The translations under genes and the position numbers were made by a program. A DNA stretch of 64,000 nt from assembly GCA_036172245.1 (NCBI GenBank), contig JAYWIR010000014.1:620001-684000 (forward strand), read 5' to 3'. This stretch comes from Raillietiella orientalis (Eukaryota). A model generated the notes under the pieces. The model was not told the origin of the DNA, ran no database searches, and worked only from the letters and a program-made list of their open reading frames with translations. This document shows, piece by piece, positions 1-64,000 of this stretch (its first letter is position 1; each line of letters starts with the position of its first letter).

Positions 1-1072
1 TAAGATCGACCCGATCTGGCAGAGGATACAAAACCTCGTCAGAACCTCCATCCTGAAAATCGTCCCGAAGAGCAGGGAACTCTGGAGCAAGGAGTAATGA
101 TAATCGCACCTTTCTTAAGCATCCGATGGACCACAGAAAGATGACTCTCCTCCATGAAAGAGAAGACCACATTTGAGCAGCGACAGCTGCGAATAATCCT
201 CCACCTGTGGGAATACCGAGGTGGTGCGAGTGTTCTAGTACAAGCACTAGATGGAAGGGTCTCGTGAACGCTGGCAAGCGTACAGCTCACAGTGGAGTCA
301 GGTCAACCCCCGACTTCTGGAAGCGTACCTTCCAACGAAGACCGCTCTGCAAGAGATAAAATCGTTTCTTAAGGAGTGGGATCGACGCCGGTGGGAGATC
401 GGAAAACTTGTCTTGAACCCAGTAGCCATCGGGACCATCTTGTGGGGATCTGACTCGTCACCAGAGATCCGAAACCACCTGATTTCCATCACGGAAGGAT
501 CCTATGCGGCTGTAACACTGGCCCGCAAATCCCGAGTATGGGAGATGCCCCGAATTCAGGACCATCGAAGAGGACTTACACCTCTATACCTGTCAAACCC
601 TTAACCAAGATTGAAGTGGTGAAATAGGCAACGCAACTACAAGCACTGACCAAACTGGAAATCCTACGAGGACTCCCTCAGGGTTAGAGGAAACCCTGTA
701 CATCCCTATGATGAAGACAACCACCGCCTTCTTTATGCGGAGCATCCTCGTCAGGGGAACAAAACTCCGAAATAGATAAATACGGAACAGCACAGAACGT
801 TCTGACAGTATAAAAAAAGACCGGTATCAGAAGTTGCGGCAGTTCCGGTATGGATCTCCACTACACTCTGCAGAAGATACAAGCCAACAGGCACCTTAGT
901 GAAAGGCGCTAAGTCACTTTGGATTGTGACCCACCCCCTACCCCTTCCCTGTGAATCCGTGCTCAAATAGGAAAACTTCTGTGGCCTGCGAAACTCACGA
1001 GAAAAGTAACTCTATTGTGTTTACATGCTTGTTTTTAGTCCTCAAAATAAATTTACCCCACCTCTGTCGGAC
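1..1072 (+). mobile_element. 3' end of a decayed L1/Tx1-clade non-LTR retrotransposon (copy F; second family in this window)
   Basis: Degenerate C-terminal zinc finger CPEFRTIEEDLHLYTC from 546. Peptide AFFMRSILVR (~725-755) matches copy G. 3' end AATAAA-TTTACCCCACC at 1046-1062 matches G's AATAAA-ATTACCCCACC. Confidence 0.7.
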
Positions 1073-2121
1073 TAGAGAACAGGTTAATGTTATTATATAC
1101 ATCCTCTCTTGGAGTTTTTTCCTTGTCTACAGTGTGGGTACTCATCATCAGGTTGTTTTTTATTTGTAACAGAATCCAAATTTAAACTTTCGATTACTGA
1201 ATAGTACTTCGAATGTAACACTAAAACATAAACATAAAGCAGTCCCGGGCTATCTCTCTAATTATATGTTCTTCAAATCATTTGTATTGTTTTAAACATC
1301 AGTCTTTATGATTGAGTAAAGATGCAGGTTGTTTCCTCTGATATCTGAACTAGTCAATTTCACTCGATTGCACTTCTTTATAACAAAATTTCGAAAATGC
1401 AAGCAGTCTGAAATGCAACTATATGTTCTAGAGTATTTTCCCAAATGTAGCATCTTCAAATAACATAGAGAAAATCATTGAAAAGGTACTCAATCACATT
1501 TTTCTCTTATTTATTTTGCATCCTGTCTCCAAGAACTTTGGCCAAGAAGCACATAGTGTTTCTGTTCGTCTTAAATGCTGGTTTCCTCCTCAGCTGAATT
1601 GTATGAATAATTGAGGTAAACCCATGGTGCACTATTTCTTTTTGTAATGAAATTTGACCATTTTTAAAATATTTGAAGATTAGTTTTCAAAATGGGTTTG
1701 TTTTAAGTTTTGTGCTTTAATTTTGTTACCAACATATTAAACACTCATGTTTAGGCTTATTATGAAGTGATATACACATTTCCTAAATTTCATCATCTTT
1801 TCCCTTCATTTGTGATAAAATTAAAATCGTTTTATTTTGTATATTTTCTTTAATATTGATTGCTTTTAATTCATATACAAAAGGCATAAAAGCATACACT
1901 AATTAATCTCTAGATCTCTGAATACATGAAAATGGAAGTCCTATTGCCAACATATGTTTCCTTTGTAAACAAAAAATTCAAATATACAATTGTATATGAT
2001 AGCAAAAATACTCTAAGAAAATAACCGAAACTTTGTCATGATCATACAACAAAATGATCACTATAAAAAATGAGATTACTTATAACTGGAAAAACACAAT
2101 TGCCATATGCAATTCTAAATG

Positions 2122-4117
2122 CTATCTGTAGCCTTTTCTATGCACCAATCCCGCCAGCTCAACATTATAACTTAGTGGAAGCTGCAAAAAGTCTGTTTAT
2201 CATGAACAATAAACATATAGCTTACATCAGCACCAATGCGACACAAATAACGATTCCGCTGTAAGAATGTAGAAACAGGATGAATTAACACATTTGATTC
2301 TTGAGTTTCTTCAGCAAGAAGAGGCTGAGATTCTTTCAAATTTACATTCAATTTATGCCTTTGATTAGGACTTGTATTCAGTTGACTACTGTACTTTTCA
2401 TCCAAAATCCATAACATAACCACAGCTGCTTGAGCAACTAAACCCCAACATACAAACAAAATATTATAAGGAGACTTACTCGACAAACTGATAAGGAATA
2501 CCATTTCCAACACAAAGTATCCTTTGCTATCAACAAGCATACCTGCCAGTAGACTCATAACACCCAAGCCTAAGTTTTGCACTGACTGTACACTGTAAGA
2601 GGAAACTGAATAGCAATACAACTATGTTAAACCCTTAACTGACATGCCATATGCCGTGCCCAGCTGATGCTCTGGCAGGATAAGTGCAATCATTGGCCAC
2701 AAAGCACTGGATATAACAGAATAAGATAAACCTATGAAACTCTAAAACACAATAAAGAATAGATAAGGACTGCGAATATATTACTTACTAATACAACATA
2801 GGGATTGAAGTATGTGAAGGCTAGCAAGCAATGACCTGCAAAGGTTGCTGCAATGCCTCCCAATATCCAAGTAATGTTCCATCCAATCAAATCAATGAGA
2901 AGACCAAATAATGGGGCACTCACAGCAGAGACAATATATAACAGACTATTAATACTGTTTGCTTCCTGAAGTGTCATGTGGTATTTGTGTTCAAAAAATA
3001 CTCTGCTAATTATGAACATAAGGTTGCTATTCACTTACTGGCCCAATCCAATGAAGGGAAAAATTGTAATATAATAAGTAACACAGATAATACTAAGCAA
3101 CCAAAAAGTCCAAGGAAATTTGCCTACATCTCTCAATTGTATGCTCTCTCCAAGTTGGGTCTCTTTTCGACCTTGTGATTGCTCAGAAACATGATCCATC
3201 CAGCCCAATATTAAACTACTTATGAAAGAGAAAAGACATGTGGTGGATGCTGCACATGTTAATGTCACAGATACACATATCATTTTTGAGAGAAGCATGA
3301 ACTAACCTAAAAGTAGTACAATGCCCATGCATGTATATCCCTGATAGAATCCATGCACCCAGTGATACAAAGGAACCATAACATTGAAGTTGACTGTTGA
3401 ACCAACACGAGACAAACTCATTTGTAGACCAAACACCATATTCAGTTCTCTTCCTTTGAACCATCTTACAGAATATGCATTTTGTGCAATGGCTAATGAT
3501 TCACCTCCCAACCTGTCTAATGAGAATAATAGTGAAATTTGCAGTTTCTTGTTACCCAAATACAAATCGGCCCAGCTGCATCAACCAAAAATGATTGAGT
3601 AGTCCTCCAGCTGCAAATACAACCTGTCCAATGAACACAAGGAATGAACATAAAATGGCACTGAGCCGAATTCCAAATACTCTAGAATGAAAATTCAGTA
3701 AATGTCATAGATCCTCAATTTGTTGAATTATCTCACAGACTTACTTGTCGATAAGAAAACCAGCGACAATGCAGAGAACAACATTTGCCCATGAATACAA
3801 TGCATATAAGCTAGAAAATTTGCCCGTATTTATGTGCATATCCTTTTTCATTTGACTTTGCAAAGCACCAGGATTATCATAACAAAAAAAAGCACCTTAA
3901 AAAAAAATCAAACTTCAAGTTTAGTATCAATAAAACTTAACACTGAATCTTTTAATGACTGATAATGTAAGAGTAATGTATGAAATCTTCATTCGAATTG
4001 TTACTTACCAAATCCTAAGAAGCACATGAAAAATAAAGCAGTAAACCTCACTGCACCATTACTTGAATCACAGCTGCAATATGAGTTTTTGTTTTTATTC
4101 AAAGATAGATCATCCAT
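2122..4117 (-). CDS. MFSD1: Major facilitator superfamily domain-containing protein 1 (lysosomal transporter), multi-exon
   Basis: ATG at 4117. Exons give MCFLGFG|AFFCYDNPGALQ, LGGESLAIAQNAYSVRWFKGRELNMVFGLQMSLSRVGS and RNRYLCRIGAD|LPLSY...GYR*. Short GT-AG introns, e.g. 2182-2225 (44 nt). Confidence 0.93.
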
Positions 4118-5189
4118 TTTTTCTAAAGTTAATCTTTTTTTAACAAGGAGTGACAAATTACTTTACAATGGATGTACACAGAGCACACAAAGCGCATTAA
4201 ATACCCTATTTCATTTTGGACCACGAGCATAGCAATTAGCAAACATAAACTACATGGTATTGATGGAAACTGCAACTGAAATATTCGTGATAAAGAAAAC
4301 TGTAAACACTGAAAACACTTTCTATCAAAAAAATGTGAATGTGAAGGCATATTTTGGGGCACAAGAACACTATTTGCCAGTTCATAAAACACATGGCTGG
4401 AGATAACGGAAAGCAATAAAACTGACAATAAGTTCGAAGGAAATAATTTCTATCTTATTATAATATACACCCCCATTCAGTATTCAACAGCTGGATGGGC
4501 AATTTATCGATTTACCACTGTTGCTGTACACATTTATTCCCTCAACCGGGCTGACAACACCTTAAAATCATTTCGAATTGCACATCAATGCCATATCAGC
4601 CTATTTTTTTTACATATTCCTCAAGGTCTGGTACTACCGCCAAAAGTGTAACGATAAAATCTGGATCGTACAGATTTGGTAGTTTGGCAAACTCAACGCG
4701 TTTGAATGAAAATACTACTGCAGCTTTTTCGCTACACTTATCATAAAGTCTCCCAAAGGTCCGTTACTCCAACGTAGCACTTTATCATGCACTAATTTTG
4801 AGTATTCAATCCCTTAAGCAGATCTTAGTGATCGTTGGATGATAACGCACGCAGTATAAAAAATTCAGTACCACGATACATGAGAAACGTGAGAACGATT
4901 CCTCCAACGTCTTCTTCATTCACGAATAGCACTGGATTCTACAAGCTCTCTACTTCAAAACTGATTTTGTTGTTGAAATCACGAATGAGTCAAGTCATAA
5001 CATATCAATTTGTACGTAAGAGAAAATCTCCCATTCGTCGAGCACATATGAATAACCTGAAATCAATTTCTACTAGTTCGCACCAATTCATAAGTTGTCA
5101 TTCAGCCTACACATTTGAGAGAGCATGCAGGCAATTTTGCAAAACATCTCACAGTTTGCTTCTTATTATTATTTGAAACCGTCTTCCAC

Positions 5190-5540
5190 TGTCCACCTCA
5201 CGGTGGGGTAATTTTATTAAAACAACAATAACAAAAACAAATTAAACAACAAAATTACAGTTTAGTGACAGAAGGGTCGCTTTCACTTTCACTGAGGTTC
5301 GCGCGGGTAAGAACGCTATGGGCCGTCCTTACCGCATCTTTTAACTATTCGTAGGCAGTGCAGGAGGGTTTACGAAGGAACCTTTCCTCATGCACAAATG
5401 TTCAGTTCTATCTTCAGTAGTCCTTGCAGGATGTCCCGATCTTTGCATGGGCGGCCCTTCGTCAGCTTTCTGACGAGGATGCTCCTCGGAAAGAACGCGA
5501 CGATTACATGCACGGTGGGGTTGTATTGGGGCACACTTTC
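5190..5540 (-). mobile_element. 3' end of an F-family L1/Tx1 element (copy G); probably the distal part of copy H
   Basis: Minus frame VIVAFFPRSILVRK resembles F's AFFMRSILVR. A T-rich tract is followed by AATAAA (5218-5213) and the hairpin CCACC-GTGA-GGTGG (5193-5206). Confidence 0.7.
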
Positions 5541-7685
5541 TCCTTGAAGGTCGCGTTGTGTCGCGGTCGCACTCGGACGTGCTTTGTTAAGAGTTCCAAA
5601 GTCCTGGCTTTACGTGGTGTTGTCGCGTTGCTTCAGTGGTGGAGGGAAGGCAGAAATGCCTGAATCCACCACGAAAAAGTGTCAGGAGACACTGAAAGAT
5701 CGTCTTCCGTACCCATGGAGGTGGGGGCATCTGCTCGCGAAGCTTCATCCCCCGCGCCGGCCAGGGAATATAGCGAAGTGGTCGCCTCGCCCTCTGCAGA
5801 GGCCGAGGCCGAGGCCTACAAGACCTACGGATACAACCCTAGTGTACTCTACAAGGTAGGCAGGGTTTTCGATGATCACACTGGGCGTTCTTTCGAGGAG
5901 GAGTTGTGCAGATTGGACGTGAGGAAGGAAGACATGACGGGGCTCACAATCAGAAGCGGGGCTCAGCACGTAGAGATGACCTGCGAGGAGGTGGGACTGC
6001 TGCGAACCCCCGTGAAGATCGAGGGCCACCAGGTCTTTCCCGTTCCGGTGGACGACTCCATCGTGGTCCACCTAAGGGGCATTAACGTACGGATGCCACC
6101 AAGCGCCGTACGGGAAGAACTCGAAAAATTCGGCACAGTCCAACAGATCCCGCGTATTTGACGAGATCCTTAGTGGGCTCGTCGCGGTGCGCATCACGGT
6201 GGCAAAGGACATAGGGCTTCTCCTTAAACTGGTGGTCGGTGGAGAACCCATCGACCTCTGGTACTTGGGGAAGCCCAACTACTGCCGCAATTGCGAGGCT
6301 ACCGGGCACCTCAAAAAAAGATGCCCCAACATCGCATGCCGCTAGTTCGAAACGAAGGGGCGCACCGAAGAACGTGCCCCAAAAAGGTTCCGCGAGATCC
6401 GGGTGCTACGAGCAGTAAAACAAGCGCGGACGCGGAAAAATCTGGCAAAGCCAGATCAAAGAACTATAGAAAGGCTAACCTGAAGCAAGTCGAAAAGGCC
6501 ACGTCGATCACATCGCCTGTGGGAACGCAGGCTGCCGAAGTGGAAGGAGTGGAACCTGGCTGGCAAATGGTCAGCTACAAAAAGAAAAATAACAAAAATA
6601 AATTGACCTCCAAAGAAACCGCGAAAAAACGATTTCAGAACGCAAAAATGCATGCTTAACCTGCAGTGCACTCCCGTAGTCGCGAAGCCATGGCAAAATG
6701 GACGTGGCCGTGTGCGACAACGCCGACAGCCCCGCGACAGTGAAAACAGTCATCGAGAATTGCGGAGAGCCGCGACGACGCGACCTTCTCCAAAGCGACA
6801 GAGGAGCTGGCCGCCATGCTATGGCAGTCCGTCAAGGTAGCGAAGAAGGCTGACGGACGTCCGGCCCCCAGGAAGAAGTCCGATACCTCGGACTCCGACC
6901 CAGTGGTCGGAAGCACACCATCCACGTCTGCAACCCTGCGGAAGCCTGGCCGGAAGTTCAGGAATCCCAGGAGGATCGACTCTTCTGAGGATGGGGAATC
7001 CTCCGGAAACGAGGATGCAGTGAACGTGGGAGCTCAGGACTCATCTCCTGATACTCTCCCACGCTCACACGCGGAGGCGGAGGGGGTCGCCGAGGTGCCT
7101 CCAGCCGCAGGGTCCCCAAGCAGCCCCCCGCCCGAACCGGAGGCGGGGCCGCAGCATCACTTTCCCAGCAGTAATGCCAGGACTCTCCACCTGCCGTCGT
7201 CTACGCGTTGCTAGCTGGAATGCCAACAGGCAACACGACGACGTCAGGAGAAGAGACTCACTGTGATACAAAGAAATGTTCAAGAAGCCACATATAACTA
7301 AGCGACTAAGACTTCAGCACACTGTAAATGTTTTCTTGGCTGCATTGAATTCTTTTGAAAGTTTCATGTGGCCGCCGAAGACGCCATTTGCCCTTCATAT
7401 TGCTTGCAAATCTTCGATTATTTACGGTTTGAGATTGTAGGTGAAATCCACATCGATCACAACTGCTTCAGGAAAATTATTGTCCTATAATGGATTTGGG
7501 GATGTCGAACATTCGTTACGCCCAGCTTGTTTGTTTGTTTTTTCAAGTACAGTTTTTCAAGAAGCCACATATAACTAAGCGACTAAGACTTCAATGGATT
7601 TTCGACCTAGTGCTTCTGCAGAAGATTCACCAGATCTCAGCAGAAGACTCGCGAGAGATCGAAAGGATAGCGGGCGCTCAGCTCC
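5540..7685 (+). mobile_element. 5' part of a Tx1-like non-LTR element (copy E): frameshifted ORF1 (RRM-like region plus CCHC knuckle) and start of the ORF2 APE endonuclease
   Basis: ORF 5679-6161 (VHLRGI..ELEKFGTV) shifts frame into WYLGKPNY-CRNCEATGHLKKRC (6283-6324). ORF2 begins MPGLSTCRRLRVASWNAN (~7173), and FDLVLLQKIH (~7600-7630) resembles the APE 'LQETH' motif. Confidence 0.85.
7279..7593. repeat. ~315-bp insertion bounded by exact 38-bp direct repeats, interrupting the APE coding region of copy E
   Basis: TTCAAGAAGCCACATATAACTAAGCGACTAAGACTTCA at 7279-7316 and 7556-7593. (A)ATG is duplicated on both flanks. Confidence 0.85.
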
Positions 7686-8944
7686 TTTTCGCCCGGGCGC
7701 TCCGGGGCGTTTATTGCTAAACTATCCAGGAACGAAGTTGCCAGACAAAGGGTACAGAGGCACGGAGGGAGGGATCTCCGACACGCAGGTCGGTATAACC
7801 GAAAGTCCGGAACGGGAGGGAGGGAACCACCAATAAATATATAAAAAATATTAAAAAAAAATATGGGGTGGGTGCTTAGGGACAGGGGTCTTTGGTATCG
7901 TCCGTTCCATCCTTTCAGAACCGGCGTTGGATGCCGGAGATCTTCCTGAGGTCTTCTAGAAGATGAGGCCACCTGGAGCCGACGTCATGTTGTCGTCGGC
8001 TATTCTGGTGGCCTCTCAAAGAATCGCCTGCGACTCCAGCTGTCGGTGGGCCTTGTTGATGGCGCGGATGCAACAGATCGTTGCGATAATCGTACCTAAC
8101 GACAGGCCGCCTGGCGTGAAGAAGCGGCGCCTCAAAATTCTTGAGGTGTCCCCCTGGTGCAGGAGAGCTGGAGCCAGTCTCCGCCATAGTCCCTGGAGGG
8201 CATCGCAGTCGAAAACCAGATGCGGAAGCGTTTCTGCTGCTCAGCACCTTTGACAGTTCGGGGAGGCAACTCCCCCGGAAACAATGTTCGCGCGCTGGTT
8301 GCAATGGAAGTCCCAATGCACCAGCAAGATCACGTCCTGCTTCCATGAAAGGGAGAACACAGAAGTGTCCACGCACGAGGGAGGGACCACTGGTTCTTCG
8401 GGAGGCACATTCAAGAGTTCGCTCCACCGAAGGAGTCCCTTCGGAATGTTGTGAGGCGTGGCGGCGTCTGCCAGCTCGCTAGTCCTCCAGCCGCCCATGG
8501 GTCGGGTTGCTCCTGCGATCGTGCAGGCAACCTCCCACCTTGCCGGTAGGCAACTGTCCTCTCTTGCCCTTAGAGAAGACAGCGCTGCGGCGAGGGGTAT
8601 GGCGGCCAGGCGAGTCCACTTGTCCTGATCCTGCAACACATCCTCCGTCGGAGACAATGGGGAAAGGTGCATGCAATGAAGTTCAATGAGCAGCACTTCC
8701 TGATGCCTTGCCCAGGACGATGAGGTTTCCTACCGTCAGGCGTTAAGGTTCGTCGGGCGACAGGAGATCCAAGTGTGGGCTTCCAGGAGCCTGTAGATTG
8801 GTTTCAAAGGGAAACCGAAGCTTCTCGTGGCGCGATCTGTATGCGGCAACAACGAAAGCAGTCCTTCGCTGCCGGTGCAGCGCCGCAGTAACAGGCGCGC
8901 GGGAGCACGCCACGCAGTCAACCAAAGTTTGTCACAAAGTGCCG
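7686..8944 (-). mobile_element. 5'-truncated, decayed Tx1-like element (copy A): post-RT region, zinc finger and 3' UTR
   Basis: KLWLTAWRAPARLLL, ELADAATP..GLLRWSELL and PNCQRC*AAETLPHLVFDC are homologous to copy D. Ends AATAAACGCCCCGGAGCGCCCGGGCGAAAA (7715-7686). Confidence 0.85.
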
Positions 8945-10169
8945 TTGGTGCATTCCAGCCCGCCGTGTATTCGGGACGGAAGTGCTGGAGTCTCATCCTT
9001 TGTGCTCCGGCCGGAAGATAAGAAGATGCGGACTTCTCCTGGGACGCATGGCCACCCTGGCAAAGGAGAACGGGTGGATGGCCTGCAGCCCCGCCAACTC
9101 CAGCGCATGGCTGGAAGAAACAGTTGGAACGTGGGCAAAGTTGAAACACATCAGTGGAGAATCCTGCAACCGCCTGCGCACCGGCATCTACACCCGCTGC
9201 ACGCTGCGGAACATGATCATGTGTCCCGCCAGAAGCACTTGGGCGGAGACGACCCCACTGGCCACAGCGCTGCCCTTCCTACGAAGGGCGCTTCAAAAAA
9301 GCCGGAAGCCGAGATGGCAAGTCTCCTGCCGGATAGCGGGCAAGGAGAAGGATCTAAGCGGGTGGACAATGAGGGAACTGGCAGACGCCGCAACCCCAAG
9401 CGTTCACCCTCATGGAATACGGAGATGGGGCGAGCTGCTTGGCATCCCGGCGGATGACCTAGAGTGGCCCCCGTTATTTAGAGACGCATCCACCCTCCCC
9501 CTCGAGTGGCAGGAAACGGCGCTGTTGTTGTTGCACTGGGGTCTTCCCTGCAACGCGCGCCGCCACCACTGGACGTTGGGGAACGTGGGACAGAACTGTG
9601 CAGTGTGCGGGGAGAAGGAATCCCTCCCCCATCTGTTAGTGGACTGCGCTGCCCTCCGGCCCTTGTGAGAACGTTATGCTACGACCCTCCCTATGCCGGT
9701 CGGCAGTACCCCCAGAGACGTTCTGAGACTCCTCTTCGTGCGAGACGCCCTGCCACCAGCCTCAACCCTGGCAGCGCTCTGCTGCCTCCGAGGGATTGTG
9801 GCCGCGTGGAGCGCAGCCAACAGAGGAAGCAGCGATAGGGACCCCATCGTACACGCGGGTCGCTACCTGCGAATCGCGATCGGCTGGTCCCATCTGGGAG
9901 CTATGACGAGAAACCTCGAGGGCATCCTGGAAAGGATGGTCTCTTCCTCTAGCGGGTTGTGATCCCTTCCCGGCCCCCCAAATAGTTTCTTTTTGTTATT
10001 TCATTTATTCTTCTTTTTGTTTTACCCCCCCCCCCCTCGCTGCCGAGGAGAGTCAAGCCGGTCTGCGAACCAGCTTCCTGGCAGGTCCCAGGAACTATTG
10101 GCCGTAGCGGGGCCTAGTACCGCAGATGTACTGTTTTTTAATAAACGCCCCGGCGTGACCGGGTGAAAA
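8945..10169 (+). mobile_element. 3' part of a Tx1-like element (copy B): post-RT region, zf-RVT-type finger and 3' UTR
   Basis: ORFs 8982-9668 and 9693-9962 carry CAVCGEKESLPHLLVDC. Ends AATAAACGCCCCGGCGTGACCGGGTGAAAA (10140-10169). Confidence 0.9.
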
Positions 10170-11683
10170 CTTCCCCGCGTCCAGTGGAAGCGGCGCGCGT
10201 TGCAGGGTAAGCCCCAGTGCAACAGTAGCAGCGCCGACTCTTGCCACTTCAGGGGGAGAAGCCTGGATCCGATGAGAACTGGGGGCCACTTCAGTCATCC
10301 GTCGGGATGCCGAGCAGCTCGCCCCATCTCAGAATTCCACGCGGGAGGGCACTCGGGGTCGTGGCGTCTGCCAGTTCTCCCATGGTCCAACCGCTCATTT
10401 TCTTCTCTCTGCCTGCGATACGGCAGGAGACTTGCCACTTCGGCTTCCGGCCGCTGGTTAGGACCCTCCGTAGAAAGGGCAGCGTCGAAGCTAATGGGGT
10501 GGTCTCCGCCCACGTGCTCCTGGCGGGACACTCCAGAGTGCTCCGCAGTGTGCAGCAGGCGTTGGGGCCGAATCGCAGGCGGTTCCAGTTTTCTTCTCTG
10601 CTGTTGTTCAACTTCGCCCACGTTCCAACGGTTTCCTCCAGCCAGGCGGAGAAGTTGGCAGGGCTGTATACTATCCAACCGTTCTCTCTCACCAGGGCTT
10701 CCATGCGTCCGAGGAGAAGGCCGCATCTTCTGATCTTCCGGCCGCGGCACAGAAGATAGGACGCGAGCCCTTGCGTCCTGGAAACACGGCTGGCGAGGAG
10801 GCGGGCCGAAACGCACCAAGGGGTGCTCCACAACTTCACTGCGATGGCGAGGGTGCGCCATCGCAGCTGGATCTCCAAGCGCTCCAGTGTCAGGAGGCCA
10901 AGACCGCCGTCCCGACGCGGAGCACATAAATCCTTCAGAGGCACACGAGGCCTCCCGCTGCCCCAGAGGGCTATGCGAAGGAGGTCTTTAGTCCTCTTCT
11001 TCAACTGGGGGGGGACGGGGCGAACAAAAAGCAAGGGGCGGAGGATGGGGGCCGCGAACGCGTTCCACACCGCGGCCCGTTCCGGCAGAAGGAACTTGCC
11101 TTCCAGGAACGGGCCGATTGCCAACTCCACTTTTTGGAGACGACCTGACCAGGCTTCTGCGAGGCAGAAGTCCCCCAACGGGACACCCAGGTACTTCAGG
11201 TACCTGGCCGTGGGGATCTTCAAGCGGATCCACGGTCAGATTAGGTCGTCCAACCCATGTCGCACCCACCGCTACCACCGATGACTTCGCCTTGTTTACC
11301 TGGAGTCCAGTCCCACGGCTTAGCAGATCGAAGAAATCCTCGACTGCGGCTGCCGGGGCGGACATGGGCAACATCAGCAGAAGATCGTCGGCGTATGCAG
11401 CTACAGCGGGCGTGCCGGGGCACGAGCTAGGCAAGGCAGCCAAAGTCACCCTGTACGCTCTCAGCACCATCTCGAAATAGGTGCTAAAGAGCAGGGGACT
11501 AAGGCTATCGCCCTGCCGTATGCCCCGCCGTACCGGCACGCCGTAAGCTATTTGTCCGCTGAAAGAGACGTTGATTAACAAATTCTGCCAGCAGGAGCGC
11601 AGGTACGAGAGTAGAGAGGGTGGGAAGCCCATGCGACCCAGGAGCTCCAGCAGGAGTTCCTGGTCGACGCAGTCGAACGCCTT
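10170..11683 (-). mobile_element. Tx1-like element copy C, main part (RT motifs KAFD to YLG and post-RT region); frameshifted, 3' end missing
   Basis: KAFDCVD, GIRQGDSLSPLLF, AYADDL, KYLGV, RRDGGLGL and HWGLPCNARR. Close to copies B and D. Confidence 0.9.
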
Positions 11684-14600
11684 GAACTGGTCGCAGGAGG
11701 GCCAGGAAAGAATTTTTCCTTGCCCTCCATCGCGACTGGTTGACCGAGGCAGGCGTGCGGAATGCCCATCTGGTTGCAGGCGATTTTAACGTTCGTCTGA
11801 AACCGGATGGGCCGAATCACGAGCGGGACCTGGTCAACGAGGTGTGCGCGGAGGTGCACACTTGTAATTTGTTGGCCAGTGTACCAGGGATGGAGGACAA
11901 CATCGATCACGTGTTCCTTGACGAGCACCTGTGCACTCGTGTGGGCAGGCGCTGCAAGTTACCGTGCGAGCTGTCCGACCATCGACCAATCGTGATTGAA
12001 ATCCATCCGCGCGACAGGGGCCCCCCCTCGTCAGCGTGGCGTTTGCCAGGGGACTGGCTGAAGCTCCCGGACGCGACGGAACATCTCCGCACGTTTATAC
12101 GGAGCTTTAGGATGCAGACACTTAAGGATTGGGACCGCTTCAAACGGTCGGTCCAGGAGTTCTGCGACCAGTTCCCTCTGCACCGCCTACCTGCGGGATT
12201 TGGGGACGGGGTACGTAACGAACGAGCCTATCTGCAGGCTCGCCGTTACGCCAGGACCCCCGACATCCGCAGGCTGGCGGAATACAAAGCGGGAGCCGAG
12301 AGGCAAGCCTGGCAGTCAGGATCGGCCAGCTTGCTGGACGATCAGGGCCAGGAGCATTCGGCACCCGCTCAGATCCGCGGTCTGCTGCGGCGTTTTTACT
12401 CCTCCCTGTACGCAAGAACGCCTCCCGAGCGGAATTTCTCACGAATCCTGCTTCCGGAAGGCGCTCCTGCGATCGAGGAAGAGGAGAAAAAGTCCCTCGA
12501 CGAGCCTTTCACGATGGGCGAGATCATCTCGGCCATCGGAAAGCTCAAGAGGCGAAAGGCTCCAGGGGAGGACGGCCTGTCCGCGGAGTTTTATCAAACT
12601 TTCGCGGCTGAGCTAACCCCCCTGGTACATCAACTCACCTTGCTGATACGCGAGACAGGTGACGTTCCCGCCTCGTTTCGTTCGGCAAAGGTGCGGCTTC
12701 TCCCTAAGGGAGGAGATCTGAGGAGCATGAACAACTGGCGTCCCATCACAATAGTGAATGCGGATGCCAAGTTGATAGCTAAGGTTTGGGCTGAGCTCTT
12801 GGGACGGGTTGCAAACGCCTTCATCAGCCCGGAACAGACGTATGCTGTTCCGGGGCGAAGCATGGAGGCGAACCTGTTCCACGCTTCCACCTGGCTAGAG
12901 CTCCAACAAGAAAGGAGCTTGGTGCGCAGCCGGAATTCCGGTGCGTGCGCCGGCAAGGGGTCGGATGGTCGGGTGGGGGAGGGAGCCCTTGAGGTCGCAA
13001 TCGACTTGCGGAAAGCATTCGATTGCGTCGACCAGAATCTCCTTCTGGAGCTTCTGGAACGCTTGGGCTTCCCGGCCTCATTAGTGGCCTATCTGCGCTC
13101 CTGCTGGCGCGACGCGCTCATCAACGTTACTTTCAGCGGGCAGACCGTGCACGGCGTGCCGGTGCGGCGTGGGATCCGGCAGGGAGACAGCCTGAGCCCC
13201 TTGCTCTTCAGTACCTACTTTGAGTTGGTACTGAGAGCGTACAGGGGAACTCTGGCGCACCTGCCGCACGACTGTGCCGGTACGCCGGCCGTTTCAGCAT
13301 ACGCGGACGACCTTCTGCTGCTGCTCCCTATGTCCACCCCGGCTGCGGCGGTCGAGGAGTTCTTCGACCTGCTGCATCGGGGAACCGGACTTACGGTGAA
13401 CAGGGCGAAGTCGTCCGTGATGCCAGTTGGTGCGGCGTGGGCAGGGCAGCAGGACTGGGTCCGTTTGGGGATCCCCACGGTGAGGTACTTCAAGTACCTT
13501 GGTGTGCCGTTGGGGGACTACTCCCCTGAGGAAGCGTGGTCCTGCTGACTCCAAAAAGTAGAGACGGCGATCGGCCCGTTCCGAGGCGGCAGGTTTTTCC
13601 TGCCTGAACGGGCCGCGGTTTGGAACACGTTCGCGGCTCCTCTCCTCCGCCCCCTGCTTTTTGTTTGCCCCCCCACAGAGAGAATTAAAAAGCGGACAAA
13701 GGACTTCCTCCGTATCGCCCTTTGGGGCAACGGAAGGGTCCGAGTCCGCTTAAAGGACTTGTGCGCTCCTCGTCGGGACGGTGGTCTGGGCCTCCTGACG
13801 CTGGAGCGGCTGGAGCTTCAGCTCCAGTTCCGATTGTCGGCACTGGTTCCAGAGTTGTGGTGCACCTGTTGCTGCGTCCCTGCACGTCTCCTTCTCCAGC
13901 AAGCCACCGGCAAGACGGGACTGACGTCGTTTCTTGCACTCCGTCGCCGCGTCAACCGATGCGGACTCCAGCTACGGAGGGTGGCTGCGCTGTACCGGAA
14001 AAACCCAGGATTGCTCACCTGTCGCCCTTTGAACGGTAGTGCCTGGTTGCAGGAAACCGTTCGAACGCGGGGACAGTTCGGCATGCAACGCTCCCAACAG
14101 GAACGAAGGTTCCTGTTTGGGGGTTACAGAAGTTGCACGCTACGCGAGATCCTGGAGGATCCAAAGAAGAGAGCGTGGGCAGGAAGAACCCCCCTCGCTG
14201 CTGCGCTGCCCTCCCTGATGGAAGATCTGGACAGCGATGTTGCGGCGAAGTGGGAGGTTACAGTAAAAATCTCCGGAAAGGAGAAGATAGGAGAGTGGAA
14301 GACGGGCCAGTTAACAGACGCTGCGTCCCCGAGTACGCCTCCCAATGGACTTCTGCGCTGGGGCGCGCTGCTCGATGTTCCCATTGAACATCTGAAGTGG
14401 CCCCCGGTGCTCATGAACACTTCCACCCTCCCCTTAAAATGGCAGGAGTCGGCTCTCCTGTTGCAGCACTGGGGACTCCCCTGCAACGCCCGCCGACACC
14501 ACTGGACCTGGGGAGCGGTGGACCCCAATTGCGTCAGGTCTGGGGAACAGGAGTCCCTCCCCCACCTGCTAGTGGATTGTGTTGCCCTTCGGCCCCTTTG

Positions 14601-15114
14601 GTTTCGCTTTGCCGCGGCCAGCGGAATCCCCTGCGGCAACCCCAGGGACGCACTGAAAGCCCTCTTCGTTGCCGACGCCCTTCGGCCAGCGGCCTCGTTA
14701 GCAGCTCTGTGCTGCCTTCGCGGGATCGTCGTCGCCTGGAGCAAGGCTACGGGAGGACCACACGACCAGGGTGCCATCCAGCCAGCTTCCCAGTTCCTGA
14801 GGAGGGCGTCGCGATGGCCCCACCTGGATCCAAGCATGCAGCAAGAGCTTGCCGGCATCCTGCAAAGGATGCAACGGCCCCACCAGCAACTGTGATACCT
14901 TCCCATACCCTCCCAGTTTTTTCTTTTCTTTTTGTTTTGTTTTTTTGTTTTTCCGCCTTCCCCCTGCTGCCGTGGTGGACCGTACCGGTCTGCGAACCGG
15001 TGACCCGGCAGGCTCTGTGTTTCTTCGTGCGTGGCTGGAGCAATGGTCCAGCCACTGCACGTCTTTGTAAATGTTTATTTTAGAATAAACGCCCCGGCGA
15101 AATCCGGGTGAAAA
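11684..15114 (+). mobile_element. Young 5'-truncated Tx1-like element (copy D): partial APE, RT, zinc finger and 3' UTR, with an 11-bp TSD
   Basis: GDFN, IDH, SDH, APGEDG, NWRPI, DLRKAFD, QGDSLSP, YADD and KYLG are in one frame to the stop at 14895, broken only by TGA at 13546. TSD TCGAACGCCTT at 11673-11683 and 15115-15125. Confidence 0.95.
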
Positions 15115-15190
15115 TCGAACGCCTTCTGGAGATCGACCGCGATCGCTGGGGCTCCCTTCCCCTCCCCGGTGTCCCTTCCCAGCCCGGCAG
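15115..15190 (-). mobile_element. Upstream remainder of copy C, displaced by insertion of D
   Basis: Minus strand reads AGKGHRGGEG then PAIAVDLQKAF, which continues into C's KAFD at 11683. Confidence 0.85.
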
Positions 15191-15950
15191 GCGTGTGCGG
15201 CAGCTATAGAAGTGGAGGTCGTCTGCAATTGATCCATAAGCAAGGCACCGGAACCTCGTGCCGCACGGGATGCCTCCGTGGTGAAACATCAGGAGACAGT
15301 CTTTAATGTCCGGCGGCAGCGCGATTCTCCTGACCGTCCTAATAGCTGTGGGTCGAGAGCAGCATTTCCAAACTTGTTCCTCATCTTCCCCATGGCCTCC
15401 GCTGCGGTGACATCTTTCGGTATATTCAAGTTGCTAGTTGGGGCGTTCGCCACAGACCACTGCGTACCTTGGGTTTGCAGACCTCACGGGTGCTGTGGGT
15501 TCGTTGTTTGTAGGCAAGGACTTGCTGCGCGTGGAGGACTCCACTGTTGTAAAGTCTCTAGATTAGAAAATGCCCCTAAGCGCGAGGTTGTCCAACGAGA
15601 CATCGCCTTTCCTTGACTGGGGTGTGCCGCAAGAAGGGATGTCCTCGTGCAGAGTTGCACCCAGACTGGAGAAGCTTTCCCAACTTGATGATTTGGGCTT
15701 GCCGAATGTGAAGTCCGCAGACCTGACCTTGGATATTCCTCTCTCGAGCGTGCACTTTACTGCAATTCTTCCGGACGCGTGCCTCCCCGCTGTCCACTGC
15801 CAGGTTTGTTCCTCTTTCTGTCGGTCGACCTGGGTATGAAATCCTCGTGAGCCGGGGGAGCTTCTAACCCTTTTTTCACTATCGAACGCTACGTCCTTTG
15901 GAATGAAGCTTGCACTTCCGGATCCGGAGAGGTCAACAGTTCGAAGCAAC
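15190..15950 (-). mobile_element. F-family L1/Tx1 fragment (copy H)
   Basis: LPPDIKDCLLMFHHGGIPCGTR and IADDLHFYSCR align with F's PEIRNHL/DFHHGRILCG and IEEDLHLYTCQ. The 5' boundary is approximate. Confidence 0.7.
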
Positions 15951-15999
15951 TCAGCAGCGAAGTCACAGGTCCTTCGGGTGGAATGGGCTATTCCGTTGA

Positions 16000-18480
16000 T
16001 GTAGCAGCATGCAGGTATTTGTTAGTCGTTAATACAATTGTTTGCTAGCTGTTTGATGCTACTATTTATTGAAAAATTTCCACTCCAACACGTTGGTTAT
16101 TCCCAGCCATTCACTGTTCAGGAAAAAGGAAACTTCTCATGACATCCATGCGTTGCCAAGAGAGCAATTCGCAATCCATTCTTGCAATCGCTTTTGTATT
16201 AATCTACTGTTTGGTGACTCTGGTGAGAATTGTCCAACAACTAAAGATTTGTCCAACTATTCGTATGTTTCACTGAAAGCCATTACCGGGATCTTCTCCG
16301 ATCCGGGTTTTCTCCGATCAGAAGGTGAATTTGAAGCTCAGGCTCCTGCTCTATGCGAGTATTTCTTTCGCCTTTGACAAAGAAATCCGTGGGTGGGGGC
16401 ATCTAAAAGAGCGCTTAGAGAATTTTTGTAAATTTCTATGCTATTGGTTTACGGACTCCAAAGTGCTATTGGTGAACATTTTCTGGGATGGATTGATAAC
16501 CCAGCTTTCTGCCCGGAGTCGCGAAACAGATGCAAGTCCTCATGAAGTCGATCCTCTAGCTTTTCTGCCAACACCAGATCGTCTGCATACATCAGCATGG
16601 AGTTTCCTCCAAATGACTCTTCTATCTTCCGTAGAAGAGGTTCTACTTTCATGTTAAATTGCGGGAAGCTAAGTAGGCATCCTTGTTTATGCCCAACAAA
16701 CCTTCATGGCACTAGTGGTCTGAGATCCCTTTTGTGAATACGTGCATGCATCTGTATACGGGGGTTCTTGACGATGCTTTCGAAGATCTCTTCCAGTGTA
16801 CATGCTCTGATATGCCAGTGAAGCAGATCCTGAGATTGTTCTAAGCAGATTCTCCAAATCTATGAGTGAAATACATAGGTTCTGTGAAAATCTTGTAGTC
16901 ATATCGAGCCTGGTTTACAGACTCCGTCATATGGAAGGAATCCCTCCTGCTGCAGGTAGGAAGTGGTTGTCAATGAGATGTTCTCTCAATCTTCTAGAAA
17001 GGCATTTCGTAAAGAGATAATAAGTACAATCTGAAATACCACTGTTCTCTTCCCCATACTTGTTTCTGACGCTGAAGATGCATGGAACTCTTCTAATGTA
17101 TTGGAATTTTTCTAAGCCTGAGGCATATGTCAAAGATTTTTGCTAACATTGCTCATTCCGGATCCACCTATTCCAGGCATTATAGAGATTATATCAGATT
17201 ATCATTATATGTTAAACAGATATTAAACAGATCTGGGGAATAACAACGCGACTTGGTCTGCCTGGAATGGTGTAAGATCAACTGAGAAGAATAGGTTGCT
17301 CCTTCCTATCTTGCATCTAGTTTCGAGGGAATTGTGGGTGCTTCTTTTTCGAACTTATTAACAGAGTGTTCTTCCACTTCCGCAACAGGAAACGTCCAAT
17401 TCCTATCCGTTAGCCTCAGGATCGCTCTCACTGCCCTTCGTCAGCTAATCCGGTGTAGCCTTTGTATTTACTGCGATTCCTCTTTTTATTTTCCTGGGCG
17501 GTTTTACTTCAGGGACATCGCGAGATTTTCCTTGATTGAGACAGTTCGTGTTCGGAGTTGTTCCAACATAGGTTCTATGAGCTGTTGAACTCTTAAAATT
17601 TGATTCTTCGTTTACAAACTGATGTGACTGGACCCTTTATTCCAGGTTTCCGCTTTGGTTTCTTCCATTTTCCTTCAATTATACCTGGCTTTACTACGAG
17701 TGACCGTTGTGAAACTTTCTTGTTCTTTTTTAGTTTTGGTTGCTTTAGCATTTATCACCTAGGATGCACACTTTGGCCCACTGGATAATGTGCATCCTAG
17801 ATAGATCACATTTATTCCTTTCTCTCGAACGCCATGACTTTATTCCTTCAGTTGCATGCTTGATCTGTCTTGATCCGACCCATTTCACATATATCTCTGC
17901 TCCCTGCGGTTGCCATGATCCAGTTTGCTTCCTCTGAGGATGTCCAGTAGATCATGCAGTGCCTTTCATAAAATAGTGGCAGACTCTATGGGCCTTCAAT
18001 TAGTCAAAAATATCGGATTTCGCACTTTCCGCTGTTCCTGGTTCCTCCTTCTTAATAAGTCAAAAATTTCCTCTTATGCCCATATTAACGGACAGCTCGT
18101 TCAATTTCCTCCAAATCTTCATCGAGTGATTTTATCAGGATTGCCAAATGCAAGTCTAGCAATTCTGATATCACCGTGTTCTCTCTAGAACCATGGTCTT
18201 CATTCGCATAACCCTATGTATAATTCTACAATGCCTTCCTGTTGGCAAATCTCATGTTGCATTCTGGCCTTGAGTTAAGACAGAGTTGAGGACTATACTT
18301 ATACTAAGAGTTGAGGACACGCTCATGACTAGAGTACTTTCCGCTTGTGCTGTATATCTCACATACTCTGTATCTGTCTCAATTAATTTCATGTACCCAT
18401 TTGATGTGCAGTCCACTCACCTCTGCAAACTTTGAAACGAAAAGGTAGAAATAGTAGATCATTGCCTACGGAACAGATTG
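16000..18480 (-). mobile_element. Heavily decayed non-LTR retrotransposon, probably RLE-type (R2/NeSL-like)
   Basis: GIKQGCLLSFPQFNMKVEPLLR (~16693-16630) and MYADDLVL (YADD 16589-16578). Possible N-terminal C2H2 remnant GLHIKWVH near 18400. Confidence 0.65.
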
Positions 18481-18499
18481 TTTGCATGGTGGACGTGCA

Positions 18500-19300
18500 T
18501 TCTTATGGGGCAGGCTTCATGCGATGCCACACTGGCTTCGCAAATATGGATCCAAGCTATCAGATGTCATCTCAGGTGCTGGCATTCCTATGTGCCTGCC
18601 TCACATAAGCCAACGGATAAGGAAAGGAATTTGTTGGATAAGCGACCCGACAGCAACAGTCGCTAAAACCAATGCCACTCTTCCTCCAGAACAGCGGGAG
18701 ACCAGATTCCTTCGGTTCACAGTGTACTACACGGATCTTAGCTGTTTGAGAGCCTCCGAAGAGTCTTGGGAATATGCAAGAAAAGTCTTGGAGACACGAG
18801 CTTCTATCTGGAGAAAGAATCTATGTTTTCCCAAAGAGGAGGCTCGGAGAGTTCCCTACACACCTCGAAAACAGAGTTGCTGCATTCTATGTTCTCTCTT
18901 GGGCATGTCTATCCGGACCAGCATCCTTCAGAACAATCCTAAGGGTTTACGGGGGTACCCTTGATTCCAAGAGTGAGGGAATGATCTACCTTCGCGGTCA
19001 CCCGGGCTCACATTGAGATCCCTGCTGCGCTACGGCAAACGCGTAACTGTGGGACATTTGGACAGCAAAGCTGCTGCCCTATCAGCTCACGTCTCTTCAA
19101 TCTTATCCCTTCTCTATGCATCAACTATGGAAGGTTCCCCATTTCCCTTATCAGAGTCAATTTCTGAGCGTATATCGATGCTTTCTCTCGTACCATCTCC
19201 ATCCAAGAAGCCCTCCTAACCCTTTATCAGCTTATCTTGTCTATCTCAAACATCACGTTCCATCGAAACCATCCGTTCTCACTCGCCATGAAGACGCGCA
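18500..19300 (+). mobile_element. Possible decayed L1/Tx1 post-RT fragment
   Basis: Only weak motif resemblance (TRFLRFTV ~ KYLGI; KSWRHELLSGER ~ W..LS..GR), across several frames. Confidence 0.3.
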
Positions 19301-20989
19301 AGAGCTCCAAGCAGCGAGTCTTTTCAAAGATTCAGCACGCGACGAGCTCTTTATCGGCGTATTGCAAAAGCACACCGAATTCCGAAATAAAATTGGAACT
19401 GAGAAAACATTGAATTTCGTTTTCAAAGACACACAGAAAGGAAGAAATTGAAGTTCCAGACTTCGGCTGAAGGCATTCAAGAGGAAGGTCTCACCTAGGG
19501 AAATAGGCTAGGAGGAAAAGCAAGCAGTTCCTTCCATAAAAACGAAAGATGAACAAAGTCTGAGGAGTCGATTTCTTTCTGGACGCTCCTTGACCCGAAG
19601 ATAGCCATGTGCTTCGACGGATCCTTTGTCAGCCATAGGTAACAAAGAAATTTGAGCAATTTGCATCTCGACGTGCGTTCCACCCATTTTTCTGATTGTA
19701 TTCCCTCTCATCAGGATTTACATATTACAGGACTACCACTTCTTGATCTACCACGCTTGCACAGGTTGCTTTGCATAGCTTTCCGTCTTTTCCGATCGTC
19801 TTTTTTGCTGTCTGTGCATACCGCCTCTAGTCTTTGCAAATACCATTTCTACTTTGTTCTCTGGAAGGTCGCAAGCTCATCTGCAAACGACAAAGAAACG
19901 TCCTTAGCTCTCTGATGAGGTGGAAGGTGGCTTGTTCGTGATATCCATGCCCGCACCTGGCGTGATGGCTCCGAGCACGTCGTGCAATGAGGACTCATGT
20001 GTCGAACTGAGCCGGAAGTAATTTATGGAGTATTTTCTTTTTCGTTCAGAATGGAATCGTTGTTTACTGGGAAGCGCTCTTCAATTTACAAAAATTATTT
20101 TCTGATTCACAGCTTACACACAGCGAAACTTACATTTCAAGGCAAATACCTATATGGTTTACTCATCTTAATAATTACATGGTTTTAGGTTAACGAATTT
20201 ACTTAATAGTATTCTACTGAGCACATATGAATGCATGTTCCACAATTCAGTCTCCAGTTTAAGAAAAAAGAATTAGTTCACCTTACAGTCCTCTTTATTC
20301 TTATCTGTAGGAAACCATAAAACAGAAGTTCTTTTAGTTTGTAAAAGCCCATGTTGCTTAAATGAAATTGTGCTGTTACTTTCAACTTTCTTCTGACTGA
20401 TTCAGGTTTCAAACAGTACCCTGAGTGAATCAGATTATTTTCCTATGCTATAAGATAATTTCCGAACATCAAAATGACATAATACCAAAAGTACTGAAAT
20501 AAACTAAATGACAGGCAGAACGAAAAACAAAAACTTCATGTTAGCATAAACTAAAATTCATAGAGGCCATGTAATGATTAATTCAATCCATCTAAACACA
20601 TTCTTTTAACAACTTTCGCAAAGCATTTACCCAACCTCGAGTGTTTCATAAAGTTTTATCATATAGATGTCTCTCAACCTTGCTCAATGCATCTTTTAAT
20701 CACCTGCGTCTTTCCTTTGACAATTGCAATCTTTTGACAAAATATTGCAATTTAAGTTGTTGCTTAGTACAAAGTTGATATGGGGATCATGGGTACATGG
20801 ATATTTATTATGCATCTTTAAAGTGGCAAAAAATCTGAGTCCCCCATTCACCTGGAAATTTGCACAAAACTCACAAAAGGATTTCAAAGGATTCACAGCA
20901 GCTGTAGATAGCACACAAAAAAACTCCTTCATATGAGCAAAGCATATGAATTTCAGTTTCAGCAGCTAGTCAGAATTTGAGATTGCAGA

Positions 20990-23628
20990 TTACAGTTTGG
21001 AAACTTCATGGAGATAGGCAGCAAAGAGCTTAGTCTGTACTGACAATTAGCATTCAACAACACTCCTCTTTTCACTTACCCCTTCGATATAATTGCGAAC
21101 ATCAATTTTTTCATTTTGAGAGTGTGCACCATCATCTCCTGAACCCATTGGAAGCAGCAAAACACTTGTACCTGTAGCATCTTGCAAAGATACTGTGATG
21201 GGAATTGATCCTCCCTCTCTGATTAAGTCTGGGTCCTCATTATATACAAGCTTTGTTGCTTTTTTCCCTGCTTCAAAATGAGGATGAAAGGGATCTGTGT
21301 ACCAGTAACGACCTTTATGGAACAAGAAAACCTGAGCCACAAATTTATTAATTTCTTGAGCCTGAAGACACTGACTTTCATTTTGTTAGGGCTGCCTCTC
21401 TCTTCCCACTTCTTCTGCAGATATTCAACAACCAATTGCTCCACACAATCAGCATCCATATTGGGGACAGTGCGTATGGAGAACTTGCCTGATACAAAGC
21501 GGGGAATCACAGTTTTGGCACCTCCTTTACTGAATGCCCCTTCAATACCATGGATGGAAAGACTAGGATAACGCCAACGACTCATCAGATTAGTAACCTA
21601 CTGGAGAGATATCTTAACATGCCATGTGAAAAAAGCATACTTTATCAGCACTGCGCAGGTGATGTGCACCAACTGTCTTTTGGTAATGACTAAGATCATA
21701 ATCAATTTTAGCATATAATTCTTTTTCTTTGTCAGTAAGGTTTGCAACATCACTTAACAGTCCAGGAATAAGAATATTGCCCTGAGCATCTAATAATGTA
21801 TTCAGCAGATAGATAAGATCTGGTAAGGCTTCATGACTGACAACAATCTTGGAATGTGATGTTAATTCATCATACTTACACAGCACCACCATGAACACCA
21901 CTGTGGAGATCCTGAGAGGAGCATTCTACTTCAATGTGGAAATAGCAAAGACCACGCAATCCATATGTAAGAGCAGGTTTGCTGGTACCAAGCCAGTAAT
22001 TATCTGAGATGCAGACATAATCCACATTGCTGAAAAATGAATCCTTGCGCTCCTGAATCAAGTCATCTAAACCTTCACTACCAGATTCTTCCATGGCTTC
22101 AAAACAAAACTAAGAATTGTGTTACAAACCATCTTCTATTTAATATTAAGGTGTACCTTCAGATTAACAGGAATGTCAACTCCAAGAGCTTGATAAGCTT
22201 CAATTGCATGAATCCATCCCAAAACAGGACCCTTATCATCTGTTGCTCCCCTGCCATACAACCGTCCATTCTTTTCAGTCAGCACAAAAGGATCTGTATC
22301 CCATTTGTCTTCTTCCTGATTATTATGGATGCTTTAGCATTCTCATTCCAACATAGAAATACCATAGATGCTGGCTGCACATCCAAATGACCATAAATAA
22401 GAACAGTTTTCTTATCTGGATTATTTCCCAAAGCACCTAGCAACACTGGAGGCAAGTGTAGAGATGACCCATCAGGCAGTGTCTTAAATAATAATAAGAA
22501 ATCAGAAATTCTCCTAGGGAAATAATCCAGAATAAATCCAGATAATGCATCTCTACACTCTACATCTCTACAAACCAAGCAATTTTCTAAAGTCAGGCAA
22601 GCATACAGATTTCACAACTTGATTTAGTTTTCTGATAGAAATCACCCAATTTGATAAGATGACGTTCTCATCAAATGTTCAGGTAACATGGCTCCTTGGA
22701 ATTGTCATAAACCACAGCCTGTTCACAACCTGCTTTCAGGATCTTTTGTCTAAAGCCCCTGAGGAGTTTTCACTTTAGTTTGGTTAACTTAACGCCATGT
22801 TTCACTGAGTAGGTAATTCGGAAGCGATATTTGTGCTCACAAGTAGTGAAGACACTTCGATTACTAACCTTGTGATTCCTTGAAAAAACTTCTTTCCCTT
22901 ACACTGCACAATCTTACAAATCCAACATTTCCATTAGCAAATACTGATGCTTTCGCTAATAAATTAAGGAACATTTTCTTGGTACTGAACTGCCAAGAAA
23001 ATGTTACTGGTATTGCGCTGCCGTTTTCTCTCTATCTCTAATTCTCTCACTTCTTCTTCTGGAAATGTTTGCGACAACACCGAAATTCGCTCACTAATGA
23101 TCTGCCAAGCAGGAATGGGAATTCGGCGAACGTAAGCATAGCGTGACCGTGAAATTCCATTCAAATGAACCTTTCCACACAAATTCCATAATACCATATG
23201 TTTAGACCTTTTCTGCTCGCCACGGCTGAATGAGAAGTCAATTATGCTGACAAGGAAGTGCAATTACATGATAAGAACTAAGGTGTTTCTGCATAGCTTC
23301 CAGATCAACCTCCCCCTTCAAAGCTGCATAGAATTCGCAAGTTGCAATCTTCAAAAGTACAACTCCCATTTCACGAAGAACCTACTTGATTGCCTACATC
23401 ACACTGTTCGACTGTAGCTCCCAAATGCTTGAGCCGGGCGGTAGTCCATTCTACCATACGAATCGTCTCGCCTCGATACGATGGCCAGTTTGATACGGAC
23501 TTTATAGCAACTGCTTCTGCCAGGTTCTCTATATATTTGTCTTTGTTTTGTGCAATGTGACTGAAACGACAAACCATCTACACCCCTGCAATTAGCACTT
23601 ACTTGAATATGTCATTTAACTGCTTCAT
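20990..23628 (-). CDS. CNDP2: Cytosolic non-specific dipeptidase (peptidase M20A), multi-exon
   Basis: [104 protein letters not shown], ..YLHEVSKL*. Short introns plus one of ~0.9 kb. Confidence 0.95.
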
Positions 23629-26600
23629 GCTGTCTCTTCCGTGTACTTCCGCTGAAATCGAATGATAGCAATGAGTACAATATATACAGAGATCCAGCAA
23701 GGAATGTACGAAACTGAAAAGACCTGCCCAAGTGCACACACAAGCCTAGGATGCCCGATCGCTATGCCGACAACCGACAAAGTTCACAATAAGGTTTCGC
23801 ATCTTATCTCATTTCATATGAGGGCAAAGATTTGAATCGCATCTTATTAGGCACTTTCAATCGCAACGCAATGTAAAATTCTTCTTTAATTCATTCTGTG
23901 AACACAGGTCCCAGAATTCTTTGCATGAACAAAGATTCAGATAATAAATTGACTCGATACAAAACCGTATTCGCAAATGCCAACGTCACGCGAATATTGC
24001 ATCTGAGCAAACATTTTCGACATTCGAATAAAACACGACACCGGGGAAACTTGCATATAAAAGTGCATGATACGGTCCGCCTGTGAAGACATAAGGTTGA
24101 TGGACGATAAGATGCCCATTTTTCACGTGTCTACATGAATCTTTACAAGTAATTGTGATCTTTCTAACGGTGCCGTTTTTATTTTGAATGCGTGTCTGTG
24201 TGTGTGAAGATAGAAAGCACGAATCAGGGAGCTCCTGATGCGCTAAGGAAAACGGTGGAAAGGTAACGATCGCTCACCGTATTTTACATGAAGCAATTTG
24301 TGCTCTTTGTACAACGAGAACGCGGACGTGTACTTCCTCAAAAATGACTGGGAGCTGAGTAGAGAAAACAGTCATAAAGGAAGGAAAGAAAGAAAAGGGG
24401 GAAGGGGGGGAACGCGGTGAAAATATAACCGAGAAACGCTTGAGTGGTAATTGGCTGACCACGCTTTGCCCACCAAGTACAGAGTCGAAAAATTTCGAGT
24501 CTGTAAACAGGAAAACCTGGTCCAGCGTTGGTGAGGAAACATATTTCTCTACATTTCAATACAGCTATCCAGGGGGCAGAAACCGTGCACTGACCCCATT
24601 TAACACTCTGGTGCGAAACTGCTGCTGGCATGCTGTCAAAACAGAATTCTGTAAGCAAACATACAGACGGCGTCAAACAAAATCTACATGTACACATGAA
24701 GACGGAACTTCCGGATACTTTCCAAGCTTACACGAGCAAATTATCACTTTGTACGATGACACTTCGTCGTTACTTGTACATCACGTCGGTTCGACCAGAA
24801 CATACATTTACTGCTGAAAGTGCTCGTAAATGAATTTCACGTGGATAAAAAACCTTCGATACGATTTCATCTTCGTATTAACGATAGAGTTTTTTGGAAA
24901 TAAAATTACTTTGACAGAAGAAAGGCCAACTAGGTTACGGATCAAATTTAAACAACTCACCATTGGCTATTGAACTGAAGGATTTTGCTTGCTCTTTTCT
25001 CTTGTTAAGCAATTTTGATCCGAAAACGTATTTGAAATGGATTTCGTCTTTGCAGCTGAAGGTTAGAAGGGAACATGATCCAGTGATTTCTCTGGTGGTT
25101 CTTCGACGATTTGGCGTGAAGAATTCCGTGTAGCGTATTTGCAGCATTGCATTCGTCTATTTTCTTTTATTTTTCATTTTTTCCCACTTTGGTTCGGAAA
25201 CGGAGGAACTTTCAAGGTCCAGAATTTCATTACTAGCAGAACCGTCTAAGAGTTTCGAAGAAAGTCTTCGAATTATTCGAGGCTCGATACGTGCAAGACT
25301 GAGTATCCTGTACATCCGTTCGGCATGTTTCATCCGAGAAATGGCAATTGCGGAAATTATTCCCTACTAAGCTCTGTAGGCTGCAGAGTAATCCAGCTGT
25401 GTACCCGAAAATTGTAAAGACCTTTTTCCTTTAGATAAAGCACTGAATAATGCTGGTGACAGTTCCGAAATCGTAATTATCCTTGCATCCCATTGCGGAC
25501 ATGACTCTCTTTCCTCCCGATCCGCTCGAAATTGCCTCCTTTGGATTTGGTAGTCATCAAACTTTTCACGTCTCTCTACAGTCTACGTGTTCGCATGTGT
25601 ATAATCGTCAGCAGTAGATAAGAACAGCTCATTATGCCTTTATGAAACTTTGGGTGCGCCATTTGCTAAGGCACGTAATGCGAGTAGGGAGTCGGAGTCG
25701 CGCAAGTGGTGTCGGAGGAAGTGAGGGATTGAAAAGTAAAAAGAGTCCATTGTGAGGGAAATAAACGGAAGTCGGTCGAAGCATAAAGATTTATCATGAA
25801 ATGTGTGCTTTTGTGGATGCTTGCTTATTCCTTTACAATTTATAAAGAGGAGAGGACGAGTGATTTGTAAAACATCTTGCTTTAATGAGGAAAGAATAAA
25901 AGTGTACATATCTCAATGCATTTTTATTTGTTTTTATAGTGGCATTTTTTGAGTTTACCGATTTGTTTCTTCTGTAGAATACACTAAAATGGTTCCGATA
26001 CACTTATAAGCCTGCATTCTAAAGTTTGTGGCTTTTACATTTGCAGATTCCATTCCTGTGATTCCATTTTCTGCGCAATGGGTTACCATTTGTAATTATG
26101 CATCAGAGTTGGTTTGGACACTAGCCATTGTTTTATATCTAGCAAGTCATGATTCCAATGCTATTGCCACAACTTATTGTAAAGTTTTTTAAATTTTTGT
26201 TTGTTTATATTTCCTAAGTTGTCTTTTTGAAGTTTTTCGTTCTTTTTGTTTAATACCTTGAAAGAACTCTCATTTTTAATTGGCCATTTGTTACATGAAT
26301 GGAACTGTGCTTTCTATTGCCAAATTTGTCTCCCATTTTTTTTTTTTTAAAATCATCCTCGTTCGTTTTGGGCTAAACGTTGCAATTAATTCAACATGCA
26401 TATATTTTTAAACTTGAAGACAGATGCACTGAAATTCTTTCTTATATATCTAAAAGTCATATTTTCTAACTCGTCTCCGTTGAATCAACTCTACCTCATC
26501 GAATCTCAAACCACTGAACAACTTGGAAGAATTCGTTCGATTAGTTTTCCTAATTTGCGATATTTATTTTTTAATATAAGAATTATTAATTTTCATCAGG

Positions 26601-29600
26601 TCATAAACTCTATTTTCTCTGCTAGAAATTGTTTGCACCCGTGGAGTAGCCTGGGTTGTTTATTGAAAGTTCGGAGTTACATGAAATAATTACAATTCGA
26701 TATAAACAAACTGAAATTGTAATGAGTCTTTCAAACCAACTAGATTAGAGTTTTTTATGTTTTTGATTTGTCCACATTTTATCATATAAATCGGTAAATT
26801 CATATTTCAAAACCTTTTTCAAACAAAAGTTCTATCTTGTTGAAGTTCTCAACTTTCGCACCTCTTTCCGTGTCTTCGCTTAAGAATCGAACATGTTCTG
26901 AGGATTAAAAACACATTTAGTCATTAATTATAGTCTTTACATTTATTTATTTTCTCTTTTCACAGATCGTGTTGAAGATTATTGTTAACAACTATCAGAA
27001 CAGGGGGATAGGTTTAGATCGCAAGCATGAAAAAGGAAGTGTGCACCGTAATATGCAACACCCGCATAATAATTTGCATTGTAATTTAACATTTGCCATG
27101 ATCAAAGACACGAGTAAAATTGATGTATCAGTAGAACTACTAAGGAAAAATCGAAGCAACAGACCTGTGATTCGTTGATTTCAGGGTTTAAATTGTTTAA
27201 TCCTTTGAAATCATCATTGCTTAATGATATATCGTCAATGATTCGATAGGCTAAATACTTCACTAAAGGAATGTTGATAATATTCTTATCAGTATTTTCG
27301 TGAGTACATAAATGTTTAAAAATGAAATTTTGTGATATTCTCATAGATTGTAATTATAATTTGACAATGGAATACTCTTGAAATAGTATATTATACTGCC
27401 ATATAATGGATCCAAACAAATAACTAGCTCCAGACAATGAGTACACGCTTTTGCAATCGACCTACATTATTAAGGAAATAAACCGTTAGTGGACCTTCAA
27501 CATTTCTTGTCAAGATTTTCGTAGAACGGAATCCTTGGCACAAAAATTAGTTCAGTGCCCTAGAATTTGTTAATTATTTACGCACATTCAAAACCGTATT
27601 TAACGGAACGCTTGTGATGATAATTCAAAGTGGGTGTTTTAAAATATCGAAATGAACACTTTTTACTTAGCCTAACACTATCATGTGATGGGACCCAAAC
27701 GATTCACCAACAGCCTTTTTGGACGTGCATTTATGGGGCGAAAAATTTGTGTGTGTGTGTGTGTGTTTTTTTTATTGTCAGAAAAAATGTCAGATAACTC
27801 TGATTTTTTACACTCCAAATTCCTCTAAGAAATTCAGTAATGTTTGTATCGCTTTGGAACTTGGCAATGAGTGTTGTGATATGAGTTTCAAGTTTCAAAG
27901 GTATGTGATTTTAGAAGTACTTGGAAAAATTCATCAAAAAACTTTTGAAAGCAAGAACAGTACAATACTTGCAATACGTTCCAAACCGCGAGACTAATTT
28001 CATTTCAACTCGAATACGCAGATCAAACACAGAGAATTTTAGGCTGCACCGAGGCGATTTATCAGGAATCATGTCTAACAAACCTGTCTGGCTTTATCCC
28101 GAATTCCATTAATCAGTCGTGTCAGACGCTGAGAAGCTAAGGGGATCAGAAGTAGACCGATCACTTCTTAATGTCGCGCATTTGCTTATGTTCCTAATCG
28201 CGTCTTAAGCGTTAGACTGCAGACCGTTCACATAACTTTTTCCCTAATTTCACCAACATGCACTCTACGAATTAATTGCAATTCGGCAGAGTTCACGAAC
28301 GGAATCTGCGGCTTGCTATTGAAAAAAAATCTCCCGCTTAAAATGCACATTTTCAACAGTGTTCTTATCCTTATAAATTGGTCCTTTCGCCACCAATCAC
28401 GGTCCTACTGCTCTTGATTGAAAAGCAAAGGGTTTCAACTCATTTTTAATGTTAATCAATTAAGGTGCAGATTTAAATGAAATTTGATATTACAGTCTTA
28501 CCCAAAAGCAACTCCGCTTTTGTTTCTGCCCGATGTTTGAAGGTTAAAACAACAAATATTGTTAAAACAAGCAACACTACAAAGTGATATGACATTTTGG
28601 TGATAGCGCAAATTCAACTCACATGCGTAATTCCTGGACCACCCAAGAGTCACGATGTTCGTTCCTTCTACATGTACTTTATGGAAACGATGTATAATGA
28701 TCGAATCGATTACTCGAAGGTTTCTTGAATTAGGTAACAAATACAATGGAGAACACACCAAAAATATTTTCAACAGAATGCTCTAATAATGAAAATTCAT
28801 TTTCACGAATGGCTGAAGGTAATTGAGTACACAAAAATAGAACAAAAACATTGCTAACCATTGTCACCAGCATTGCATGTCTCATTTTCACAATTCCGCT
28901 TTTAATGGCAAAAGACTTTCTTTCAAACCACTTGTTGTTGTACATAAACATACAGGTGGTTTGAGGGAACACTGCTTTGTTTTCCATAAAAATTGTTCTC
29001 AAAACATCCTAAAGTTAATACTAAAAGTATCATGTAACTTTATTTTTTGTTGATTCTGTTTTTATTTTCATATAAACCTACTATGGAAGCTTTCTCTCCT
29101 AACTGGGCACTGCATCTGGTATAGTACAAGTTCTTTGCATACGTTTTTGCATTGTAACTGTGCATGATATGATGGGGAGTTTTGTTTGGTGCTTTCAACT
29201 ATTTTAACCAGAGTTGATTTCAAAAAATAAAATACGTTGTAGTTCTGAATATATTTATTTACACTTTAAAATAGGCATCATGTTTGCCTTGGTATGCTAT
29301 GAATGCAGATATGAAGGTTTACATTTCCATTATTGTCTCCACATATTTCCTTATGATGACTCAATGCCACATTTTATTCTCAAATTCTGGTTGAAGTAAA
29401 TTCATTCACTTTCATCAAATCACTTTGGAGGGAAAGTTCATTTTAACTGAGTGGAATCTTGGGAGCACAAAATTAGTGATGTTCACTATTTCATTATGTG
29501 TTTCTGAAGGTTCTTGCAAGATTTCATAACAACAAACTTGAAACTTCAAGCTTCTTTTGACCGAACTTTTACTTTCAAATTTCAACATAGAACAATACAT

Positions 29601-29734
29601 AAATTAGATGTAACAAAAAAACTGCACTATTGCACATCTTGCTCTTGCAAAGTCACTGACTATTCACTAAGATATTCTATTTTATTCAGTAGTTAACAAT
29701 AATGTTATGCAATGTCTTGTGTTGAAATATATGA

Positions 29735-32700
29735 TCAATCTACTTTGATACTACCGTAAATCACTCGAATAAACCAAAAGCATGCAAAAAACCCAATGGT
29801 TCCTAAATTTCAATGAGTTTATAATTGAGATGCACATTGCTTACCTGTCATCAGGAAAAACAGAAACACCATGATGAATGTGTATCCAAAATATACAATT
29901 GTGGATGTAGCACCACTAATTTTTAGTTTACTAAAAAAGTAATGGATACAGTAGAGAAAAAGGTAAAATGCTGTACTTCCAGATGTCAGAAAGGCACGCC
30001 ACCACCAATGGTATTCTTCTGCACACAGATGAAAATAGCACAGAAGGATTGTGGTTTCAGAACATGTAAGCACAAGGATTGCAAAAACGAGAAACAAAAA
30101 TCCGAACATGTAATACACTTGACTTGACCAGATGCTATTAAGGATGAAGAACAACTGAATAAAAATGCATCCAAAAGGAAGGATTCCTCCAAGCATTATA
30201 GCTGGTAAGGGTCGAGTATAGAAACTCTGATCAGGAACTTGACGTGGAATTTGATTGGTTCGGACAGGATATTCAATGCTCTGTAATGAAACTTAAAACA
30301 GCTTCCCCCCAAATCCAACCTACTCTTTTTCGGAAGCCAAAATAAGCACCAACAAAAGTTAATGGTAAGGAAATACCAAACCAAAGTGCTAGCAATGCTA
30401 GAAGAATGGTAAATGATACAGCAGCTGAGCTTCCTTTTATCCAAAGGATAAGATTCAGTAGAAAGAAAACAATAAATATGATGCTAAAGAAAATAGTAAC
30501 AGCAGAATATGGATCCACAACATACCCTGGACACAAAACAGCAGTGAGGAATACATTCCATTTCCAACAGAGTCCACCAAAGCTTTTATAGAAACGAGAG
30601 GATACATAACCAGCAGGAGTACCCATTGTCACAAACAGGCTTAATGCACAGGTCATCAATGCACCACGCTTAGCTGGAGACAGGAATCCTAAGCAGGCAA
30701 ATACTAGAAAAAAGCAGAGAAAAATGAAGATTCATAATCAAATTTTACTCACCTAGTGTTACTAGTGTCATAAGAAATACTTGTACGCCACTTGCTGTGA
30801 TAACTGCCAATAAAAGAGAATGATTTGGTGAGCGAAAAACATCTCCATGGATTAGTTTCCATCCAAATTCTTCCTGAGCATCTTCACTAGAATCCATCTA
30901 ATCAATGGTCATATTATTAAAAGATGATTTCAAAAATGACCTGATTGTAGCGCTGGATATCTTTGTTCAGAGTTTTGAGGAGGATCATCGCCACCATGCC
31001 AGAGAGAAACAGCACTATGACAAGAGAATTCAGAATGGAGAACCACTGAATGTTAGCATGTGGTATTGAGTCAAAAATGTAATCCCATCTACTAGACCAA
31101 TGTGTATTATCACTCCGCTGTCTAACATTGAATGACAAGCATGATAATGATAATGCTTACCACAAATTTCACAGAATATGTATATTGTATAACTTTTTGA
31201 AAGCTCAGAGGCACCTTTGCAGGAAGCTCAAGAACAGGAGCACCTTCAGTACACTTAGGAGTTTCCGTCTGATGATCAATGGAACGCAGACTTACTTTGG
31301 CAGCTAATATATTGATGTAGTAAGAGGTTTGTCTTCAACTTTCTTACTTAGAATTTGTCCAGAACCTTCTTGCACAGAGTTCCATTCTTCACTAGTTTTT
31401 TCGATATAAAATATCTGTAGATCCACATGGTTGAACAAATAAAAAACATTCGACTTCAATTGAGATTTCTAGAGATCATATTGAAAATAGAATGATAAAA
31501 ACAAACCTCAAAATATATACAATTAAAAAGCACAAATTCTGTAATGCTCCTGAAGAATCTGTAACACAACCAAAAGGAAATTCAGTCTTGCAGTATTCTT
31601 GTTCCAAGAATGAATAACATAATCTCACTGGCACATTATCTATCATGAGTGAAGGGAAGAATTTGACTGTTTTATTCTTATAACCTCTTACCAATGATCC
31701 AGTGATGTTTATAATTGTTTTTGATACCTCTTTTCAAGAACTCTAATTTTTCCATGTCTTTCCGATTAATTGCTTTGTATGTTTTATTACAAAGAGGAAC
31801 ACATGAAACATCATTCTTAAAATATATCTTAACATCATAATTAGCAAAATTAGCATTCTAAAATCTTCCCAGACCTGATATGGAGAAGATCTGATACGAT
31901 CTCCAAATAAAATCTGCCCTAAATTTTCTACTGGAGAATCTGATTCATCAGTAGTACAAAAATCAAAGCTAAAACAAAATCGAAAGTTTTATGACAAAAG
32001 TTTTATGACTATTAACTCAATTTTTAAAAAATGCAATTTTTTACATGCTGTTTCAGCTGCATCAATTGATGAACAGCTTTTTGTATTTTCCTTATTTAAC
32101 TTACCCATGGCACATGATTTTCAAATTATGCTACATTGAAGGATTACTAATCCAAATCATACTACTTCGTATTTTGGAAGCAATAATTCTTTTTTTAGTT
32201 AATTCATGTTATGATGAGTTATCCTTTTATATGAGGACTCGAATGATCCTAAGAATTTTATTTTCTTGTGCAGGAATGTAATCATCAAATCTAATGCATA
32301 TTTTAAAATTCCAGTTAATTTACAGGGAATGAATGATGTCACAGAATGTAACACCATTGCTGTAACAGAATTTGAAACAGAAGAAAACCAAAAAAATAAA
32401 AAAAAAGAAAGAAAAAAAAAACCAAAGGATAATCAAAAGTCCATATCAAGAATGGGTTCATCATTGTTTTCTGAATACTTGGTTATGCAACTCAAAATGC
32501 AACTACTCCAACAAGAAATAAACTAATTTTTTCAACTGTTTTCTTTTTGTGTGCTATTTCTTTACCATTTTTCTCGAAAAATTATTACACAGATTTTTTA
32601 CAAACTAAGAAATAAACTGCTTCACTCAACACAATCGTGAACTATGTATCAAGAAGAAGACAAAAAAAGTTACTGACTGTGGCATTCCTACTAAAACATC

Positions 32701-34966
32701 CACCTTGATGTTCATCTGTTTTTCTTTGATCATATGTGTCTAGCAATTAGCATGCTGTTTATTTACATGTTCCAAGTATTTTAAATATTGCTCTTCAAAA
32801 TTTATGGCTGGCAAATGTAAAAAAAAAAAAATCATGCAGTCGACTGCAAAATGTGGAAAATTAATATAAAGATGAATAGGAATTATACTTTGTACAAGAC
32901 TTTTCAACAAGTTCATGGAAAACATCACACTTATAACTTTGTGATGCAGGCAATGATTTTTACTTGTGTGTCTTTATAAATAAATGGTCTTTATAAACAA
33001 TGGAATGTCTGTAATCAAGCAGGAGAAAGAGTAAAACAAAACTCTGTAACAGTTTTTCTCCAAATTTATTCCCCAAAAGAAAAAAACACTCAAAATTTAA
33101 CTTACTCATGGTACTCATATGGGATCACTTCTTTATCAGAATTTAAGATGTTGACAAAAAGAGGAATGCGGTTCTGCAAAATAAAATTCTGCATCATGAA
33201 AACATCAAAAATAATTTCTAAGTTTTCTTCTCATATGAAGAAAGAAATTTCATTTATAAACCATTTTGCCAAGTGTCCTGTGAATATTTTGAACAGTTGG
33301 ATTTCTTCAAATACACGTTTGTATTTTCGCATAAATGGTTGCAAAATGACAGGCTACAATACTAGAATTTCCACTGGCATTGGAAATTGCAAACATTTAT
33401 ACACAATGTTGTGAGTGAATGGATTAAAGAATCACTTATCTTTTTTTAAAAACAAATTATTTCAATTTATTGTTTGTAAACAGTAACAGAGCAAAAACTG
33501 AACACTCTTTGTGTAGACTGAAAAATTCAACAAATTATGCTCATTACAGGCAGCTTGGTTACCATTTTAATATTAAAGGCATATAGTGATGTACCTAGCA
33601 TGAATATTTTTAAATCATACTATTATTATTATTACAGTATTATAAATGTTATTCTATTTGTAAATGTTCAAAATCATGCATTTTAATTCATTTTGACTGA
33701 TAAAATTATTATTGCTCAAAGAAGATGCAATTTATTTTGTACAATATACTTTTAGGGAGTATAGAGATTTTGTCAGATGTTCAAAAATTTCTCAATTCTT
33801 ATTTAAATGATAAAATACAATCTTATATTCATGACTTATTTCTACATGGTTTTTCCCTACAATTACATCTTTCTGCAAAATGTTCTGAAGGTACAAAAAT
33901 GTACCTTCAGAACAAACAAATGATCAACAAACATCACCTGGTTTGTTAATAGCTAATGCATTTATGCAAAGCCACTTTGAGTTCTAGGGAATCATTTCAA
34001 CCAATCTCTGAATGGCTCATCATTTTGAGTAAGCTAAACCATTATTACCTTCAAATTTCATGTATGTAGAAGAACTTTCAATACTAAAAACGTTTTTTTC
34101 AAGTAAAACCTTTAATTATGATGTATTATAAATGCATTAGTAAAATTTATAAATCATACAGAAAATTGTAAATGTGGTTGATCTAATGTGATCCGAATGA
34201 ATGTTGAATAATAATGCAGTTCACCTTGGCATGAAAACAATTAGTGAATTAAGGAATAGTCTAATTCCAAAAAGTTACATGTGATTGCCTTCAACAATTA
34301 TATGAGGAAATAGGACACTTATATTTGCAAAACGAAAAGAAATTTTTTAAATAATGGTGAGAACCAGTAAAAAAAAAAAAAAGTGAGCAAAATGAGAGCA
34401 ATAGTGTGAGCACATTCACGAAATAAAAAAATTGAAAGATAGACACTATCCTAGAATAAAAGCTGATGCAATAAATACATTGTTTTTTTTGTTGCTAATC
34501 ACCTTGAATTGAAATTTTTTTTAATTACTTTTCCATAAAAAGTACGCAAAATGTCATGGTAAGACAAACGATTAATGGATGATATGAGTGAATGTAATGC
34601 ATACCAATAGATGACACATTGCATTCTTCATGAAGTCAAAGTTGGTCTGAAAAATTTAAATCTATTGTTAAGAATTTATGCAAAACAAATATAAGAATTT
34701 ATTTTTTCCAACGCAAAAAAGCTCGGAAAACCATTAAAATCTCTCAAATGTTTGTCCTAAGGAATTTTTTGGATTGCATACTTTTATTCTTTAAAAGCTC
34801 TTTACAGGTACTCCATTGAGTACAAGATTATAAGAAAACCTGGTTTTACCTTGCATGTTGGACTCTCATGACTCCTTTCACAATAACTCACAGGGGCAAA
34901 GCCAGGTAAATAGATTGCACATATAGTTTTAAACAGAATAAATGGAAAAACAAAACGTAATATCAT
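29735..34966 (-). CDS. TM9SF2: Transmembrane 9 superfamily member 2 (nonaspanin), multi-exon
   Basis: Signal peptide then IYLPGFAPVSYC; IPLFVNILNS..IPYEY (33107-33174); ENLGQILFGDRI; WSSRWDY..IQWFSILNSLVIVLFLSGMVAMI; GWKLIHGDVFR; GGILPFGCIFIQLFFI; YHWWWRAF; IYGSIKVD*. Confidence 0.93.
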
Positions 34967-37688
34967 GATTTGTCGATGAAAGATTTCTAATCTACCTGGA
35001 AAATTTTGAATTAACTTACAACTGCTCATCAAAACAATATAAAAGATTTAATTATTCACAAATCTACGCAATGCAATAGTTAAATAGTTTGAATGATTGT
35101 TTCAAAACTGACTCTTATTTAAAATACTAGTTATGCACGAATGAATCAAACAGGCATTGCACTTGTTTACTGAAATATTCACTCATAATTAACGTGCAAT
35201 TTTCTACATGCACTTATCATTTGATTTCCAATATGTCATGATATTTACGATTTACGATTAAAAATCATTACTAGTTAAAACTCTAGCACCAAACAATAAA
35301 AAAACTTGACTACCAATCTTCACACAGATAAACACAACTAATACTATAAATGGAAGGCAAACAGCACACGCAAGGCATATAAAGATCGTAGGATTTTGCA
35401 TCCTACTTCATACATGACACCTCATATGAAAAACATAATGTTCCAATTTGTATTTACAAGTGTGCATGTTTAAGATATGTGCAATAAACGTTTGCATAAT
35501 TATTGAAAATCGAAGATTTTCAAGTTCGGTTGTTATCCAACTGTATGTTTTGGTGAGTAATTCCAAATATGGATACAAAATATCAGTAATCTAAATTTGA
35601 ATCCAACAAGAAATACAAGGGCTCGCATCTCGCACATCCACGTCTGGATCGGAGTACCATACAGCTGTTCATGTGCCTCTTATGACGTATGCTGTGTCAA
35701 TCGACGGCTGACATTCCGTTGGTTCGAACCTATTCGTTTAGTTTAAAGTAGAATAGCATGCATCCAGATTATTTCGGTCCTTATATTAATTTCCTTAATC
35801 CAAAACAGTTGTTTTTAAGATGTTGCACAGATGTGCGAACAAGATATTTCACTTACTTCAGAAAATGATTTAAGGGAAGAAATATCACGCAGAAATGAAA
35901 AAATATCTACAAACCAACAGAATAATGTTTTAGAATGCAGACAGTATGTTATAGAAGCTCAAGTTAAGCGGTACAGTTAACACAATTTGATGCAATACTC
36001 TAGAAGTTTGACGCAAACTTCAAGACAAGAATGCAATGCTATATTTTGGAAAAAGGTAAGACTGTGATTAAGAGGCTCATCATGTTTGCACAGAATGAAA
36101 CCATTAATGAATAATTCGAAATTGCTTAAGACTCAAGAAATTGCTCAAGGACTTTAACTTCCAAGGTGAACGAGCTAATGTTTTACGCTCAAAACAAATA
36201 TACGTACTGTGGTCATATGAATTCGTGATAAAAAATTGGTACTTTCGAATTAGTTTAATTAACACTTGACAGTGAAGTTAAATCGTGGATAAAGCTGAGA
36301 AGTATGCACAGAAGGATGAGTAAAATAAAAAGCTTTTTCTTGAACCAATCGTCCACTCATGTTGCGAGTAAAGCAGAGAGAGAAAAGACAGTTTTTGTTC
36401 TTAAAGATGGAGATGCATCGTATAGCATTGCTATCCAGCTTTTTGAATTGCAGCTGCGTAACAAGCGGCATTTTGTGCAAAATTATGCAAAGTTTCTTTT
36501 GCTAATTTCTTAATCAGCAAAAGAAACTTCTGAAGAGAGTATGTGTTATAAGTGACATGATGTGACCCATGAATGTATTGCAAGTTTCATGACCAGGAAG
36601 ACTTTGTATGTCCAGTCTCTGCTTTTGGATATAGGCTCACATAGTCGATTGGCCATGCATCACAAAGACTGCACTCTTAATGATCGTGACTTGTGCAGGT
36701 TTGCACAAGATGCTTCTCTAACATCTCTAATGAACAAGTTGCATTGGGAGACGTCGAGAAGAATTGGAAGTTACCACTGTGCGACAACCAAAAAATCTTG
36801 TAAAGATGTTGGAGACCAAGATAGACGGAGACGATACGTCTTTGTAGCAAGTGATATTTTTGTAAGAAGCAAAATATGACCTATAAAGCTGAGCTAACCG
36901 TTAGTGTTTCGAGTTAATTACGAACAGTCACTTGTCAAGAGAAAGTTCAAAAGTTGTACCGCGTGTTTCCGTCTAATGCGAAACTGAATGGATAATAAAG
37001 TTCTAAGGATCGCAACGGGATGAGAAGTACCCACATGTGTGGGTTCTGGTGAATAACATCCTTCATAGGGAAACATATGAACGATGGAATGATCGAGAGC
37101 GAACCTTAAGCTTATCATTTGGATGTTATCGTCACTATATGTTACTGCACTGAGTGAGTTTTCTTTCTACAAATGTCTTCAAAAGACACTGTGTACAACA
37201 ATCATTTCTGGGGTCTTAAGGTTCTGCACAGCTGAATTACCGAATGGAGTACGTAATTCCGTTTCCACGACCATTTCGTATATGGGAAGTGGTTATCTTT
37301 TAAAGTTACCTTTACGCATCACTTAAAATCGAAATCCAAGTCTGTTTTTCATACGGAAATTTCGTAAAAGATCCAAGTCATTAATTTTTTATTCAATGAC
37401 ACCCCACTTCTGATTTGATATTCATTCAACCAATAACACAATGAAATGTTAATTTAATGAAAACAGTGGGAAAATTTCTGTTAGTTTATGAAGATAAACG
37501 AATTTCTTGCATATTTTAGGGCCCATGTTTTTGTCAGTTACATTGCCTGTATTAAGGTGAGAAATGTGCTTTGCTCTTTATGAAGAATACTTTGTCCTAT
37601 AATACATATAAGTTGTAAAAGGGTTGGTATTAGCAAAATCACATGCCTTTTTGCACCTATGTATTTATTTCTGGCTTCCAATGGCAAA

Positions 37689-39991
37689 TTAGTCATCTTC
37701 TTCAGCTTCTTGCAGCCATTCTGTGAAAGGTTTTACCTGGTCAGAAGTTACACTGTTACTGTTTGTTACCATCTACCTTACTTTTTCTCGAACATCTTCC
37801 TCATCCAAATAATGGTACCACTCGAGAATAGTTTCTTCTGACAATACATCTTTTCCATATAGAGCATTAAGAACATTAACCAGCAAATCAAATAATAATG
37901 GCTCATTAGAAACCACTTCCTAAATTCATCTGACTGAAGAACATTAAGATTCCAGCTGACCTGTAGTGCAATCAGGCAATCCATTTCAGTTTCTTTGTTA
38001 CGCACATAGTTATGAAGCACTGGCAGCATCCTTCTAAGAACTTTCAACAGCTGCAGCTTTACAGAATGAGTTGTAGCTACCCCATTATCACATGTCAGTA
38101 AGGTTATTTTCATGATGGCACGCACTATGCCCTCAATGATCTGATCTACAGATGCATTGTAGGCATGTTTAGAGCCATTAATCTCTAGCACCAAATTTTC
38201 ATAACCCACAGATGAATCCTGATAGCCTCTATACAGACTATCTAGAACCTCTTGATAGAATGCTATAGCAATAATGCTTAATTAAGTTTCTTTCTTTTTG
38301 AAACTTACGATCTTCTTCTTTTTTCTCTACAACACTTTGAGGAATATCCTCCAAAGATTCACTTCTTGAATATTCTTCACTATTGTCCTTATCTTCCAGC
38401 CAAATTTGTGAAGAAGAAAAGCTGGAGTTCCTTGGCTTTCTACCCCAAATATATACTCCTGGGAATATCTCTGTATTTCCATCAGCACAGCATGTCAGTT
38501 GGATGTGGTCCAATTGTGTGCCTGATGGGATGCATACTTGGGAACCCACAAGACATCCAGGACCCAATTGACAATTTTCACCCACTGTGACTCCTTCAGC
38601 CAAAATTGAATGACATATTTTTGATCCCTTCTACAGACTATTTGTGTTCTTTCCTGATGTCTCTTTTCTTACCCCAATATGAACTCCATCAAACAGAAAT
38701 GAATTATTCAGTTGCACATATGACTTTATGTGGCAACCAGTAGATAGTACACAAGCTTGGAGATTAGTGCCTTCTTCCACTACACAGTCTTTCCCTACAA
38801 TAACTTCCCTTAATAGCTGACAGGAGCGACTCAATTTTGAAGATCGATCCAAATATACATGACAGCGATGCTGCACATACCGACGTAAGCTGGTATATGG
38901 ATTAACTTCAGGAATGAGGACTGGATAACACCAGCGGCACAGCAAATCCAAACTAACGGCAGAGTAAGTGCTAGGATTGCATACTAATGCCCCATAATCA
39001 GTGTCTTCCATGTGCATGTATACTGAGTGATCAGTAATATCTTGACTGGCCAGAACACCTCTTACAAGATCATCAATGGTTTGGTAATCAAAGTTATCAG
39101 AAAAGAGAAGAGGCACTATGGGAGAACACACTGCTATGTGAACATCCAAAATGTCATCCCTATAAGCTGACTGCATGTCAGTGTTGAAAAAACACTGCAA
39201 AAATTATTACTAGGTAGAAAACACACAGACAACTCACTTCTGGTACATTAGAATGCTTTTTCATTTGCAAATAATGAAGTATTTTCTGCTTTTTATCTGT
39301 GACTAATGCTACTTCTTGTTGTGATGACCGTGTAGGACAACTTGGATGAACCTTGCGATACACAAGTGTCATCACAACCCCTTTATCCTTGCATGCTTGA
39401 ATCCTTAAACATACAGGAATGTTTTCAAAACTGATGTCTCAATTATTAACCTGTGTTTTTCCCAGATTTTCATCAAGTTCATGTTGGTTACAACCCCAAC
39501 AGGCAATAATAAGAAAGTATTCTTGATTATTGCTTTGTTATCAATGTCTCTCAAAACATCACCAACATTTGCTGCATCTTGAGACTGAATCAGCTGCACT
39601 TTACATTCCCTAAGCTTCATCCATTTACTTTGTCTAAAAACAATATTTAACTCAATAAAATAATAAACTCTTCATACTTAAGATGGTCTCGAATCTGATC
39701 TGCATGAAATCTACAATACACAAAAATCTCTTGGACTCCTGCTTCCTCTAAGGATTTCAAAGTACAGTCCAGCAATGGAATGTTGATCAATGTTAGTAAG
39801 CCCTAATACAAAGGTAGGTGTAATCACTAATGAGAATACTGGAATGATACAAAACTATGGATACATACTTGAGGTTTATCCACTGTCAAGGGACCAAAAG
39901 ACTGCTCAAAGCTATCAGCAATCACAATGGCTTGAACTATATCTTGTTTTGGGAGTTCAAAGTCTCCACCTTCTTTTGTTTTTCTTAACAT
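37689..39991 (-). CDS. EIF2B5: Translation initiation factor eIF2B epsilon subunit, multi-exon
   Basis: VQAIVIADSF, VGDVLRDIDNK, LFSDNFDYQ (NF motif), hexapeptide repeats, ENLVLEINGSKHAYN, and W2-type end EWLQEAEEDD*. Confidence 0.95.
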
Positions 39992-41099
39992 ATGAATGTT
40001 CTATTGCCAACTAAAGCAAGGTACAAGATCCACGTGGCAGTGCACTTGACTTAACTCAGTTGATAGACAGATAAGACTGATACTATCATGTATATTGATT
40101 GTAACAGTTACAATCAAAATTATTGATTGTACATTACTGTGTCATAGAAATGTGATTTAGTCTACATAAAAAAAAACAGCTTGAAGGATGAAGCAAATTT
40201 ACAATTCACGGATTAAAAACAATTTCAAATGTTTATCAACAAAAGCACTGATTGATTAATTGCAGGGGGTTATACTGTTTCCACCAAAATTCTGGTTTCC
40301 GAACTGTCAACAGCAGTACTCGAAAACGTTTTCTCCTCCCAAATTAAATGCTCGGTAACCTTAATGCAAGGCTACTACTGACGTTGCCTTGATGAAATTG
40401 GGGATTACAATGCATACAATATTTACAGATCATTCAAAAATAAAGTGCCTCAGGTATGCCTTGCCTACCTCAGGAATGAGTTTTATTTTTATGGTTTCTA
40501 GTGATTTAGTTGTCATAAGGGTTCTTACTGAGAAAAACAAAGGTAGTACATCCCAACAGTTATGTTGATTACCCAGTCTTTACCGATAATGTTGACACCC
40601 AATGACCTCAAAATCTTTTCATAAAGCAAAGTAAAATACTACTGATTAGCCCCGCACACATTATTAGTAACATTCCAGTTTCGCTTGTGCACGGGATGCA
40701 ATTTTGGTGACCTGCATGCGGATACGTACTTGCAAATGCCCTCTTTTATTCTTGCCTTCATAATTAGACTGATTAGAGTTGTTTTTCTGCAAGAAAAATG
40801 ATTGATAATCGTTCCTTTCAAAGTTGTATATATAGAAGAATAAAATTCACATCAGTAGGCTTAATTATGTATGACCTATGTGAAATAGTTACATAAGGCA
40901 ATATATGTATAGGCAATGCATAAGTATTACAATCATATATAACCAATTAATCATTATGAAGGTTTAAGCATTACTCCAAATTATTCCGTTCTGCTATTTA
41001 TCTCTAAACAATACAAGAAGTATAGTTCAGAGACATGTAAAGCAATATAAAAAACACTAAAAGACTGATCCTTTGACAAACTCTAAAAAAGCACTCACG

Positions 41100-43146
41100 T
41101 CTAGTGATGTTTCGAGCATCACGAGAATGAACTCACTCGAATGGAAACTATAGAGAGCAACTTCATATGGAAGAACAGACATCCTCTTGCGTCCATAGGT
41201 AATACAGAAGGAAGGAGAATAGCTTGTGTTTGTCCATTAGTTTGATCGACACGGATATAAATTTCCGGGTCCTCGTTTTTGATGTAATTCTAATTCATTG
41301 TCCGTGGGATTTTTCAAGATTTGGATGGTCAGATATATCATTTATAGAATAATGACTTGTGTAGCATCAGATTTATTGCATCTCCTTCATCTTTGACTTT
41401 AAACCTTCGGAAAAAGTTTCTGCTTTTATTTTTCTGGTTTATTTATTTTTAGCAAATGAGACCCTCTATCAAGTAAATATGATTAAGAGAACAAAGCACC
41501 TTATATTTTTAGAAAATCCTCTTATAATTCATTTCATACACTCGGAGTGAAGGAATCATAGCAGCTTGCTTTCAAGCCATTTAACCATCTAAACTTTAAC
41601 CACTATTATTTAAGTTTTATCTTTTCGAATATGCAATTCATTTGTTCCTTCTTCCCTTAAATCTGGATCTGCCTTACTGAATTGCTGCTCTTAAAACAGA
41701 TACAAGAAGAAATGTTCGGCAAATAGTTGAATGCAGTTACGTCAGTAATTCTGAGTCTTTTACTTTCAAACCACTTGAGCATTTTTGGTAATTCTTACTT
41801 TTTGTTGTATTCTTGGGATGCTCTCTGAGAAATCCTGGAATTTCGGATATTGCGCTATCAAATTAATAATTAGCACCATAATCTACCGAGCAGAGTAGCC
41901 AATGAGTATGCAAACGCTAACAACTCGGAGGAATATCTTCGTCTTCCCAACCTACCCAACAGTGAGGATAACTTGGTTATGGACAGCTGCTTTATAATGC
42001 AACCTTTCCAGACACAGCCGTATAAGATCTTTCTCCACAGATGTTGCAGTAGGTGACGAAAAACGAAATGCAGGCATCACTAACGGATCGAAAAGCAGAA
42101 ATTTCATGTCCAGAGTGATGAGCGCGGAATAAGGAAAACTAAGCAGTGATATTAAAAGTATGTGGACGGCAGAAAGAATCCATGATACTAAAAGGTAAAG
42201 GGATGTTTGAAAAGGAAGCACTTAAAACCTTATTTGATGACTCCACCTTTGATACACACATAAAGCAAATTAACCCAAGCGTACGCACAATTCAACGCAA
42301 GCCATATGAACATTCTTCCTCACTGCAAAACACCCGTATCAAAGGAAAACCATTCCTTGCATCGGATAGCATCGTACTTCAGGGAATTTCCTCTTTAACC
42401 GGAAACATATTCGTTTTGCGGATTAGGCATTTATTCCTGCGTCCTGAGTCACCCTTTTCACCCTCCTGCCTGTGTGGCTATCTCTCACCAGAAATAGCGC
42501 CGATGGTCTATGCAAAAGGCGTGAAAACTGGAACGATTCTCCAGGTCATCAAAAGGTGCATATCTAAGCAGTTCATAATTACGGAAAGGCATAAAGTGAT
42601 AGTCTTTATCAAGAGGTCATATCATCACATTTATTGAAACATTGGGAGTTGCGAGCCACCAACCGGACTATTCTGGGGATAGGTTTAAATCTAAAGCCGG
42701 ACTTGTTGTTCCAGGAAGAAGGCGAGGTAATCATTCTGGATGTCCCTTGCCCTTTTGACGGCTCACCAACAGCACTGAAACAGGCAAGACAGAAAAAAGA
42801 GAATGTGGAAAACTGGCTCTCCACTTCGCCCCCGGAAGTGACCGGCACCGAAAAAGCAATTACAGCAAGGTTTCTGGGATAGTGATGAAAAACCTGACCG
42901 ATGTCTGAGGGAATCTAAAACTCCCAAGAAACAGGAGAAGCATATCAGAAAAGAAATCATGTGTATACATGTGTATACAGTGGATATGTATTCGAAGCAT
43001 AGACTGGGTCATCACCCGTAGTGAACGGACCTCTAAATATCAAAAGAAAGGAGAAGAGAACAGATAAGCTGAGTAGATGGAAATTTTCGGACGCCTTTGT
43101 CTGTGTCCCCCATTGACGTACTACCTACAATGTTACCGCGAATAAA
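41100..43146 (+). mobile_element. Decayed RLE-type (R2/NeSL-like) non-LTR retrotransposon, RT remnant to 3' end
   Basis: ISLIDT/YK remnant (~41235). CCHC-like TILQVIKRC..ITERHKVIV (~42530-42605). Restriction-like endonuclease LKPDLL..IILDVPCPF..LKQARQKK (from 42691). AATAAA at 43141. Confidence 0.75.
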
Positions 43147-43899
43147 TCTTCTCTATGATATCTTTCTTAGATTGACATGAGCTTCATTTAAGTATTCATT
43201 ATCTTTCTTTTTGCCATAACTTTTTTACCAGAAAAACCGTATATGTGCAACAAGGTTATCGATATCTATCAACTTTCATTTTCTCCATCTTCAAGATTAT
43301 TCCGCTTTACAATGATTCTGTGTGGGACAAAACTGCTTCATACACATATCTCTCAATCAGAAACTCAATTACTTAACTCCTATTCGATAGGAAATCAAGT
43401 TCACTAAAATCTAGTCTTTCAGAACCTGAATTATCATTCCTTAAGAATCTCAGGGAAAAAACGTTAATTACTTTAGGGCACAACCAAGGACATAAATCTC
43501 TTGTTGCTGAAACAAAATAACAAGCCCTAGCTATCGAATCAATCAATCAGTCATTGAAGAGTAAGTCGCAATTTCAAAGTTCTCTCGTTTGGAAGGCTGA
43601 TGTTCGTTTTGGGAGGGAACTAAAATATACTTCAGTAGTTGCTATCAACCCTGTGACTTATGTAGCACTGAAAGTATAAGTTCTTAAGATTCGATAATAA
43701 ATCGAAGAATCACTGTGTGTTACTCTAATCTTTGAGACGAGCTCATCATACTCTAATCTTGCCTTTCAGACACACAGAGGCACACTTGCAAAACTGTTCC
43801 TACTGAAATCCTTGCTTATGAACAATGGTGTTTCAAGTACGCATGGAACTGAGGATTCCTTGATTCTCAAGGACGTCGCGACAAGAAAGAGTCGGTGAT

Positions 43900-46250
43900 C
43901 AGCATATCCTTTGAAATCTTCGGATTCGCGACTGAAAGATGTCCCTATGAGGACGGGTAAATTTCATTCCCTCTTCCCTTCCTCAGGGGATCGTGAATCC
44001 GAGCGAACAGAGAATCATTTCTTTGTCAGAAAGCCTCTAACTGTTGCGTGGTGTGGTTTGCTTCCCAGCTTGCAACAGGTGAGGAGAGAGTGACTGTCAC
44101 ACCTCATCAGGTCTAGATGGGGGAGCTGAAACGAAGCGTCTCCAGTAGCGATCCTTCGCACGTCGGGGCAGGTCGGAGATAAGAAAGGAAGCACATGGTC
44201 TTACCGCTCTTCCTCCGTGCATCTCAGCACTCTAAAGTGGATCTGTCATTTTCGCGCACCTTATCTTCTCATACTACGTGATGACGAGCGAGGAGGCAAA
44301 TCTCTGCGTTGACAAGAACTCCTGGGATCAGACGCGCGTTGCAGTGGCGTGTCCTCAACCTCCAAACAACCAGGGCTCCAGACTTTTTCTGAGGCACTTG
44401 GAGAAGGCTCCAGGTTTCCTGATCATCGAAAGATCCGCGTTAGGTGCGAAGTTCGACCGTTTGATGCCAGAGACGGGATGTGTATCAAACAGAAGCAAAG
44501 GTGCATTCGGTTTCCATAGAGAAGCCTCTGCAGAGATTCCTCTCCTTCCTCTCCCCTTTTTCTATGCGACAGCTTCTGTGAGGTTCCTTCCAAGAATCCG
44601 GGTTCTCTGGAAGAAAGCCACCATCCCTTCCTTCCCAGCCATACTGGAACCCGTGCTGCCTCGCTTTCAGCATTCCACGAACCATCCATGCTCTGGGCAA
44701 GCCAGGGTCTCGTTCCAGATGCAGAGGCCGGAACTTCCCATTCATGATGACGAGAAAGCACTTGGGGAGGTGCTGATTTTTCACTTGGCGGGCAAGGTCA
44801 AATTCCATGGGATGCAGCAATCTGTAGCAACAGTTTTTCCTCGTAAGCAAAGGTGAGACGGCGGGGAAACCTCGGAAAGTCAAGGACAGTCCAGTCAACA
44901 AACTCTCACAGTTTCACTTTCGCCGGCATCAAGGCTATCCCGAGTCTGTAAGTTGGCCCTTTCCCTTCGCATCGAAAAAGAAAAAAAGGTCCATCGTTCG
45001 CTTCGAAGTGTCGATTCTTCGAAGAAACCCCCAGCACCAAGCAGTCACCAGGTAAGCGCTTTGTGGTTTTCCCGCTACCCACCTCGAGAATTCCCACCCC
45101 CTACCCCCTCCTCGAAGTCCCGAACAGCCAGGCTGCTCGGTCTGTTCCCCGAGTGTCTCTTTTCAAAGCACCCCCTAATTTCTCGAAGGGTGCAGCGGCT
45201 GCACCTCTTTTCTCGCGAACGCTGACTTGAGCCGAGCGAAGGAAAGAAACAAAACGCGCAAAATAATCGACAAGAGGAAACTCAGGTGAAAGCGCAGCAA
45301 GCTCAGCATCCTACTAACTCCGAATCCTCTGGCGAACACGCTTGCTTCGTTTGTGCATGCGTCAAGATGTTGCCAGCTTCAGGGAGAAGGGAGGTCAGGG
45401 AGGAGTAGGCGTAAGAGCAAGGAGGGAAGGCTGCACTGGACGTCGACCCGCACTTGGACAAACGGACGTCCGATTGTCCTCTTTTTCAAGGAAGGGAATG
45501 CTTTACAAGTACGGATGGGCCGTCACCGTGCACTGGACCGCCTCTGTCTGCGGGTCCAGTGGCGCTTGTTATCCTTGCTGCCGTCCGCAAAAGTTCCCAA
45601 CGCGCGCCTTAATGGAAGGTTATTTTTGAAGCAGACTCGGCGTCCTTGGAGCGAAACTGTTCCTGGAGGACCCAACCCGAGATCCGAAGTACCTTCTGCA
45701 CCGCTCGGCATGACGCCATTCGAGAGACAAGGTCACCGCCGTTTTCTTCTTGCTTTCGTTCACTGGCTATCTGGAAAGCAGAAGAGGAGACTAAACTGGT
45801 GCCTCCTCCCCTTCGTCCTTCTCAGGAAATGAGGGGCTGATCTTCGTGGAGAGGGTTGAAGAAGAGATAAGGAAGGTGGGTAGCTTCCCGACAAAGCAGC
45901 AGCTTTCTCTGATAATCACCTGCACCAAGAAATTCAACGAGCTAATGAAGCTGCTGTTCCAAGGCGTGGAGGCAGGTACCACTGTCGCCACTCATCCTAG
46001 GTCTTCCGACGGAGGAAGCTGCAAGGAGGGTCGCACCGGCACCGTCTGCGAACTCGACTGCAACTCGCTTGCGCGAAAGATGGAGGCGGCGTCCACCGGA
46101 AAGGGTGCAGCCTTGCGCGAGACGGGTTCTTTGAGCGGGAGCGCAGCGCTGGGCCGGGACCACCTCCTCCCCCAAGGGAGAGAGGCCTCCGCTTTCGGAA
46201 TAGGGGGGAAGAAGGGGTGGACCTTACGTTGGCTCCGAGCATGGCGCACT
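43900..46250 (-). mobile_element. Very decayed L1/Tx1-like ORF2 remnant
   Basis: Ordered motif remnants on the minus strand: FISSLNF (~45940), ACTNEASVF resembling AYADD (~45350), and RCTEEER*DHVL finger (~44200). Confidence 0.45.
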
Positions 46251-49200
46251 AGCGGTTGCTTTTCCCCTCTTCCTCGAGGCGACTTTCCTTCTAGGATCAG
46301 AGTGGGATGAGAAGTGAAAGGCGGGGGCTGAGGTGAAAGACAGCATTCCCGTTCGCCTTTGTCCCCCCGTTTTCCGTTTGCGTCCTATTTCTGCGAGTAC
46401 GGGTTTCCCCTTCGACCCGGGGAGCGGCCGCTCGATTTGCCGAGCAGCAGCGCCGGTGCCTCGGAGCGGCAGCCTGACTGAAGTCGCGCGAGTGGCCGGT
46501 CTGACGCGGAACAGACGCGGCTTTTCGCTGCCACCCCGGGGGCTTCCCCTTCCTGGGAAGTTGATTTTTTTTTCGATTGGGATCACTCGAACCGGAGGCG
46601 CAGGGTTCTCGACTCTGCGCCCCCAGTTCAGATTCGCTTGCGGAAGACCCCGAGCCCTTTCTTTCATGAGGTACATCTTTTCGTGCGCCTTTCGGCTTCC
46701 TTCCAGAAGTTTTCCGCTACAGAGCCTACACCTCGTGTTTCCCTGTTTCTCTCTCCCTCTCTCCTTCCAGATATGGAAATGAAGAGACAGAAATGTTTTG
46801 GGAACAAAGGTTCCCTTGAATCTTACGACCTCAGGGTGAATTCACGATAGCTTCGGTTCCTTCGCTGATTGCCTCTGTCTCGTATTATGGTCCGTATATT
46901 CTGTTTAAGAGACCCCATTCATTTTTCTGACCTTTTTACAGAATGTTCTCCCGTGGTTTCCGTTCAGGGCCGACCTTCCCAGTGTATTCCTGTTCTACAG
47001 AAATCCTGTTGGAGGAAGGGTTAGTACTCTAAAATCAAAAAGTGCTTCTATTCCATCTTATATAAAATAGTATCTTATACAAATTTATTGAAGGTAATTG
47101 GTTAGTGTATATGTTGATCAATAAATTAGCTTTATATATACAAAACAACAGAAATTTACTATCAATATATACATTAACTAGAATCTGTATACCACTACAT
47201 ACATGGAAGTACTTTTTGATTTTACAATACAGATTGGGCAATTTAGATTCAACTTTTATAATTTTCTTGTTGACTAGCGAGAAAGTATCTATTTTCTATT
47301 TTAGAGAGAAAACATCGAAAGAAAAAAGAGCACCTAAAGAGTTACTCCTTTATGAAGGGTTTAACAAGGTTTTTCTGCTTGATGCTATGATGCAACACGA
47401 GCTGACAATAGTAACCAACTTATGCTTAGTTAATAGTCCTTGTAAAACCCTCCATAATCAGTCTAGTTCCCGTTTCCCTTAATTCGCAAGTTTGCTTTAA
47501 TTGCATCGAGAGGAATTATCCTTGTAGACTTGGCGAAACCGTATCGCTTGTTAACGATTTCACTAGCGATTTTCGAAGATTTTAGTCTTCGGTTTTCAGT
47601 CCCGAAGCGACCGTTATTCCTCATGTGATCCTGAATGGATCCATCTGGTGAGCCTTCGCGTTGGTGAACCGAAGATCACATTCTTGTTCTTGTACACGTC
47701 ACGAAAAAGCCGTTTTTGTGTGTGTGTGTGTATGGAAATCAAGCATTTCAAATCACCCTCATCGGAATGAGGACATGCTGCAGCCGTCAGGAAACCCCCC
47801 GATTCGGAAGGAGACAGTTGGGAACTGAGGGCGTCACCATTCTCTTAGAAGATGCTTTGCCTGGCTACGAGACGCGTTGAGTAGCAACGCAGGCGCGAGC
47901 TCACGTGCTCGTGCCATCGGGAAATCACCTAATCAGTTTTGTCCGATGCATTGTTGCTCCTCCTCCCTTTTGCCGTGCACTCATTCGCAGTGCCACACAC
48001 GGAATGCAGACGTCATTCACGAGGAGAATGCAACATTGCATTTCGTGACCAGCATGCAAGAGCTGAGGGCGAAAACTGCTTCCGGAATATGCGCAGTGGT
48101 GATCAAAGAACACTGGATAAAGAGAATGAATATTAGAAAAGAAACTATGGAATTCGTTCATTGCTTTTCATGTTTTTCATCTTCCTACGGTGATATTCAA
48201 AGGAGCGAGCGTTTGCTTAGACTCGTCCCTGTGCGACGATTTGGCTGACATATGCGATCACTTACTGAACGAGAACGTCGTCGAAGACTTGGTGATTTAT
48301 CTCCTCAACGCTTTGGGATCCACGGAACTCACCCCCATAGTCGAACTTTGGACCCAGGAGTGCAGACCGTTCAAGCGCATGCATTCGGGACCACTGCTGC
48401 TCCTCGTGTTTGATATTCAAATGGGCGAGTCGAAACGTTTTGCCGCGATGTATGCTTTTTTTTTTTTTTTTACGAATATTGGACGATCGTTGAGCTGGTA
48501 ATCCAATTCCGTCACGAAACGAACATTCCATTTAAAACGAATCATTTGTTTCTCCGGTAGTCTCTAGAAGCCCTTGGGGTATTTTGTTAGGGACGTGGTC
48601 CCGATTCTGTGACTCCTTTCTGTAGGGACTTGCAGTAGTAAGGATTATAAACCGTTTGGCATGGAGAATAGAAATACGTGGGAGCTCTGGGCGATGGAAG
48701 CTCCTTTTCCGTTCAGAAGCACTTCCTTGATTGGACTCTTGCATGGAGGCTTCTAATGCTCAGCATGTCCGTGCTGTTGGATTCATAATTTCCGAAATTT
48801 GGGAATCTGTCATGGCTGGTGCCTTTTCGTTGGGGATGGAACGGTTAGAGAGCGTGGTCGCCATTTTCCAATATTCCAACCTCCAGGATTCGACATTCAC
48901 AGTCAGTTTCCGAAGATTCGGAGACTTCAAAGACTCACGAACGTTCATTGAGCGTTCGGGAATGCGTCAATACTTCAGGGACGCTTAGCGCTCGAAGAGA
49001 GATGGTAGATGATACCACCCTCGCTGCTTTCAACGACCTCAGCTGCAAGCAATGACCTTAATTGGTCGTGCAAACTGAAGGAATTTTCGGACGCAGAATT
49101 CGCAGCCCTCCGTCAAGCTCCCCACTTTACGCTGTTTGGAACCCACGTGAGTGACCACCCAAATGCTTTGGTTGGAAATCCCGAACGATCAAGATCCCGA

Positions 49201-49929
49201 GAGATCTTCAAAATAGATGCCTATGTTTATTATAGATTGATATATATTACAAAAATTGCAATACATGTGTGTTCATTGTATTTATTAATATGTTTATGCA
49301 TATAATAACCATATACAGTAAAATCAATATATAAATATCGAATTATAAAAAATAACACACAGTGGTGACAATCGAAAATAGTGGGAAAAATAAGAAAGCG
49401 AAAAAGAGATTTTCTATTTCCTTTTCCTGCCATTTCCAACATTCAATAAATGAAGCTCTCTGAGCAAATGATGAATTCTATTTTCGGAATTTCGACCGAT
49501 TGATAAATATGCTTATAATTCGATATTTGTGTATTCATTTAATATATATTCATTCTATATATAATTATATATAATGAACACGTATTTTTTGTAATCTTTA
49601 TGCACGTATATTGATACTATATATCTTGATACGTATTTATTTAAACATACACTTTAATAAATATGTAAGTTTGTACATTAATCTCTATAAATATGTACAT
49701 CAATATGCGTAAAAGGCACCCATATTTATTGCTTAGGATCTTTCAAAAACATATATATATTAAAAAAATTATTAATTTTATTTAAATATATAATAATATA
49801 CATCTATGTATGTAATGTATAGGAAGCATGTATATTTTTTATATATTCCTCTATGAAATAATCTATATATAAATATACATATTAACATATATAATAAACG
49901 TATGTATCTATTTTTCATTATCTTTCGAG

Positions 49930-50650
49930 ATTTCGGCGTTCCGGATTTTGATCGACCCCGTACCCCAAGAAGCAGCCGAAAATTCTTCCACGTTGAAAGC
50001 AAAGAAAGAAAGAAAGAAAAGAAAAGAAACCCGCCATCTTATTTCTAAGGTTGAGCGGTTCTCAGTACTTCACGACTCAGTGGTTATTACTAGAAGTGCA
50101 GCCTCGGACATCAGCAACCACTCCAGGTCGATTTCGTTCCTCGAACCCTTGCACTTTGCGCTCAAGGGACCGGTGCTGCCCAGAGCTGCGACCTGGAGTT
50201 CTGAGGAGCAAATACGCATGCGGTCACGGTTAGACCTCGGAGCTGCTGCTTTAGTCATGACCATGACTGAAGCTGGAGCGCACCAACTAACCGCTAAGAT
50301 CCGTTCCAGGTTCCACTCAAGAGGGACGTGAATACTTTGTGATCTGGGAACGGACCCAGCATAATCACTGGACCCGTTCCCGGATCCATGACCCCAGATT
50401 ATCGTTCCCAGATCACGACTGGTCACGTGCCCATAACGCAAGTTCGACTGCGCGCAGCTGCACGTGCAGCAATGCATTTTGCCACGGAAGCTGTTTGAAT
50501 TCCACGCAGAGGGTGGGCAAATGTTGCGGGGACAAGGCAGAGGTGAACCAGAGCTCTCTTCAAGGCTGGCAGCTTTGGTGCGAGCATGGTGGAACCAGCC
50601 CTCCTTGCCATCCCACATAGGCAAAAAGCATTCCTGTTTTTCACATGCCG
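49930..50650 (-). mobile_element. Probable further F-family L1/Tx1 3' fragment
   Basis: RDLGTIIWG resembles F's VAIGTILWG. A T-rich tract follows on the minus strand (49997-50029). Confidence 0.4.
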
Positions 50651-52199
50651 CGGGGGGCCATCGGCACTGTCGTCGCTCTCACATCCGTGCCGGTGAGGTC
50701 GATGGTTCAGTTGAGCTGTGGACCAAAGTTCAGTTCACGAACGGGAACACCCTTCTCCACGGCTGAACCCCTGGAATGGACGCGCGTCGCTGCCGTGGGG
50801 GTTCTTCAGCTCTCCAGAGATTCTATGACATGAACTGCTCCCGCACATCCTCTCCCCACAAAGAGAGGCTGCTCACCTGGTAATGCTATGGGTACCAGAC
50901 CAAGTCTTTTCCATCGAGCATGCACCTGCGAGTTTGTGGTTTGACTCTAGACGAAAGCGAAAGGGGATGGGTGGGGTTATGTTCAAGGGACGCAAACACA
51001 CACATGCAGGAAAAAGCCCCTGCTTGTGCTCCAGAGGCATGGTATCCGAAGTACATCTCCGACTTGGACCTGTGCACTCACATCCTCGACAAGTTCGATC
51101 TTGACCTGGATTCCTCGCATCCAGGCCGGTCAGATCTGACGTACCGGACTCGAAGGAAGGAGCTTGCTTCCCTAGCTCTCGAATATGGGCAGTTGAGTGT
51201 TCCAGGGACTCGGTGCTGGAAGGAAGGGGCTTTGTGGTTCCAGAGGCAAGCAGATCTCCCGGATTCAATATGCTGAGAACGAGACGCGGACGTGGACGTT
51301 CGTCTTCGACCAGCTACAGCGCATGATGCGGGAACACGCCTGCAAAGAGTATCGATCGCTGCGTGTTCTCTCTGCTGCAGAAGGAGTGCGGATTCGGAAG
51401 GGAAGCCATCCCTCAGCTGCAGGACATTTCGGATTTCCTCAAAGGTAACCGGGAACATCTGGGTCTTGTCGATCGCCGAGACGGTGCCCTTCCGTTCCTT
51501 TTCTGTGCGCTACTCCACGGGGCCTGTTCTTCTTTCAAAGTCACAAGCCAGACTCTTCTCCCTCCCGGAAGGTTTATCGCGGTGCGGCTGCAAGGAAGGA
51601 AGCGTGCGGCTTTCTCAGACCATTCGTCAGAGTTTGTCCCGGCAGTCTCTACAGACATGCGGTAGAGACGACACCTTCTTGGTGGTCCCGGGAAAAATCA
51701 GCTTACGATCGGCAGAGGTGCCAGGGTGGTCGGAACGCATTCTGGATTCTCGAAAACCCGCCCCATGTCCAAACTCATGTCCGATTTCCGCGGTTTCTCT
51801 GCCATGCCTCTTTGAATAAACGATAATTCTCACGAGAGGACACGCAGATTTTTGATTAGCATTCTGGTTCCAGGAAAGACTGGTTTCACCCCGAGACCGG
51901 TTTCTGGTCTCGTCAGCTCACGCGACTTCCTCAACAGCCTCGCTTTCCGAATGTTCCAATGCACTCAGTATGTGCGTCATCATTCGGCTCCTGAGTACTC
52001 GCCAGAGCCGTAAGTATTTTTGGATTTGCGTATGAAGTCGCTCGCGGCGCCCAGCACGCTCGCGGTGTTGTCAAAAGCTCCCTCTTTTGATCTCGCGGAC
52101 TAATTTCCGCTGAGCGTGCTCTCGGTGAGCAGCGACACATTCAGGACCCGGGTCCTCCCGTTTTCTCGTGATAGCGGCAGACAGCTCCATCAGGTGTGG

Positions 52200-52520
52200 C
52201 ACTGGAACGAAGCTTCTGTGAGTTGGAGACCGGACGCCCCCTCTGACCAGTCGGAATTTAGGACGGACCCTCCGGAGTCCTTCCAGGAGTAACGGAGCTC
52301 TGGATTCTCTTTCAGTTTGTATCATGGAGTTGGTTCCCCCTCGGGGAGGAGGGTTCATCTCCGGTTTGTGGAAAGCGTGCCGCTCCCTTCGGGGTTCTCT
52401 TCAGAGGAGTGAATAAGGAGCGGCTGCCTTCGGGATTCCCTTTCAAGAGTAGAGAGGAGCACACTCCATCATCAGAGCTTTCCTTGTTGTAATATTAGGG
52501 TGGTCTCATCGGGATACCCT
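52200..52520 (-). repeat. Dispersed repeat with ~40-bp internal subrepeats, copy 1 (in TH intron)
   Basis: 52384-52409 is the exact reverse complement of 59610-59635, with looser similarity on both flanks. Confidence 0.7.
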
Positions 52521-55099
52521 GGCTGAGAAACGTGTGACAGTGTTAAAAAGCACTGTGAAACTCCTGTCGCATCGCGCTCCGATGCCTATCCATTTTCCAT
52601 CCCCAGGGATTGCATCCATGAGCTTCTAGGCTACGTCCCCATGTTCGCCAACCCTTTGTTCGCCCAGTTCTCGCAAAACATCGGCCTGTTTTCTTTGGGT
52701 GCGAGCGACGAAGAGATCACTCGGCTGTCAACAGTAAGTACCGATTTCCCGTACATCTCGAAGAAACCACGCTTTTTTGTGTGGGCTCTCATTTGTCACG
52801 GGAAAGGACATGTGCAGATGCACCTTCTCCAATCCTGTTCACTTCCCTATACAGAATGCTTTTCCCTCTTGAAACTAGTAGATGGGTTGGCTGGTTGTGG
52901 AGGTCCACAGTATGTATGATGAGGTTCCAACATGCAGACATAAGTAGCATAGAAGATTGGAGGCTGTCAATGGTCTCCATGAACGCCAGCAACCAAACAC
53001 TATGTCCCAGTGAGCCAGTTTTGTCAAAGTCTGAGTTCAGATGTTGGTATTTGTTGTAAAAAACTCTCAGGTTTTCTTTCGGTCATCCATGTGAAGGACT
53101 TCCTTTCACATAGCATCATGCCGGAGCATTTTCCTCTTCGTTCTTGGGACGAAAAGGAGGAAAGAAAGGGGTGCTCAGATTCTGGTCATATGCTCCTCAA
53201 ATTCACGTATCGCAGCATCATCCACCTATGACACTTCTGAATTTCTGGGATCGTCTACTCCTCTTTACGCAGCGATCTAGCATTTTCCCCTTTTTCCTGC
53301 ATACTGCCCTACGTGAAAAGCACAACCCCTTGTGCTTGAAAAACCACCTCAAGATGCTGGTGTACGCATCTGACCATCCCGGAGTTACTCAGCATCCAGC
53401 AAGCGTTGTCAATTTGGGTCAATTTGGAAGAGAGAGTGACATCAAATCGGTGCTTGCTGTGGTATCTGTCGTTAAATTCCCAAGTTCCGCCCATTGCGTT
53501 CCTTCGATTTCTCCTTCAAGAGATGCTTCCCATGCGTCCATCCTTTCGATCAAGAGCGGTGTGCTTGCATTGGCCTATTAGAGGAGCTCAGAAGACACGT
53601 GTCTTCACTTGCAATTGGCTCCTTGATCTTACTGACGCTGCTTCCACGACACTTCTTTCTTAGGGTGCTCTCGGAAAGCTCTGCTGCCATCACTTTGAGG
53701 AAAGGAGGGAGGGGGGAAGGAGGAAGGTTTCGGGATTTCATTTTTACGGGAAATGCAGTCCCATGTTGTGTCCTGCTCCGGTCTCTCGCATGCACTCAAC
53801 AGTCGTTGTAGGCTGGGGGCGAGCGAGTTACAGATTCAGGGAAGCCAAACACAAAGAAGTGTTGCTAGCTGAATGAGTGCCATCTGAGAAGTTTTCCGAG
53901 GAGGCTGGGCATCCGTTTGCATTTAGTGGGAGACGAGGAGAGTGGACAGGTTGAATTGTTGACTGACTGTGGTCAGGAAGGCATGCACCGAGGAGGGTGG
54001 AACGCTGAAGTCTATGCTGTGGGGTGCATCAGGAGATGCTCCGTTCTCCTTTGGCCCTGCGTTTCTTCTCCGAATGGCGGATTTCGTCGCAGAGAAAATT
54101 CCCTCTTGTCCTCGCTATTTTTCATCTTCGGGGTATCTCGTGATGACTACAATCTTGGCTTTTCTTCTGAAAGAAGGATCCATCTGTGCAGAAGTTGGTT
54201 GGACAAAAGAATTCCGGGTTCTGAAAACCAAGAGGATTCCACTTATGGTGATCCATCCAAGAATCAACCAGGATTTCGATAGATAGGGAAGATGAGAAAG
54301 TCAAAGCAGTCTCGACTCGGGGTCCTCATGGGTTAAGTTCTTCGCCCAAGATTGAGAAAAGCGAAGTGAATCCATATGAGGATCCTTTCGCCCAGATGCA
54401 AATGCTCTAGTTACCTTGCCCGACGAGAACATTGGGAGGCTGCGTCAGTAACTGATACTCCAAATCGACCCCGCTTTCCAGCTAGCAATTTGACCCTTCC
54501 CCGATTTTCAGAGGTCGACTTCAAGTTTCCTCAGCAACTCTCAGCGAGTTGTCAATCTGCGGCTGCTCTTCCTGTTCCTTGGCACTTTCTTGTAGCAACT
54601 GGCTGGCAAGTGTTTCTGGTAACAGCTTCGCTAAGTGACAGGGAAGGAAGAAATCAACTCAAGGACGAACGCAGCGCTTATTCCGTGTTCCTCTGCTTCT
54701 TCCCCATAAAATTGTTTGTTCTTTGTCGTGGGCATCTTTTCCTACATTCAGGAAGACTCTCTCATTGACATCCCTTTGAGTGCTTTGTAAGAATTTTTCC
54801 GCCTAAGAGATTTTTTGTTTTAGCTCTACTGGTTCACAGTGAAGTTTGGACTCTGCAGAGAGGGAAACGCCATCAAATTCTACGGTGCAGGAATCCTGTC
54901 TAGCTACGGGGATCTGCTAAATGCCATCCCTGACAAGTCAGAAAAACGTCCTTTCGAACCGTCTACGACAGCCTTGCAAGAGTATCAAGATCAGGATTGC
55001 CAGTCAGTCTGTTCTGGACCCTGGAAATTGCCATGGATAAATTCAGGTATCGAAAGTTTCCGTTTCTAATTGTGTGTCCCTCAATAAGTTCCACTACTC

Positions 55100-56310
55100 A
55101 ACATTTCTCCTAGTCTGTTCATGAATTCTCGTATTACTCTGGAAAATTCGAGTTTCGGTGAAAGCCGAGCTTAGACGTGAAGATCCTTATTTACCAGCTG
55201 GAGGGGGATGGGGTCATTTCATCTCCAAGATTGGAGAGCAATCATTTCTGGAGTGACCACATATGAGAGCTTTCCAGAAAGCGTTCTTCTCCCACATGTT
55301 GACAGTAGTGGAATCAACCAGCCAATGGGAACAGTTCCAATATTTGTCTGGCAGCGATAGGCTTTAAAAAGACTGTAACAGCTTAAGTCTCGGACATTCA
55401 GTTAGGATCCACTCCCTCCATCCCTAACCAGGTGTCCCGGATCTTTGAATTTTTTCGGAACGTGGGCCATCACAGACAAGTGTTGGAATATTTTTCCTGA
55501 TCCTCAAACGAAGGAGTTTTTCGAATTCTTACTTCCTTGTTGAGTGAATGTTTTTCCTCAGAAAGTCTTTGTTGATGGAGACATCCTCGTCTGGATCGCA
55601 AGAGTGAACACTCCCTACTCCCTTACTTTGACTGCTTCACTCGTGCTCATCCAGCGTGCTTTACAGCTTATCGGTGATCTGTCTTCTATTCACTTTTCCA
55701 TCTTCAATTCAATTCGCTTCTTGAACTATTTGAAACAGAGGCCTTTTTTGCAGCTCCCCTGTTGTCGACGAATGAAAGTTTTCGCGGTGCAGGATGAATG
55801 CCTCCTTCCGACTCCCCAAAATCTCTCACGGAGAATTAGAAATTCAGTTATTCACGAAGCAATCAGTTCTAAGAACTGGGACTGGAACAAATCCCATGGA
55901 AGTTCTTCCTGAGCACGTGTGAGTGGATATGTGATCTGGAGCTCTTTGCTCGCAGTGAACGTGGGCGAAGTCCAGCCGGGAGTTGCAGTTTTCCTTCGGT
56001 TCCATTCCTTTCTCAGTGATTTCCTCCTTACTTTGCTTTTTCTGAGGAACCGCTGAGACTTGGTAGAGGAAACCATTCAAATCATTCTGAGATAACCGGC
56101 GCTGCTATAGGAAGGATATCCTTTCCGCCTCAAGCGAGACAGGATTGCAGCCGCTGGATTCGGGAGCACGCTTGACGAACAGATGCCTCTCGAGGGTCAG
56201 TTCCGCACGCAGCTCGCAACACATCAGTATGTTCGATCAGAAGCCACAAAACAGAGTGATCTTGTGCTGGGCGCTTCTACGTAGTCGTTCCATCGGAACG
56301 TGAATGCTAA
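55100..56310 (-). mobile_element. Decayed L1/Tx1-like APE-to-RT remnant
   Basis: FRWN at ~56295 (14 nt identical to 63932-63945), SRLDFAHV..PDH (~55980-55930), and CDGPRSE resembling G.DG..EF (~55470). Confidence 0.5.
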
Positions 56311-57349
56311 GACCTCTTCGGAGACCCGGAGGGAACTTCAAGAGGTGGCAAGTACTCCACGAGATGGAGCCACCTAAAAACCTTCCAGGATTTCGGATCC
56401 CCTGTTAGTGCATCTGTGGCCCCAGTCCACGGAATCTAAATTATTCCGCCTCGCTAGAATGAACCCTGGAGTGTTCCCTGATCAAATGGCTGCTTCGTCC
56501 GACGCTCGGAGCGCCAATCGAATAGAGCGGCTCCGTTGGAAGTTTCGAGGGAATCATCATGAGAAAGCGGTCTCGTCTGCTGCGGAGAGAAGGGAACCAA
56601 AGACACGGAACGCCAAGAGTTAGCCCTTTCGGTTGGCGCTCCTTTTTCCTCCTCCTCTACACTCGGCACGTCACTTCGCCGAGAGCTTTCTCGGCGGGAC
56701 ACGAACCAGCCAGCGGACTCGTTTCTCTGACGGAGACGACGAAGGGCGGGGCGGCTGGAGGCGAGCGCGCCTTTGACGCAACCCATCGGCAGGGCAGATG
56801 ACAAGAGAGAGGGGGGAAAAAAAGTCCCATCTACGGCAAGCGCGGGTTGCATGCAGAGGCTAACTGATTATGGACTCGGGCTCATAGCGTGGACCCGTAA
56901 TCAGCGTGAAGACGGATTTCTCAGCTCGGATCGAGCATGCGAACTGCCTTCCCGTGACATCTTCCTCGCACGAAATCTTTCCCAAGGAGAGAGGGATGAA
57001 CTTTCTTATTAATGGATAAGACGATGGGGTAATTTTGGTCGTTGAGAGATGAACCGAATTCTCTCACGAGTTCCTTTTTACCTGGTACTTACATTCTTTT
57101 CCGTTTCTTCCTCTTCTCCTTTCTTATTGTGCTCCGGTTCACTTGGATGGTCATTACTGGTTAATGGCGAAAGAGCAAAAGATGGATGATCGTTTGAGTG
57201 GACTTTCGCGCTAATGGCATTTTTTTATTCATTTTTTTTATTCAAGGAAAAGTAGGCAAAAGAGAAGATCAGGAAAAGTAAAAAGCAACCCCCACAAATC
57301 CTCTTGGCAGATGGCGTCCGCTGAAGCTTTCGGTAGATCAGGGCCACCA

Positions 57350-58760
57350 GAACGGACAAGCGGAACCTAGCAGAAGACGACTTTCAAAAAGGTTGCAGCA
57401 CCTTTGCTTTTGATGATATGCGTAGTGAGCCAGCCTGCCACTATTCGGAGTTTTCTTGGATACCGGATGGAGGACATGTGGAGCATGTTATGAGACCCTG
57501 GCTCGGTCCTTGCTCAAAGACCATCTCTAAGAGGTCTTCCCTGCGTTTTCTACGCACCTCTGGCTGGTTTCTATCCTCGAAAAGAGGCAATTCGAAGAGC
57601 TTCAAGAGCTCTCGTCTGGTAACCTCAGAGGTGATTCTGCGCATTGCAGCATTCTCTCAGAAAACATACAAAATGAATATGTATCCTTGAACCCATGCGA
57701 GATGAGAAGCAAGCCGAAAGATCGATTACTGGGTCACTGAAACCTTGGAGATGTCCAGATGTAAAGAAGACAAAAAAATGGAGGCTCTTCTCAACAAGGA
57801 AGATCTTATAGATGTTGGAATGCCCGTTTTTTAGCAAGGATGCGTCGAAAGGATAGACACTTTCGTGACTGAGGCATCCGTGATTTTGTCTGCCACAGGA
57901 CTCTTGGGATAGAAGGCGTTCATGCAGTTTGCGAACAGGAGAGCGAAGGCAGCTCCATTTGAGCTTCACGGGGATGCTGCTACCGGCTGGGCATGTAATC
58001 GGAGGAGTGGCAAACACTCTGATAGATAGAATTCCGGGAAAATCCCTTACCGGTAGGAGAGAAACAATCTCAGAGCAGCAGGAAGCCATCTGACCGTAAG
58101 AAATGCGGAGGCAGTGAGGAAGAGCTCAGCATTGAGTGTGAGGCGTGGAGTCTTCCCAATCCGCAGACTCGAGGAAAGCAGAGAAGGCTCTCACGCGGCC
58201 AAGAAGCCGGACTCTAACAGTCAAGAAGTTCCAGGGCCATCTGCTTCTGAATCTACAAGCAATGCGCTCGTGAGGAACTAGAATTTTCAGAGTCTCTTCG
58301 ACAGTGGCCAATCGGGAACCCTGTGCTTGCCGAAACGCCGAGCGCTCCCGAACGCGCTTCGGTTTCAGGTCCCGAACTGCTCGCTGATGGGTGCAAGGAA
58401 GCTCTGCCAATACCCCACAGCTCCCTGTCCTGACATGCATCACATTATTCGTATCCTTTGTCCTTCTATTGCCTGACGTCACCGAGGTGGCATTTCGACC
58501 GTGATTGGTTGTTTCCGAAAACAGAGATGCCCGTGTTTCTCGCAGTGTGCGTACACGCAACAAAGCACACATGTGCAGCACTGCAAGTACAGTTTGCTAG
58601 CAGCGCTGCTCGGTGTGACTTTTGCATGTGACTCTTTCAACTTCCGACGTCGAGTCCCTATCCACCTACGTGGACGAGATGGATGTCCAGTCCACGAGCT
58701 CACATGCAGTCTGGCATCACCCCCTGTCGAATCTCAGGCACATCGTGCGTTTTCCTTTTG
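57350..58760 (-). mobile_element. Decayed L1/Tx1-like ORF2 remnant
   Basis: LKESHA resembling LQETH (~58635) and LCCVYAH resembling VYAP (~58555), in APE order. Confidence 0.4.
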
Positions 58761-59399
58761 TTAGACGTCTCCGCTGTCTGCGAAGGCTCCTTCTTTTCGC
58801 ATCTTACCAACAAGCTTTCTCACTAGTCCGTCCTCTCTTGCGTTTTGCAGCCACTGGGCTATGTGCAACCTGATGCGCCCCTACGAGGTGTTCTACGACC
58901 TGTTTGCCCAGTCCGTGGTTTTGTCGCGAGAAGTGGATTCGGCACGTTCTCCAGCCGAAGGACACGAAGAGATGCTCCTAGCTTGCCACACGCGCTCTCT
59001 CTGAAACCAAGATCCACCAGCGGTGACGAGAAGAGGCATGCGAACGGGGAGGCAAGGCATTTCTCTGCTACATTAAAGTACTTCCCCCCAAACTTGGTGA
59101 CTTGGTAATTCTCTGGGAGCTACTTCGAGACCAACCGCTTCGGCTCAGCACCGACGTGGCTGAGGTCCGCGAAAGTGGCGAAGTGGGCCGAACACCATCT
59201 TCGCCTACGTGCTCTCTCACTTTTTTTCGCTGTTTTCCTTCCAGTTTTTTTCTTTTTCTTTAATTTTTTTTTTTTTTGAGGGAGGAGGAGGGGGGTCACC
59301 AAGTTCTGAGGAACCGTTTGCCTTCTTGGGAGGGCTCACGAACTCTTTGACACTGTCCACCGCCCGAGGGTGCGTGAAACTTCAATTCATAAGGGGTAG

Positions 59400-59800
59400 G
59401 GTCACTCTTTAAATCTAGGAAGGCTCCTGAGGAAGGGTTCCGTTCCTCTTATGCTTGGTAAAGAAACCCGAAGGGACGCTTCCTTATTCTCTCTGGAAAG
59501 ACCCTCCGCAGGGGTCCACTCCTCATTTCTTCTCCAAAGAGGACCCGGAAAGGACCGCCCCTTGATTTTTTTTCCTGGAGGGACCCGGAAAGGATCTGCT
59601 CCTTGTTTTCTCCTCTGAAGAGAACCCCGAAGGGACACTCCCCAATTTCTCTGAAGGGCACTCCCCGAAGGAAGCAGCATGCTTCTTGCACTCCGGAGAG
59701 GCAACCCAATATCGACTATCAGCTCCATGGTACTCAATGGAGGGTACCTCCGAAAAGGGTACAGTTCCATCGGAGGGGAGCGTCTCTTCCTTGATTCCTC
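59400..59800 (+). repeat. Dispersed repeat with about five degenerate ~40-bp units (core GAG(A/G)ACCC..AAGGGA..CTCCTT), copy 2
   Basis: Units are visible across 59460-59670; GGACCCGGAAAGGA occurs twice. Matches the 52.2-52.5 kb copy in inverted orientation. Confidence 0.7.
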
Positions 59801-60836
59801 AAGGGAGAGACGGAAGGTCAACTTCCAATCTCGGCCAGTCAAGGGGGCATCCGGTTTTCAACTTTTACCAGGGCTGCTGTCATCTTCGGCCACCGGACCT
59901 CAAACAAGTTTCTAAAGTGCTCGCAGATGGAGTTCACGATTCCCTGAAGGTGCGGCTAAGCAAAAGTCCCTTCTCTCTCTTTCCGGTGAGCGAGATCGAA
60001 TAGAGCAACGGGAGCGTAGGGCGCGTAACGCAGAGGGTGTTCGCTCACCTTTGCTGGTGACACTCAATAGGGGTCTCTCTCGAAACGGAAAGCATCGGGC
60101 ATTCCGAGGACACGCGCGGAACTTGGAGGGATTTTCCGTCCGAGATCCAGGGAAGGTTTCTGGTTAGCCTGGGCGCCACGGCACCCAGCGCGAGAATAAT
60201 CTCTTTCCATTCTTTACTCTTCAAGCTCCCATCTCACCCCCAGCTCCCTACCACTACGAATTTCCGGGGGTGCAGCGCGGAAACGAAGCTTCCAGGAGCT
60301 GGCGCTGCTTCATCAAGTGGCCATCTCGCATCTCGTCTTCGGCGCTCTCGCCGGAATGCCAGTCCTGGCGGTGGCGACGATAGCAGGCGATGGCGGTTCG
60401 TTCGCTGCGCGCGCACCGGACTCGCGCACGGATGCAGCAGCGCGCGCGCTTCTTCCCGCCATTCGCTGGGGTTCCGGCGCGCGCTCAGTGCTCTCCCGTC
60501 CCTTCCCTCCGTCTGCGGGAACGTCGAAGCACGCAGAGATCGGAACTGAGTGGCTTTCGGCTCCAGTGCTGGGCGAGCACGACTGATTTGCCAATGACGC
60601 TTAGGATTTCCGGTCCTCGGATGGATCGGAACTGGGTGTTCTCAGGGCCGCTCTCGGACGAGCTTTGCCTTCCTCCCGCTGCGAACGCTGGGAGCGTGGG
60701 AGGTCGTCTTTGGTCGAGCGACAGCAAGAGAGGGGAAAAGCGAGAGCAGAACTGCCTCTCCCTTAGCTGATCTGAAAAAACAAACAAAGCAGGGAGGAAA
60801 CCAAGGCAACAACAGACTCCTCCTCGCCAGTAAAGG

Positions 60837-61111
60837 CTAGCTGGTTTGATTTCTCGGCTTTCCGAACATTTGTCCGGGGAGCTTGAAATCGTCGAAGGCG
60901 TCACCTGGTCGAGAGGGGAGCACGTCACTGCTGCAGGGCGTCCTTTGGACGGGGGACAAATCCGGTCTCTGGCAGAAGAACGGGAGAAACGAGGACGCCG
61001 TCTTCTGCTCCTTCTCCAGGCGGGTGATGCGCTGCTTCAGCTTTTGCTGGGTGCTCGTGTATTCGCCCAGCAAACGGGCGAATCTCGTCTTCAGGTTCTC
61101 CAGATTTTTCT
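60837..61111 (-). CDS. Late exon of a cyclic nucleotide-gated channel alpha subunit (CNGA/TAX-4-like C-terminal leucine zipper)
   Basis: LENLKTRFARLLGEYTSTQQKLKQRITRLE matches the CNGA leucine-zipper pattern (TRFARLLAEY..Q.K.KQR). Acceptor TTCCCTTTCAG precedes 61111. Upstream exons are not seen in the window. Confidence 0.8.
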
Positions 61112-62099
61112 CTGAAAGGGAATACGTTCCAGTGACTGGTGAGGAGGGAGGAGGATACCCTCCGCGAACCGTTCGTCCCGGCCCAGAGCTCACTGCGTAC
61201 GCGAACCGAAAATCGGAACCTTGGAAAGAAGGGAGAGGGGGGAAGGGAGAAGGGACAGAAGCGGGAGGAGCAGCAGGAGGCGATGAAGACGAAAATCATG
61301 CCGGGTCATGTTTGCTCCTGGTTGGGATTTCGATCAACTCCTTCCTTGTCTTTAGTCCTTCTGCGGGTGAAAAGGGCTGGGAGCTCTCTTTGACTCTGAG
61401 AGATGACTGTCGGGATCGTTGGCAACCACAGACGACTCCCCAAGAGTGTCTGTCATCGGCAAGAGTGTCTAGGGATGCTTTCTTTGGCGTATTTAGTAGG
61501 TGAATGCCCCGTGGATTAGGGTCTGAATGGTAATTATTTTGTGCTGATGGCAATGTTCCTTGAGGCATTTCCTGAGCCACGCAACGAAGGCGCCCGTTAA
61601 TGAAGTGGGCGCGTTCATTCCACGTTTTTCGATCCAAAGGGAGCACTTGGGAATCACCTCCTCTATTTTCGAGGGACTCTTGCTGGACGGAGTACCATGA
61701 ACCGCAAAAATGCCCGTCTTGCGGGTGTGTTCACTTCCGTGTTAATCCCTTTTCAAGAGCTCGTCTGGAGCGAGCTCTGAACTTTTCCCGATCTGCATCT
61801 TTTCCGCATCCGTGCTATTTCTTAATTCGCCTCACACAGAGCACTCTAGGATGACGACGTGCTTTCCCCTAGCAACGAGTGCAAGCTGTACTGCGAACCG
61901 GGAGGTAGTTGGACATAGAATCTCCTCTTCCTAGGTATCTGACTGCCAGTGCACCACAGGCTTGACACACTAGAGCAGATCCGCTAAGCTACCACGGAAA
62001 AGAGTATTAAACACGCTCTGTCAAGCTCTGGAACGGCCCTGAGTCGACAAGTGTAGTATCCATCGCACCTCACCTACGAGGTCTGCTGTTTCCACGAAA

Positions 62100-63960
62100 G
62101 GTTCGGTGTGGTAGAGAAGAGCAGCAACAAATACAATGACTCTGATCATCATAAGTATCGTGCAAGAGTTAGGTTCCCATGCTGGAGAATGGCCACATTT
62201 GATCTGGGCAGTCCTTCCTCAGGTCCGAACTTCCGTGTTGTCCTAACCCAATTTCCGGCAACTTCTGTAGTTCTCCTTGGTATCTCGCATCTCTGAGTAT
62301 AGTGTATCGATTTCTCGCGTTTCATCATAGAGCAAAACAACGATTCAGGTCAAGTGGAAACTTTCGAAGATTCTGGAGTTGAAACGGTGACTGCGAGTCT
62401 ACAAGGTGTTGCTATTGTTTGAACGATGTTATCTGGAACTTAATCAAAAATCGCCTCAGAGGAATGGCAAAAATTCGCGTCATTATTAAAGTTTACATGA
62501 CCACTTTTTCTGAGGCTAAAGGGGCATGAAAACAATCGGAAACCGAGCAGGTGAAGGTTGGCAGGAAACAGCGCTGTTTAGGGTCGACGTTGAATGAATT
62601 TCCGACGTGATCAACCACCTGACTCTTTAAATTCCTCACATGTTATAGATGCCAACATGAGATGGTTAGCAGATCTGGTGAGGCAGAAATGAGTTCGAGG
62701 CAGCTTGACAAAAGTCGATCAGGATGTGCACAAAGTCAGTCGGTTTAAGAAGGGCAGTCAGTGCATTTGGATATGTAATGCATCTGCTTTCTTTATGCTT
62801 GCAAATTTCCTGCTTTGCAGAATTGGACGCAACTGAATCAAAGAGTGCAGAGTGGGCAGGCAAGGATTCACAGGTGCTACAAATGTGTCATGGAATGGCC
62901 GAAGTAATTTTCTGATGTCTCTCCAGCTTTTAAAAAGCTCCCGCTCCTTGTCGATCAACATCCATTCCTCACTCCACCTTCCTTCTCTTTGTGGTCTAAG
63001 GGGTGATACGAGGAGCTGGGAGTTTCGTAGCAGACCCTGACCCTGTTAAATGTGTCTACTTCACTGGCATCATAAATTCATTCTGTATCTCATTTAATCT
63101 TGATTTTGAGGATCCAAGTTCCCAAATGCAGAATCCTCAATCTCAATCGGCATTTCAGGTATGTCATTTCACTGACTAATTCCTTTGGTTAGGAGTTTGG
63201 CAGATTTCGTCGGTTTTTGCATCCACATGAGGCATCTTTGTCTTGCACTTCCAGTTCGGCTGTCGACTCTTCAAACTTTTGCCGTCCGTTCAAGAAACCG
63301 TTTCTTGCTGGACATTTTCAGTTCAAATACTTCCCTGGAACCCTGAGAAGAAGGTTAGAACCAACTCCGATGTCAGAGAGTCATTTTTACATTCTTCTCT
63401 CTGTGAAGATGACCAATGAGGCTGCAGGCGTTCCAAGACGTGGAAATTTGGTGGAAATTTGCTAGCAACATTCCATCACACTGAGATCACTTTCCAACAA
63501 ACTGATTCTTCTGCAAAATTTCTCGCTTTGGAAATGGTGGACGTAATTCAATTCAAAATATCTAATGCTCCTTCCCTTCTTCGTCTTAGTTCGCGGTGTT
63601 GCAAACCAAGCAGAATGGTCCACAGGAGAACGAGTTGCTGCGTGTTTGGGTTGTCCTGGATCTTAGGATGAGCTCTAACATTGCCAAGCAGCCATGTAAG
63701 CCGACAGGAGGGACAAACAGAGATAAATCTGGGAAACCGGGAACGCTTTCATCAAAGAAATTAGAATGCACTTGGTGATCCCAAACCCTCTAGAAAGCCC
63801 TCCAAAGTTCCAAACCATGAGGGAACTTCAAAACCAGAACCCCGCGATGAAACAACAGCGTTCGCTGGTGAGGTAGTTGCTTTGCGCGGAGAGGCTAGCA
63901 TTCCAAGAGTAAGGGGGAACTATGGCATGGACGTTCCATCGGAACCGTATGCTGAGGACA
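62100..63960 (-). mobile_element. Decayed L1/Tx1-like ORF2 (APE start to RT), probably intronic to the CNG gene
   Basis: FRWNVHA (~63940), LIDKERELFKSWRDI resembling LIPK..NWRPI (~62960-62915), and ILIDFCQAASNS resembling ID..KAFDS (~62725-62690). Confidence 0.6.
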
Positions 63961-64000
63961 AGTGACCTGGCTGAAAATCCATAGGCATAAGATTTAAGGC

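Follow-up and report, generated by a model that had tools for sequence, protein, structure and literature searches.

Does the short hairpin with a CUGCG(A/U) loop that recurs near the ends of neighbouring retrotransposon copies represent a selected RNA structure, and what would it do for the elements that carry it? In the 64-kb stretch of DNA analysed here (the window), the hairpin, called H2, lies in the 3' UTR of three 5'-truncated, GC-rich, L1-like LINE copies (A, B, and D). In copy D, the ACCGGT-CTGCGA-ACCGGT core at 14984-15001 is extended by a U.G pair to the seven-pair inner hairpin UACCGGU-CUGCGA-ACCGGUG (14983..15002, plus strand; loop 14990-14995). An outer stem, CUGCC (14967-14971) with GGCAG (15007-15011), closes round it to give a module at 14967..15011 (plus strand). 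The copy B hairpin at 10055..10076 (plus strand; loop 10063-10068) reads AAGCCGGT-CTGCGA-ACCAGCTT, or AAGCCGGU-CUGCGA-ACCAGCUU as RNA, with one C.A mismatch; its outer stem, CUGCC (10040-10044) and GGCAG (10080-10084), bounds a module at 10040..10084 (plus strand). Copy A has CCGAC-CUGCGU-GUCGG on the minus strand (7778..7793, read from 7793 to 7778; loop 7788..7783), and no convincing CUGCC/GGCAG stem was found around it. The preliminary description had given these three hairpins correctly in letters and position, and the outer stems of D and B correctly in letters. It had also placed a T-rich and then a C-rich tract ahead of H2, which holds for all three copies, and had put H2 70-90 nt before AATAAA, which is close to the distances found (63-82 nt from the H2 3' end, 73-94 nt from the loop start). 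The loop lies ∼97-119 nt from the 3' end of the element.

The copies are LINEs, with an ORF2 match to RVT_1 in Pfam at 2.7e-22; the C-terminal part of ORF2 has no Pfam match. The best solved relative in the PDB is human LINE-1 ORF2p (7.7e-41), with R2 at ∼1e-12 to 1e-14. Full-length relatives combine endonuclease, reverse transcriptase, and zf-RVT (PF03372, PF00078, and PF13966), and zf-RVT occurs in 24-46% of the members of the Atlas clusters nearest to the C-terminal part; identity to any named plant protein is at most ∼30%. On protein sequence, the elements appear to belong to the L1 clade of non-LTR retrotransposons (L1 proper or Tx1). Copy D (11684..15114, plus strand) retains a partial endonuclease, the reverse transcriptase, the C-terminal domain, and the 3' UTR; a single stop codon interrupts its reading frame at 13546-13548. 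It is flanked by an 11-bp target-site duplication (TCGAACGCCTT; left 11673..11683, right 15115..15125, plus strand), as expected of target-primed insertion. Copy B (8949..10169, plus strand) comprises the C-terminal third of ORF2 and the 3' UTR, as does copy A (7686..8945, minus strand), in which ORF2 has several stops; target-site duplications of A and B were searched for and none was found. Copy C (10160..11698, minus strand), an internal ORF2 fragment without a 3' UTR, is an older copy and the insertion site of D. The ORF2 protein of D shares only 36% identity with that of A and 50% with that of B, so the copies represent old lineages. Pfam searches of nine other long open reading frames in and around the cluster and in the GC-rich 44-64 kb part returned no families.

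Across copies A, B, and D, 19 of the 21 cells in the inner stem of H2 are paired and four of its seven pairs are changed on both sides. Between A and D two adjacent pairs are swapped with pairing kept (G-C to A-U and U-A to C-G), as had been noticed earlier, and two further pairs are altered on both sides between B and D. This covariation is drawn from n = 3, all the copies with H2 in the 64-kb window, and the structure was picked after those copies had been inspected. When a 319-column alignment of the tails was scanned, H2 ranked first among all 7-bp hairpins with loops of 3-9 nt. At least 19 of 21 paired cells together with at least three compensatory pairs were obtained in 0/500 global and 0/500 local column shuffles. 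For the 12-pair structure formed by the inner and outer stems, 93.5% of cells are paired, compared with only 16-48% when the partners are moved by 1-3 columns, and the observed values were reached in 8 of 500 shuffles, a kind of test that related sequences can beat through kinship alone, without structure. A coding control of 1068 aligned ORF2 columns from the same three copies contained one hairpin that equalled 19/21 paired cells, H0 (described below), and no other. RNAalifold, run without prior input, predicted H2 together with H0 and two further hairpins, H1 and H3. The loop is more conserved than its flanks: five of its six positions are invariant, compared with 20-50% identity in neighbouring UTR segments, and the sole other conserved island in the UTR is the tail AATAAACGCCCCGG (14/14 invariant). 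The two-sided changes, the near-invariant loop, and the RNAalifold prediction support the suggestion in the preliminary description of a cis-acting RNA element, and we regard H2 as probably a real, selected RNA structure that belongs, as one module, to a 3' domain with several hairpins.

Folding energies on their own give H2 no advantage in its full context. The inner hairpin of copy D taken by itself has −8.7 kcal/mol (z −2.85), and the 45-nt modules have weak z-scores of −1.35 (D) and −0.51 (B). Within the full 3' UTR, the partition-function probabilities of H2 are 0.00 in A, 0.007 in B, and 0.15 in D, and forcing its formation costs 6.2, 0.2, and 1.2 kcal/mol, respectively. The minimum-energy fold of D uses a hairpin that competes with H2; as a conserved structure this competitor was ruled out, being 75% paired and matched by 193/500 shuffles. 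An independent public sequencing run, X1, supplied a contig (681 nt, depth 18) that matches D solely over 14960-15012, with flanks unlike D and no differences listed within 14960-15001. This match points to a conserved island. X1, possibly a DNA run, was the sole run listed as matching, and no RNA run was among those listed. It gave 18 short pieces, eight of them examined, too small a set for covariation, and left 15020-15067 and 14892-14955 without cover, the latter having been passed over in part as repeat.

H2 does not stand alone: the final ∼350 nt of the element include at least four conserved hairpins. H0 is a two-tier structure inside the 3' end of ORF2. In copy D (14769..14821, plus strand) it has an outer stem GGGUGCCAUC/GAUGGCCCC and an inner stem GCUUCCC/GGAGGGC; in copy B (9838..9891, plus strand) these are GGGACC/GGUCCC and GCGGGUC/GAAUCGC, and in copy A (7967..8013, minus strand; −29 kcal/mol, z −5.8) GGCCACC/GGUGGCC and GCCGACG/CGUCGGC. 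With 93.3% of cells paired, six pairs changed on both sides, and 0/500 shuffles equal, H0 is better supported than H2; it falls within the final ∼130 nt of the aligned coding sequence. H1 lies shortly 5' of the ORF2 stop (14893-14895) in copy D, as GCAUCC-UGCAAA-GGAUGC at 14855..14872 (plus strand), and is CAUCC-UGGAAA-GGAUG at 9923..9938 (plus strand) in copy B. Each tail then consists of AAUAAA, the terminal hairpin H3, and a GAAAA end (D, 15084..15114, plus strand, where H3 is CGCCCCGG..CCGGGUG; B, 10140..10169, plus strand; A, 7686..7715, minus strand). The H3 loops are AGCG, CGUGA, and CGAAAU, each hairpin being flanked 3' by GAAAA. All three copies terminate in CCGGGYGAAAA with exactly four A, a defined end and not a variable poly(A), and the target-site duplication fixes this end for copy D. 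H3, next to the precise GAAAA end, is no worse a candidate than H2 for the signal that starts reverse transcription. Inspection of the three copies by eye gave no consistent complementarity for kissing between the H2 and H3 loops.

The 64-kb window contains three tails and three H2 modules, all attached to ORF2, and no SINE or other short element with the module was found in it. A covariance model of H2 run over the window with filters off recovered solely its three training sequences, the next best hit having an E value of 4.2. A regular expression for CTGCGN loops on stems of at least 4 bp returned A, D, and one 4-bp match at 15724..15711 (loop CTGCGG, outside any tail); the hexamer CTGCGW itself occurs 65 times in the window. 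A more distant copy, F, had been listed as a further carrier: it does have CTGCGA at 986-991, but the flanking stem is missing, the covariance model does not match, and no ORF2 similarity was found upstream (E up to 10); F was therefore rejected as a further copy. The only Rfam 15 match in the window at the gathering threshold is a U5 snRNA. At E up to 10, the 7600-15200 interval gave 11 chance-level matches, none of which touched a tail or the H2 of B or D, and the sole overlap with an H2, Six3os1_1 at 7731-7812 (minus strand), reached 15.4 bits where the gathering score is 50, with an E value of 7.5. The comparison with Rfam proposed in the preliminary description thus yields no family that matches H2 at or near gathering score. 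A tRNA-like reading of H2 was rejected (ARAGORN found 0 genes, and the loop has 6 nt, not 7), as was the idea that the U-rich tract takes part in an ENE-like triple helix, the tract being one-sided and without an Rfam match. A metagenome scan with the ORF2 C-terminal alignment produced 202 pattern stretches, none related, and one with the tail pattern produced nine loci, all GC-rich, bacterial-looking, and without UTR context; a scan of viral contigs gave nothing related. Two weak matches in bacterial MAGs from a scan of prokaryote genomes (26% and 40% identical, both short) were disregarded. The pentamer CUGCG occurs in PMC13000458 only inside R2 construct sequences.

Tails of known LINEs provide the closest comparison. 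Most L1-clade LINEs are thought to rely on the poly(A) tail for template choice. Structured 'stringent' tails are described from very few lineages of the clade, including one L1 lineage in which a hairpin at the 3' end is conserved with compensatory changes (PMC3472496). The LINE1-1_ZM group with ZmSINE2/3 in monocots and L1-1_CR with SINEX-3_CR in Chlamydomonas are presented there as cases of stringent recognition in a mostly relaxed clade (Ohshima 2012, PMC3472496). The copies described here resemble these L1-clade elements in that diverged members keep a hairpin-forming 3' end with compensatory stems and a few fixed nucleotides in the loop or flank. They differ from them in which nucleotides are fixed: loop UCU and 3' flank CGAG are conserved in the LINE1-1_ZM group (PMC3472496), and neither H2 nor H3 has these; conserved instead are the H2 loop CUGCG(A/U) and the tail AAUAAACGCCCCGG..CCGGGYGAAAA. 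Moreover, the published elements were identified through partner SINEs (PMC3472496), of which none was found in the window, and L1-1_CR is listed as ending in (A)n (PMC3472496, Table 1), whereas the copies here end in exactly four A.

In stringent LINEs, the ORF2 protein is described as binding a stem-loop in the 3' tail, with general recognition of the stem and specific recognition of the loop (PMC4176376). The examples are of the L2 clade, namely ZfL2-1 and ZfL2-2 of zebrafish (PMC4176376) and UnaL2 of eel (PMC1636434). H2 shares with these tails a small stem-loop with a covarying stem and a fixed loop, but the ORF2 here is nearest to L1 ORF2p, the L2-clade hairpins are terminal whereas H2 is internal and accompanied by three further hairpins, and binding and mobility have been shown for the L2-clade tails. 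The terminal stem-loops of ZfL2 and UnaL2 carry short tandem repeats on their 3' side; none were found in the three copies, whose ends are GAAAA. The essential motifs of SART1 lie internally in its UTR. SART1 is also a LINE whose 3' UTR structure and defined 3' end jointly determine where reverse transcription accurately begins (2004 study, cited in PMC3472496). It differs in belonging to another clade, in being telomere-specific, and in its poly(A) end.

We propose, by analogy with these systems and with a probability of roughly 0.6, that the H2-containing domain is a cis-acting handle on the element's own transcript through which the element proteins select their template. The domain would run from H0 in the end of ORF2, through H1 at the stop codon and H2 in the UTR, to H3 right after AAUAAA. 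The ORF2p reverse transcriptase, possibly with ORF1p, would use it to pick out the RNA that undergoes target-primed reverse transcription. Such recognition would be of the 'stringent' type known from LINEs, here in a family without a poly(A) tail. Within the domain, the invariant H2 loop may give sequence-specific contacts while the H2 stem need only pair, and the terminal H3 with GAAAA may set the point at which reverse transcription starts. The H2 domain is most likely a known kind of signal in an undescribed L1-like family. Counting against the proposed role, H2 is internal, and those recognition hairpins that have been studied best occupy the very end of the tail.

The same internal position suits a reading in which H2 is a real RNA structure read by a host factor, for example in 3'-end processing at AAUAAA, stability, export or localisation, or ORF2 translation. 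H2 lies a short distance upstream of a perfectly conserved AAUAAA, the conserved U-rich and C-rich tracts before it resemble protein-binding tracts, and H3 alone could serve as the start signal for reverse transcription. We nevertheless think such a role unlikely: Rfam, known processing and stability elements included, has no match to H2, and there is no obvious need for one LINE family to keep a host-factor site across ORF2 proteins that are 36-50% identical. It is improbable that H2 has no function and reflects residual similarity of related UTRs together with chance complementarity, found post hoc. Because ACCGGT is palindromic, the stem of D is equally a direct repeat, which would aid such chance pairing. 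That reading gains from the three-copy sample, the poor thermodynamic support in context, the 8/500 shuffles that match the observed counts, the ease with which kinship may exceed such shuffles, and the amount of sequence scanned before H2 was picked. It fits less well with H2 outranking every other hairpin in the alignment and having no equal among the column shuffles, with an aligned coding control that gave none outside H0, with four substitutions in A that are all compensatory, with the independent RNAalifold prediction, and with an X1 contig that keeps just the H2 island.

The palindrome might also act as DNA, as a site for a dimeric protein, an antisense promoter element, or a first-strand cDNA hairpin in second-strand synthesis. 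Inverted repeats are symmetric in DNA, H2 pairs about equally well in sense and antisense (19 and 18 of 21 cells), and on the antisense strand the C.A mismatch of B would pair as G.U. A protein-binding palindrome would, however, keep the sequence of its arms, and in H2 it is the arms that vary and the asymmetric loop that is kept; the neighbouring H0 and H3, moreover, contain G.U pairs that are valid only in sense RNA. A role at the DNA level is very improbable in our view.

Template selection through the tail would open no new kind of mechanism. A stronger form of the proposal, which we regard as doubtful though conceivable, is that the last ∼350 nt, including ∼130 nt of ORF2 coding sequence, constitute a single recognition domain of four hairpins, a counterpart of the structured R2 3' UTR, with the invariant CUGCG loop as the specificity determinant across ORF2 lineages that are 36-50% identical. 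If so, the family would be an ancient, strictly stringent, poly(A)-independent L1 lineage whose subfamilies could cross-mobilise each other and any RNA that acquires the module, and it would offer a handle on L1-type template recognition as it was before relaxation. A further L1-like family whose tail has several covarying hairpins and a precise A4 end would be a useful comparative case for the evolution of template recognition in the L1 clade, and H2 would supply a defined RNA module to seek in the SINEs of this genome.

The GC-rich island at 7.7-15.1 kb of the window (GC ~0.53-0.61, against ~0.3-0.45 around it) consists of nested truncated copies of a single non-LTR retrotransposon family. 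When translated, 11686-14892 yields a frame of 1068 residues, the ORF2 of copy D, with one in-frame stop (13546-13548) and an RVT_1 (reverse transcriptase) domain (2.7e-22). The top solved relatives are human LINE-1 ORF2p (7.7e-41), with R2 proteins at ~1e-12 to 1e-14; full-length database relatives share at most ~30% identity and contain endonuclease, RT and zf-RVT, and a single unnamed 619-residue protein has 76% identity. Because the LINE-1 ORF2p match greatly exceeds that to R2 and the relatives have this domain set, the element can be classed by similarity as a LINE of the L1 clade, taken broadly (L1 proper or Tx1).

Mapping by tblastn of the D ORF2 frame on the window located four copies, with identities given relative to D: A (8945 to 8058, minus strand, ORF2 residues 717-1013, 36%), B (8949 to 9938, plus strand, residues 729-1061, 51%), C (11698 to 10160, minus strand, residues 438-946, 45-76% per segment, without a 3' UTR), and the reference D itself (11686 to 14892, plus strand, residues 1-1068). 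An 11-bp direct repeat, TCGAACGCCTT, stands on either side of D, at 11673-11683 and 15115-15125. This target-site duplication sets the limits of D at 11684-15114 and shows that an older copy lying in the opposite orientation, with C as its 3' part, received the D insertion; the lone stop in its 1068-codon frame suggests that D is fairly young. The older copy split by D is represented by C and by a short remnant (15114-15188). The 3' end of B adjoins C at ~10160-10170, A and B lie head to head at 8945/8949, and copies A-D look nested within their own family. DNA just past the D 3' end (15116-15147) is itself repeated, with a summed contig depth of ~20-22 in X1, an independent public sequencing run, as it would be if it belonged to the older LINE copy. 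A full-length match to U5 spliceosomal snRNA (16334-16450, plus strand, 61.9 bits, gathering score 40) lies ~1.2 kb from the cluster. Other GC-rich stretches (44000-46000 and 50000-64000, GC 0.45-0.56) contain ~200-aa ORFs without a Pfam match or similarity to D ORF2 and may be other degraded repeats.

The hairpin under study, H2, is UACCGGU-CUGCGA-ACCGGUG in D (14983-15002, plus strand), AAGCCGGU-CUGCGA-ACCAGCUU with one C.A mismatch in B (10055-10076, plus strand), and CCGAC-CUGCGU-GUCGG in A (7793..7778, minus strand); the coordinates in the preliminary description were exact. The U-rich then C-rich tract said to precede it is present in all three copies past the ORF2 stop, and the outer CUGCC/GGCAG stem occurs, as described, in B and D only. 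A proposed distant copy, F, did not hold up: its hexamer at 986-991 has no flanking stem, no upstream ORF2 similarity was found even at E up to 10, and a covariance model of the H2 module (hairpin plus outer stem) did not match it. The window has 65 occurrences of CTGCGW, and the covariance-model search with filters off returned only the three training sequences, the next best match having E 4.2. The window thus contains exactly three instances of H2.

Pairs were counted on a MAFFT alignment of the A, B and D tails. Including the outer stem, 93.5% of 31 cells pair, and four of the seven inner pairs are changed on both sides (U-A to C-G, G-C to A-U, A-U to G-C, U.G to A-U), the first two being the swaps originally noticed. 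ACCGGU is palindromic, which makes the D stem a direct repeat as well, and it is the four transitions in A that carry the case for pairing. The loop is indeed conserved above its flanks, with 5/6 positions invariant against 20-50% identity around it; the tail word AATAAACGCCCCGG (14/14) alone reaches similar conservation.

H2 is not favored by thermodynamics alone. RNAalifold predicts it without prior input from the last ~360-375 nt of A, B and D, and the isolated hairpins adopt the proposed fold (-8.7, -5.7 and -6.8 kcal/mol for the three copies). In the context of the whole UTR, the pairs of H2 have a probability of 0.00 (A), 0.007 (B) and 0.15 (D), and imposing the hairpin raises the folding energy by 6.2, 0.2 and 1.2 kcal/mol, respectively; z-scores for the 45-nt modules are weak. 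The minimum-energy fold of D has a competing hairpin, GUGGACCG-UAC-CGGUCUGC, instead of H2. This triloop hairpin, formed by the H2 5' arm and the sequence just upstream (D 14975-14993, plus strand; A 7802..7790, minus strand), is the minimum-energy fold in D and A and is not kept in B. Evaluated as a conserved structure, it is at chance level (75% paired, 193/500 shuffles as good); a structural switch between it and H2 is conceivable but unsupported.

H2 is one of four conserved tail hairpins, H0-H3, identified by RNAalifold and pair counts. The two-tier H0 (D 14769-14821 and B 9838-9891, plus strand; A 8013..7967, minus strand) is situated within ORF2 or at its end, ~70-125 nt upstream of the D and B stop codons. 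In H0, 93.3% of 45 cells pair, six pairs are changed on both sides, and 0/500 shuffles are equal; its covariation is better supported than that of H2. The A version folds at -29 kcal/mol (z -5.8). The ORF2 protein is poorly conserved here, and in A a stop codon lies upstream of H0, which points to constraint at the RNA rather than the protein level. H1 (CAUCC/GGAUG) directly precedes the stop in B and D; it is ambiguous in A, where 16 nt separate the two words and RNAalifold gives the region a different pairing. H3 (CGCCC-CGG..CCG-GGGYG) directly follows AAUAAA and is followed by GAAAA. A, B and D diverge immediately past GAAAA, whose fourth A adjoins the D target-site duplication. The family thus has a precise end made of four A rather than a poly(A) tract. 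Between H2 and AAUAAA lies a strong hairpin private to D, GUGCGUGGCUGGA..UCCAGCCACUGCAC (15029-15062, plus strand), and weaker, different hairpins occupy the site in B and A, so its position may be conserved while its sequence is not; no X1 contigs align there.

Part of the D region is present in one public run, X1. At 80% likeness, contig depth forms three islands: the ORF end to ~14885, 14956-15019, and 15068-15115. A single 681-nt contig (depth 18) matches D over 14960-15012 only, with four differences, none listed within 14960-15001, and has flanks unlike D, as would be expected of an H2 island conserved in a different subfamily. Metagenome, viral and prokaryote-genome scans yielded no relatives of the ORF2 or tail. 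Comparison with Rfam, as had been suggested, gave no family on H2: at the gathering threshold only U5 snRNA was found in the whole window, and the 11 matches in 7600-15200 at E up to 10 were at chance level. Just one of them, Six3os1_1 (7731-7812, minus strand), overlaps a copy of H2, with 15.4 bits where the gathering score is 50 (E 7.5). Among the full-text literature matches listed for the loop pentamer in retrotransposon papers, none was relevant.

That H2 arose by chance is improbable. Pairing and compensation values as high as those observed were reached in 8/500 shuffles, and three sequences are too few for formal significance of covariation. Sliding the partner by 1-3 columns left 16-48% of cells paired. 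To offset the prior searching, all possible 7-bp hairpins with 3-9 nt loops were scanned; H2 ranked first in the 319-column tail alignment, and 0/500 column shuffles gave a hairpin with at least 19/21 cells paired and at least three compensatory pairs, as was also the case for 500 shuffles confined to the GC-rich UTR part. In a natural control, 1068 aligned ORF2 coding columns of A, B and D, one hairpin reached the H2 pairing level, namely H0; none did in the ~940 columns outside the last ~130 nt. A DNA-level palindrome is less probable still. Pairing does not distinguish the sense from the antisense strand of H2, whereas the G.U pairs of H0 and H3 can form in sense RNA only. A host-factor or 3'-processing role, with the H2 3' end 63-82 nt upstream of AATAAA in the three copies, is unlikely, though the least so of these alternatives.

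Stringent LINEs have a stem-loop in the 3' tail that is bound by their own ORF2 protein, with general recognition of the stem and specific recognition of the loop (PMC4176376). Tails of this kind are rare in the L1 clade but have been described from one monocot lineage and from an element of Chlamydomonas; the maize group hairpin there has a UCU loop and CGAG flank, conserved nucleotides that differ from those of H2 and its tail (PMC3472496). UnaL2 and ZfL2 belong to a clade other than that of the A-D family. What the analysis shows is the tail structures and the precise 3' end of the family. A stem free to vary if paired, a fixed loop and a precise 3' end, kept in lineages whose ORF2 identity is 36-50%, make up a stringent-LINE tail signature. 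By analogy, H0-H3 together most likely form a single cis-acting domain through which the RNA is recognized for target-primed reverse transcription, a binding and role that we infer, in which H3/GAAAA would set the start point of reverse transcription and H2 would contribute specific contacts.
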